Positions 1 through 64,000 of a stretch of 64,000 bases of DNA are shown here, in pieces. Location of the stretch: assembly GCA_965287045.1 (NCBI GenBank), contig OZ336880.1:43524001-43588000 (forward strand), in the 5' to 3' direction. How positions within the stretch are numbered: the stretch's first letter is position 1; each line of letters starts with the position of its first letter. Under the pieces are notes generated by a model, which was not told where the DNA came from, ran no database searches, and saw nothing but the letters and a program-made list of their open reading frames with translations. Made by a program: the position numbers and the translations under genes. This DNA is from Carcharhinus amblyrhynchos (taxonomy: Eukaryota).

Positions 1-1383
1 AAACACTGGGCCCTAGACCTATATGAAACTTTGTATACATAATTACTAATTTCCCCAAAAAGAAATAGAATGATAGAACGGAATTAAGCATTGTGCTGTT
101 AATAAATAATATTTGTAATATCTATACAATAATTTTTTATGGTAGTTTAATTTTTAATGTTATAAAACTTCCTTTGAAACATAAAGCTAGAATTGTTTTT
201 TTCACATCAAGCTCAATATCTGGAGGAACAACCTTTTGAAGAGGTTGGCAAGTTAAAACACTCATTAGCACATCGGAAATCCATTTTTTACTAAATCAAG
301 ACAAAACACAAGAGAAAAGTTACACATGAAATTTTGAATTGGATTTTTTTAATAAGTATTTCCAGAAATGTACAAGTATTTCACCAAATCTCCTGAGGAT
401 CTTGGCAATATTTTACAGCCATATTTTTTTTAAAAAGCACCAAGTTTTGTCGTTCACTTGGGAACTGCATTAGGAAGTTGCCTGTCTGAATTGCTCAGGA
501 GACACATACTTCAATCAGCTATGCAGTCAGTTGAGATAAATGAACCATATATAAAAATATACATAATTAAAATGGAGCTATTGAACAAGACTTAGATAAT
601 TGTTCAGCTCCTATCTATGGCATTCAGATGTTAACATCCTAAAACATGCAATTGAAACCCATTTCCATTGTTCTAAATTTTTGTCTATTCAGATTTTCTA
701 ATATTTAGCATAACTTCAAAATCATTTTTAATAAAATATTGAAACAGAAAGTGAGCATCATTTAAAAACTAGAAAGCAAATACAATGACCCAAATTTTAC
801 TTTCATCAACAAAAGTTCTACTTTCCAAAGTGAGAAAACTCTTTTAAATATACTAGTGATCACCAAGTGATTAATAAAGCATAATTAAGAATTTGAGAAG
901 AGTTTTAGAATGTACTGGACATCATTGAGAACAATTTACAACATGCTGTTGATACTGGTAACGAGAGAACTCCAAAAAAATGCCTGATCAAATACACTTA
1001 AAATATTTCCTTAAATCCAAGATGTAGTAACAAACTAATATCAATAGCAGTAGGATATAATGTGAAAATGTGTAATGTTGGCATCTTATTATGTGTGTTT
1101 AAAATAGTGTGTGATTATTACATATCATACACTAATTGCAGTTCATTAATGTTAAACCGTAATGGCACCAGACCCCAGTTAATGGGCTGTAAAGCTTCTG
1201 CAGTGATTCACAGCAAATAAAAACAAGTTAATGAAGGCAGCCATTGAAACTTCATTACATAACCAAAATACATGATTTCCTACAGCTGGTTTGTGCTGGT
1301 TACTAACACCCAACACAACTTGCTTAAGTAGTAATCTCCATGCATGAATGCACTTCAAAAATTAAAATGTCTTTTAAAATTAA

Positions 1384-1900
1384 ATGGCCTTGGAGGGAGT
1401 GCAGAGGAGGTTTACTAGGCTGATACCGGAGTTGAGGGGGTTGAGCTATGAGGAGAGGCTGAATAAACTAGGCTTGTACTCGTTAGAGTTTAGAAGAATG
1501 AGGGGAGATCTCATTGAGACGTATAAGATGATGAATGGGATGGATAGGATAGAGGTGGAAAGACTCTTCCCGCTCAAAAAAGACAGTAGGACTAGGGGGC
1601 ACAGCCTCAAGATAAAGGGGGGGCAGTTCAGAACGGAGTTGAGGAGGAACTTCTTCACTCAAAGGGTGGTGAATCTCTGGAATTCTCTGCCCGTTGAAGT
1701 GGTGGAGGCTCCCTCGCTAAATATTTTTAAGAAGCGGGTTGATGGGTTTTTGATAAGAGAGGGGATTAAGGGTTATGGGGAGAGGGCGGGAAAGTGGAAC
1801 TGAGCCACGACAGATCAGCCATGATCTTATTGAATGGCGGGGCAGGCTCGAAGGGCCAGATGGCCTACTCCTGCTCCTATTTCTTATTTCTTATGTTCTT
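1384..1900 (+). mobile_element. Young CR1-clade (HER1-like) LINE, 5'-truncated 3' end
   Basis: ORF 1384-1803 is the CR1 ORF2 C-terminus (LEGVQRRFTRLIP...RTRGHSLK...FFTQRVVNLWNSLP). It is followed by the family 3' UTR and a TTCTTAT(G) repeat tail, and is near-identical to the other copies in the window. Confidence 0.95.
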
Positions 1901-2929
1901 AAATAAATTCTGTTAGCATCAAATTATATTAAAAATGCTTTGAATTAGTATGTTTTTGCTCTGTGATTTGTTTAAGCAGTGTAGTTCACACAATTAAAAT
2001 ACCGTGAAATAATGCATCTGTAATACCAATTTGGCTCTGTTGATGAATATTGAACTTTTGTGACGAGCAAACACTCAGTTTTGTCTTTCTTTCCAGCTCT
2101 TTAACCCATGTCATCAAAAACAGTTTGCACCCATTTATGGTTTTTGTTTACATATTGTATTTACACATTCCAAAATGTTTGAATTGGAATGAAAATGTAT
2201 TACATACTGACATCAACATGTATTACATACCAACTTCAACATGTTATAACCTGTGAAATAAGAATCGATACTTGTCATCCAGTTTATTGTTGGACTACTA
2301 GATTTATGGCTGTCTTTCATCTAATATAAAAACAATTCACAATAAAAGTTTTGTTCGGATATTAAAGAGTTTCACTTGTTGACCGACAGTGAGGAATGTA
2401 GAGACCGCACCTCTCTCTGCAGATTGGCTGACTGTAGTGTGTTGATCCAGATGGACTGTTGTTATAGTTCCTATGGATAGATGAAATAGATAATATCTAA
2501 ATGAGTAGTAGGAGGTCAGATTTGTGACAGTAAGCAATGAGGGATCCAGACATAAACAAAAAGGACATTACAAGACTCCTAGATGGACTTAAAGATTATC
2601 AAAGAAAATTTTTTTAATAATCCAGAATAACTGATATAAGCTTTCACTGCACAAGCCATCATTATATTTCTATCTTGGTGTAAATGTCTGAGAGAAAGAG
2701 AAAATACATACCAGAAAACCTATCTGATTTTCCTGCACTGGGCACCTGGCAACCATGCATACAGGGTGCTTTTCAATAAAAAATATTAACCTGATTTTGC
2801 TTTTATAACATTTTCTGAAGCTGGGGAAGTCATATGAGTAAAACACAAGAATGAGTATGCCATTCAGTTCCTCAAATCTACATTCAGCCATGGTTAATCT
2901 GTATCTCAATTTTATAACTCCTTGATATC

Positions 2930-3505
2930 CTTACATAGGGTCATGGAGTCATATGGCACAGAAGGAGGCCATTCAGCCTATCTACTCCATATAGACCAAT
3001 CCAGTCAATCTCTGTATCCTGTCAGTTTGTTTCCCTCAAGTGTCCATCCAATTTCCTTTCGAAATCATTGATCTCTCCTTTGCAACCATCCTAAAAGGCA
3101 GTGAGCCCCAGGTCATTATCACTCACCTCATTGTCCCCTGCATCTTGTCCCCAAAACCTTAAGTCTGTGTTCCCTAGTTCTTCTACCATCAGCTAACGGG
3201 AATGTCTTTGTCTGTCTTATCCAAACCAGTCATAATCCTGTACTCCTCTATCAAATCTTCCCTCAACCTCCTTTGTTCCAAGGAGAACAATCCCAGCTTC
3301 TTGAACTTAACCTTGTAATTAAATTTATCATCACTGGAACCATTCTGGCAAATCTCCTCCACATCCTCACAAGGACCCTCATCCTTCCTAAAGTGAGATG
3401 ATCAGAACCAGCCTAACAAGAGCTTTATATAGGTTCAGCATAATTTCCCTGCTTTTGTGCTCAATATCTCTATGTACAAAGCCTAAGATAGAATATGCTT
3501 TGCTA
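2930..3505 (-). mobile_element. Old degraded CR1 LINE 3' fragment
   Basis: CATAG..TCATGGAGTCAT..GGAGGCCATTCAGCC tail followed by degraded reverse-strand ORF2 C-terminal sequence (TCTATCAAATCTTCCCTCAACC; GTGAGATGATCAGAAC). Confidence 0.7.
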
Positions 3506-4330
3506 TGAGTTCAATTTAAAGCTGCTCCAGTTTTTGACAATGCACACACAAGATGCCGACCCAAATGTGAATAAATTTGGTAACCTGACAGAAAGGTAAA
3601 GTAATTTTTGGGAAACTGATGCCAATCAGAAATAAATCAACCTCAGGCTGGAGAGGTCCAATTGCCCAACCAATCATAGCCTTTTTGAGGCAATGGCAGG
3701 GAGGGGTGGAGTGGGGAAAAATGCAGATTCCACTAAACTTCATGTGGAAAAAGTGCTTCCTGATTTCTCGCCTATATAGTTTCCATCTAATTGGATTATG
3801 CTACGACATTCTGGATTCCCCTTTACAGGAAATGGTTTCTCTGCATCTATCCTATTCCATACACTATCAAAACAAATGCACACCTAGAATGGGGAAGGAG
3901 GAATGGGCCTGGACATTTGGATCAGGAAATGGCAACCTGGCCTAGTGAATGAGCCGTATGAGTGATCCTGTATCATCTCAGTGGATCATAAGATTAAAAT
4001 CAGACTTGTTCACTAACCGTGACCCCATGAATAAGATTAAACACATTTAATACATGCCAAATATTTCAGAAGGAACTATGGAAAATGCTTAATCAAAAGA
4101 AATATTTACACTTTGGACACAGAGGGAGTGCACAGCTTTCATAGTCAATGTTAAGTGCAATCAGCATGTACATCACTTCACTTGCCCTTGCTTTATTTGC
4201 ATACCACTTCAGTGATACCAGTATCTGGGAAATCAGTGCAGTAAGGCAACCCTGCGTATGGGCAATAGTCAACAAAATGTCTTGTGGACCACACTCAGAT
4301 ATCAGATGGGCTGTATGTGGCCCATCACTC

Positions 4331-6550
4331 ATAGAGTCATATCATTGAATTCCCACAGTGCAGAGGGAGGCCATTCCACTTATCAAGTATAAGAACATAA
4401 GAACATAAGAAATAGGAGCAGGAGTAGGCCATCTAGCCCTTCGAGCCTGCCCCGCCATTCAATAAGATCATGGCTGATCTGTCGTGGCTCAGTTCCACTT
4501 TCCCGCCCTCTCCCCATAACCCTTAATCCCCTCTCTTATCAAGAACCCATCAATCCGCTTCTTAAAAATATTTAGCGAGGCAGCCTCCACCACTTCAACG
4601 GGCAGAGAATTCCAGAGATTCACCACCCTTTGAGTGAAGAAGTTCCTCCTCAACTCCGTTCTAAACCGCCTCCCCTTTATCTTGAGGCTGTGCCCCCTAG
4701 TCCTACTGTCTTTTTTGAGCGGGAAGAGTCCCTCCACCTCTATCCTATCCATCCCATTCATCATCTTATACATCTCAATGAGATCTCCCCTCATTCTTCT
4801 AAACTCTAACGAGTACGAGCCTAGTTTATTCAGCCTCTCCTCATAGCTCAATCCCCTCAACTCCAGTATCAGCCTAGTAAACCTCCTCTGCACTCCCTCC
4901 AGGGCCAAAATATCCTTGCGCAGGTGCGGTGCCCAAAACTGCACACAGTACTCCAGCTGCGGCCTCACCAATGCCCTATACAGCTGCAGCAAGACCTCCC
5001 TACTTTTATATTCAATCCCCCTCGCTATGAAGGCCAGCATCCCATTCGCCTTCCTGACCACCTGCTGCACCTGCAAGCTGGGTTTTTGCAACTCATGCAC
5101 AAGGACCCCGAGGTCCCTCTGCACCGTCGCCTGCTGCAGTTTTTCGCCTCGTAAGTAATAGTCCTTCCTACCATTTTTCCTACCAAAGTGGACCACCTCA
5201 CACTTGCCAACATTAAATTCCATTTGCCATTTCCTGGCCCATTCGCCCAGCCTATCTAGATCCTTCTGCAGACTCTCCACACCCTCCGCACAATTTGCCG
5301 TTCCCCCAATCTTGGTGTCATCAGCAAATTTCGACACCCTGCACTCGGTTCCCTCCTCCAGATCATCTATATAAATGGTAAATAGCTGAGGCCCCAGCAC
5401 CGACCCCTGGGGCACCCCACTAGTCACCAACCGCCAATCCGAATAGCACCCATTGACCCCCACTCTCTGCCTCCTATTTGACAACCAATCCTCTATCCAC
5501 GCTAACACCCTACCCCCAACTCCATGTCCCCTGACCTTCTGCAATAATCTCTTGTGAGGTACCTTGTCAAACGCCTTCTGAAAATCCAGAAAGACCACAT
5601 CCACCGGCTCTCCTCTATCTACCGCCCTAGACACATCCTCATAGAACTCCAGTAAATTTGTCAGACACGACTTCCCTTTAATGAAACCGTGTTGCGTCTG
5701 CCCTATCAAGCAATTCCCTTCAAGATGCCTCGCAATTTCCTCCTTAATGACAGATTCTAACATTTTACCTACCACAGACGTTAAACTAACAGGCCTATAA
5801 TTCCCCGCCTTTTGCCTGGCACCCTTCTTAAACAACGGCGTAACATTAGCCGTTTTCCAATCTTCCGGCACTTCCCCGGAATCCAGCGACGTCTGGAAAA
5901 TAACCACCAAGGCATCCACTATAACCTCCACCATTTCTTTCAGAACCCTCGGATGCATTCCATCCGGTCCTGGCGACTTGTCCACAATCAGCCCCTCCAG
6001 TCTGTCGAGCACCACCTCTCTAGTAACAGTAATGTCATTAAGACCCTCCAGTCCTACCACCTTTCCATCGCTAACACCCGGCAAATTATTCATGTCCTCC
6101 TCCGTGAAGACAGAAACAAAAAAGTTATTCAAGACCTTAGCCATTTCCCCATCCCCTACCACTAGGTCCCCTTTCTCATCCTCTAAAGGACCAACGTTCA
6201 CCCTAGCCAGCCTCTTCCTTTTTATATATTTATAAAAACTCTTGCTATCCTTTTTTATATTAAGTGCTAGCCCAGCTTCATAGCTTCTCCTACCCTCCTT
6301 TATCAACTTCTTTGTCAATCTTTGTTGTGCATCGACTCTCTCTGACAGAGTACCTTACCCCTATGCCCATAAAGTCACATATTTACCATGGCCAATCCAC
6401 CTCACCTGTACATCTTTGGACTGTGTGAGGAAACTGGAGTGCCCAGAGGGAACCCAAACTGACTCAGGGAAATGTACAAATTCCAAACAGCCAGTAATCC
6501 AAGACCAGAATCCCTGGTACTGCGAGGTAGCAGTACGCCACCGTGCCTCC
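4331..6550 (-). mobile_element. HE1-type tRNA-derived SINE split by a CR1 insertion (parts ~4331-4389 and 6328-6550)
   Basis: The tail ...CCCACAGTGCAGAGGGAGGCCATTCC..ATCAAGT resumes after the LINE as TGCATCGACTCTC...CATCTTTGGACTGTGTGAGGAAACTGGAG...CCACCGTGC, matching the intact SINE copies at 7560 and 59759. Confidence 0.85.
4390..6327 (-). mobile_element. Young CR1 (HER1-like) LINE, 5'-truncated, uninterrupted RT domain
   Basis: 609-aa ORF 4489-6318 with KSPGPDGMHP, FQKAFDKVPH, GVPQGSVLGP and KFADDTK motifs; (TAAGAACA)n tail at 4390. Confidence 0.97.
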
Positions 6551-6561
6551 CTGATTTGGAT

Positions 6562-6872
6562 GTTCTGGCTTCAGATAATTCACACCTCTTTAACCTGTGA
6601 TTATTCCTCTCTCCATGCACACTGCTTGTAGTGTAAAGACTGGATTATCTGTAAGGACTCGCATTCCAACATTTTTCATGTTCCAATCTGTAATTATCTT
6701 GCAACTGTGTCTTTGCCTATATATGCCATATTTGTGAACCTATCTCCACTCACCAGATGAAGGAGCAGCCTCTGAAAGTTCATAATTCCAGATAAACCTA
6801 TTGGACTTTAACCTGGTGTTGTGAGATTTCTTACTGTGCCTACCACAGTCCAACACTGGCATCTCCACATCA
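6562..6872 (+). mobile_element. Penelope-like element 3' fragment with 10-bp TSD and degenerate hammerhead
   Basis: Similar to the right arm of the 33552-34719 element and ends in ...GGCATCTCCACATCA. Direct repeat TGATTTGGAT at 6552-6561 and 6873-6882. Confidence 0.8.
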
Positions 6873-7207
6873 TGATTTGGATCATCCTGGCAACAATTGA
6901 GTACATATGTTACAACATTTCTGTTCAATGGAAAATAAGTCCATATACAATGTCTCCCATTATTGGAAATGCACCAAAAACATTAAATGACAACGTTTAT
7001 CTACAAGCATAATTCACCAGGTGACGATCCCTCACTTTAACAATAAATATTTATTCTATCTCCAAAAGACTTTTAATCCCACTAAAACTATTGTTGCCTA
7101 CAGAAATATTAACATTGTGAAGAAAAACAAACAGAATGAGTTCACTTGTCATTTTAACTAAAATAAGATGTGGTAACTCATCAAATCTGAATAATGGTAG
7201 ACTTCTC

Positions 7208-7285
7208 AAGGGCAATTAAGAATGGGCAATACATGCTGGCCTAGTCAGCAAAGCCCACATCCCTTGAACAAATGCATTAAAAAAA
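7208..7285 (+). mobile_element. Short LINE 3'-tail fragment
   Basis: GGGCAATTAAGAATGGGCAATACATGCTGGCCTAGTCAGCAAAGCCCACATCCC; related reverse-strand copies near 43500-43560 and 46555-46602. Confidence 0.55.
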
Positions 7286-7559
7286 TCTACCTGGTTTACA
7301 GGGAGATTTAATCCTTTTACTTAACTAATCCTCCTTTGCTTTTATGCTATTTTATTTAAATACACCTCCTCTCCAATTTATGTTCACTGTTCTGTTTATT
7401 CAGTTCAGAACTGGCATAATTGCAGAAATCATTACGTGGAAGGGACACAAAGGTTCATCAATCCCACAAGTTAAAATCATTTGTGGGTTACCCAAATTAA
7501 CTTGGATGTTGATCTCTAAATTGACAAAAATCTATCTTCATGTGATAATAATACGATAC

Positions 7560-7864
7560 TGCACAGTGGTACAGTAGTTAGCACGGCTGCCTCACAGTGC
7601 CACGACCCAGGTTCAATTCCAGCCTCCGGTCACTGTCTATGTGGAGTTTGCACATTCTCCCCGCGCCTGCGTGGGTTTCCTCCGGATGTTCCAGTTTCCT
7701 CCCACAGTCCAAAGATGTGTGGGTTAGGTAGATTGCCCATGATAAATTGCCCCTTAGTGTCAGGGGGACTAGCTAGGGTAAATGCATGGGGTTGTGGAGA
7801 TAGGGTCCGGGTGGGATTATGGTTGGTGCAGACCTGATGGGCTGAATGGCTGTAGGATTCTATG
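7560..7864 (+). mobile_element. HE1-type SINE, full length
   Basis: tRNA-like head with B box GGTTCAATTCC (7610-7620), conserved core GTGGAGTTTGCACATTCTCCCC..GGGTTTCCTCCGG, CR1-type tail ending GGATTCTATG. Confidence 0.93.
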
Positions 7865-8089
7865 GTAAAACCAGAAATTGTTTTGTATGGGTATTTTAAA
7901 ATATATCAGCACTCACTGAGGCAGATCAGTAGTCAGTGATGACAAGCAATGAGGTCTGAGTAGGGATGTTGCTATAAAATCTTGTCAGTGCAAGGCTTAA
8001 TGTAACCCCAGATTCCTGTTGCATTGGACAGGTCACGTTCATAATATAAATGCTTTCTTTCCAATCGTGAGCTATTGTACTTGCAACAT

Positions 8090-10120
8090 CATCTCATATC
8101 TTTGTCTGCAGGTTGCAGTGTCACTTCCACAGCACTTGAACCTGTGATCACAAAAGATGTGGAGCCAACCTGTAACTCTTTGGGCTCTGTAATGAAATTG
8201 ACAGTCAAATCACAAACAAAACAAAATTGCAATTTATTTAATAGTGTTTGGAAAAAAGCCTGCTCTTGTACATTCCATGAATTGTGAAATATTCAGAAAT
8301 TTATAATCTCTTTAACAGAGGCCTGAATCCGAGGTTATTCAGTACACTGTGGGTTAACTTGATCCTAATTATCTGGTTAACCTTTTGAGCATTTATGTTC
8401 TCAGAGCTCATGAAATGTACCAGTAATCACTGCAAAGCTGCATTGCTTTAAATGTTAATGTGGTGCCAGTATTTTGATGCAGATTAGGAAACACGCAGAA
8501 TAATTTCTTAATTTACGGCATTCTCTTCAAAAAAAAGAGAAGTAATTAAGCTTTGGTACAGGAAGGTGACTTCAATCCTTGAAGGGTTATCTGTAGCTCC
8601 TAGCTGTAACCACTCTTTCAACATGGAAAGAGTAGCATGAATTGTAACATAGAAATTATACTTCAGAAGTGAGGCTAGACTATTAGACTTCTCAGTGTCA
8701 TTGTACTTCTTGAAATGTCTAATTTCTTTCCCCTACTAACCCTTTCAAGTATTTGGATGGTGGGTTTCTTATATTTTTCCATAATCAGAAATCAAGTCTT
8801 TAAAATAAACCAATTCTGAGCAACAATTGATACATTGAAATATCAACAGTTTTGAAAACATCCAATGAAAATAGGTTTGGTTCCATTCCTATTAGTAATT
8901 ACATTTATCTTTGCTGAGTGTGTGGTAAGGGTGTTCATTGTATGGCTGTTCCTGAATGTTAAAGGTCGTATGTCAGTTTTATGGGAGTAGAGTAGGCTGT
9001 GTCTAACGAACTGCTGTTACAATATGTTTTGAATATGAATACATTAATTTTTTAAATGTCTTTCAAATATCCTCATGCATCAGCCTTTTTAACACTGATA
9101 ATTTGACAGTGGACCCTGGTTCTATCTGAGTGAGCTCATTGGTGCTTACTGCACACCTGCGCCTATCCATGCATTAAACTTTGATCATAAGGCTCCGCGC
9201 AAATGAACTGTCAGATCATTACTGCATTTGATGCAATATAATCTGTCTAGAAATTAGCATCTCCCATCCACACAGGAATTTCACAGCACATAGGCCAATG
9301 CCGTGTTTGAATATGCATTTGTGGAGATTCATATCCATTGCTGGTCCCTGGAGAATACAAGTTGAGAGCAGATTTGTGAATTAGCATGTCGAGTGGGAAG
9401 GGTCCTTCATTTCAGCTGCTGCAGATGCCGCTCCCTCTCGTTCATTACAGTTGCATTTCATCAGCTTTATGATGTCCACATGTCAATTGAGTGTGAGGAT
9501 TTTGCACACAAAAGAGCCTCGGGGAAAACGACTTCACTGCCTAATCAACTGATTATCATACCTCAAATGGGCTGCAGTATGCAGATGGAAAAACATGGCT
9601 AGCAAGGGTAAAAATCGGAGAACATAGCAGCATCTAAGCATTAAGTCAAGGCACTAACAGAAATGAAATGCAGTGATAGCAGAGAGAGACTCTATTCACT
9701 TCACAGACCTGCTGCCTTATGCTTTATCAAAAGTGCCTAACACACACAGATGCACTATTTAACAATGCTGTCCCCTGCTTTCATCAGAAGTGGGTAAGGT
9801 TGCCGAGCTAAGCTCTGAAGAATAAAGGGGAGCAGGTCCCTAGTGATAGGCAAAAGCTGAACATCGATGCCAGCTTCCATCTGTCATGATAGCCTATCTC
9901 TGAACCTTCAATCTGTCAGAAGCTTGCTGCCTCGCTGAAGGCTCCAGGAGATTTGGTGCACTAAACACATTTGACAACAGCATTATCGCTGCAAGGAGCC
10001 AGGCAAAATGCCATCAATGTGTTAATTGAAGCTAGATGTGTAAACTGTCACTTCTCATCTTTTTTAACACCACCAATGCCAATATCATGCACATAATTTC
10101 TATATGTTACAAACATAGAA
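8090..10120. promoter_or_regulatory. Candidate conserved non-coding/enhancer block
   Basis: About 2 kb with no TE I can recognise, complex sequence with clustered TAAT/TAATTA, TGACAG/CTGTCA, AATTTACGGC and CCATCAAT motifs, and no credible ORF. Conservation is untested. Confidence 0.35.
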
Positions 10121-10897
10121 TTATGTCATATCTAGTGGGGTGAACTCTCCCCCATTTGTTGAATGATATGCATTTCATTGCTGCTGCATTGAAAGTCTTG
10201 TTTTAAAAATGGTTAATTTTATGTTTTTGGATATATAGAGGTCAATCCAGATATGTTATACTAGTTGTAAAATCACACTTGTATCTTTAAAAGGTAGTGA
10301 CTGCATTGATTTTACATTTTGCAGATCTCTCTGGACCTCTATTGTAAAGTTATCTCCATACACTCCCATTATCTTAAGAGATAACATTTTCTTATCAACA
10401 TACCTTACGTTGGTTTTACATTATCTCTTATATACATGGATAGGATAGCTGAGTGTCTGCTTCTGTGCTGTTTAATTCCATTCCATTCTGTGTTTTTATG
10501 GGGTAAATTCCAATCTGGATTCTAACCCCAGTGATAGGCTGATAGGAGGGTGAGGGACAGTGGGTGCTTGGGAATACAAAGATGCTTTGAGTTCTTAAAC
10601 CTGACTTCAACTTTCCCTCCTCCAGTATGAGTAGAGGTAGGTTGGGTGTGACCAGTGGGGCATGTGGTCTAAATGCTCTCAGGAATCTGGTTGGTCAACA
10701 AAATCTTGTAAGAAGGACTGCCCCTCTCCATTTGAATTGAAGTTTGATTCTTAACACAAGGAATTGAGGCTTACTTATTATACCCAAAAGTAAAAGGAAA
10801 AAGGGCTGGATCCTACTAATAAACACTTTTATTGTGCTGCTTAGCCAGGAGGAAAAGGACCATTCCCACAGGCCAAAGAAGTTTATCGACACTGGAA

Positions 10898-11005
10898 ATG
10901 TAGGAATTATGGGAATAAGGCCTGGGTGGGATTTTGATCAGTGCAGACTCAGTGGGCCGAATGGCCTCCTTCTGCACTGTAGGGATGACATATTCTATGC
11001 TCTAT
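10898..11005 (+). mobile_element. HE1-type SINE 3' fragment
   Basis: GGCCTGGGTGGGATT...GTGCAGACTCAGTGGGCCGAATGGCCTCCTTCTGCACTGTAGGG. Confidence 0.8.
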
Positions 11006-11094
11006 GACATGTGATCAAACTCTCTACAATCACTGACCCAATAAGCCAATATAATTGGTGAATTTCCATGTTGTTTGATTCACTCCACAATATT

Positions 11095-11370
11095 CAAAGA
11101 ACAAAGAACAACACAGCACGGGAAACAGACCCTTCGGCCCAATGAGCCCGCGCCGCTATCTTAACAAAGCATTTTTCCTACACCTCCCTTGACCCGTGTG
11201 TATGCGTATGGTACCCCCATTGGAAACCAGATTCAGGGGTGAATAATTTAGGGACAATTTGTTACACCAATCAGCCTAAGAGCACATCTTTGGGGTATGG
11301 GAGGAAACCAGAGCACCCGGAGGAAACCCACGCAACCACAGGGAGAATGCGCAAACTCCCACAGACACTG
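11095..11370 (-). mobile_element. HE1-related SINE with a different (CAAAGAA)n tail
   Basis: CAAAGAACAAAGAACAACACAGCACGGGAAACAGACCCTTCGGCCC tail plus core GGAAACCAGAGCACCCGGAGGAAACCCACGCA..GCAAACTCCCACAGACA. Confidence 0.75.
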
Positions 11371-11454
11371 GCCCAAATCCATGTATCTGCACAGCTAGCA
11401 GTGATAGTCACTGAGCTGTTCATTCATTCTCCCCTACGTTCTCCAAATCTCCCC

Positions 11455-11625
11455 ATTGCCTGTTTGGGGGATGCCAGTCACACTTACCTGTTTAGGTGGG
11501 GGCGGTCAGTCAGACATTACCTATTTAGGAGGTCTGTCAGACATTGTCTGTTTGGGGGGGGTCAGTCAGACATTGCATGTTTGGGTAGGGGTGGTCAGTC
11601 AGATATTGCCTATTTGGGGCAGGGG
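11455..11625 (-). repeat. Inverted copy of part of the adjacent minisatellite (matches 11984-12154)
   Basis: The reverse complement reproduces the same succession of unit variants and spacers with a few substitutions. Confidence 0.9.
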
Positions 11626-11868
11626 AATGCCTCCCAACATGTTCCGATTCTTCCACAACATCTGAATATCACCTGCAATGTTTGCTCAATCCTAGAATAT
11701 CTAACTACCTGGCATTACCAATTCACCCCAATGCTGCAACATCCAGATTCCTTCCTCCACCGAAGCCTAATCCACCCCTCACAATCCTCAATGCCTGCAA
11801 TATTCAGATGCCCATCCCCCATGATACCTAATTCATCTCCTTGCCCCATCAGCTCCAACTCACATCCT

Positions 11869-12431
11869 AAAACAGGCAATGACTGACTGATCCATCCCAA
11901 ACAGGCAATGACTGACTGACACCTCTGCCCCAAACAGGCAATGACTGACTGACCTGTCCCAAATAGGCAATGACTGACTGAACCCCCTGCCCCAAATGGG
12001 CAATATCTGACTGACCACCCCTACCCAAACACGCAATGTCTGACTGACCCCCCCCAAACAGACGATGTCTGACAGACCTCCTAAATAGGCAATGTCTGAC
12101 TGACGGCCCCCACCTAAACAGGTAAGTGTGACTGACATGCCCCAAACAGGCAATGTCTGACTGACCTCCAAACAGGCAATGACTGACTGACCCCACTCCC
12201 TCACCCAAACAGGCAATGTCTGACTGACACCCCCACACAGGCAACGTCTCACTGAAATCACTCCCAAACAGACAATATCTGACTGGACCCTCCAAGCAGG
12301 CAATGTCTGACTGAACCCCATAAACAGGCAATGTCTGACCGACACCACCCCCCCCCCCCCAAAAACAGGTAATGTCTAACTGATCCTCCCAAATTGGCCA
12401 TATTTAATTGATCACCTGCCCAAACAGGCAA
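11869..12431 (+). repeat. Minisatellite: ~18 units of AAACAGGCAATG(A/T)CTGACTGA plus variable C-rich spacer (unit ~26-40 bp)
   Basis: Units read directly from the sequence. Degraded units reappear at ~13947-14027 beyond the SINE/LINE insertions. Confidence 0.92.
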
Positions 12432-12434
12432 AGG

Positions 12435-13945
12435 GTAGCATGGTGGCAGGGGAGAGAAGGTGGCACTATAGTTAGCATTGTTGCCTCACAGCGCCAAGGA
12501 CCCGGCTTCAACTCTGGCCTCAGGTCACTGTCATAAGAACATAAGAATATGAGAAATAGGAGCAGGAGTAGGCCATCTAGCCCTTCGAGCCTGCCCCGCC
12601 ATTCAATAAGATCATGGCTGATCTGTCGTGGCTCAGTTCCACATTCCCGCCCTCTCCCCATAACCCTTAATCCCCTTGCCTATCAAAAACCTATCAACCC
12701 GCGTCTTAAAAATATTGAGCGAGGCAGCCTCCACCACTTCAACAGGCAGAGAATTCCAGAGATTCACCATGCTTTGAGTGAACAAGTTCCTCCTCAACTC
12801 CGTTCTAAACCGCCCCCCCTTTATCTTGAGGCTGTGCCCTTCTCTGCCTGTTGAAGTGGTGGAGGCTGCCTCGCTCAATATTTTTAAGACGCGGGTTGAT
12901 GGGTTTTTGATAAGAGAGGGGATTAAGGGTTATGGGGAGAGGGCGGGAATGTGGCACTGAGCCACGACAGATCAGCCATGACCTTATTGAATGGCGGGGC
13001 AGGCTCGAAGGGCTAGATGGCCTACTCTTGCTCCTATTTCTTATGTTCTTACTGTCCTTTCTGAGCGGGAAGAGCCTCTCCACCTCTATCCTATCCATCC
13101 CATTCAACATCTTATATGTCTCAATGAGATCTCCCCTCATTCTTCTAAACTCTAACGAGTACAAGCCTAGTTTATTCAGCCTCTCCTCATAGTTCAACCC
13201 CCTCAACTCCAGAATCAGCCTAGTAAACCTCCTCTGCACTCCCTCCAAGGCCAAAATATCCTTGCGTTAGTGCGGCGACCAAAACTGCACACAGTACTCC
13301 AGCTGCAGCCTCACCAGTGCCCTATACAGCTGCAGCAAGACCTCCCTACTTTTATATTCAATCCCCCTCGCTATGAAGGCCAGCATCCCATTCGCCTTCC
13401 TGACCACCTGCTGCACCTGCAGGCTGGGTTTTTGCGACTCATGCACAAGGACCCCGAGGTCCCTCTGCACCGTAGCATGCTGCAGTTTTTTGCTATGTAA
13501 GTAATAGTCCTTCCTACCATTATTCCTACCAAAGTGGACAACCTCACACTTGCCAACATTAAATTCCATTTGCCAGTTCCTGGCCCATTCACCCAGCCTA
13601 TCTAGATCCTTCTGCAGACTCTCCACACCCTCCGCACAATTTGCCGTTCCACCAATCTTGGTGTCATCAGCAAATTTCAACACCATACACTCGGTTCCCT
13701 CCTCCAGATCATCTATATAAATGGTAAATAGCTGAGGCCCCATTGTCATTGTGGAGTTTGCACATTCTCCCTGTGTCTGCATGGGTTTCCTCCGGGTGCT
13801 CCAGTTTCCTCCAAAGACGTTCGGATTAGGTTAATTTGCTATGATAAATTGCCCCTTCGTGTCAGGTAGATTAGCAAGGTAAATATGGGGGTTAAGGGCC
13901 TGGGTGAGATGGGCCAAATGGCCTCCTGCACTGTGGGAATTCTCT
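12435..13945 (+). mobile_element. HE1-type SINE split by a CR1 insertion (parts ~12435-12531 and 13742-13945)
   Basis: Head GGTGGCACTATAGTTAGCATTGTTGCCTCACAGCGCC..GGTCACTGTC resumes as TGTGGAGTTTGCACATTCTCCC..GGCCTCCTGCACTGTGGGAATTC. Confidence 0.88.
12532..13741 (-). mobile_element. Young CR1 LINE 3' fragment containing an inverted second copy of the 3' end (12841-13050, +)
   Basis: Minus-strand ORF2 breaks at 12840 and resumes at ~13051 with ~8 bp lost. Premature stop at 13267. Candidate TSD CACTGTCAT (12526-12534) / CATTGTCAT (13741-13749). Confidence 0.92.
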
Positions 13946-14072
13946 GAAACAGGTCATGTTGGTTTCATTCTCCCCCTTCCCTCACTCCCCCCTCACCCAT
14001 ACCCAAACACACCATGTCTGATTGACCTTTCTACAGACGAAGTACTGTGGTGACCAAAGTAAGCAATGTGTT

Positions 14073-15303
14073 TAAGAGCATAAGAACTTAAGAAATAGGA
14101 GCAGGAGTAGGCCATCTAGCCCTTCGAGCCTACCCTGCCATTCAAAAAGATCATGGCTGATCTGAAGTGGATCAGTTCCACTTTCCTGCTCTCTCCCCAT
14201 ATCCCTTAATTCCCTTGTCTGTCAAAAACCTATCTACCCATGACTTAAATATATTTAGCGAGGCAGCCTCCACCACTTCAACGGGCAGAGAATTCCAGAG
14301 ATTCACTACCCTTTCAGTGAAGAAGTTCCTCCTCAACTCCGATCTAAACTGCACCCCCCCCCCCCTTATCTTGAGGCTGTGCCCTCTAGTTCTGCTATCC
14401 TTTCTAAGCAGGAAGAATCTCTCTACCTCTACCCTATCCATCCCCTTCATTATCTTATATGTCTCTATAAGATCCTCCCTCATCCTTCTAAACTCCAACG
14501 AGTACTGACCTAATCTATTTAGTTTCTCCTCATAGTCTAACCCCCTCATCTCCAGTATCAGCCTAGTGAACCTCCTCTGCACTCCCTCCAAGGCCAAAAT
14601 ATCCTTCCGCAAGTCCGGTGACCAAAACTGCACACAGTATTCCAGCTGCGGCCTCACCAGGACCCTGTACAGTTGCAGCAAGACCTCCCTGCTTTTATAT
14701 TCTATCCCCCTCACTATAAAGGCCAGCATACTATTCGCCTTCTTGATCACCTGCTGCACCTGCAGACTGGGTTTTTGCGACTCATGCACAAGGACCCCCA
14801 GGTCCCTCTGCACTGTAGCATGCTGCAGCTTTTCGCCCTTTAAATAGTAATCCCTCCTACTATTATTTCTGCCAAAGTGGATAACCTCACACTTGCTAAC
14901 ATTATACTCCATCTGCCAGGTCCTCGCCCACTCGCTCAGTCTATCCAGATCCCTCTGCAGACTTTCCACACTCTCCGCGCAATTTGCTTTTCCACTCGTC
15001 TTCGTGTCATCAGCAAATTTCATCACCCTACACTCACTCCCCTCCTCCAGATCATCTATATAAATGGTAAATAGCTGAGGCTCCAGCACCAATCCCTGCG
15101 GCACTCCACTAGTCACCAACCGCCAATCAGAATAGCACCCATTGATAACAACTCTCTGCCTCCTATTAGACAACCATTCCTCTATCCACGCTAACAACTT
15201 ACCCCCAACTCCATGTCCCCTAACCTTCTGATGCAACCTTTTGTGAGGCATCTTATCAAACACCTTTTGAAAATCTAGAAACACCACATCCACCGGTTTC
15301 CTG
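14073..15303 (-). mobile_element. CR1 LINE 3' fragment, sister subfamily
   Basis: ORF 14172-15389 is RT homologous from PVDVVFLDFQKVFDK onward, with KFADDTK; family 3' UTR and tail present. Several diagnostic differences from the 4390 and 22521 copies. Confidence 0.95.
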
Positions 15304-15399
15304 CTTGGAACCTGATTAATTATGCATCGGTGAGCCATTCTCCAAATTACATGGTAGGGTAGGCACTGATACATCTGCCCTGCCCTCATCTTACAGAGT

Positions 15400-16910
15400 C
15401 ACTCTCTGCAGCTCACCTGTCTGGTCTGGATTCCCTGGGATAGCTACAAAGGAAAGAATCTATGAACCCCAAGATTCAGCCATGACTCCCTAGTGGCTCT
15501 CCTCAACATGATCCACAAACATTGTGATGTCTTCTTCCCATGTTATGGATACAGGAAGTCCAGCAACCTCGCCAGCCTGGAGGTGGTTGCAGAGGGCACA
15601 TGTGCCACTGGGATCGAAGAAAATGCCTTGCAGTGCAGGAAGAGGATAAATGATCTAATCCACACTCCAGGGTAAGGCACCCTTCTGCTCACTCCAAACT
15701 CATTCTCTCATAATGCAATCATGCCCTCAAAGGGTTACACTCCTCAGGGATCTCAAGTTATTAATGGAGAAAACATCAGCACTAAATGTCTCACCTACCC
15801 CTTAACATCATCACCTCTCATCTATCAGCATGCACAAACACCATCTTCAGCTCTTACAGGGGAGGACTTGGCAAACACAGCAACCCTGCATATTTCCCAA
15901 CCTCTACTCCAAACATTCTCACTCTATCACCTATTTGTCTTTTTGTAGGCCAAGCTAGCCCACAACAGGAGAGCGGGAAATTGGACGAGAGGAGAATCCA
16001 GGAGTTCAATCCCGTCAAGGAGAATGCTGCCGAGCTGGTGGGGGGTGGGGGGGCACAGGGATCGCTAGCTCCTGTGGCAAAGATGAGATCACCTCACCCA
16101 GTATAGATGAACCATCATCAATCCTGAAATTCACAGTCAGTGCTATGCTCAGTGCTATTGCCTCTCTATTACAGGCAGCAGCAGCAGCAGCTGCAAGTCC
16201 AGCCAGCCCATCAGCCACAGCCTACTTCAGATGAGGATCCATTTGAAGAAGACCCATCATTGCACTGAGCTGTACCCTCCACCAGCCAGAGAAACAAACC
16301 TCTAGCTCCAGATTAGGCTCACTTTGTGGAGAACACCTCATTGACATATCTCCACAGCAGCTGGAGGCAATGACAACCCAGGTCTCTGGCACTTTTGATG
16401 GAGACCAGACACCTGCTGATTCCAAGTTACATAGAAATGGCTGTTGCTCACAAGCTGGGGGTACATAGACAGTAGTTGAATATCAGGCAGAGCTGAGAGA
16501 GATAGTCAACAGACAAGCGAAGGATGGAGGAGACCATCCTTGTTCTATCTGATGAGATAGCTCTGATTTGCGAGCGCCTCCATGTCTCCACGGAAGCCTT
16601 GGTCCAGCAGGTCATGCGTGGTTTGTACTTAGATCTGCATTTCATTGCTCTAGATTTAAGTGGGATCCTTTAGTGGCTCAGAGTCACAATTGAAGTGAAG
16701 TAAATCAATGATATGTGAGTGCCAGTGGAGTTCCTGACATGGGTTAACGGGAAGGTTGATCACCATTAGGGCCAGCACAGAAGTGCTGCAGGGAAATTTC
16801 TGAATTGTTTTCCTGATAGTGGAAATCCGGCTTTTGGTGTCACTCTGAATTTTCCATTCCCAAGTGCCACGTAACCTGCCACTGGTGGCACTGAATAATT
16901 CCACCCAATA
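15400..16910 (+). mobile_element. Fossil PIF/Harbinger element, spliced Myb/SANT-like gene remnant
   Basis: PRFSHDSLVALLNMIHKHCDVFFP...EVVAE...QCRKRINDL (15468-15660), donor GTAAGG at 15672, acceptor TTTTTGTAG ending 15948, then AKLAHN as in Harbinger Myb-like ORFs. Boundaries approximate. Confidence 0.65.
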
Positions 16911-18699
16911 TCTTGGTCCCCTCACTCCAACAGTGTTCCATTCACGATGCCCCGTCCCCCACTGCCACTCCTACTTGACATTTACTCCTTGACTTTCTCA
17001 GCCTGAAAATCCTGCCCAACTCTACCATCATTTTCATTAATGTACTTCCAGGAGTTGCAAACTGCCAAATGTTTTACGGGTACACTACATCTGTACTCCA
17101 AATCAAACTGGGTATTTAAACAAGAATATTTAAACTAATATGATCTAAGCTCTGGGACTAAAATCACTTTCTGATAACAGAAGGTGTGCTCTGTAACAAT
17201 TGTTAAACTTATTAATTGATGAGAAGTTGCTGCTTGACACAGCTGGCTATTCCATTAGTTTCCAGTCATTGACATTCACCAACAAGCCTGGATTTCACAC
17301 TCAGTGAGTAGTCAGAGGTTTTCATTGGTTTCAATCTAGTCCGCACTAGATTCAAAGCTACAGCTGATCTGAATGTGACAAAAAACAAAGGAGCTTCATT
17401 TCAGTGAGACCTAGACCTGAGATTGGGACAGAGATGTATTTTCCACTGAAGCAGATGGTATCTAAGAAACTCTTGCAAAAGGATTGCTTGGCATTATTTA
17501 GGTCTGAGTTGAAACAAAGCTTCAGCAAAATGAATTGCAATCACAGGGAGCTCCCTACGCCCACCCGATAAAGGATTGCACAGTAATTGACCAGAAAATT
17601 CAAACTTCCAGCGGGCAGTTGCCCTGCACTGGGAATCATGCAATACAGATTTAAATTGCAGATTTTGCCTCGTTCCAAGTCTTACAGGAATAGTCACCCA
17701 AGAAAAGCTAAAAGAGTTAAAACAACTTCTAAGTTCTGGGTAACTATAGTACAGATGATCCCCCACACCCCGACTATCTTACTGAACCTTCCAATGGACC
17801 CTGAATACTTTCCCCACCCCTGATTATCTCCCCATCTGACTACTCTCACCAAACACCCCCTCTTCATTGCCCAACACCCTGTCCCCATTAATCAATTCCC
17901 CAACTCTCACAATGATCATATATTGGACATGTAGCACATACTCCATTTACTTGACACTAAGGCCCAATTCATTCTCCTTTGGTGTGAGTGCTGTTGGCAA
18001 GTGCTGAATGTTGCAAGTACAATTAGCTATTGGGTAGCCGGCTGTCTAATCCTTCACCTTGGAGGCCTTAAAGTAAGCTGCAGTCCCCAACTGTGTGTCC
18101 TGATAGTCATTGCTACTGAGTACTGCCACAGGAGACTCAGTAGCAATGATGTATCTTTATGCTTGCACTAAACAGATGATTGATGTCAGGTTTAATAAAG
18201 CAAACACTATCACCACCTTTTCCATGGACAACCAGAAGCAACTGGTGCTTGCAAAGTAATAAACTAGAATACTGGACACTGGCAGCATCAGTGGAGAGAT
18301 AAACAGAGGTAACATTTCAAGTCTGTTAATATATTCACAGCTTATTAAGGATAATTTTAATATGGGATTTGGGATTCAACTGTGGGTGCACAAGTTTCCA
18401 GGGATCCCTGGGATTCGCCAGGGAAAGCAAGCAAGGTGTGAAGGCAACGGTCATTAAATAAATTACAGTCAAAAATCTCCGTAATTACTGAAACCTCAAA
18501 GCTGATTTCTGACCTTGTTGTGTGAAAAGTTTTTACACTCAGTAATTGTTTTAAGAGGTGACTTTCACAGCTTTGAATGTTTAGGCATCTGATCCCCACT
18601 TCGCAACTTTGACCCATCAGGTCATAATGGGTACACTTATGCTGCATTGGCTTGGACCTCAAGTGAAGACCAAGATGACAAGCAGCACCAGGAGAGGCA

Positions 18700-20545
18700 G
18701 TAACATCAGCAGCAGCCTTCTCCCCACAGGAGAAGGAAATGAGTAGAAAGACAGATCTCACAAGTGGTGATACCCACAACACAGCAGAGGATCTTTGAGA
18801 GATTGGAACACCGTGTCTCAGGAGGCTCAAGGTCTTGAGTCATGTGGTTGCAGATAATGTGCAGCCTGTTGGAAGATAATTATCTGGATCTGGCAGTCAC
18901 ACTTTACCAGAGGCTGTCAAAGTCACTACCACACTCAACCTCTTTGCCTTTGGCTCGATCCAGGTGTGCCAGGGGAGATGTGAAAGATCTCACAGTCAAT
19001 CACCCATAAATGTATAGGACTGATGCCATGTTTGCCAAGGCTGGCAATTATGTGCACTTTGCAATTATGCCAGTCAGGATGGGCAGGCACTGGATTTTGT
19101 GACTCAAGTTGGCTTCCTGCAGGCACTGAGCACCATTGACCTCACACAGCAGACAATCTGGAAACCCCAGAACAACAAGGGATATCCACTTACAATGTGG
19201 CCGATGACACATTCAGCCAATTAGGCCCAGGACTGATATAATGAAAGTTATAGACACGTCATCAAATAAGCCAAAAACAAGCTGAAGATGCTCCTCGGGT
19301 GCTTGGACAAATGTAGAGGCGCCCTTCACTTCACAGCAGCCAGGGTCTCCAGAATGATTGTAGACATTGGACAACATTGCACAGCAGGAGGAGCAAAGCA
19401 CAGAATCTCTTCACAGGGGAAAAACATGGCCAATACATCAACCATGATGTACAATGCCATCCAGGGTGTCCACACAGTGACAAGGTTCAGTTAGGTTTCA
19501 TCAGTGCCCATTTGGCAATAATATCTAAACCCACTTCCTCCCCATCCATTCCACCCCCCAACTTTCCAAATATTAAAAAGTTCTGAAATGAACCAGGCAG
19601 TTCTTTCACAGCACCCCTATTGCTCGGCATTCTGTTTCAATATATCATTCATCACAAAGTGAAAAGGTCATTCAACATGCACAGCCAAAAGCAGACAAGG
19701 CAGGACAGTGTGGGGGAAAAACCAGAAATTTAACTATGTAAAATAGTGTTACACACTCACAAGCATACTCTGGTGCAACTACAAACTTTTACTCTTCCTC
19801 TTCCTACCAATTTTACGTAGTTCGATCCCTGGGGCTTTAGCAGAAGTAGAGGCAGGCTGCTCAGGTCCCTGTCAAAATGCTAAGCTGTCCATAGCCAATG
19901 TCTTTGGGGATTTTCAGCCCATGAGGGCTCTGCCAAAGACTGACCTCAGCTCTGTGTCTCTCCTTGGTGTTCTCTGCTCCACCTCCCCCTTGCAGGGTAG
20001 AAAAGAGACCAATGAGTGAAGACCATGGAATGTGTTGAACAAATGAATAGGCAACATTTGTTGAGCATCTGTGAAGAGGAAACCTGGTGTTGTCAAACTT
20101 TTTACTAAGAAGAAACTCAACATTGCCTAAGGATAGAGCTCAGTGAGAATGCTGGATGGACAGATGGGGATGTGAGGAAAAGCATAGACAGACACCAACA
20201 TCATAAGTTAGTGTGAGAGGCAATGAGCTGGAGTAGGCTTGAGGAGGCAGAGTAAAAAGGTTGGTGTGATTTACATGTCAGCATGTAGTTGAATGTATCC
20301 CAGTACTCACATTTCCTGCTTTAATGAGGCCATTAAACCACTTCCTGCACTGAGCCAGGAGCATTTTAACACAATCCTGCTACTCATCTCATAATCCACC
20401 GCCTCGTCACACCATCTTTCTTTCACTGCTATGTTTCTTCCCCCTGCTATTAGGGAACGATATCTCCTTGTGGACCAGCATCACCTCCAGAGAGACATTA
20501 CCAAAGTGAAGCAGGGACTTGGAATGTTGGAACCCTATTCTAACA
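18700..20545 (+). mobile_element. Fossil PIF/Harbinger element: DDE transposase remnant (+) converging on a Myb/SANT remnant (-)
   Basis: Plus-strand fragments AVKVTTTLNLFAFGSIQ (18913-), GFLQALSTIDLTQ (19111-19149; cf. GFP..GAIDCTH) and LKMLLGCLDKCRGALHF (cf. LKMRFRCLD.SGG.LQY). Minus-strand QCRKWFNGLIK followed by a GTGAGT donor (20305-20352). Confidence 0.75.
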
Positions 20546-20579
20546 GTTCTGTTCTATTCTCCTACCTTCAGAATCCATT

Positions 20580-20840
20580 TACACAAAAGCAAAATTGCAG
20601 ATGTTGGAAATCTGAAATTAAAAACAGAAAATGCTGGAAATACGCAGTGAGCCGGACAGCATCCATAAAGAGAAAACAGATAAGATTTTTAATGGCCTCG
20701 CTCATCTAGAAACTGTAAAATCTTGCCCAAGTCAATGGACCTTCCCATGGTCCGCTCCTTGCCCGCTCTTATTCCCGTGATGGGTGGGCTGGGAAAATTC
20801 CGGCCAACATTTCAGGTCAATGATCTTTAAACAGAACTGG
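20580..20840 (-). mobile_element. Short Penelope-derived repeat interrupted by a Harbinger-type MITE fragment (~20683-20805)
   Basis: AAAACAGAAAATGCTGGAAATAC..GCATCC..GAGAAAACAGA resumes as AACATTTCAGGTC. The insert ends in GGAAAATTCCGGCC. Related copies at ~18255-18325, 29450-29575 and 44024-44118. Confidence 0.6.
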
Positions 20841-22329
20841 AACCATCCTACATACTGGAGTTGAAATCACCACTCGTGGGTTGTCATCAATAATTGTCCT
20901 ACCTACTTAGTTCAGAAACCCGGGAGTTGGATTGAAATGTAGTGGCTAGGTTAAAAAGCCACTGACTAACAAGTTGCACTTGCCTCTTGGTTCCTCGTGT
21001 TATCAGATCCACATCTCACCCCCACCTTCCTCTGCTCCAAGAATATCTTCAAATGAAAATACTTTTTAAAAGGGCAGGAGTAAATAGAGCTGGGATATCT
21101 AAACTAAATCAGAGGGTGAGATTGGTCATCTGGAAGATTAACTTTCCTCAGAGGATGACTGACCAGTATTTGAGAGAAGATAATGAAAATCAATTCTTTA
21201 TAGGCCTTGAAGAAAGCAATGGACTTCTCAGGGAAACAAAAAATCACAAGTACGTATGGAAGAGTGAATCATTCTGGAAAATAATTAAGTGGTTTTGAGA
21301 CTCTTGAGATTTGCTTGATCACCCATGAGTGGTCAGAGGAGCTTTTGACAGAGAACTCCTTAATTAGATTACAGCTTTCTGTTTTTGCCTCCCCCAGGTG
21401 ATTGAGGCAAGAGAGGAGGGATCCCCAAAACTTGAAGCAAGGGTTTGTATTTGAGGCTGCTCTTACGGGAGGCGTGGTGTGAGCATTTATGGGCATTTTC
21501 TGACCATGTAAAGAAGAATCTTTGAGAATCCTACAGTTCATAGCAACAGTTCAAAAAGTATAATAGTGCAGCATGAGAAACTCAGCACTTTTACTTGTAA
21601 TACCTGATAAATCCAATGCTTTAATTCAGCCATTCTGAAATGTGTGGTAATAATACTGGCCTAGAAATAGAGCACGCTAATGAGTCTCTAGAAGTGTGCA
21701 CCAGTACAGGGAATTGACTCCTGCATGTCAAGATTCTTTTATCACACAATACCGCTAACAAGGTTTTTTTTAAAAAAGTCCATCAGGACTTGCAACGACA
21801 ATGCTGCCATCAATGTGCCAAAGTCTATCTGTAACAAGAGTTCTCAAGCAAGATTTTACTCCCATTATCTAGTTGCTAAATGATTTTAGCACCATAGTAA
21901 GTGACACTGACTATTTATGGCAAGAAAAAGTAGTGACATTCTATTCCCCTCCTGTGGCAGCAAATGCCAAGATTTTTTGAGAGATTTTTCTGCACTGACC
22001 TATTGGGAATATTGATTAGCAAAGTTTTACACGACTGTAACAGGGAATACCAGTGGGCATCCAAAAGCTTTGGCACTGGTGAACTAGCGGTTTGGTTTTT
22101 GAGAGTTGCATTGGCAGCAGCATGGGAGTAGGCTATAAATCATCTGTCAAGATGGTCCTTTTGACTAAATATGCTACTTAGAAGAGAGTACTGATATCAC
22201 TGTGAATGAATGTACTTTGTGCTGGAGAAGTGAGTCCTAATGACTAGGAAGGTCCTTGGGCTACTCTGAGTTAGACTGTGTCCACCTTGATTTTAATGTT
22301 AGAACATGCAGTGTCAAAAAAATGAGCAG

Positions 22330-22518
22330 GTAGGTGGGTTGACCATGCTAAATTGTCCCTTAGTATCCAAAAATATGTGTAGGTTAGGTGGATTAGCCAT
22401 GATAAGTGTGTGGGGAGGGCCTGGGTAGGTTGCTTTTTAGGAGGCTCTGCAGACTCAGTGGGTCAAATGGTCTCTTTCTGCACTGTAAGTATTCTGTGGG
22501 TTCTGTAGGAATTCTATG
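22330..22518 (+). mobile_element. HE1-type SINE 3' half
   Basis: GGTTAGGTGGATTAGCCATG...GCAGACTCAGTGGGTCAAATGGTCTCTTTCTGCACTGTAAG..ATTCTATG. Confidence 0.8.
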
Positions 22519-22520
22519 TT

Positions 22521-25500
22521 AATAAGAACATAAGAACATAAGAAATAGGAGCAGGAGTAGGCCATCCAGCCCTTCGAGCCTGCCCCGCCATTCAATAAGA
22601 TCATGGCTGATCTGTCGCTGCTCAGTTCCACTTTCCCGCCCTCTCCCCATAACCCTTAATCCCCTCTCCTATCAAAAACCCATCAACCCGCGTCTTAAAA
22701 ATATTTAGCGAGGCAGCCTCCACCACTTCAACGGGCAGAGAATTCCAGAGATTCACCACCCTTTGAGTGAAGAAGTTCCTCCTCAACTCCGTTCTAAACC
22801 GCCCCCCTTTTATCTTGAGGCTGTGCCCCCTAGTCCTATTGTCTTTTTTGAGCGGGAAGAGTCTTTCCACCTCTATCCTATCCATCCCATTCATCATCTT
22901 ATACGTCTCAATGAGATCTCCTCTCATTCTTCTAAACTCTAACGAGTACAAGCCCAGTTTATTCAGCCTCTCCTCATAGCTCAACCCCCTCAACTCCGGT
23001 ATCAGCCTAGTAAACCTCCTCTGCACTCCCTCCAAGGCCAAAATATTTTTGCGCAGGTGCGGCGCCCAAAAATGCACACAGTACTCCAGTTGCGGCCTCA
23101 CCAATGCCCTATACAGCTGCAGCAAGACCTCCCTACTTTTATATTCAATCCCCTTCGCTATGAAGGCCAGCATCCCATTCGCCTTCCTGACCACCTGCTG
23201 CACCTGCAAGCTGGGTTTTTGCGACTCATGCACAAGGACCCCGAGGTCCCTCTGCACCGTCGCCTGCTGCAGTTTTTTGCCTCGTAAGTAATAGTCCTTC
23301 CTACCATTTTTCCTACCAAAGTGGACCACCTCACACTTGCCAACATTAAATTCCATTTGCCATTTCCTGGCCCATTCGCCCAGCCTATCTAGATCCTTCT
23401 GCAGACTCTCCACACCCTCCGCACAATTTGCCGTTCCCCCAATCTTGGTGTCATCAGCAAATTTCGACACTCTACACTCGGTTCCCTCCTCCAGATCATC
23501 TATATAAATGGTAAAAAGCTGAGGCCCCAGCACCGACCCCTGGGGCACTCCACTAGTCACCATCCGCCAATCCGAATAGCACCCGTTGACCCCCACTCTC
23601 TGCCTCCTATTTGACAACCAATCCTCTATCCACGCTAACACCCTACCCCCAACTCCATGTCCCTCGACCTTCTGCAATAACCTCTTGTGAGGCACTTTGT
23701 CAAACGCCTTCTGAAAATCTAGAAAGACCACATCCACCGGCTCTCCTCTATCTACCGCCCTAGACACATCCTCATAGAACTCCAGTAAATTTGTCAGACA
23801 CGACTTCCCTTTAACGAAACCGTGCTGCGTCTGCTCTATCAAGCAATTCCCTTCAAGATGCCTCGCAATTTCCTCCTTAATGACAGATTCTAACATTTTA
23901 CCTACCACAGATGTTAAACTAACCGGCCTATAATTCCCCGCCTTTTGCCTGACACCCTTCTTAAACAACGGCGTAACATTAGCCGTTTTCCAGTCCTCCG
24001 GCACTTCCCCGGAATCCAGCGACGTTTGGAAAATAACCACCAAGGCATCCACTATCACCTCTGCCATTTCTTTCAGAACCCTCGGATGCATTCCATCCGG
24101 TCCTGGGGACTTGTCCACAATCAGCCCCTCCAGTCTGTCGAGCACCTCCTTTCTAGTAACAGTAATGTCATTAAGACCCTCCAGTCCTACCACCTTTCTA
24201 TCGCTAACACCCGGTAAATTATTCACGTCCTCCTCCGTGAAGACAGAAACAAAAAAGTTATTCAATACCTTAGCCATATCCCCATCCCCTACCACTAGGT
24301 CCCCTTTCTCATCCTCTAAAGGACCAACATTCACCCTAGCCAGCCTCTTCCTTTTTATATATTTATAAAAACTCTTGCTATCCTTTTTTATATTAAGCGC
24401 TAGCCCAGCTTCATAGTTTCTCCTACCCTTCCTTATCAACTTCTTTGTCAATCTTTGTTGACATTTAAACCTCTCCCAATCCTCTTCTCGCCCACTACTC
24501 TTAGCTACTCTAAATTCCTCCGCTTTTAGTTTAACACTTTCCTTCACCTCCTTTGTTATCCATGGCTTATTACCTCTCCTCCTACTATTCTTTTTGACCA
24601 TCGGAATAAATTTCCGTTGAGCACCAAGAAAGATCTCCTTAAAGATCCTCCACTGCTCCTCAACAGACCCTCCCTCCAATGCGCTCTCCCAGTCCACATT
24701 CGCCAATTCTTCTCTCATCCTACCGTATTTCCCTCTATTCAAACAAAGGACGCGTGTCCGGGACCCACTTTCTCCTCCTCCATCTGCACCAGAAACTCCA
24801 CCATACAATGATCACTCTCCCCAAGAGGATCCTTCACCACAAGGTCCCTAATTCTACCTGCTTCATTACATAGCACCAGATCCAAGATAGCTCGCTCCCT
24901 CGTCGGCTCCAACACACACTGTTCGAGGAAACCATCCCGGCAGCATTCCAAGAACTCTTCCTCGAGCCCCCCACGTTCAACATGGGTCGACCAATCAATA
25001 TGCAGATTGAAATCACCCATAACTACGGCCGTCCCATTCCTGCACGCCGCACTTATTTGCGCGTTAACAGCCCGCCCCATATCCAGATCATTATTCGGGG
25101 GCCTATAGACGACACCCACCAGCGTGTTCCTCCCTTTGCTGTTCCTAATCTCCACCCACAACGATTCCACCCTCTGCTCCTTGGCTCCAATATCATCCCT
25201 TGCTATCACCGTGATGCTATCCTTAATCAGCAGAGCTACGCCCCCCCCTTTTCCCTCCTGCCTATCCTTCCTAAACACTTGATAGCCCTGTACATTCAGC
25301 TCCCAGTCCCTGTCACCCTGCAGCCACGTCTCTGTAATGGCCACCAGATCGTATCCATTTGTGTCGATCTGCGCCATCAGCTCATCCACTTTATTCCGAA
25401 TGCTTCGTGCATTCAGATAAAGTGCTTTCATCCCAGCCTTCACCTGGACCCTATTTGCCGCAATGCCACCAACTATACTCACGCCCCCTACTCCCTCTAT

Positions 25501-25826
25501 TTTTGGGACATCCTCGGCCTCTTCCCTTACATGTACACTCTCCTTAACTTTAGACCTCGTAAGGTCACCTACCCTCACACCCTCCCCCCCCCTAATTAGT
25601 TTAAAGCCCTGTCTACAGTCCTCTTTACTCGATTCGCCAGCACTCTGGTCCCAGCACGGTTCAGACCAACCCCATCCCTCCCGAACAGGTCCCACCTACC
25701 CCAATACTGGTGCCAATGCCCCATAAATTCAAACCCATTCCTCCTACACCAATCCCTGAGCCACCCATTCACTTCCTTAATCCTGTCAACCCTACGCCCA
25801 TCTGCACACGGTTCAGGCAGTAGTCC
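22521..25826 (-). mobile_element. Young CR1 (HER1-like) LINE, 3.3 kb: end of ORF1 plus complete ORF2 with one frameshift
   Basis: ORF1 C-terminus (SGNH/esterase-like GLLPEP..NGWLRDWC..GLNRAGTRVLA, stop at 25596), APE domain and RT domain, (TAAGAACA)n tail. Candidate TSD ATGTT at 22516-22520 and 25827-25831. Confidence 0.97.
22622..25605 (-). pseudogene. CR1 ORF2 (APE endonuclease + reverse transcriptase), single 1-nt frameshift at ~24765
   Basis: APE motifs (LYLNARSIRNK, AITETWL, GVVYRPP, MGDFN, LDLVL, SDH) in frame 24739-25695 and RT in frame 22622-24808. Adding one G to GTG-GG-TCC restores EKVGSRTRVL. Confidence 0.9.
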
Positions 25827-25829
25827 ATG

Positions 25830-28800
25830 TTGCATGAGTTTAATATGGAAGAGGAGCCAGCTGAGGAACAACCAATAGGTGGCAAATGATTCTGAGGAAA
25901 ACACAAAGAAGGTTTATAGAAGCACCTCCCATATCAGTGGTAAGAGGCAGCACCTACCTAGAATGAGCATAGAATGATCATAAAATCATTACGGTGCAGA
26001 AGGCGGCCATTCAGCCCATCAAATCTGCATTGACAACAATTCCACTGAGGTTCTATCCCCGAAGCCCCACATATTTATCCTGCTAATCCCCTGATGCTAA
26101 GGGCCAATTTATCACCTAAAACACACCCCTCGGCACTCCTCTAGGTGAGAAAGGACAAGAAAAACCGCATTTGCAAAAGAAGCAGTAAAATGTTAAGGAG
26201 CTAGAAGAGAAGAACCCTCTCCCCCCACCACCTTCCCGCAGTGCTGAAACACTGGAAACAGCAGAAGGCCAAATGCCCCTCACTCTTGAAGCTCCTTGTG
26301 CAGTGAGACACTAAGCACACCCCAACTCTGGGAAGCTAAGAGGAGCAAAGTCCTCAAAGGGTCAATTGTGCTCTGAAGGTGGTGAATCTCCACCCTGATG
26401 AGCCCTGCATTGTAGCAAACAGGAAGTCTCGTGCCTGTGTGTGGGACAGTGTGGTGGACATTTGCCTCATCAGCTCGAATCAGGACAAAGCCTTAAAGTA
26501 TGGCTAACACAAGCATGATGGGTGTGCGCTGTAAAATGGAATTTGGGGACTGAATTTGCAATTTGATCTAACTGCCCGAAACAGAAGTCGAAAGCACAGC
26601 TTCTCAATGGGAATGAGAAAGTTATCCAATCAAATCTGGAGTCAGGCAGGGATGTCCTTTCTCTCCTGCTTCAATTGTATACTGTACTGAATTATTTGAC
26701 AGTCCATCAGTAAAGATGCAGACATAAAAGGGGTGACAATCCTAGGCAACAAAGGCAATCAGGTCAAAGCCTCCCTGCAGTGAGTGACCTTGCTGTCTTT
26801 GAAAAGGGTTAACATAGGAAACACATGATTCTGATAATAATGATGAAGTAACATCATATAACTGAGTAACAGAGGTCTGGGAAGAGAAGTTCCAATTTCG
26901 TGCAACATTCCCAATGTGTACATGGTAGCTGGAAAAATTAATGGCTTTAACAAATTATAGTCTCAAGTAGCTTACTTTGGGAGAATAGACGAACCCTAAA
27001 GAACACCATCTAGACCCTGAACACACGCCAAAATAGCCTTCTGCTCGTATCCACTGTCAGCCTGCAAACCGGTGAGCATTTTTACCCAGTTTGAACTGTA
27101 AGACAGACGAGGGAATTAGGCAAGATTACCTGATAGTGCTGGGGATATGGTTCAGAAAGGCAAAAACTACAATGAGTTTATAGTCATGAGTAAAACAAAA
27201 ACTGGAGTCGGGCGACATTTCATTTTCATTATGGGAGGGAAACTGGCCAACATCGCCTGCATGTCCCACCCACACCTCACTCCTGTACCCTGGTGGATAT
27301 GTGAGGCATTTTCTGCTTTATCTGAAGGTTGAAAATGGACCTGCCCACAAAATAGATACAATGTACAAACTTGCAGAAAAAAGGGGAGAAAAATATAACC
27401 AATGGCAGTCTCATCGTGATGGCCAACATTGTGCATCAAGTTACAGATAGAGGTTAATTTAAACAGCACTAATTTCTCCTTTCACCATCCATCTACAAAC
27501 AGAAAGGTGTTTTAATTGGCTTTCCCCCTTTATAAGGGGGAGGGGGGGATATTTCCAAACCCCTAGATTTTGGTGTGATGCAATTTATATTAATAACTCC
27601 ACAGCAAACTCAAGATAAGATGAACTAACTCAAAGGTTAGGTTATTTTCACACATTCAAAATGCAGGAGGGTCACAATATTGTCTCATGTGCACTTATAC
27701 CATAAAAACGATAGAGAAAAGATTTACAGAGCAAAGACTACAGAGAAAGGATTTTGGACCACAGTCCAGAATCAAAATCCAATGAGCTATTCCTTCACAA
27801 AGATCTGGGAGCTGAAAACTGATGCTGTTAATTCATTTTTCCAGTGATGTTAACTTCACACAATGAAGTGAGTGTGCAGAGCTGAATAAGTCTTTTGAGG
27901 GTGATGGTACAGAATTTCCAGTGGAAGCAGTGTATGGGAGCCGGGTGTCCAAATCTGGGCTGAGAGCTACTTTTCTGTGAGGTTGCTTATAGGATGGTCA
28001 TCGGCAGACTGAGCTGTGGCCATTGCCCACTGAGCTTCTGTGGTAGCTGCCCCAAGTTTTGAACCTTTGAAGGTGCCAGTCTGCAACACAAGGCAATGGT
28101 TATGCTAAATGACTCCCAATTTTCCACGTTTCTTTGGACAAAGGACATGTATCCCTCATCTGTGTCCCTGTGATTGTTCAATGTCTCAACCATTACGAGT
28201 TGAAAAGAAGGTTCCAGGATATTTTATCCTAACAGATGAGTAGACTCTGGTTGGCCAGCCTATGTTATGAAATGCAATTGGTGTCTGTATGGTGCTTTTT
28301 CAATTTAGTCCGTGCAGCCGACAATGTGTCGTTACTGACTCTTCAGAGATAATGAGGTGCAATGTTTCTTCGCTACTGCCAGGTAGCTCCTTTTGTTCAA
28401 GGGCCACATACAGACATAAATTCTGCCATTTTAAGGTCTTTAATCTTTTTTTTAAAGAGATAGCAATGAACATATTTATATCTGTTATAGAAAATATATG
28501 GAGTGCAGTCTCAGTCACCTCACACTGTACATTGACCACTTGGCACACAAACATCAAATATTGCTACTCGCTGAAATTTTAACTGCAGTTCTTGGATCTG
28601 GCCACATTGCCGCAGTTGAACATACTGTACCAGCTAACCCGCATAGAAATGTGTGGGAAAAGGAGATGGTTTCCTGAACAGACCGCAAAATGCCTCATCA
28701 CCACAGCAAAAAAAAGCACTAAGAGGTGACTTGACTGATGGTGTGAACGATCCTCCCTGTCAGAGCTATACTGCTTGTCTGGAATCTCAGTGGCTCCACA

Positions 28801-29415
28801 CAGTCCCTGTGAGGCAACTGCAATGGTGAAGAGACCATCATCCACCTTCTTCTGTAATGCAATTTTACAAAGGTTTGGAAAGAGATACAATGTTTTTGTC
28901 AAGGCTTATCCCAAATATCTCCATAATCAGGACTCTATAGGGTGTTCTCAGGGACATATACCAAGATAAACATTAACTACTACTGGAGATCAGTCTACTG
29001 AATGCAAAACGCTCCTTAATCTGCCAGAAATGTGATGGTCTTCTTGTGTAATGAATCATTGATGTTTGTGTGTTGAAGATTGGCACATTCCATGGTCCAG
29101 GACTAAACATCGAGGGATACTGTACAACTTGGGACAGCTGCCACGGAAGCTCAATGGGTAACAGCCACGGTTTAGGGGCCTTCCACCATAGTATACCGAG
29201 GGCTTGGAAACCATGTACAATGTCTTGAGCTGAATAGTTAGCATGAAATGAATGTTGTAAATATAACATGTAACTGTAAATGTAGAGAAGCATCTCAAGG
29301 TGCCAAATATTGTATGGAAAGAAATTGATCTAATTTTACACTTCATGTAGTGTTAAATTTGAACTGTTATGTAATGTACCTTTATAAATTTTATGAATTA
29401 AATACTTTTGGGAAA
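25830..29415 (+). mobile_element. Heavily degraded Tx1/L1-clade LINE, fragmented
   Basis: GVRQGCPFSP...IKGVTILG..QVKASL (26638-26778), DYLIVLGIWF (~27124), C-terminal CNGEETIIHLLL..VWKEIQ (~28818-28890) and a Tx1-like 3' UTR ending ~29415. Interrupted by unrelated sequence and an HE1 fragment. Confidence 0.65.
25970..26110 (-). mobile_element. HE1-type SINE 3' fragment
   Basis: ATAGAATGATCATAAAATCATTACGGTGCAGAAGGCGGCCATTCAGCCCATC..GCTAATCCCCTGATGCTAAGGG. Confidence 0.75.
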
Positions 29416-30383
29416 AGTAGTAATTAGGTTTGTATCATTTTTTTGAAGATGAAGTCATATGGACTCAAAACGGTAACTCTGTTTCGTTCTCCACAGATGC
29501 TGTCAGGCCTGCTGTGTTTTTCAACATTTTTGTATTTATCTCAGTTTCCAGCCACTGCAATATTTTATTTTTATTATGGGGATGGGGGATGGTTGCCGTG
29601 CCTGGCATTGTAGAAGGAAGAGTTCTTATACTCCACCAAAATATTTGTAACATGTTTTGGGATTCTTCTCTTGCACCAGCAGCCTTTACTGAACGAAGCA
29701 CTCACGGCTAATTCTCCATTCTGGCATGCTGTCAAAATTGCATTAGAATCCAATGTATGTCACAGATCCCCAATTAGTGGGACTCCAGTTTCATTCAGGC
29801 CAGAGACGTGGCCATCCATTAGAAAGCCTGGGGACAATTAGGTGGAATAAGGTGCTAGGTCCATCAACCCCTTTTTAACTCTGCTACTGCTGTCCTTCCA
29901 ATATGTAGAGGAGATTGAATCCTCCTCCAAAATCTACTGTAAATTCTATCCCAAACTCCTGTAAAGGAAATTAACTTGCATTAGATAGCACAAATTTATG
30001 CTGGAAGCTTTGATTTAGCATGCATGATCAACAATGTACTATGTAAAGTCGATCACCCATAGGTTGTAAGTATCAAGAATTTGGAATCAATCTCTAAATT
30101 ATCGTTAAAGCAATCTTGATTTGAGATCCACCCATCAGGTTAATTCAGGAGAAAAACTTACAATTGTTCACAATGTGCAGATTCAAGTAGATTCCAGCAG
30201 ACATACAGCCAAATGAAAATAATATCAAAATGGGCAAAACAGAAATTCTACATCTATGATGGTCAACTGCCTGCTCACAACCAGCAGAAAGCAGAACCTA
30301 AGGTTTCAGTAGCTGGATCATTCAGCTGGCACCTAAGAAGGCTTTTCATAAGCATGCTAGTTGCAGGGAGGGGTCTTTGGATA

Positions 30384-30683
30384 GCACGGTGGCACATTGG
30401 TTAGCATTGGTGCCAGTGATCCAGATTCAATTCTGGCCTCGGGTGACTATATGGAGTTTGCATGTTCTCCGTGTCTGCATGGATTTCCTCTGGGTACTCC
30501 AGTTTCCTAACACACTCCAAAGGTGTGCAAGTTAGGGTGACTGGCCATGGTAAATTGCCTCATAACTTCAGAGGGATTAGCAGGGTAAATATGTGGGGTT
30601 AGGGGGATAGGATCTGGGTGGATTATAGTCAGTGCAGACTTGATGGGCCGAATGGCCTCTTTCTGCACTGTAGGAATTCTATT
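30384..30683 (+). mobile_element. HE1-type SINE, full length
   Basis: GCACGGTGGCACATTGGTTAGCA head, GGAGTTTGCATGTTCTCC core, GGGCCGAATGGCCTCTTTCTGCACTGTAGGAATTCTA tail. Confidence 0.9.
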
Positions 30684-30829
30684 GTTTTGGAGGAGAGAAT
30701 GTGGGGAACCAGGGCAGGAAATGACCCAACTTTCCACATGGGACACAGAAAAGCACTTCTGCAAAACCCTTTCACTTGGGAGACCTTCTTTAGCCTCCCT
30801 GGCTAAAATACAATTGGGGTGACATTGAC

Positions 30830-31470
30830 ATCATAGACTAAGATCTTGTATTCATGTAATGCTTTTGAGATAATGAAGTATTGCAAGGAACTTACAGGAG
30901 TTCTGCAAAATAAAATTTCTTTCTGAGCTCCTTAAGATGATATGAGAGCAGCTGACTAAGATAGGTTTTAAGGAGAAAAAAAAGTAGAGAGACATAGAGG
31001 TTCAGGGAAAGAATTCCAGAGCTTAGACAGCTGAAGGCATAGCCATAAATGGTGGAGAAAATAAAATCAGGGAAGTTCAAAAGATCAGAATTAGGTGACT
31101 GCAGAGGACTGTAAAGCTAGGAAATAGGGAAGCGCAAAGCAAAATAGCATAAGAATTTTAAAATTGAGCCATTTCTTGACTAGGAGCCAATACAATACAA
31201 AGACTTGGTGTAAATAAGGACATGGGCAGCAGTGTTTTGGATTACCTCAATTTTACAGAGAGTAGAAATGGGAAATTAGCCGGGAGTGCATTGTAATAGT
31301 CTGGTCTAGAGATAACAAAGGCATGGATGGAGCTTTCAGCAGCAGACAAGCTAAAGAAAAGGCTAAGTTAGGTGTGTTATGGTGGTGGAAATATGCGGTC
31401 TGAGTGAAGAAACGGTCATGTGATCGTGAGTTTGGAGTCAAATATGACACCAATGCTGTGAAGAGTCTGG
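30830..31470 (-). mobile_element. Old L2-like LINE fragment
   Basis: Purine-rich plus strand with GGGAAAGAATTCCAGAGCTTAG..GCTGAAGGCA and GTAATAGTCTGGTCTAGAGATAACAAAGGCATGGAT (minus: HAFVISRPDYYN, cf. L2 HAFVTSRLDY.N). Confidence 0.65.
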
Positions 31471-32300
31471 CAAATGAAGTATTACGTGGGAAAACGTGAA
31501 ATTATCCATTTTGGCAGGAAGAATAAAAGAGAAGCATATTATCTAAATGTTAAGACACTGCAGAGCTCTGAGATGCAGAAAGATCTGGGTGTCCTAGTGC
31601 ACAAGTTGCAAAAGGCTAGTATGCAGGTACAGCAAATAATTAAGAAAGCTATAATGTTATAATTTACTGCAAGGGGAATTGATTACAAAAGTAGCGAGGT
31701 TATGCTTTAGTTATTTAAAACACTAGTGAGATCACATCTGGAGAACCGTGTACAGTATTGGTCATCTTATTTAAGGAAGCATGTAAATGCTTTGGAAGCT
31801 GTTCAGAGAGGGCTTACCTGACTAATACCCAAAATGGTCGAGTTGTCTTGAGGAAAGATTGGACAGGTTAGGCTCGTATTCATTGGAGTCTCGATGAGTA
31901 AGAAGCAACTTGATTGAAACATGCAAGATCCTCAGGGATCGTGACAGGGTGGAAATGGAGAGGATGTTTCCTCTTGTTGGAGAATCTAGAATTAGGGGTC
32001 ACTGTTGAAAAATAAGGGATCATCTAATTAAAAATGGGGAGGAGATTTTTTTTTCTCAGAGGGCCATGAGTCTTTTGAAACTCTCTTCCTGAGGGTATCA
32101 AAGGCGGTGTAAACAGAGTATTTAAATACTTTTTAAGGCAGAGCTGGATATATTTTTGGTACATAGGTTGTGATAGATTATCAGGGGAAGTGGGAAGCAG
32201 ATTTAAAATTATTATTAGATCAGCCATGATCCTATTAAGTGGCAAATCAGACTCACGGGCCTGAATGGATTACTCCTGCTCCTTGTTCATATGTTTGTAC
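31471..32300 (+). mobile_element. Old CR1 LINE 3' fragment
   Basis: MKYYVGKREIIHFGRKN..QKDLGVLVH ORF remnant with multiple stops; 3' UTR AGATCAGCCATGATC..TACTCCTGCTCCT. Confidence 0.88.
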
Positions 32301-33646
32301 GTTTTAGTTTTTACATGTTATAAATTTTACTTCCTCGGTGGATAGAACCGTTGGATAGAGAATCAAGATGGTCATCTCAAAGTGATTGGGGGAAAACCTG
32401 TCCAATTTAATTAGCTACTTATGGTAGTTGCTGGTCACTGATTGGCAGCTTGTGAGTGAAGTTGTGTTTGAAGGGATTTTTTAAAATAAAGATTATTAAT
32501 TTTTGAATGCTTTCATTATGGTCAACAGCTGCAAATCATTGTCTAATGTTGCCCTATGAATATTAATGGGCTATGGAGACTTTTGAGGCAAAATATAGAG
32601 TTTTAAAATTATATAGGTTTCCCTCAATTTGCATTAAGGTTCTTATAATCTAATTTGAATCTGGCTTCAATGATGAACTGTAAATAAAAGACAATAGGAA
32701 ATCCAGATCAGGATTCATCACAAGTTCAAAATGCTTCTGGAACATAAGTTGCACTATTTGTTTAAAAAAAAAGAAAAAAGAAACCAATACTTGAATTCTA
32801 CAATAAAAGCAAAAAGTGCTAGAATTACTCTGGTCAAAATAAAATATTTGGTGAAGAGTTTTAAACAAAATGTTAATCTACCAGTCATTCAAATACTGGC
32901 CACTTGATGCACACTTCCAGCATTTTTGTTTTTATTTCAAATATTTATGCAGTTCTTATGAATTTTAATGAATACAGTTTAAAAAGTATAAACCCTTTTG
33001 TATCAAAACTTGCCTGAACAAATATTAAATGCTTTGAACAGTGGTAAACACTAAATAATATCAGACTTTGGTAGATATACAAATAATATTTAAATGCCTA
33101 GAAAGCAGTTTCTATAAATTGTCTACTTATTGATTATGTGACACTAACACAAAATGCAGACTGAAAGAATAGCTTCATAAATAATTACAAAAGCTAGTAA
33201 TGATAAATGATAAATATTTAAACTTCAACCTATAACTTATACAAAATAATGAAAAAGGGATTTTCAACATTTTACTATTCTGGGCCCTTCAATGGCAGGG
33301 CATGTGCAGGACCAGCATAAAGGATTATTTACCAATGCCAGACAAAATACTGTGGCACCTATCAGTCTTCCTATGAATTTCAGTCTTGATCCTCTATTGT
33401 CCAAGTGTGAGTACAATAATTTGTACTTATAAAGTGTCTTTAACAAAGTAATACACTTTACAAATAAAAATCAGTTTCAAATATGTCCAGCCATTATTAA
33501 TCTTGTCCACAAAGAAGCATTCAACATTGTCACTGTCCTAATCAGGTTTCATGATGTGGAGATGCCGGCGTTGGACTGGGGTAAACACAGTAAGAAGTCT
33601 CACAACACCAGGTTAAAATCCAACAGGTTTATTTGGTAGCAAAAGC

Positions 33647-33681
33647 CACTAGCTTTCGGAGCGCTGCTCCTTCGTCAGGTA
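33647..33681 (-). ncRNA. Minimal type I hammerhead ribozyme motif
   Basis: Minus strand reads UAC-CUGACGA-A-GGAGC-AGC-GCUCC-GAAA-GC-UA-GUG: core boxes, 5-bp stem II, palindromic AGCU stem III and 3-bp stem I. Confidence 0.7.
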
Positions 33682-34626
33682 AGTGGGAGTTCGGTTCACA
33701 AACAGGGCACAAAAAGACACAAACTCAATTTACAAAATAATGGTTGGAATGCAAGTCTTTACAGGTAATCAAATCTTAAAGGTACAGACAGTGAGAGTGG
33801 GAAGAGGGTAAAGCACAGGTTAAAGAGATGTGTATTGTCTCCAGACAGGACAGTTAGTGAGATTTTGCAAGCTCAGACAACTTGTGGGGGTTACCGATAG
33901 TGTGACATGAACCCAAGATCCTGGTTGAGGTCGTTCTCATGTGTGCAGAATGTCTATCAGTCTCTGCTCAGCGACTCTGCATTGTCGTGTGTTGTGAAGG
34001 TCGCCTTGGAGAACGCTTACCCGGAGATCAGAGGCTGAATGCCTGTGACCTCTGAAGTGTTCCCCAACAGGGAGAACACTTGCCTGGTGATTGTCAAGCG
34101 GTGTTCATTCATCCATTGTCATAGCATCTGCATGGTCTCCCCAATGTACCATGCCAAGGTACATTGGGGAGACCATGCAGACACTACAACAATGGATGAA
34201 TGAACATGCCCAACAATCACCAGACAAGCGTTGTCTTCCTGTTGAGGAACACTTCAGCAGTCACGGGCATTTGGCCTCTGATCTTCAGATAGCATTCTCC
34301 AAGGCGGCCTTCACGACACACAACAATGCAGAGTCGCCGATCAGAGACTGATAGCCAAGTTCCGCACACGAGGACGACCTCAACCGGGATCTTGAGTTCA
34401 TGTCACACCATCTGTAACCCCTACGACTTGCCTGGGCTTGCAAAATCTTGCTAAATGTCCTGGCTGGAGACAATACCTATCTATTTAACCTGTGCTTAAC
34501 CCTCTCTCCACTCACATTGTCTGTACTTTTAAGACTTGATCACTTGTAAAGATTCGCATTCCAACCATTATTTTGAAAACTGAGTTTGTGTCTTTATATG
34601 CTCTGTTTGTAAACAGAACTCCCACT

Positions 34627-34661
34627 TACCTGATGAAGGAGCAGCACTCTGAAAGCTAGTG
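34627..34661 (+). ncRNA. Minimal type I hammerhead ribozyme motif (second arm, weaker stem II)
   Basis: UAC-CUGAUGA-A-GGAG-CAGCA-CUCU-GAAA-GC-UA-GUG. Confidence 0.6.
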
Positions 34662-35611
34662 GCTTTTGCTACCAAATAAATCTGTTGGACTTTAACCTGG
34701 TGTTGTGAGACCACTTACTCTAATTAGGTTTCACCAACCTTCATATAGTTAACAACTTTAACAGAGAGAAAAAAAAACTATGGGATGGGCAAAACAAAAT
34801 AGCAAAATGCATAGATTATTCTTGAAGCATCACTTAACACAGCATGGTCAAAAGGTTAAGCCAGTAAGCTGCCCATGGTAGCAGGGCAACACATTACCCC
34901 ACTTTATTAATGGTCACTTCATGAAGCTGCTTTAGTGGAACTTGCAGACAAGCCTGGGATATCAGATGTTGCTGATACCCAACTAGGTCTTATCAATTAT
35001 TATGTACACTATTGTCAAGAACTATATTTGAATGGCACAACTGATGCAGATTTTCGTGAGTGCTGGATTTCACTCCTCCCCAGTATTTGTAAAAAGTTTG
35101 CTTGTTCTCAAACAGTGTCCACATTTTGGTGGAAACATAATATTAGTGATAAAATTTATTTTAGGTAACATCTTTATAACATTTGTAACCCACTTAAATC
35201 ATTTACAATGCAGCAGCGTAAAAATTAAAACATATAAATTGGAAACTTGTTACCATGTAAAAGATGATTGGCATGTGCTGGGCTGACAATATTCAGTGTG
35301 CTGAGCAATGCAAATCTAAATAATTGGAACATTTTATGCTTGGATCAGGACAGTACATTTAAATGCTATATTCTGCCTGGATCAGGAATATCATGCAAAA
35401 CTGAAGAGGAGGCTATGGTAACATTATAACTCTAAGGTGGGATATGACTGTATTTGAATTTTGACAAAATGCTTTCACAAAATCTTCAAAAAGGTTATGA
35501 TATGGAACTTCAGCAGAACAGCATCATTGTTCAGGCACTAAACAGCCGTCAGCACAACTGGCAGGGAGCAGGCATTCATTATTAGATAGAAGGGTGCAAT
35601 GCACCACAAAA

Positions 35612-36411
35612 CACTTTGGTAGGAATAATGGTAGGAAGGATTATTACTTACGTGGAGAAAAACTGCAGCAGGTGACGGTGCAGAGGGACCTCGGGGTCCT
35701 TGTGCATGAGTCGCAAAAACCCAGCTTGCAGGTGCAGCAGGTGGTCAGGAAGGCGAATGGGATGCTGGCCTTCATAGCGAGGGGGATTGAATATAAAAGT
35801 AGGGAGGTCTTGCTGCGGCTATATAGGGCATTGGTGAGGCCGCAGCTGGAGTACTGTGTGCAGTTTTGGGCGCCGTACTTACGCAAGGGTATTTTGGCCT
35901 TGGAGGGAGTGCAGAGGAGGTTTACTAGGCTGATGCCGGAGTTGAGGGGGTTGAGCTATGAGGAGAGGCTGAATAAACTAGGCTTGTACTCGTTAGAGTT
36001 TAGAAGAATGAGGGGAGATCTCATTGAGACATATAAGATGATGAATGGGATGGATAGGATAGAGGTGGAGAGACTCTTCCCGCTCAGAAAGGACAGTAGG
36101 ACTAGGGGGCACAGCCTCAAAATAAAGGGGGGGGGGGGCGGTTTAGAACGGAGTTGAGGAGGAACTTCTTCACTCAAAGGGTGGTGAATCTCTGGAATTC
36201 TCTGCCCGTTGAAGTGGTGGAGGCTACCTCGCTAAATGTTTTTAAGACGCGGGTTGATGGGTTTTTGATAAGAGAGGGGATTAAGGGTTATGGGGAGAGG
36301 GCGGGAATGTGGAACTGAGCCACAACAGATCAGCCATGATCTTATTGAATGGCAGGGCAGGCTCGAGGGGCCAGATGGCCTACTCCGGCTCCTATTTCTT
36401 ATGTTCTTATG
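35612..36411 (+). mobile_element. Young CR1 LINE 3' fragment
   Basis: HFGRNNGRKDYYL..QRDLGVLVH..RTRGHSLKIK. Frameshift in the poly-G run at ~36126-36138; family 3' UTR and TTCTTATG tail. Confidence 0.96.
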
Positions 36412-36601
36412 ATAAAAGCCAAGAAATCGGCCTACAGAGTATCTGCCTGAAAGACATTAAACTTGTGGTGTTTTGAGATTTCTGTTGCAAGACTGGCTTT
36501 CCCTGAGCAAGCTGGTTCTAACACCCTCTGCCCTGTTTCTAAATTTCTAGGCCCATATCCTAAAAGATATCAGCTGATACCACACGGTTATCAGAAGAAA
36601 T

Positions 36602-37100
36602 AGGGCATGATTTTGCTTGAGGTTGGGGCGCCAACATGGGGGGGTCAAATGGGGTGACAACTTGATGTTTGTGGGGAACAGTCAGCTGACAATGATTTTC
36701 TCCAAATTGGTCAATTCGTGATGAGGGCAGTTGCGCTGTCCTTGGGCTCTCTTGGCTGGAGGCTTAAAAGGAGGCCCTCCAGCACTGAAGAAGCAGCAGG
36801 CTGCCTAGAGAAAGAACACCTCAAGATAGAGGTGCCTCTCTCCAACTTTTTACGTTTTTAAATTTTGAAAATGTCGTCAGTAGCTGGATCAGCATTGTGG
36901 AGGGAGACATCTTTAAAACCTGCATAGAACACTCCCCCAATTACGATCTGCTGCTGAGATGCTTCCTCCAGGCAGCTGGCCTAGTTCCCCCTGCCCCCCA
37001 GTGTACCTCCATCCAGGGAATAGTATGGTACCGGTGGTACTGGCAAAGCAGCGAATCAGCTGACAGCGTGAGTTTTCTCTATGGGGGCTAAAAGTCCTGC
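36602..37100. mobile_element. Probable non-autonomous Harbinger-type MITE
   Basis: GC-richer island bounded by GGGCATGATTTT ... AAAAGTCCTGC imperfect terminal inverted repeats. Confidence 0.4.
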
Positions 37101-37623
37101 TGATAGTTTGAAGCCTTAATTTTGCACATAGTTTTCAGCTTGGGCAGGCTGAAAAGAAAAATGGAAATATAGGACACGATATTTTTTGACAAGACAGCAG
37201 AGTGGAAAAACGTGTTTTAGTTAAAATATTATTTTACATTTGAAAACTTTCTATATCAAACACATTGTAAAACAAGGACTCCCAAGCAATTTATAATTGT
37301 TTACTGCACGCCACAGTGGATCTTTGTTTATTCTTCCATTCCTAGTAAACCATTACCTGATCAGCAGATTGGGTATTGAAAAATCCTGGACAGCAGATAC
37401 AGTTGGAAGTGAAGGATGAACTTGCTCTAACGAAAAACAAGTAGTTTTACTAATTTAAAACACAAAAACACAAATAGGACATATTGTTGGGAATTGGAAC
37501 AAGTTTGTAAAAATGCAATGAAATTATCTCCTTGGCGGTAAGTTGCAAAAACCAGTCTAAATTGGAAAATGAAATGAAATAAAATTAAATGAAAAATTCA
37601 CATACAAAATCACTTACAAGAAT

Positions 37624-37629
37624 TTTATT
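37624..37629 (-). promoter_or_regulatory. Candidate distal polyadenylation signal (AATAAA) for the JAZF-family gene
   Basis: Minus strand: ...TTTTTACATGTTT-AATAAA-ATTCTTGTAAGTGATTTTGTATGTG, with upstream UGUA motifs and a downstream GU/U-rich tract. Confidence 0.35.
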
Positions 37630-39252
37630 AAACATGTAAAAATGTTTTACATAGACCATTTACAATATGTTTAAACAGAAGCATCCTTTAAGGCTTTATG
37701 TTTATAGGTCTCATTTGACCACACATTGTCATTTCATTGGCAATCATAATTTCTTTTTGGAAATAAATCTGTTTTGGTGCAAGTTCTTGATACAGACAAA
37801 CACTGTAATAAGGCTTGACCATAAATTTCTGCCAAAAGTTTTTAGAAGTTACAATAAAGGAATTGCATGACAACATAAGAGCAGCATTCAAACAAAAGTT
37901 CATTTTAGCAGCAATACAAAGTTAGTTCACTTAATCTGATCTATACTGGACAATTGACTACAGTGAAACACTGTTTGGTACAATACAGCTCACCAACACT
38001 GATATATAAATATCTGCATGCTTCCCTGATTATTTTGAATTGTCAATATGCAGGAATAGAAATTTAGCAGGACATTAGCCTGCAACTTGCCTTGTCTAGA
38101 ATCAAAGAAACTTAACACTTCATTTAACAGTTAAACAGAAATAACGAGCAGTAATAAACTGTCAACATTTAGATTGATTGTAGACATGTACAATATTTGA
38201 AATACGATGGTGTATGACTAAAATGAAAATTTAAACTATAGAAAGTCTCTAATCCATTTCTTATCTTCTTCCTCAGAATGCTCACGGGAAAGATCTGAAC
38301 CAAATATTCAGCTTAGTTTAATAGCTAATGGAACAAAATTAAAACCAGAAACTTCAAAATGCAGAGTTTAAGTTTTAAAAGCACAATTTACATAGGCATT
38401 GCATTGTCCCATTTTCAGAATAAATTTCAGTGCACTTAGTATTCTGGTAATAAGCTTGTGGAGTGAAGAAATATGAAAATCTATATGCTAGAATAAGCAT
38501 TTCATATACATATTGTACAGGAAATGTGTGCAATACTGGAAGACAATCTTGCAGTAGTATAATGTATGAATGTTAACTTTTGGAAAATCTTTAAAAAAAC
38601 TAAAATGTCAAATGCGGGAATCTAAAATGATTCACGCAACTGATTATTGTAAAGCTGACTTAAGTAAAAGGTCAAAAACAATGCACTTATTGTCTAAAAT
38701 GCACCTGTATTACCTTTAACAATATGCAATATAGAAATGCTTCCACATGGAAATTCATCTTAAAATGGCATGATTACTTGGAGAAAATATCCATTAATGT
38801 CGGTGTGGAGATTTCAACACAACATCAAAACATCTTTTCAGCCTTTTTAAAGTTAATCAATAATTACAGAAAAAAAAATGCTCACAAAAGAGACATTCAA
38901 AACACAGCTTTTTCTCAAAGCACAATCATCAAAAATAGCAAGATATAAGGTGTCCTAAATAACATTTATTTCTCAACCAATAATGTCAAAAGCAAATTAA
39001 CTAATCATTTAATTAAATCCAGCACTATTTGAGAGATTGTGTGCAGAAACTGGCATGTTCTTTGCCTACAAGTGTGTCAACATTCCAGAAGCAATTCATT
39101 GGCTGCAAAATGTATGAGGTATTGAGGACACAAAATGTGCTGTATAAACCCAAGTTCTTTGACGGTAACCAAAAAGAGAACAGATTTCCTTTCTAACATT
39201 TTCTTGCTACAAAGAGATTCCAAAGGAAAATTTGTATTGCATTATGAATTAG

Positions 39253-39855
39253 CTGTCAGCTTTGGTCCAGTGGTAGCACTCAGAAAGTTCTGAATTCAAA
39301 TCCCACTTCAGACTTGAGTGTATAATCCAGGCTAACACCTCGGTGCAACCCTGACAAAGTGCAGCGTTGTCAGGAGTGTCTCTTTTGGATGATGTGTTAA
39401 ACTAACCTATCCCTCTCAGGTGGACTTAATATGCCCATTGGCACAATACGAGAAAAAGCAGAAGAGTTATCCCTGGCACCCTGACCAAAATTCAACCATC
39501 AGCCAAAAATACTACACAAAAACCCAAATATCAGGTCAATATTTCATAGCTCTTTATGGGATCTTGCTGATATTACAACATTGACTATGGTTCAAAAAGT
39601 ATTTCATTGGCTACAACATCGTTTAGGCTGTGTGAAAAGCACTACTGCTGAGACTTTGCTGGCCTTTAAGCCGGTACACACCCACCACAGATTTCCCAAC
39701 AGCGAGAGGTGTGTTCAACAGAAAATCCTATTGACAATGGCGGGACCATAAGATCCTGCCGCCAGCAAGCAGCATACTGCTTCCCACTGCCATGAAACAC
39801 ATTGCGGGGGAGAAGAATATTCTGTCCAATATAAATAAATGCAAATTCTTTTTCT
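39253..39855 (+). mobile_element. DeuSINE (SacSINE1-like) with a small MITE (~39645-39828) inserted near its tail
   Basis: tRNA-like head (GGTCCAGTGGTAGCACT..TTCAAATCCCAC), Deu-like core (TTTTGGATGATGTGTTAAAC..TCAGGTGGAC..) and L2-like tail (GGGATCTTGCTG..TTCAAAAAGTATTTCATTGGCT..ATAAATGCAAATTCTTT). Family assignment from memory. Confidence 0.65.
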
Positions 39856-42800
39856 ATAACTCTTTTCTATAAACCTTTACAAAGGATACCAACTCAATGT
39901 TGCCAAGTTATACTTTTGAAAGTTAAGCATCCATAACTTAGTACACAAGTTTAATTTATTGACAGCTACATTACTGACAAATTGGTCAGTTACATTAGAA
40001 ATATAACAACTGCACCTGGTTAAGTAAATCTCTACCTGCATATTGGAAGTTATTTTCTCAAGTTTCATTCCTCCTTCCCAACAAAACGGCCCAAGGAGGC
40101 AACTCTTTCCCCAAGTTAATGTCAGATAATGAACTATAATTGGACTTTCCCTCTATTTGCTTTTAGAAAATTCCTACATTCATTTAGCATTTGTATACAC
40201 ATCCAGTGAACTCAGTACGTCGAAGGCATGAAGCGAGGGTTGGGACTAAGCGAGAAAGCCTCATAACATTACTATCCAATTGTTGCATCAATGAACTACA
40301 TTACCAGGATATGAATGCCAGCTAATTTCTTTATATTCAAATACTATTTCAAAACATCATGCACAAAACAAACTCCCTGCTTAAGGCATATTTTCAAGAC
40401 TGGCTGAAGAAAAGTCAGTTTTGCTGGAAAGGACCTCTTCTCGGCTTTTAAGAACTTGATGCTACAGATAGGTCACACCAGTACTTTCACATGCCGATAA
40501 AGATTTTACGCTTACTTTTTGAATTCACAGCAGTCAGTGTCAGATTTTATAATATTGAACAATATTATTACACCAATTAAGTTAATCGGTGCAGATAATA
40601 CCATTTTGGCAGATTGACCATTTACAGATTGACACTGAATTTGGTAATTCTTAAAAAAAAATGAAATAAATCACTTCCAAATGCCAATTTGTAAAGGCCA
40701 AACCAAGCAGAAATGATCTTTAGCAATATCTCAGTTTTTGCAGGGACCAAATAAACTTGTTTCATTTATTTCAAGATACAATCCAAGTGCACTGCAACTG
40801 CCTGTTTTTCAATATCTGCCTGCACTCATAAAATGTGGAAATACTAGTTATTGGTGCACAGGTAACATATGTTTTTATAACTTCTGGTAACTTAATAGGA
40901 TATTGCCTTAACATTCAGTCAGAGAAACTTGAGGTATTAGCCTGTAATAAAAATGCACATTTGAAAGAAATTCAGAACCGCAGTTTGAACGCAAGGATTA
41001 TTTGCATTTAATGAAATGTAGCATTATTTTACAAGAAACGTGTAGAGCTGTCATTATTTGAACTATTGAGTAAAAATTCAATGCTCTTTTGCTCGTTTCT
41101 AATTTTAAAAATTGGTAATGATGAGTACCGAACACATTGTGTGGACTATGTAAACCTGAAGGATTCTCTCCATTTGTTAATTCAGCTGTCCAATAGCACT
41201 GAGCTCAGAGAACTACTTACTATGTCATCAATACTCAAAATGGAAATTTTTTTATAAATTAAAAGAGTAAAGACTTCTTAACAATTGCACAATGCAGATT
41301 TGTCTCACAATTGACTACGTATCAGGAATTGTCAATTTAATCGATGCTTTAGTCATAATGGTAACCAACACTGAAGAAATTTTCAGTGCCCCAAGCTCTG
41401 GGGGAGATTAAGAAAGGGAAAATATACCTTGAACAGAGAGTCTCAAGAAAACTGAAAAATACACACACAAAATCAGCATTCAAAGTTAAAGTCAGAGGCA
41501 ATCTTTAAAGTTAAACTTGCAATATTTAGGTTGGAATCAAGAACTCAAAACACGCTATTATACCATCTCCCATTAATGGAATGAGAATGTTTACACACAA
41601 ACGTTCTGTATAAACAATTCAGAAAGCTTGACTAAAAAGATTATGATTTTCAAAAGTAAGAAAAATAATTGGATTCTGATCAATATATTGAATTCAGTTT
41701 TACTCAAGGTATGGAATGGATAATATTTACACTTTTGGCACTCAGTGTCAGCATCAATCATCAGGTCAAGTACAACATGGATCAGATGCAGAGCAAGAAC
41801 CTTTCTGTTCTGTCCAATTTCAGTACAGCACCACTTTGATGCCAATCACCTTTATAGTTTCCGAGTGACATCGGTCAGAGTTTGGCACAAATTGGCACTA
41901 AACTGGCAGTTTTATGCTGTGGACCCACACCAACTAGAAAGTAGATTCAAACTTGTATTCAAATTTCAATAAGATTTTTTACTGCTTGTACAAAATGGAA
42001 GTTAAATTAGATCACCAGACTAAATTTAACCCCAAAAAACGTGTGCTACATGAACAAATCATCCACATACTAATGAGGAAAATTTGAAAGTACTAAAAAC
42101 TAAAATGAAGTACATATATTACCAAGTAATTAAAACAGTGCTGGTACAAGCAGTAAAGGGTTATCATGAACAAAAATATTTCTTTTACAGCTTCTTGTGC
42201 TTGCAGGTCAGGATACTTTTGCATTGAAGTATTGTTAGAATAACCCACTTAACATTATGTAGAAAATAAAAATTGCCACTATAATCCTTCTTCAAATGAT
42301 TCCAGTGTCTAAGTCACAAAAACTTAATTAAGACTTGTTGAAGCCAGATTTCTTAACATTAAATATCCATTGCTACAAGAAGACATGTAATGGTTTCCAT
42401 CTTAATGTCAAAAGGAAGATGTTGAGAGTGACAAGATTTCCCTTTGATTTTGACTCAATAGTGGACCATGAGCAATGCCTTTAGGGAACAACTCCTTTGC
42501 CATTTGTCTGTAAACCAGAAGTTACAATGGAGCAGTGTAGTCCAGGGTAATACTCTACCCTTTTAACTATTGAATTTAGCTCCCGTGTTAGCACAGGAAT
42601 TGCAAATTCACCTCCCTATCTGGCTATTCACTTTCTTGGGATATTTGGTGTAGAACCAGCGAATGTCATCTAGGCATGGTCTAGTCTTTTATCATATCTC
42701 ATGCAGTCTAGCATGCGTGTAATCTATTCCTGCCTCAGCAGGACGTCACGGCCAACTGCGTCATGACAGGTGCTGCAGCAGTAAACATACTCTCGGCACT

Positions 42801-43743
42801 ACTAATTTGGTTGGGATTAACTATCACTCTTGCCTAGTATCTTTGGCTGTCAATTAACACTGCAAAATTAATTTCAAAATCTTGATGAGAAATGGAAGGG
42901 TGAATCCCAGTACTATATTAGAGGTGAATTTCTAAATAAGTTCATTGATCATTCACTACAGTTCGATTACCTATGGCACTTGAAACAAAATTAAAGTGGC
43001 GTTTGGAAGAACATCCATGGAAATTCAACCCCCATCTCTAAAGGCTGTTCAGTCCTGCTCCCAAAGTGCTACATTTCAGTTAGTGTAATATAGAAAATGG
43101 AGGAGAACAGTTGTATATTTAGGTAGTTGATCCACCAAGTAAAACAAAACTAAAATAATTCACCTTTATGCATTCAACACTAAATTCAGATTATTCATTA
43201 ATCTTTCCAAATGGTTGAAGTTTAGAGAAGGAAGGAGAATCATTCCAGGAATTAGTAGCTAATAACCTAGCAAAAATTGTGAAATTTAGTTGGCAGCACA
43301 TATTGTTAAGCACATCTGTAATTTGGTTATGGGCTCCTTTTGTACTAGGTACATTACACTGAGTGAAGCATTGGAAATTACTTTAAATCATTATAGAATG
43401 AATAAATAGCAGCAGCCACAAAGATGTAACCATTTTTCTCAAATATAAGAGCTTTTAAATCAATCTTTACAATATACGTGTAGCATTTTTCTGTAATTCA
43501 TTCTTAGAATGCGAGCATTACTGGTAGCGCTGGAATTTATTACCCATCACCAGTTGCCCTAAAAAGACTACGGCTGTCTTCTTGAATCATTGAAATCTAT
43601 AATGAAGGTGATCTATAACATTCATAGCTAAGGAGATCTAGTCATCCACTTCATTGGCACAACTTAGCAGCTTGTAAGTCCCCTTCAGAGTTCAGTAAAA
43701 TTAAACCATGTTGAGGTGGGATTGGAATCATATATAGGCCAGA

Positions 43744-43925
43744 TCATAAAATCCCTATAGTGCAGAAAGGCCATTTGGCCCACTGAGCCTGCATTGACAA
43801 CAATCCCACCCAGGCCCTGTGTTTGTAACCCCACTTATTTACCTTGCTAATCTTTCTGATACTAAAGGGCAATTTAGTACAGCCAATCAACCTAACCCAC
43901 ACATCTTTAAACTGTGGAAGGAAAC
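43744..43925 (-). mobile_element. HE1-type SINE 3' half
   Basis: CATAAAATCCCTATAGTGCAGAAAGGCCATTTGGCCC..CCAATCAACCTAACCCACACATCTTT. Confidence 0.85.
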
Positions 43926-44023
43926 TAGATCCTTTAAATGTGTGCTAATTTTTGCATTGAACATAATTATTTTAGTGCTCTGTTCTAAAAATAAGCAGAA
44001 TATGTTTAGTTCTATAAATACGT

Positions 44024-44118
44024 GGTCTGAAGAAAGGTCATCAACCTGAAACGATAACCCTGTTTCTCTTGCCAAATGCTGGCTGACTGAAGTGCTCCCA
44101 GCATTTTCTATGTTTATT
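44024..44118 (+). mobile_element. Short Penelope-derived repeat starting with a hammerhead-like core
   Basis: GGT-CTGAAGA-A-AGGT-CATCA-ACCT-GAAA-CGA-TA-ACC followed by the family tail ..CCAGCATTTTCTATGTTTATT. Confidence 0.6.
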
Positions 44119-47100
44119 GCATAAACCCAATGCTGTCTTCCTGTGTTTACTGTACTATGTCAACTGTTAATTACTGAGAATCTATATTGTGGCTACAAAG
44201 TGATTACCTTTCTAAAACCATGAAGAACAAACACTTCTCCCAAGCTCCGAAAAGCAATTTATCTATTTTTCAGAGAATTTATATTGCTATCATTCCAGAT
44301 ACTGTCATTAGTAACTGGAGATGCAACATTCTTTAAGTGTTGGGCTAAATATAATACAATTTCATTTTTTAAAAAATCTAATTTAATAATCCAACCCTTC
44401 TCATCACCAACACTCGCATCCCCCCCCCAAAAAAGGTTAAATTAATCCTAATCATTAGAAATACGCATGAGCTCAAACAATACTTTTTTTCTGGGATATT
44501 CAAATTCAATATTTTCAAAATTGAAATAGAAACAATAGTCTCTATTCATTGCTCCACAATTTAGCCTGTTATTTGAGAGGGTTTTTTGTGTGCAGGAGAA
44601 TCCAAGGTACAGTACAAAACCTGAGCGTACAGCTTTTTCAGCAACTTTCAGCCATCTGTTGCTCAATACCTTATATGCATATTTTACAATTCAGGCGACT
44701 TCCACTCACTGTATCCCTCAGAGGACTCAGCTGTATTCTGGGATCAGAATTAAACTTGAGATTTTTCAAAGGGCTGAATTATAAAAAAAGTATGAAATGT
44801 AAATGTCAAAGATATGTACATTTTTAAATGTAACTGAATTAATAAGGTTTTTGTTCCACTATAGTGTTTCACCTGACTGCATCTCTCCCCTGTCTTCGTC
44901 TAGCCTTTATTAAAGAACAGCATTTTTTCCTAGATGAAAAAAGATTTATCTTAGTAGGGATTAACATCACAGATCTGAATCAAGTTATCTGCAATCTAAA
45001 CTTCTCAATCCAGCAATTGACAAGGTATTAAAATATTCAAGTCAGTGTTTCTGCTATTATGTAATAGTGATTTCATTTTCTAATATATACATTAATGCTC
45101 TGAGACTTCAATTTTTAAAACATATTTGATTAAAAATGACATTGGTGTGCACCTATATTAAAAGGCAAGCATGGGATGCACTGCGTTGAACCAATCAATA
45201 CTTGTTACTTATCAGTTTTAGTCCATTTAGGAACAGTAGAGAATTGGAAGGTTTTCTAGTGCAGGTAACAGTAGTTGGGAAAAACTGTACGTGCATTCAA
45301 AAGACAGTTTCAAACCCCAGCTTTGGCTGTCTTTTGACCTCTGCTACCCTCTATGGGTGAGTTTTGCCAAATGTCAGCAGAGCTGTTTTAGTTCACTTTG
45401 CAGGATTGGTGAATTCCACTGACAATATAGGTGGAAAGAAGATAGCCAGAAGACACCTCTGAAGGAAGACAGCCAGAAGATACCTCTAGTCTCCAATAAC
45501 AAAGTCACATTTGCATCCATTAAAGTATGCAAATTGTTATTCTCTTCTCATTTGTAAAAATGTGAAATTTGGATGGAGGGAAGAGAACACAATATATAGG
45601 GCACATATATTCAGGTCAAGTTTTCTCATTCTATAATATTTAGTACATAAATAATATTTAACAGCCAGCAGCAGTATCACGTGTTTTAGAATTTGAACAT
45701 GTATTTCTGATTCTTCTTTAAGGCCTCCACAAAATCTCAATAATGGCCAAATTTTAGACGTTATTGTGAAAGCTAGAATCTGTGAACCATTCCATGGTAT
45801 TATAATTTAAAAAGCTGTAGGGCGATAGGGCAATACTTGTTGTTGGTTCAACATTTTTTTAAAAAAGAGGGAATAGAAAGTAGCAGCAGCTGGAGTTGTA
45901 CATGTTTTCTTGCACAGATCATAATTAATTCTGTAAGTCAGGGCACATCTTCATTTCCTAAACTATGGAAATTGAGTCTTTAAAACCCTCAAAAGTGCAC
46001 AGTACTGTAATACTGTATTATAAAAACAGAACTGGGTCAGTATTGTGTCTTAGGCAGGCATCCAAAAAACTAACCAAATTACAAAGCTTAACTTGCTGAC
46101 AACAGTTTTTTTTAAATGAAACTGTACATTATTTAGCTGTAAACAGGCTAACCTTATGTAGAGGCATATGGTGCACATGCTTCTTTAATTAAAGACACGT
46201 ACTGATTTAGAAAGCTAAAGACCACATATGTCTTAAGAAATTAAGTATTTCCTAAGCTGTGAACAATGATTACTACGTTCAGTTTTACACATCTTTATTA
46301 ACTACATAACTAGTGTGGTCATTCCTACTCTAATTTAATGACAACAGTCGCTAACAATGATATCCTGTGTGAAATTACCAGATCAAATAAATCTAATTAC
46401 CAATTATTTAATGTCAGAATCTGTCTATGTTCCAAATTTAGACTGTTCATTGAGACTTTTTGAATTTATTTTCTTCAAATTTAGGGAACAGGAGTTTGGA
46501 ATGATTTTGTACCAACTGTCAATGCTACCCATGATATTTTTTATATACTCTTTCTTTCTTGGGATGTGGGCTTTGTTGGCTAGGCCAGCATTTATTGCCC
46601 ATTTCTACCAATAGGTCAGAGGATTACTCCTACAAGCCTCGTATTTCCACGCGCCCCCCCCACCCCACCTTCCAAATGAACCTTGATAATCCAACATAGC
46701 TCAAACACTCAAATTAGTGGTATAAGACAAGCAGGTCAGTTAGGGTACTTCCCCCACATCAAATTAGGCTGCTAATCTACAAATTACAGTGGCAAATGCA
46801 TTTTGCATTAATTTGGACCTGTAAGTATAGCAGCACTGCAGTACACAGCTAATGAGAGTTTTCAAAAAAGTTTTGAGATACAATAAAAAAAACTATTGTA
46901 TAATCAATTTTAAGTTGTGACCTAAAATTGCATAATGTTGAATAATAAAGAAAAAGTGCTTTTAGAAGCACTGAAATCATTTAAAGTACTTTCCCTGGAA
47001 TTCAAAATGATATTTAAAATACTGTTATCTAATTTCTTAGCAGCATTTGATGCCATTATGGGAACACAATCTTCCAACTATAATGTTTATTTCGTAGAGA

Positions 47101-47247
47101 AACAATTCACTTAAGACAACAATAAGGAATAGTTTCCCCCAAGATCTGTAGCAATGAATCTTGAGAAAAATATAATTCTCTTTACTCACTCCTGTTAGAA
47201 CACGGAGTCTGCAATTAGCAGATCAGTCAGGAGAAGGGTACAATGCA

Positions 47248-47424
47248 TCACAACTGCATCTTTCTAAGCATATCAACTGACACTGGTGGATGAAAGGTAA
47301 TGGTGTGATGACGAAGCCCATGAGCAGTCTTATAGCTCTTTCCACAGCGACACTTGAAAGGCTTCCGGACACGGGTTTGAGTACGATGGCCATTCTTGGC
47401 ATGGTATTTGATTCCATTAACATT
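47248..47424 (-). CDS. jazf1-like: JAZF1-family zinc-finger protein, terminal coding exon (177 nt)
   Basis: Acceptor TCTGTATTTCTGTTAG, then NVNGIKYHAKNGHRTQTRVRKPFKCRCGKSYKTAHGLRHHTITFHPPVSVDMLRKMQL*. Completes one C2H2 finger and encodes the last. Not in the ORF track (different frame from ORF 47223-47423). Confidence 0.95.
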   Translation of the reverse strand, partial: NVNGIKYHAKNGHRTQTRVRKPFKCRCGKSYKTAHGLRHHTITFHPPVSVDMLRKMQL

Positions 47425-50400
47425 CTAACAGAAATACAGAATGGTTAGAATTATCTTGAAAATCTGTTCAGCTACTACAATAAGTATATATTAACAGAAA
47501 TTGCATAACTATTGCATTTCTACCCAAGGTTTGGCTTACATTTCCAATTTTGTGTTCTTCAATATAAAATCAGTCCAATACCAGTAGGTAATAAACTGTT
47601 GTTGAACTAATTTAGAGATTATTAGTTTATAAAACCAGCAAGAGGTTAAAAATTATATCTCTTTACCTCTTACACTAAATATACATGTCAGCTGCTTTGG
47701 GTCTCATTTACAGAGCTTGTGTCAAATTATTTGGTTATTTCATTTGAGGCATATCTCCAAATAAAACTTAAATATATTAAAGTAGAAATATAAAAATTTC
47801 TGGTAATTGTAATATTCTTGAATTGATCAACTCAAGTATTACAAGTATTGCTAATTCAAAAAGCATGAAGAAGTTCAGAACAGCAGGGTGATTGGAAATT
47901 ATTTAGCTGATATAAAATAACTAATACATTTTTAATATTATTTCCACAGCCTGCCAGAAACAGTTCACTGTACGATCAAAGTTTTAAAACAGACATTTGC
48001 AATTCTTCATCTCCCATTCTCAAAAAGATCAACTTGTAAAAAGCTAATATCGTTTATCACTCCTCCCATTACACATTGTATCAATCATTACCAGTCTCAC
48101 AGCCAACAAGAGGTATAAAATTGCAGGAAGAATTTTAGGCATACATTATAGAAAAGGCAATTACATCAAAATGTGATCCTTACACACCATTTGAGATAAA
48201 TGATTTTGTCTTTTGATTTTCATTTTTTTTCCACAAGTAGATTTCTTACTTGCTTGCCCTTTTCCTCCCCAGGTATGTTTTGTGTTTAATATATTTAACA
48301 AGCAGTAATCCTGTCAACTCTGCAACACAGGGTTCTAATAGATCTAACTGTAGTTGTGGGTGGGCTAAACTCTGCCTCCAACTACCATAAAATACTTGGA
48401 ATTCTAAGCACCTCTTAACAATTATATTGTCCAGGAACCAGACGAAAGGATTAGGTTTCGCTGCTGTCAAAAAGGTATTCCAATTAACAAATTAATGAAA
48501 AACTGTAGTGGTTTTGATTTCCTTCCGACAAAAGTGTGTATTTATAAAATGGGCAGGAAACCACTGAAATTTGCAGTCAGTGACCAAATTGACTTGAATT
48601 TTCTAATCAGAAAATAAACATAGAAATAAAATGGTGGAGATTAAAACTAAATACCAAAATATATAATAATGGACACCATTTGAACTTCAGGCATTAAGTA
48701 TTTTTTTGATGTGTTAACAGATCACAAAAGGTTAACTGTTCCTTTGCCACAACTGGACTGAAATGCATGTTGTAGACAGTACCAAGCTGGAATTAGTGTT
48801 CGCTAAAGATTCTGTTGCCCATTGCATTTCAGTTGGTTTTTGGTTTTAAGTAGGAATAAATTTATAAGCAGTGTTTGCCAGAGTTGATACTGTTCATCTC
48901 GACAAAATACAGTTCACAGCCAAATATTCTGATGCTGTAGTCCTTGCACAACATAACTTGATGGCTGCTGCACATCCCTGCACAATATCAAAAAAAAATC
49001 ACTATTCCAAATGGTTATACCATAGCAGATATTTACCCATACTTCAAATTACACACACATAAATACGATCTTACTGGGCAATGTGGTGCAATGTTTAGTA
49101 AGGGAATCAATGTCTTTAGCAAAGAAAGAGAGCAAAGAAAAATTCAGGGAAGAGTAAAAAGGTGGAAGCATAAAGCAGACTAACTTTAGTAACAACGTGT
49201 GTGCAGGTAAGAATTAAAGCCTTTTAAAAAAGTTGTGTCTCAACTTAAGATAACTTAGCTGTTGTTGGTGCAATCATTTGATTAAAAATGAGCAAAATGT
49301 ATTTTACGCTTTCTGAAATAAAAACTCAGTGGGGAAATTAATTTTCTGTATTAAATGCAAGTTTCTGTTACAATGAGCCATGTTTTAGAAACTAATACAA
49401 ATAAATGCAGATCAACGCCAATTGTACGTGAATGACATTCTTGTAGTAAAAGTTATGTAGTAAAATTAACTACCTAGGGACCTTTTCATAATACCAGAAA
49501 TATTTTCAACTTGTTGGTTATAAAACCAAAATTCAGGCCAATATTAGCAGCACTAATCAGAAGGAAGTGTGCAACAATGACATTTAGTCAGAGCTATCAC
49601 TGCCTGAATGACAGACACTAAACATTAAACAAAGGAAAAACAACTGTGAATCTGTGGTCCAAGGAGCAGGTTATTAACATGAAAATTATTTACAGCTAAG
49701 ATTCTAATGTTACATGAAATTCCTGCAAATGTTTACACTGATAAAGTAATAAATTAAGATAGGGGTATACTTAACTAAATGTCAAATCAGAAATTTCGGC
49801 AAAACATAAATCAGGATTGAAATTGGAAAAGTTATCTTTCTAAAATACTGCAGTTAAAAAGTAAATAATTCTCAACACATTTATATGTTCATCAATTCAG
49901 TATTTGCTATGCTAGCTTACTGCAGTCAAATTCAAGCTTAGCTAATTTAGTAGATTTTTGCATTAAGTCTCGCTCCATACCACTACTTCTTCAGACACAT
50001 AATAGCAGCTCATCAAAAACAGCAAATTTGCTTTGCATTATCCCCTACAGAGGATCTGGTTTAGGCTTCCGTCTAAACCATTACCCTTTATTTGTTGTTC
50101 CCTCCATTGTATCAGGCATTCCAAAGACTATTAATCTACCGAGTCTGCTTGCTCTTTCAATAATGATGTTTGAGCAATTCAGCTGGACGGCTCTCGTGCA
50201 TCAGACATGGAGCCAGAAAGATTTCAGAATAACATAGAATAGCTTTGTTATACTGGTAATTAAGACAGGACTGACATTCAAACAGGACCTGGACAGGATG
50301 TGGCAAATTACTGTATTCTTTGTGTGAAAAGCTGTTCCCAATATGGTTTGTCTGGCCTCCAGGGAACTCATCATCTTCACTAACAGTCAGAATGGGATTT

Positions 50401-50624
50401 TGTACCCTCTATTCCCACTCCAAAACCTCATTCTAATATACATTTATGATTCATAGAAACACTGAGGAAAAGCTTGTTAATTTGTAAACTTGAGAAAAAT
50501 GAAATATCTGATCTTCGTTATATATTATGTATCGTGAAACAGTTTAAATACAAAGGCGTCACCTTTTAAGTGCATTTTTATTGACATTTCCAAGGACAGC
50601 TTGTTTGCTGGACACAATACGTAC

Positions 50625-50794
50625 CTTGTACCTCTTTTTACAGCCAGGTACAGGGCAAGCAAATGGCTTCTCATCATCCCCATTCAAGCACATTGAACTT
50701 AGAATAGTCTCAGAGCTAATAGCACTTTCTGTTGTCCATGATTCATCACTGTCGGAATCTTCACATTCAATTTCTTCCTCATCTAATTCACTGC
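50625..50794 (-). CDS. jazf1-like: JAZF1-family zinc-finger protein, penultimate coding exon (170 nt)
   Basis: TTTAG|GC acceptor and AAG|GTACGT donor. Encodes (G)SELDEEEIECEDSDSDESWTTESAISSETILSSMCLNGDDEKPFACPVPGCKKRYK; phases 1 and 0 fit both neighbouring exons. Confidence 0.96.
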
Positions 50795-50998
50795 CTAAAG
50801 ATTCAGGAAAGAAAGTAAATACATGGTCACAGTTACCTTTTTTTAAAAAGAAATCCATATTTAGGTGAATTTCTTTAAACAGAAGATTCCTCTTTACTTC
50901 CCCTCCCCTATGAAACCACTGTAAATATATAGCATTCAATATACACATAGCTAACACTTGTGTTTGGAACTGCCAAAGGCATCCTGGGTAATTAGCCA

Positions 50999-51130
50999 NN
51001 NNNNNNNNNNNNNNNNNNNNNNNNNNNNNNNNNNNNNNNNNNNNNNNNNNNNNNNNNNNNNNNNNNNNNNNNNNNNNNNNNNNNNNNNNNNNNNNNNNNN
51101 NNNNNNNNNNNNNNNNNNNNNNNNNNNNNN
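50999..51130. other. Assembly gap (132 N) inside the intron
   Basis: Run of N. Confidence 1.
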
Positions 51131-53199
51131 AATCATTTCAACTAGCAGCACACTAACCAAGCGACTGAAGCAAGAATAAACATTCAACAAGCACCACACA
51201 CAGAATACAGAAAGCTACAACGATGACCAAGGAAAAGAGTGAAGTGAAAAAACAGCAAATGGAAAAGAGAGCAGTTTTCTCTTTAAACAGAAAAAATAGA
51301 AAATCTTTCAAAAGGTTAGGGGCACAAAAGGGTACACGTACTGCCCACTTCACTTAGAAAGCCTCAATCAACTCAGATTTTATAACAGTCCAACAATGAG
51401 GTAATCAGTGAAGAATTCTTCTTTATGATTCACTACCTGAAAATGTAGAACCACAGTAATAACTTGTAAAACAGTAAACTACCCTTATTTTGTGCAGAAA
51501 GATGCACTGAAAACTGCCCAGTTAACGTTATAATGCAGTCTATAAATATTATTGGTGCAAACAGCCCATTTCCAAGCTCGGTTTACATGCACCATCATTA
51601 AGGTCCTATTGAAAGTCTACTGCAGTCTTGTTTTGAACACCAACCAAACGTTAAGGTTCAGTCTCACAACTGTATAAAGCGTCTCTAATGTTTCTTTATG
51701 CTAAAAGATGCATGGACTATTTCAGCTTTGCATATTCAGATGATAGAACATTGATACTCATTATTTTCAGACTCTAAACACTGAAGCAGTGTCAAGAATG
51801 CATCCATCACAAGGAAGCTACTGATGGCGATATTTTCAACTGCATCAGCAAATTTTGCATTTACAATTTCTGTAAGTGACATGTTTTTTATTAGACGGAG
51901 ATCATTTTCAAACAACAAGATCATGAGTCTGATGCTTTGTTGCACCTCTTAGCAGCCTACCTAATGACAGTAATTAACAGTCTGCAATTAGCATCCACTT
52001 CAGAAGACATTTTAATGTTAATTTGCCTTCTCTAATGTGATGCACAGCTGTGCAACAAGATGCATGCCATGAATTGTACATGAAACTGGGAGCCTGATCT
52101 TTCTGGCAAAATCTAAGTATGGTTTAGTATAAAAAAAACTCTGCTAATACAGATTGTTAAAAAGTATCATCACAATACCAGCCAAATAAGTTCTGCTGAT
52201 ACTGTGTTTTTAATATTTCTTGCAAAATAGGTGACTCATTAACTTGTTAATTTCAGTTGGAAATCATATTTTTTGGATTAGAAATTACACTGTTCAGAAC
52301 ATGCTAAACCTTACAGTACCTCATATACAGCTTTGCGTGCGAGTAACTGTGGCTGCAGCTTTCAGCATAGCTATCACGTTACAACCTTATTAAACTACTA
52401 AAGAGCAGCACCAGGTCATCCCCAGGGCTCCCATCTGCCCCACACAGTGCACCTCCCTCCAGGAAAACACTTTAAACACAACCCTGTGCTGAATAAAATG
52501 GTCTGCTTTAAATGATCAAGTTATATAAAACAATTTAGTAAAATGTTACTTTCATATTTTAGCCATTGTGATCAAAGAAGATACTATGTAATCTGCATAG
52601 TATGTTGAGAATCTGAATATACTGCATTTAGTTGAGTGGTGAATACCTTAGGTTTATATTATTTGCTTCAAATAACTAGTTACACATTCATTGAAAGCTA
52701 TTTTGTGGAGGAGGAGGAGGAAAAGAGTCTAAATGTGTATTTGATTCTGTCTAAAGTTTATGACTTGGAAGTTTAAAAACGTGAATACTGTAAAACAGAC
52801 ATCTGATATCAAGCATTTTTCTCACTCTCATCACAAAAAAATACATGAGAAAATAAAAGCTGGAATGATTGCAATGACGCCATAAATCCCACAGGAATGT
52901 CTGCCATACGCATAAACATTGTAATAGCTGCTCGACTCTTACTATATTCCACGTTTAGTATGCATGCAATTAAAAATGCACAAACCAACATACCTCAGCT
53001 GTGGTAAAACTTCCATTTTCCTGGATTAACAATGGATCCAATATGAATTTAGGGGGCAGCGCAATATATGTATTGTCTCCTTTAAGACCAACTGCCATTA
53101 TTAAAGTTTGTTACAACCAGTACTCTAATTCAATAATCATTTTTTTTTGGCTCAGCTCCTTCAATATTTCTTTTCAGGTCCTTCATCCCCACAACAGTA

Positions 53200-53350
53200 C
53201 CATAGAATCTCTACAATGCAGGAGACCATTTGGCCCATTAGTTTGCACTGACTCTCCAAAAGAGCAACCCACCCAGGTTCATCCCCACGTGCACTATCCC
53301 CATCACCATATGGATTTACCATGGCCAATCTACCTAACCTGCACATCCTG
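53200..53350 (-). mobile_element. HE1-type SINE 3' fragment, followed by an L2-like 3' fragment (~53350-53700, +)
   Basis: CATAGAATCTCTACAATGCAGGAGACCATTTGGCCC..GGCCAATCTACCTAACCTGCACATC, then CCTTAAAACCCACCTCTTTCACCAAAGCTTTGG..ATGTTAAAGG..GCTATAAA. Confidence 0.75.
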
Positions 53351-54119
53351 GTAATTGCCTCAAATCAAAAATCCTTGACGTAATAGCAATGTATGGCCTC
53401 ACTCCTCTTCATCGCCACCTCTCTTCCAGTTCCAAAATACCCAACATCTCTCTAAATTCATTTCCTGACTCCAGCCTCATTAATCCTCCACGCCTCTTTG
53501 CCCACATGGAGCCAAGGATTCAATCTTCTAGGTCCCATTCTCTTGAATTCCTCCATCTCCTTCTTTTCAAGATATTCCTTAAAACCCACCTCTTTCACCA
53601 AAGCTTTGGTCTTTCCCTCCTAATCTCTACTTTCCCATCCCTGTAAAACACCTTGGAAGATCTATGTTAAAGGAATGCTATAAAAGCAATCCATAGTTGT
53701 TTCCCTTTTGCTTTCTTGACCACAGGAGCAGCATGGCCAAATCGCTCATTCCAATGAAATTATATTAAAATCAAGGCTCACCAGCATTCATTTAATTCCT
53801 TTACCAGCAAGGCAGGAAATACAGTTAAAATTACTTCCCCAAAATAAATAAATCTACCATCATTTATAGTGGCCTAGGAAGCAAATTTGTTTGTAGAATC
53901 AGCCTCATTAGCACTTAGGAAACTAAAATATGTTTTGAAAGGTACACAGGTTTTGCTGATATTTCAATATTTGTTCCTTCAGGAAATCAGCTTGACTTAC
54001 TCATACCCATTTAAAATGCATATTTATTCAAGGTTGAGGTAAATTTATCATTGACAACATTACCCAAACCTGGCAGCCATTAGGCAAAATGTAGTTGTTG
54101 TTTTAAAAAGAGTACCAAC

Positions 54120-54316
54120 CTGTTGGTGTTCCACTGCAGGCAGAAGAGGATGGTGTAACTGGTGGCGTCCCTGGAAAAGCTGAACTCCCATTGCCAGGGT
54201 GAGGTGATGCAGGTGTGCCCCCTCTTCCCACAGGACTGGAAAGGGCTGGGGTTAACTTAGCCTGATGTCTTTTTCTCATCTGCTCACGTTCGCGGCGGGC
54301 AGCATCAGTTAGAAAC
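54120..54316 (-). CDS. jazf1-like: JAZF1-family zinc-finger protein, internal coding exon (197 nt; equivalent to JAZF1 exon 3)
   Basis: TATTCAG|G acceptor and CAG|GTTGGT donor. Encodes (R)FLTDAARREREQMRKRHQAKLTPALSSPVGRGGTPASPHPGNGSSAFPGTPPVTPSSSACSGTPT(G); FxTDAARRE and TPPxTPSSS...TPTG match JAZF1. Upstream exons not found in the window. Confidence 0.93.
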
Positions 54317-56529
54317 CTGAATAGGTTCAGGAACGTCAATAAGAAAAATGGCTATATGATTACTGGTTGTGAAGACCAGGCCACAAATTCCTGCAGCCTA
54401 CTGGCTACTTTTAATATTAAGGTACTTACTGCATCTGCAAATAGAGGTTAAACTTGAAAGATCTTATTACAAGTCTGTGGGAGGCCCATAGCTTTGCTCA
54501 TGGACTCTGGGGATCACCACTTTCAAGGCAAGATGAAACAAAACAAGTTCCAAAATACCCACAAGCTGTGTGCAAGAGTTTTAACTGGATTAACATTTAT
54601 TGACTATTTAAGCTTTCCTCTATTTTGCTCGAGGACAAAATAAAGAAGTTCAAACTCGAGTTGTGGCACTGATAACTGGACCTCAAAAGTAAACATCAAA
54701 ATTTCAACTACTGTAATCTTTTTTCTTCATGTTTGCCTGGGATATTTATGTTCCTACCTCAATGGAAATTACATTCTGATCTCATGCAACTATCTAGTCA
54801 GTTATCATCTGTAGTTTAAACTGTTAGATCCTTGCAAGAAAAAAAACTTAAGGGTTTATGCTGAGTTGGCATTTTGTATTGATTTTATGATACACAGGTA
54901 TTATGATTTATAGAGTGGCCATGTCAGTTTAACAAGCTGAAGGACACACAATAACTCCAGCATCATTAAAATTCAGAAGCCTCTGGAGCTAACTTGGTAC
55001 ACAGTCATTCAGTACATTTGGACAGCAGGGGCCCTGTGCATGTGGGATATCACCAATTCTGTAAATAAGCTTACAGTAAATAAGGCTAAGCTTTACTCTG
55101 GGTTGAGGAATGTAAAGCAGGGAGGAAATCTTATTTGTCACTTATAACTGGTGACATATCTATCCTTAAAGAGTGATAAACAATAAGGATTTTAATTACA
55201 GATCATAAATGGACAAAAGGCCATTTTGTGATGTATCAGAGACCTCTATGGGTCATTGTGAATCATGACAAATATGCACTTAATTCAGTCAACAGTACTG
55301 TCCAATTGGTTATTTTTTCTAATATCTTGTATAATTATATTTAGAAGGGGGAGGTTCATAATGAGCTGTGCATTTTTTTTCTGTTTTTTGCAGTTAGTGA
55401 ATAGGAGAATAAACCATATGGACCTGTCAAGCCTGTCCACCATTCAACACAATCATGGATGATCTTTGGCTTCAACTTCCCTGAGATCAAAAATCTGTCT
55501 ATCTCAGCCTTAAATGTACTTAATGATGGAGTATCCATAACCCTCAGTTGTGAGGAATTTCAAGGCTTCACAGCCTTTCTCTTCATCTCAGTCCTAAATT
55601 ATTGTCCCCTTACCCCGAGACTGAGCCCCCATGTTATAGATTCTCCAACTCAAGGAAACAGCCTCCCAATGCCTATCCTGTCAAGCCCCCTCAGTAGATT
55701 GCACAATTCAATTAGATCACCTCTCATTCTAACAAATTCCAAGTAATTCAGCCTCTCATCATGAACATTGGCCATACTGCCTTCAATGACAAGTATATCC
55801 TTCTTTAAATATGGAGACCAAAACTGCACATACTCCAGACGCTGTCTCACCAAACCCCTGTACAACTGTAGCAGGACGTCTTTATTCTTGTTACCCCATC
55901 CACTTGCAATAAAGGCCAACATGCCATTGACCTTCACTGTTGCTTGTTGTATAGGCATGCGAACTTTCTGTGGATCTTGTTTAAGCGCACCCAACTCCCT
56001 CTGAACATCAGCAAATTTCATGCCTCTTAAAAAGAATTTTGCCTTTTTATTCTTACAACTAAAGTAAATAACCTCACACTTGCCGACATTATAATCCATC
56101 TGCCACTTTGTTGTCCAATCATTTAACCTGTCCATACCTTTTTGCAGACTCTTTCTGAAAGGGAAGTAATATTTAATTAGTTTATTCGGGAAGTGACAAG
56201 TAGATCTGATGTATTTGTAATTCCAAAAGGTATTTGACAAAGTGGTACATCATAGATAACCACAAAATATAAGATTTTGTGTCAGGAATACCATATTAAC
56301 ATGGATAAAGCATTGGTTAGCTAACAGGAAACAGAGTAGGGATAAATGGGTCATTTTCAGGTTGGCAAGATGTAAGCAATGAAATGCCACAGAGATCAGT
56401 GTTGGGACATCAATTACTTACAATCTATATCAATGACTTGGATGAAATGACCAAATGATGGGTGCGAAATTTGCTAGTGACACAAAAATAGTTAGGAGAG
56501 TAAGTTGCGAAGTGGACATAAGAGCCTGG

Positions 56530-58057
56530 AGTCAGAGTTTCCAATTATCATAAGTGCCTTTTAAGAGTGCAAGCTAGTATGGGTGAAAGCCTACGGGCCA
56601 GATTTTACCAATTGGAGGCTAAGTGCTGGATCTGGACGTCTGTGCCCGGAATCCCCATTCCAGCGCACCCATACGCTTTTTGCCGGCTCCGGTCCAGTTG
56701 CGCTGTGGGCGGCGCTTAGCGCTGCCGGAACGGTCAGAGCTCTGAACTGCGCATGCGCAGTTCAAAGAAAATCTGAAACAGCGCACCCACCTGAAACAGA
56801 GGGGCGGGGGGGGGTGGTGGGAATGAGCCTGCAGGACCTTCTTGGCTTTCCCTTCCACTGGCATCTGCCGGAGGGGGGTGGGCTCAGATGGATCTCTGGT
56901 TGGGGAGGGGGGTGGAGATTCTCCCATGTCCATCCTCCCCCCCATACTCCACCACCAACTCCAACCCCCCTCCCCACCACCCCAACCAGAGATCCATCTG
57001 AGCCCACCCCCTCCTCTGGCAGACGCCAGTGGAAGGCCAAGAAGGTGTTGCAGGCTGTCCGAGTGCAGTAAGAAGTCTCACAACAACAGTCCAACAGGAC
57101 TTTAACCTGGTGTTGTGAGACTTCTTACTGTGTTGACCCCAGCCCAACGCCAGCATCTGCACATCAACGAGTGCAGGTCAGAAGGACGGTGGAGGGAATC
57201 AAGGTAGGTTGGGGGTGTGCTCTGCCGAGGGGGCCCTCATCCACCCCCCATGGCCTCTCATGCCCTCGCAGCCAAGATATGGCACTTCCATGCCCATTCA
57301 TTCATTAAATATCATGTACAATCAAAAGACACCCCAATGACAATAGAATCTATAAACAAAGCTTTAAAAAAATTGTTCTTTCCTTACTTTTCACTGCATT
57401 AACAAAATCCTTTTACTACAGGACAACAGAAGTGTCAGTTATCCAGTAATGACAGCAGAAACAGCAAGCACTTGAAATTCCTTAACCTTGTATAAATAAA
57501 CATTGTGCAATTGGCAGTAGAGGTCAGAGAGTTCACACTGACAATCAAGTAATATTATGCTACAGCTCATGTGTTTTAGTACTCTGATAAATGTCTGGTC
57601 CCTCAACCAAGACTGTATAATGAAGCTTGGCTAAGTCCAGAAATCCACTACTTTGTTGAAACACCTTGAAAAAAAAGTAATGAATGAATAAAAAATAATT
57701 TTAACAAAACGCATCCTATTGTCACAATAGTTCATTGGTTCTCCACAGTGTATAGTGAGTCAATGGACATGGAAGTGCCATAGTTTGGCATACGGGGCAA
57801 GAGGATCCAAGGGGAGCTGAGTGTAGGGTGGTATGGCTGGCAAGGGATGCATGGGGATTGAGAGGTTTGAGGCCCTTAAATTTTTCATTATAATAAGGCC
57901 AAAGTCCCATGGCATTGAGATGGGTTGTCATCCAGCAGCCCCTCTGGCTTACTTTGACCTCTTTCGTAGGTCGGCTGGCTGGACTGCAATAAAGATCCTG
58001 TGAGGTTATTTTACTGACTTCTGCTACCCGCCTTGGTGATGAAAATCCAAGCCAAGG
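56530..58057. mobile_element. Probable non-autonomous DNA transposon(s), Harbinger-like termini, with internal inverted repeats
   Basis: Interrupts the plus-strand CR1. GGGCCAGATTTT at 56595 and GAAAATCCAAGCC at ~58041-58053. Internal IRs 56828-56905/56980-57055 and ~57271-57298/57764-57789. Confidence 0.55.
57069..57167. mobile_element. ~100-bp inverted Penelope-like insertion with 9-bp TSD
   Basis: CAGTAAGAAGTCTCACAACA / TGTTGTGAGACTTCTTACTG inverted pair plus terminal ..GCATCTGCACATCA. TSD CGAGTGCAG at 57060-57068 and 57168-57176. Confidence 0.85.
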
Positions 58058-58374
58058 GAGTCTGCAAGGGGATATAGATAGGTCCAATGAACAGGCAAAA
58101 AAATTAGGAGTGTGAGTATAATGCAGGAAAACGTGAAATTGCTATTTTGGCTGGAAAAAATAGAAAAGTAACATATTATTTAAATTAAGAGAGATTGCAA
58201 AGGTACCAAGGGATAAGGTCCCCTGATACATTAATTACAAATGGTTAGTATGCAACTACAGCAAGTGATTAGAAAATGACGTGTTGTCACTTGTGGCAAG
58301 GTGAATGAAATATAAAAGTAGGGACATTTTCCTATAGTTGTACAGGGTATTGGTGAGACGTCACCTGGGCTACT

Positions 58375-58560
58375 TAAGGTGGGTGTCTTTCAGGTCAAAC
58401 CAAGTAAACAAACTTAAATTACATTCGGACAAAGAAAAAGGGGGCGGCTCCCCAAAAGGAGGGGGAAAGCCTCGAACAGAAACAAAAAGTACAAAGGAAA
58501 CTTAAGACACGTCAAATCAAAATGTGATTGTCAGGGTCTATAAGGCACCTCAGCCCCTTG
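58375..58560 (-). mobile_element. Short insertion within CR1, possibly a Tx1/L1-like 3' end
   Basis: Non-CR1 segment between CR1 'HLGY' and 'AVQRKF' homology. Family assignment is tentative. Confidence 0.4.
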
Positions 58561-59758
58561 AATTATAAGGCAGTTCAGAGAAAGTTCTCTGAAATGTTCC
58601 TGGGATGAGTGTGTTGTTGTATGAGGAAAGGTTGGCAGATTTGGCCTGTATCCATTAGAGTTTAGAAGGGTAAGATACGATCTTATTGAAAAATACAAGA
58701 TCCTGGGGATCTTGACAGAGTGAATGCTGAAAAGACATTTCTACTTACGGGAGAAACCAGAATTAGGGGACACGGGTTAAAGCTGAGAGATCTACCATTT
58801 AAGAGGGAGAAGAGATTTCGTTTTTCTTTGAGTGGTTCCCCAGTGAGCACCGGAGGTAGGTTCGTTGAATATTTTTAAGCCTAAGTTAGATAGGCTCTTG
58901 ACTGACGAGGTAGTCAAAGGATATAGAGGCGGATAGAAAAGTGGAGGCCAAAATCAGATCAGCCATGATTTTATCAAATGCCGGAGCAAACTTGATGAGG
59001 CGAATGTTTTACTCCAGCTCCTAATTTCTATGTTTGTAGGTGTCCTCCTCACAGTTTGCATTACCAGCTAACTTTGATAGTCAGCAAATTGATACCTCAC
59101 TCTCTGTCCCCTGATCTAAGTCTTGAATATACATTGTAAACAGCTGAGGTCCCAGTGTTGATCCTTACAGCACTCCACTAATCACAATCAACTTGAAAAT
59201 GCCATATGTATCCATATTCTTTGCCTCCTGTCCATTAAACAATCGTCCATAAATATTAATATATTATCCCCAAATCCGCGAGCCAATCTTGTACATTAAT
59301 CTTTTGTGTCACACCTTATTGAATGCCTTTTGGATATCCAAGTATACACTGTCTACTTGGATATCCAAACTCTGTCTGGTTCTCCTTTATCTATCCTACA
59401 AGTTATATCTGCTTAGTTACACCCCACTGTATTTCAAAGGTTATTGGAAATCAACTAATAAAAAACTATAACCTATTGTACTTCCAATGAGACTGAACTT
59501 TGTCAGGTTGCAAACATGAGCATAGCAAAACCATGCAGCGATTGTAAACAAGAATAGGGGACTTTAAATGCATTGGGGTGTGCTGTGGCAATACAAATTG
59601 GTGAGGACAATAAGGGCATTTGGTGACAAGTGAGTAGAATTTGGTGAGGACAGAATGTAGATGGGAGAATTTCAGTTAGGTTGAAGTTTATGTATGGTAG
59701 AGCTCAGTAGGCCTGCCAAAATCTAACCCACCTGATAGAAACCTGTCAATAATAGAAG

Positions 59759-60066
59759 AATAAAATCCCTACAGTACAGGAGGCCATTCAACTGATCAAA
59801 TCTGTATCGAACACAATCCCACCTAGGCCCTATACCCATAGCCTCACATATTTACCCTTCTAATCTCTGCAAAACTAGGGTCAATTTAGCATGGCTAATC
59901 AACCTAACCTGCACATCTTTGGACTTTGGGAAAAACCGGAGCACATGGAGGAAACTCATGCAGACACAGGTGCAAACTCCATACAGACAGTGACCCGAGG
60001 CTGGGATTGAACCCGGGTCCTTGACACTGTGAGGCAGCAGTGCTAACTACTGTGCTACCATGCTGC
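59759..60066 (-). mobile_element. HE1-type SINE, full length
   Basis: GGGATTGAACCCGGGTCC (B box, reverse), GTGCAAACTCCATACAGACAGTGACC core and ATCCCTACAGTACAGGAGGCCATTC tail. Flanked by probable old L2 sequence. Confidence 0.92.
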
Positions 60067-63000
60067 GCAGTGATGATAGCATGGCTAAAGGTTCCAACAG
60101 CCACAAGTGTTAAGTGGTGAAACTGAGCAATGTTATGAAAGTGAAATTAAACAGTTCTATTAATGCATGGCATTTGAAGATTTAAAGCTCAGTTGTTAAA
60201 TCTTAAAGGCACTGAGGTAGTGCACTGCTGAGCAAGCCGATTGTGGGGGGGAGGTGGCAGAACTGAGAGTAAGAATGTTGAGTTTTTGGTGGGAGCTGAA
60301 CAAGGAGGCTTCAGTCTTTCCAATAACGTGATAGAGAAAATTTTGACTAACCCATGATTTGATGCTGCACATTAATCTGATGACAATGATTACTGAGAGC
60401 TGTGATTAGTTACAAATCAATAGAGCTGGGCATCATTTGACTATATTTAGAAGCTAATTCCATAAGAATGAACAACATGAAGGCGGGAAAGAATGGAACT
60501 TTAAGGTGCAGTGGAGCGTACTATGTGGCGCAGAAAGGAAATGTAAATGATGATGTATTATCTACACAGAACAACAATTTTCTAGCTCCAAAACATTGTG
60601 CAGCTGAAAATCCACAGTCTTGGGCCACCTCCTCCAGTCATATGCAAAGTTAGTACAGTCAAGAGAGATCATTTGGTTTGCATGACCCAGTCGAATACAC
60701 ATACCACTATGAGCACACTTTATGTGCCATCTTCACCTAGAAGATGGCAACTTATGGTGGAAGTGTGCTGGTCCAGGAGTTGGGGGAAAGAATTTTAATC
60801 AGTTCTCTTTGTAAGAGGGTTGCGTTTGAAGCCATTTGGTGCCCTGACATGATAGTCTCACTGGTGTATTGGCCGGCAGTCACTCCTCACTAACCGAAAG
60901 AACAAGGATATGGAAACTCCCCCTGCCCTTCGTTGCAGGCAATGTTTGAGCACCCTGTTACTCCATCCCCTAGAATGTCAAGTAGGTATGCCCTTGTTAG
61001 GCTGGGAACAAGTGTCAGTAGTGCAAATCCAGCCATTCAGACACATTCCCACTGAAACTCCATCAAGACTGTAATGTAGTGTACATTTTCAGCCCTTTTT
61101 ATCAAGGAAATAAAGGCTCCCCAAATGACCAAACTAAAATGCATAAAAAGTAATATATGCCAATTTTTTAAAATTTCAGATGATCACCCAAGAGGTTTTA
61201 CCTTCCCCAAAATAAGATTGTTCACCTGAAGGCTACCTCTCGCTAAGCAAAAGTAAGTGGGGCTTTGTAAGAACTATTCCACAAATAAAACTAAGTTCAC
61301 GCACCGCATTTACAGAATTTTGAAAATTCCCTCAAGTTATTTCTAAACTTTCAAATTCAAATTCAAAACGAAATAAATTACAATCACAGTAATCATTTGA
61401 AGCATTCAAGGAATTTGAAAGTGCTTCCCCTTCCCACTTACATTATGAATTTTGCATGGAATTCCAATAGTGACCTGTAGTACATGTTTCTACTAGGCGG
61501 TACATGTAGGAGGCAGTCATTCTCACTAGACATCTAGCTACAGTGCTCGAATCTCCTGCAAACTAATAGGGTTGGCCATGATAGTATAAATGCCAATATG
61601 TGCCTAGCTGAGTTCTGGTTGATTGACTGATCTCTGAATACATACTGCAAAACTTCCATAAAACCACAATGCCAATGCCACAATACATACTTCTCAGATC
61701 TTACTGTGACTGGCAGATTGAGTGGACTGCTGGAGAATGAAAGAAACATTTGGCGCCAAAAGTTGGCTGCACAATTTCCCGTTGTTTCTGCAACTAGAAA
61801 AATGGCACTCAATTCTAATTCCATACAAAGTTTTTCTAAAAGCTTTTTTTTAAAAAAAGACTTCAAATCAAAACTGGCACATGGTTAATTTTGTTTTGCC
61901 CCATCCAAGTTTAGAAAAAAAGCTGTAAAGTAAGACGTTCTATACAGAAAGTCAGCCCGATTTCTTAAGCAACCACAGGAAAAAAAAAGCGTGGAAATAA
62001 GCAAAAATAGGGGTCTTTTTTGAAGATGTTTCGTTCTGCAGCTGTTCATCATGTAGGGACAGGAGCTACTTTCCAAAATACCAAATTAGCACTGTAAACA
62101 TTGAAATCAGACCTTTCAAAATTCAACCTATAGCCCAATTTCTCTTCGATCTTAGTTTAATCTCAATTCATCAATAATGTACACTTATTATGGGATTCTG
62201 ACAGCAAGCTACAGCTTTTGATAAATTATATATCTCAAGCCAGATTTAAAATTTGAAGCCCAAGTGCTAATTAACTATACAGGCCTAGTTAATAACGAGA
62301 TTTCTTGTTGAGAATCTGATCACAGCATGGGCATCATTTGTCAAGAATGCTCAAGTCTACCTTAGAGACCAGTTTCTGTAATTCTCCCATGCCTACCATA
62401 TGTAAAATTGGGATCTTTGTTTCTATAATAACCTTTTATTAGGGAACTGACATAATGATTAAGCTCACTGAGACACATACAATGAATTAGACGATTACCC
62501 TTGCTGCTTTAAGCTACTCAGAATTGCAGCAAGACAAAATAATTAATATTGAATTTTAATTTGATGTGTTCCACATTTAAACCCCAATTTGCAAAGTACA
62601 CCTGGAAAGCTGCCACTGTTCACTCGCAGTTTAAGCTGATGAAAAAAAGGCTCCTGCAGTTTTAAGTACAGGAGTACATAACGCACAATGCTTTACTATG
62701 GAGAAAATATGGACAAAGTAACTACTGAAGCCTGACTTTACAGTCTTCCTACAACATATATACAGAAATTTTTAAGCCATTTATAAAGAATGTTCTGTGT
62801 CAACTGGTTTAGAAAAATAAAATCAAACTCCTTGTACTGCTTTTTAATGTTGATATTGAATATAGAACAGTACAGCCCAGGAACAGGCCCTTCGGCCCAC
62901 GATGTTGTGCCGAACAAATGATGAAATTACTTGCATATATTTATTAACTCAATGTTATCTTTGCAAATGTTTCACATTTCACTAATTTTATTTTAAAACG

Positions 63001-63694
63001 GTGGACATATTTGTCAAATTGATTTGAATAGGACATCAACATCAAACTTCAATTTTCAGAAGTTTTATTCTAAAAATGATATTTAACGTGTGACCAAATT
63101 CTAATGCAGTGCACGTTCCACTTTGTCTCACGAAAGATCAACCCTGGATGAATAGCTTGCTTAAAATTATATCACTTGTGTTTGACACATACCTGCATTT
63201 CTTGCATACCAATTATTGAGCTTTAGACTCCCAGACATGGATTGAAAAGATGCATAATCATGCCTCTTTTTGAACTGGAAGATACATTCAGGTCAGCTAT
63301 TATTTTTAAGGATGCAACTTCCCTCAAAAAACAAATTCCAGGTGCATTGAGGATTACTGTTTACAGCTTTAAATGTCTTATTTATATTTCCTGACAAAAT
63401 GGTAAGTAATCATTGGGCATGCACTATTGAGAACTCTCACAATGTCATTGCTGAAAGCAACATATGTTGAAACAGCATGTATGATTTTTCCCTAGTTTAA
63501 TACATAAATGAATAAGAAACAGAGAATGGTTGTGTGTGTGCGCAAGCTAAACAGCATAGTTTGTTGAGGTATGGTATGGAGTAACAAGAAGGTGGGTTCA
63601 TTTTGGTTTTTTTCTACATTGAAAGGCCTAAGTCCTGGACATGGAATTAACAGAGAGTCAAGAATCTCTGAACCCGGACTAGATGAGGGAAAGA

Positions 63695-64000
63695 CAGTAC
63701 AGGAGGAAACCATTTGGCCCTGCTGTCTCTCCATGGAGCAATCCAACAGTCGTTTTCCCCTGCTTTATTACCATAGCTGTGTAAGTTTATTTCCAAGTGC
63801 CTATCCAATTTCCTTTAGAAATCATTCATCGTCACTAGTCCACCATCCTTGCAGATGGAGAGTTTCTGCATGGTGTGTAAAGTTCTTCCTCACATCCCCC
63901 TGCAACTTGCCAAAAATCTTAAATCATAGAATCAGAGTGCAGAAAGATGCCAATTGGCCCATCAAGTCAGCAACAATCCCATCCATGCCCGATCCCTGTA
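63695..64000 (-). mobile_element. Old CR1 3' fragment followed by an HE1 tail running off the window
   Basis: CAGTACAGGAGGAAACCATTTGGCCC..AAGTGCCTATCCAATTTCC..AAGTTCTTCCTCACATCCCC, then CATAGAATCAGAGTGCAGAAAG..GGCCCATCAAGTC. Confidence 0.7.

Follow-up and report, generated by a model that had tools for sequence, protein, structure and literature searches.

An intact five-exon JAZF1 paralogue of Carcharhinus amblyrhynchos, in all probability the HoxD-linked duplicate Jazf2

The window (the whole 64,000-nucleotide stretch of DNA that was analysed) belongs to a contig, here C11, and carries the last three coding exons of an intact five-exon gene, Jazf2 (Table 1), while a second locus of the same family lies on another contig, here C2. 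The sequence-only reading had seen a gene of three exons of 197, 170 and 177 nt with canonical splice sites and an unbroken frame, and the AG acceptors, GT donors, compatible phases and terminal TGA bear this out: the three exons are real, but the gene has five coding exons, two of them beyond the window. Together these amount to 732 nt and 243 amino acids, with no internal stop, within a gene span of 126 kb. The exon lengths (115/73/197/170/177 nt) and the canonical splice sites are identical in both loci, all four intron positions agree between Jazf2 and the JAZF1 of the same genome, and the whole has the five-exon structure of vertebrate JAZF/Sfp1 genes. A short N run within intron 3 affects no exon.

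Table 1. Features of the Jazf2 locus; plain positions are those of the window, and positions preceded by C11 are those of the contig.
Feature	Position	Strand	Remarks
Coding exon 1	C11:43697636-43697750		Right of the window's end
Coding exon 2	C11:43592709-43592781		Right of the window's end
Intron 2, part within the window	54317..64000	-	14,392 nt for the whole intron
Paralogous conserved non-coding element	62056..62465	.	In intron 2; candidate long-range enhancer
Coding exon 3	54120..54316	-	197 nt; AG/GT sites, open frame
Coding exon 4	50625..50794	-	170 nt; acidic tract, zinc finger 2 (first half)
Coding exon 5	47248..47424	-	177 nt, TGA included; zinc finger 2 (second half), zinc finger 3, C-terminal helix
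Likely long 3′ untranslated region	44000..47247	-	Tiled by run contigs of guessed RNA origin; several AATAAA/ATTAAA signals; 44000 is a provisional end

The protein's three C2H2 fingers, of which the first is N-terminal and the others C-terminal, have intact Cys/His columns in the alignment, as had been read from the sequence; with these and with Pfam matches to PF17017 (zf-C2H2_aberr, 32.9 bits against a cut-off of 27) and, above its cut-off, to PF00096, Jazf2 falls within the JAZF/Sfp1 zinc-finger family. A predicted single-chain model, which at a pTM of 0.21 was used for order and disorder alone, shows three finger folds and places residues 81-136 at pLDDT <50, that is, predicted disordered. 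Against the JAZF1 of its own genome the protein is identical at 178/243 residues: finger 1 is retained (30/38 identical in exon 1), zinc fingers 2-3 differ at 3/62 sites, and the last exon differs at 8/58 residues, as the sequence-only reading had estimated against the human protein, the JAZF1 of this genome showing no difference from a mammalian one (pika, P0320) over positions 129-243. Exon 3, which encodes the end of the TR4-contact helix and then a paralogue-specific Ser/Pro/Gly-rich linker, is indeed strongly rewritten, with the peptide quoted in the earlier reading lying at 54285: 33/65 residues are identical to JAZF1 and 32/65 differ, and over the linker, residues 76-128, the difference reaches 29/53 sites.

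The second JAZF-like locus, which the sequence-only reading had expected and which is the more JAZF1-like of the two, spans 260 kb of C2 and has as neighbours a SKICH (Tax1bp1-type) gene and a Hox cluster other than that of C11. Its protein is identical at 242/243 positions to a named shark JAZF1 (P0314), and its exon 4 (C2:54444805) and exon 5 (C2:54434401) are 84% and 88% identical to those of the window. On C11 the order is 11 clustered homeoboxes, an Evx-like homeobox, a Lunapark zinc ribbon, Jazf2, ATP synthase subunit c exons and ATF2-type exons; on C2 it is 11 homeoboxes, an Evx-like homeobox, SKICH exons, JAZF1 and a bZIP exon. The gene orientations agree, and the duplicated block holds further collinear pairs (Hox, Evx-like and bZIP genes, and two more non-coding pairs). 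Jazf2 lies, with Lunapark to its left and ATP5MC/ATF2-type genes to its right, in the position expected of a HoxD-linked duplicate, and the predicted flanks were found in that order as family-type matches; the names Atp5mc3, Atf2, Evx2 and HoxD stand for family match plus position, as the matches cannot separate ATP5MC1/2/3 or ATF2/ATF7/CREB5. The ATP-synt_C family search gave no match on C11 and three elsewhere, on C18 and C9, the subunit-c exons of C11 having been recovered by a motif scan and a PDB match. As for TAX1BP1, of which no exon had been seen nearby, the six SKICH matches in the genome include none on C11, and queries for Tax1bp1/Hibadh exons, taken as translated open stretches of at least 30 aa from the unmasked C2 region, had no match on C11; linkage to HoxA tail-to-tail with TAX1BP1 is thus not a property of the window's gene, and it is the C2 copy that SKICH exons flank. 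The HoxA-linked JAZF1 (TIP27), known from human data (PMC9296003, PMC9943680 and PMC8955265) and present in this genome as the C2 copy, is like Jazf2 in its 243 aa, identical exon lengths, three C2H2 fingers and PF17017; the two also have in common the TR4-contact helix, the orientation to their own Hox cluster and an element in intron 2, and they differ in their neighbours, Lunapark and ATP5MC/ATF2 for Jazf2 and the SKICH gene for JAZF1. We hold it as close to certain that the gene is the HoxD-linked duplicate Jazf2.

The existence of this gene is already known and is not new. Acemel et al. are said to have described Jazf2 in the elephant shark in 2016 (Nat Genet). Databases carry it for many sharks and rays under the label ‘JAZF1-like’ (P0008, P0005, P0018 and others): nothing in sequence sets these proteins apart from that of the window, which matches P0008 exactly (Scyliorhinus canicula and Cetorhinus maximus are among its entries) and lies 1-9 residues from nine other full-length orthologues compared; the name Jazf2 is absent from the entries, and those of the chimaera and whale-shark orthologues are labelled plain JAZF1. 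That the gene is intact in chondrichthyans agrees with how strongly its sequence is conserved among chimaera, sharks and rays, and the identity to the chimaera orthologue (234/243), together with the cartilaginous-fish clade described below, indicates that the rewritten exon 3 is an old fixed divergence and not decay. The name is also in print, in PMC9976460, for a mouse jazf2 pseudogene near atp5g3 and atf2, at the same position, the HoxD posterior regulatory region, as the shark gene, which unlike it is intact and under constraint. In keeping with the description of a largely uncharacterised second JAZF protein, no functional study of Jazf2 was found in the literature; the gene itself had already been annotated and named. 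The proposed decay or loss in most bony vertebrates is an apparent loss, drawn from absence from the retrieved protein lists and from the mouse pseudogene mentioned in PMC9976460. Two mammalian proteins considered as relics of Jazf2 were rejected, from pig (P0102; 0 Jazf2-type against 16 JAZF1-type residues) and orangutan (P0114; 2 against 15); a conger-eel fragment (P0327) has 3 Jazf2-type and 5 JAZF1-type residues.

With regard to expression, transcription would very probably begin in CpG-rich DNA, the ATP5MC gene lying head-to-head with Jazf2, and yield a spliced message whose 3′ end is long. Contigs from 3/4 sequencing runs (three studies) stop aligning at the exon-5 acceptor and continue with other letters; the RNA origin of these contigs is guessed, and the three informative runs are from related species. 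The closest run, X1 (pieces 99+% alike), has no contig over this acceptor, but as its contigs are also missing from most of intron 4 this proves nothing. Pieces of run X2 fall within intron 4 and show that it contains DNA or pre-mRNA; in exon 5 its two changes are both synonymous, whereas the neighbouring 253 nt have 11 changes. In an insert on contig C3, exon 1 is followed without a gap by sequence that begins at an AG acceptor of intron 1, 42 kb from that intron's start, a first junction as in a spliced transcript and the only one counted as splicing. The third piece of that insert was rejected as a spliced exon, being without an AG acceptor.

JAZF1 is a subunit of NuA4/TIP60, a corepressor of TR4 and, in low-grade endometrial stromal sarcoma, the partner most often found in gene fusions. 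By analogy, Jazf2 likely acts like JAZF1, with a retuned turnover; the fuller reading, to which we give better than even credence, is that an intact JAZF1 copy beside HoxD, originating in genome duplication, would serve as a nuclear adaptor for NuA4/TIP60 and TR4 under altered turnover control. Among the TR4 contacts of JAZF1 listed in PMC9943680, those within residues 52-69 are kept in Jazf2, 11/14 being identical to mammalian JAZF1 and the rest conservative (T54S, V56I, M65L), and the sequence matches the peptide of PDB 7xva (E 1.8e-7); in rays one hydrogen-bond residue is altered (D67E). The helix at ~51-75 would probably bind the ligand-binding domain of TR4/TR2, as in human JAZF1. Human JAZF1(1-124) binds EPC1 according to PMC9296003, in the available portion of which the EPC1/NuA4 contact residues are not mapped, and it seems reasonably likely, from this human fragment, that the N-terminal half of Jazf2 would bind NuA4/TIP60 through EPC1. 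Against this stands exon 3, which falls inside the EPC1-binding fragment and is identical to JAZF1 at no more than 33/65 residues. As regards turnover, the p38 docking and FBXW7 degron motifs of human JAZF1 (PMC8955265) do not recur as such in Jazf2: in the D-motif at 77-88, Leu86 is replaced by Pro, and in the degron TPPVTP at 109-114, Thr109 by Ala, one TPPVTP being retained at 113-118, where a shifted degron is possible. Somewhat short of an even chance, these two substitutions might change phosphorylation-driven degradation through FBXW7.

It is also conceivable, though unlikely, that Jazf2 and JAZF1 are biochemically interchangeable, Jazf2 having been kept solely through a split of expression or dosage between the copies, with neutral changes in the linker. 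Fingers 2-3 are nearly the same in the two proteins and the TR4 contacts are retained; the linker is predicted disordered and is also the fastest-changing part of JAZF1 (12/53 differences between shark and mammal), so that its divergence in Jazf2 need not be adaptive; and the apparent loss in bony vertebrates (for mouse, PMC9976460) suggests that the gene is dispensable. However, the Jazf2 linker is nearly frozen, with 2/53 differences from the chimaera orthologue against 5/53 for JAZF1 (small numbers), and the two altered motifs have a tested function in human JAZF1. Less probable again is a new role, in which changes in the linker and N-terminal part would have either abolished the binding of NuA4 or brought in a new partner found in cartilaginous fish alone. 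A long stem branch (0.24-0.26) followed by stasis (very short internal branches) would fit such a role, as would the 39 residues fixed in 11/11 Jazf2 sequences and absent from 10 JAZF1 references, many of them at 73-139 and including two new cysteines, 123 and 139; but finger 1 and the helix are retained, and the hagfish protein P0186 agrees with Jazf2 at 18 and with JAZF1 at 20 of the 65 sites that differ between the paralogues, so that many Jazf2-type residues may be ancestral and not new. A conserved twin with a rewritten linker but unaltered fingers and TR4 helix is a natural probe for separating the NuA4-binding parts from those that set turnover.

As for its age, Jazf2 likely arose in the early vertebrate genome duplications, as the HoxD-linked paralogue that had been proposed in place of JAZF1. 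It falls in a cartilaginous-fish clade (support 100/100), the C2 copy clusters with shark and chimaera JAZF1 (96/97, 97/97), and forcing Jazf2 into a group with jawed-vertebrate JAZF1 (shark and chimaera) is rejected (p-AU 0.006). A duplicate of JAZF1 that arose in cartilaginous fish alone and moved beside HoxD, which we consider very improbable, is not rejected by the tree (p-AU 0.179, log-likelihood 11.3 lower), and 17/17 named Jazf2-type proteins, among 409 scored, are from cartilaginous fish. Against it are the exact mirror position and orientation within a larger collinear duplicated block, synonymous sites near saturation (pS 0.745, with a dN of 0.165 between the paralogues), the mouse pseudogene and its neighbours (PMC9976460), and the best tree, which unites all jawed-vertebrate JAZF1, though the support for this monophyly is no more than 85/95 and 56/86. 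Since the protein tree alone leaves such a duplication standing, it is the synteny and the common intronic element that carry the ancient origin. Two further identities for the gene, a JAZF1 orthologue that has diverged or a pseudogene in decay, are refuted by the better JAZF1 on C2, which and not Jazf2 is the JAZF1 match of this genome, by the AU test, and by the intact frame and identity to chimaera. The three observations named beforehand as speaking against a duplicate (a sole locus, grouping with JAZF1, Tax1bp1/Creb5 flanks) all failed to appear.

The 410-bp element of intron 2 has two matches genome-wide, from two candidates: itself and C2:54501191-54501603, in intron 2 of JAZF1, on the same strand and 72% identical (E 3.7e-49). 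With 9-12 stops per frame in the Jazf2 copy, and with no Rfam match within the 64-kb window, it is a non-coding, non-repeat sequence in two copies at matching places of the block, whose comparison gave 34 non-coding pair rows, ~29 of them weaker or non-collinear. Two other non-coding matches between Jazf1 and Jazf2 were rejected as repeats, at C11:43599722 (1022 candidates) and at window positions 17565-17835 (385 candidates). The element holds conserved TAAT cores and a conserved 12-nt block, which we take to resemble a HOX13 site. Judging from sequence, it is a candidate for a Hox enhancer that predates the duplication; the Jazf2 gene body might, separately, host regulatory DNA for the Hox region, a possibility we rate a little below even, while it is doubtful that the element in both introns is a long-range Hox enhancer with an origin before the duplication of HoxA and HoxD. 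If it were, the posterior appendage landscapes of HoxA and HoxD would in part go back to one ancestral Jazf enhancer instead of having been invented independently; the mammalian HoxD ‘gene desert’ would be partly the husk of Jazf2, retained for its enhancers after the loss of the protein; and the lost protein would have been a JAZF1 twin uncoupled from p38-driven degradation. The locus shows, in any case, what the HoxD posterior landscape contained at its far end before the apparent loss in bony vertebrates, and the common element makes it testable whether the appendage enhancers of HoxA and HoxD have a common origin. Against a regulatory role of this kind, the limb enhancers of the two mouse clusters had no obvious common sequence (PMC3873244). 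The paralogous non-coding sequences of the EVX1/EVX2 block in PMC3595034 are likewise two-copy blocks common to the flanks of HoxA and HoxD; the three EVX pairs given there are located either immediately downstream of EVX or within an intron of another gene at chr7:27.59 Mb, with none assigned to JAZF1, and two other shark non-coding pairs are at the places expected for pairs of this EVX type.

The window gene is, as the sequence-only reading had proposed, Jazf2 and not JAZF1; it is an already known but unstudied paralogue from genome duplication, and its identity as the HoxD-linked duplicate is almost certain. Its three claimed minus-strand exons proved real, with AG acceptors, GT donors, fitting phases and a TGA stop at the end, and once exons 1 and 2 were located with a full-length relative as query, the five exons gave a coding sequence of 732 nt and 243 amino acids with no internal stops, equal at every residue to P0008, a cartilaginous-fish "JAZF1-like" database protein with entries from, among others, Scyliorhinus canicula and Cetorhinus maximus; the animal is accordingly a shark. 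Exon 1 is CpG-rich (GC 0.56–0.71; CpG observed/expected 0.63–0.78). Just within intron 1 there is a CpG-poor tandem repeat (~35-bp units, G+C ~0.8) whose G-runs could form G-quadruplexes, and other tandem arrays, with units of 28–33 bp, occur elsewhere in the window.

A second JAZF locus, as the paralogue reading anticipated, exists in this genome of 2.92 Gb: exons 4 and 5 each match two places only, the window and contig C2. Among 26 genome matches at E up to 1, no third full JAZF gene was seen, the sole additional strong match being a short insert on contig C3. The C2 gene, JAZF1, has five exons equal in length to those of Jazf2, and its protein is identical to named shark JAZF1 at 242/243 residues and to that of bowfin, frog, reptile and mammal at 226–228/243; the Jazf2 protein shares 178–184 residues with these same proteins and 178/243 with its own C2 copy (dN 0.165; pS 0.745, with synonymous sites near saturation).

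The neighbours point the same way, as Jazf2 stands between Lunapark and ATP synthase subunit c/ATF2-type exons, and SKICH exons lie beside the C2 copy. From the human flanks, we take C11 to be HoxD-EVX2-LNPK-[Jazf2]-ATP5MC3-ATF2 and C2 to be HoxA-EVX1-TAX1BP1-JAZF1-CREB5, where paralogue numbers are given by position, and single Hox genes and HIBADH are left unassigned. Within the best 150 of 383 homeodomain candidates, three homeobox clusters of 11 each were seen, and no fourth, HoxC-type cluster; elasmobranchs are not known to have one. In the shark, as in mouse, some 850 kb separate the HoxA-type cluster from the start of JAZF1 (C2:53.84–54.69 Mb), which suggests that the 50-kb spacing cited for teleosts (PMC3873244) is a shrinkage in teleosts and not an expansion towards tetrapods.

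Features in the window and on contigs C11 (the window is C11:43524001–43588000), C2, C3 and C27 of the same genome (identity, Jazf2 versus C2 JAZF1)
Feature	Location	Strand	Remarks
Homeobox cluster	C11 42.89–42.98 Mb	minus	11 homeoboxes
Evx-like homeobox	C11:42,999,507	plus	between homeobox cluster and Lunapark
Non-coding pair	C11:43004691–43004876; C2:53950164–53950350		just past Evx-like genes; E 3e-18; 72%
Lunapark zinc ribbon	C11:43,087,983	plus	sole genome match; between Evx-like homeobox and Jazf2
Non-coding pair	C11:43150436–43150731; C2:53989330–53989607		~60 kb beyond Lunapark; E 3e-56; 76%
Tandem arrays	window 11454–12346		
Contig-aligned part of presumed 3′ untranslated region	window 44000–46260		
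Jazf2 exon 5	window 47248–47424	minus	identity 50/58
Jazf2 exon 4	window 50625–50794	minus	identity 48/57
Jazf2 exon 3	window 54120–54316	minus	identity 33/65
Non-coding pair (intron-2 element)	window 62056–62465		intron 2 of Jazf2 and of JAZF1; E 3e-49; 72%
Jazf2 exon 2	C11:43592709–43592781	minus	identity 17/25
Alternative exon	C11:43655028–43655172		Jazf2 intron 1
G+C-rich tandem repeat	C11:43695834–43697334		Jazf2 intron 1
Jazf2 exon 1	C11:43697636–43697750	minus	identity 30/38
ATP synthase subunit c exons	C11:43,747,261 and 43,751,733	plus	next after Jazf2
ATF2-matching exon	C11:43,802,030		human ATF2 at 23/23 residues
bZIP exon	C11:43,879,942		beyond ATF2-matching exon
Homeobox cluster	C2 53.73–53.84 Mb	minus	11 homeoboxes
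Evx-like homeobox	C2	plus	between homeobox cluster and SKICH exons
SKICH exons	C2 54.30–54.33 Mb	plus	before JAZF1
JAZF1 (exons 4 and 5)	C2:54.43–54.44 Mb	minus	between SKICH and bZIP exons
bZIP exon	C2 55.09 Mb	plus	after JAZF1
Homeobox cluster	C27 38.24–38.41 Mb		11 homeoboxes
Insert	C3:36414371–36414664		294 bp

In trees of 35 and of 17 proteins, picked by hand out of several hundred retrieved, Jazf2 joins its orthologues from chimaera, sharks and rays (support 100/100) on a stem of 0.24–0.26 with tiny inner branches, and the C2 protein clusters with shark and chimaera JAZF1. When the smaller tree is rooted on three invertebrates, the hagfish separate first, and then Jazf2 from all jawed-vertebrate JAZF1 (85/95). 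A tree constrained to unite the window gene with the JAZF1 of shark and chimaera is rejected (p-AU 0.006); one that puts the entire Jazf2 clade there is not (p-AU 0.179). The hagfish Myxine has two JAZF proteins (P0186 and P0053), one conserved and the other very fast-evolving, which the tree leaves unplaced relative to JAZF1 and Jazf2.

Only 9/243 residues differ from the chimaera orthologue, and just 2 of these fall within the "rewritten" linker (residues 76–128), so the linker was rewritten early and has been frozen since, and this is not decay. Of 409 retrieved proteins (from lists of the best 120 of 354, 150 of 1631 and 120 of 186), 17 named ones and one unnamed fragment are of Jazf2 type, all 17 from cartilaginous fish. 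The gene had been supposed intact in chondrichthyans and decayed or lost in most bony vertebrates; the former holds for chimaera, sharks and rays, and the latter is only suggested, by there being none among the matches listed. In skate Jazf2 (P0013, P0014, P0009), residue 207, directly ahead of zinc finger 3, is Cys and not Pro.

Jazf2 is reportedly intact in the elephant shark and pseudogenised elsewhere, an observation ascribed to Acemel et al. in 2016. In mouse, a jazf2 pseudogene is mentioned alongside atp5g3 and atf2 in the vicinity of HoxD, with jazf1/2 treated as one gene family (PMC9976460), and in pufferfish JAZF1b is reported to share its expression with HoxA genes under the 5′ landscape (PMC3897358); a search reaching few subscription papers found no study of the Jazf2 protein or its intron-2 element.

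Pfam and a predicted model (pTM 0.21, legible for local features only) give finger 1, a long helix (53–82), a disordered stretch (81–154) and fingers 2–3. In human JAZF1, residues 51–75 bind the TR4 ligand-binding domain (PMC9943680), residues 1–124 bind EPC1 within a stable partnership with NuA4/TIP60 (PMC9296003; bioRxiv 10.1101/2021.07.30.454360), and a p38 docking motif and an FBXW7 degron lie at 77–89 and 109–114 (PMC8955265). The named TR4 contacts are mostly kept in Jazf2 (11/14 identical, the others being T54S, V56I and M65L), whereas the docking motif, with Pro at 86, and the degron, with Ala at 109, are changed, both fixed across the Jazf2 group; TPPVTP is retained at 113–118. By analogy, this combination suggests that Jazf2 would, with somewhat better than even probability, act as a JAZF1-like adaptor with retuned turnover.

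As for transcription, in three runs from three studies (related species; RNA origin a guess), contigs aligning through exon 5 stop at 47426, followed by 47–68 unaligned letters. This position is the exon-5 acceptor plus the two letters AG common to the ends of exon 4 and the intron, as predicted for a spliced transcript, from which we infer the junction of exons 4 and 5. Much of what is presumed to be the 3′ untranslated region aligns in long stretches, at 90–97%, to related-species contigs, and these alignments reach more than 1–3 kb past the stop. The C3 insert joins 85 nt of Jazf2 exon 1 (98%) exactly to 145 nt of intron 1 (100%), beginning at an AG acceptor 42 kb into the intron, and ends in a repeat-like tail of nearby sequence, which bears short tandem repeats. 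We read the insert as a recent retro-copy of a Jazf2 RNA with alternative splicing, in which case the gene would be transcribed in the germ line; it looks as if captured by a LINE recognising 3′ tails. The alternative exon in intron 1 carries an in-frame TGA in this shark, but annotated isoforms from Heptranchias (P0006) and Amblyraja (P0009) have an open insert of 18 residues at that position; it may be a poison exon, or a conserved element that is exonised now and then.

Comparison of a C11 stretch (894 kb) with a C2 stretch (760 kb) gave 34 locally single-copy pairs, 3 of them JAZF exons. Among the non-coding pairs that are collinear and on the same strand, the three strongest were two near Evx-like/Lunapark and the intron-2 element, a 410-bp candidate enhancer. 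The strongest-contacting mouse HoxA limb enhancers sit within Jazf1, and the authors, seeing no obvious sequence common to HoxA and HoxD enhancers, favoured independent origins (PMC3873244). Supplementary table 2 of PMC3595034 holds three human EVX1/EVX2 pairs of paralogous elements, none assigned to JAZF1; our Evx-side and Lunapark-side pairs probably correspond to published EVX1/EVX2 pairs. The intron-2 element is the part of these findings most likely to be new. In a genome-wide DNA search that passes over very common words, it found only itself and its C2 JAZF1 partner (2/2 candidates, 72%), versus 1022 and 385 candidates for two controls. It has stops in every frame, and its conserved parts include TAAT cores and a 12-nt block, the latter of which we take to resemble a HOX13 site.
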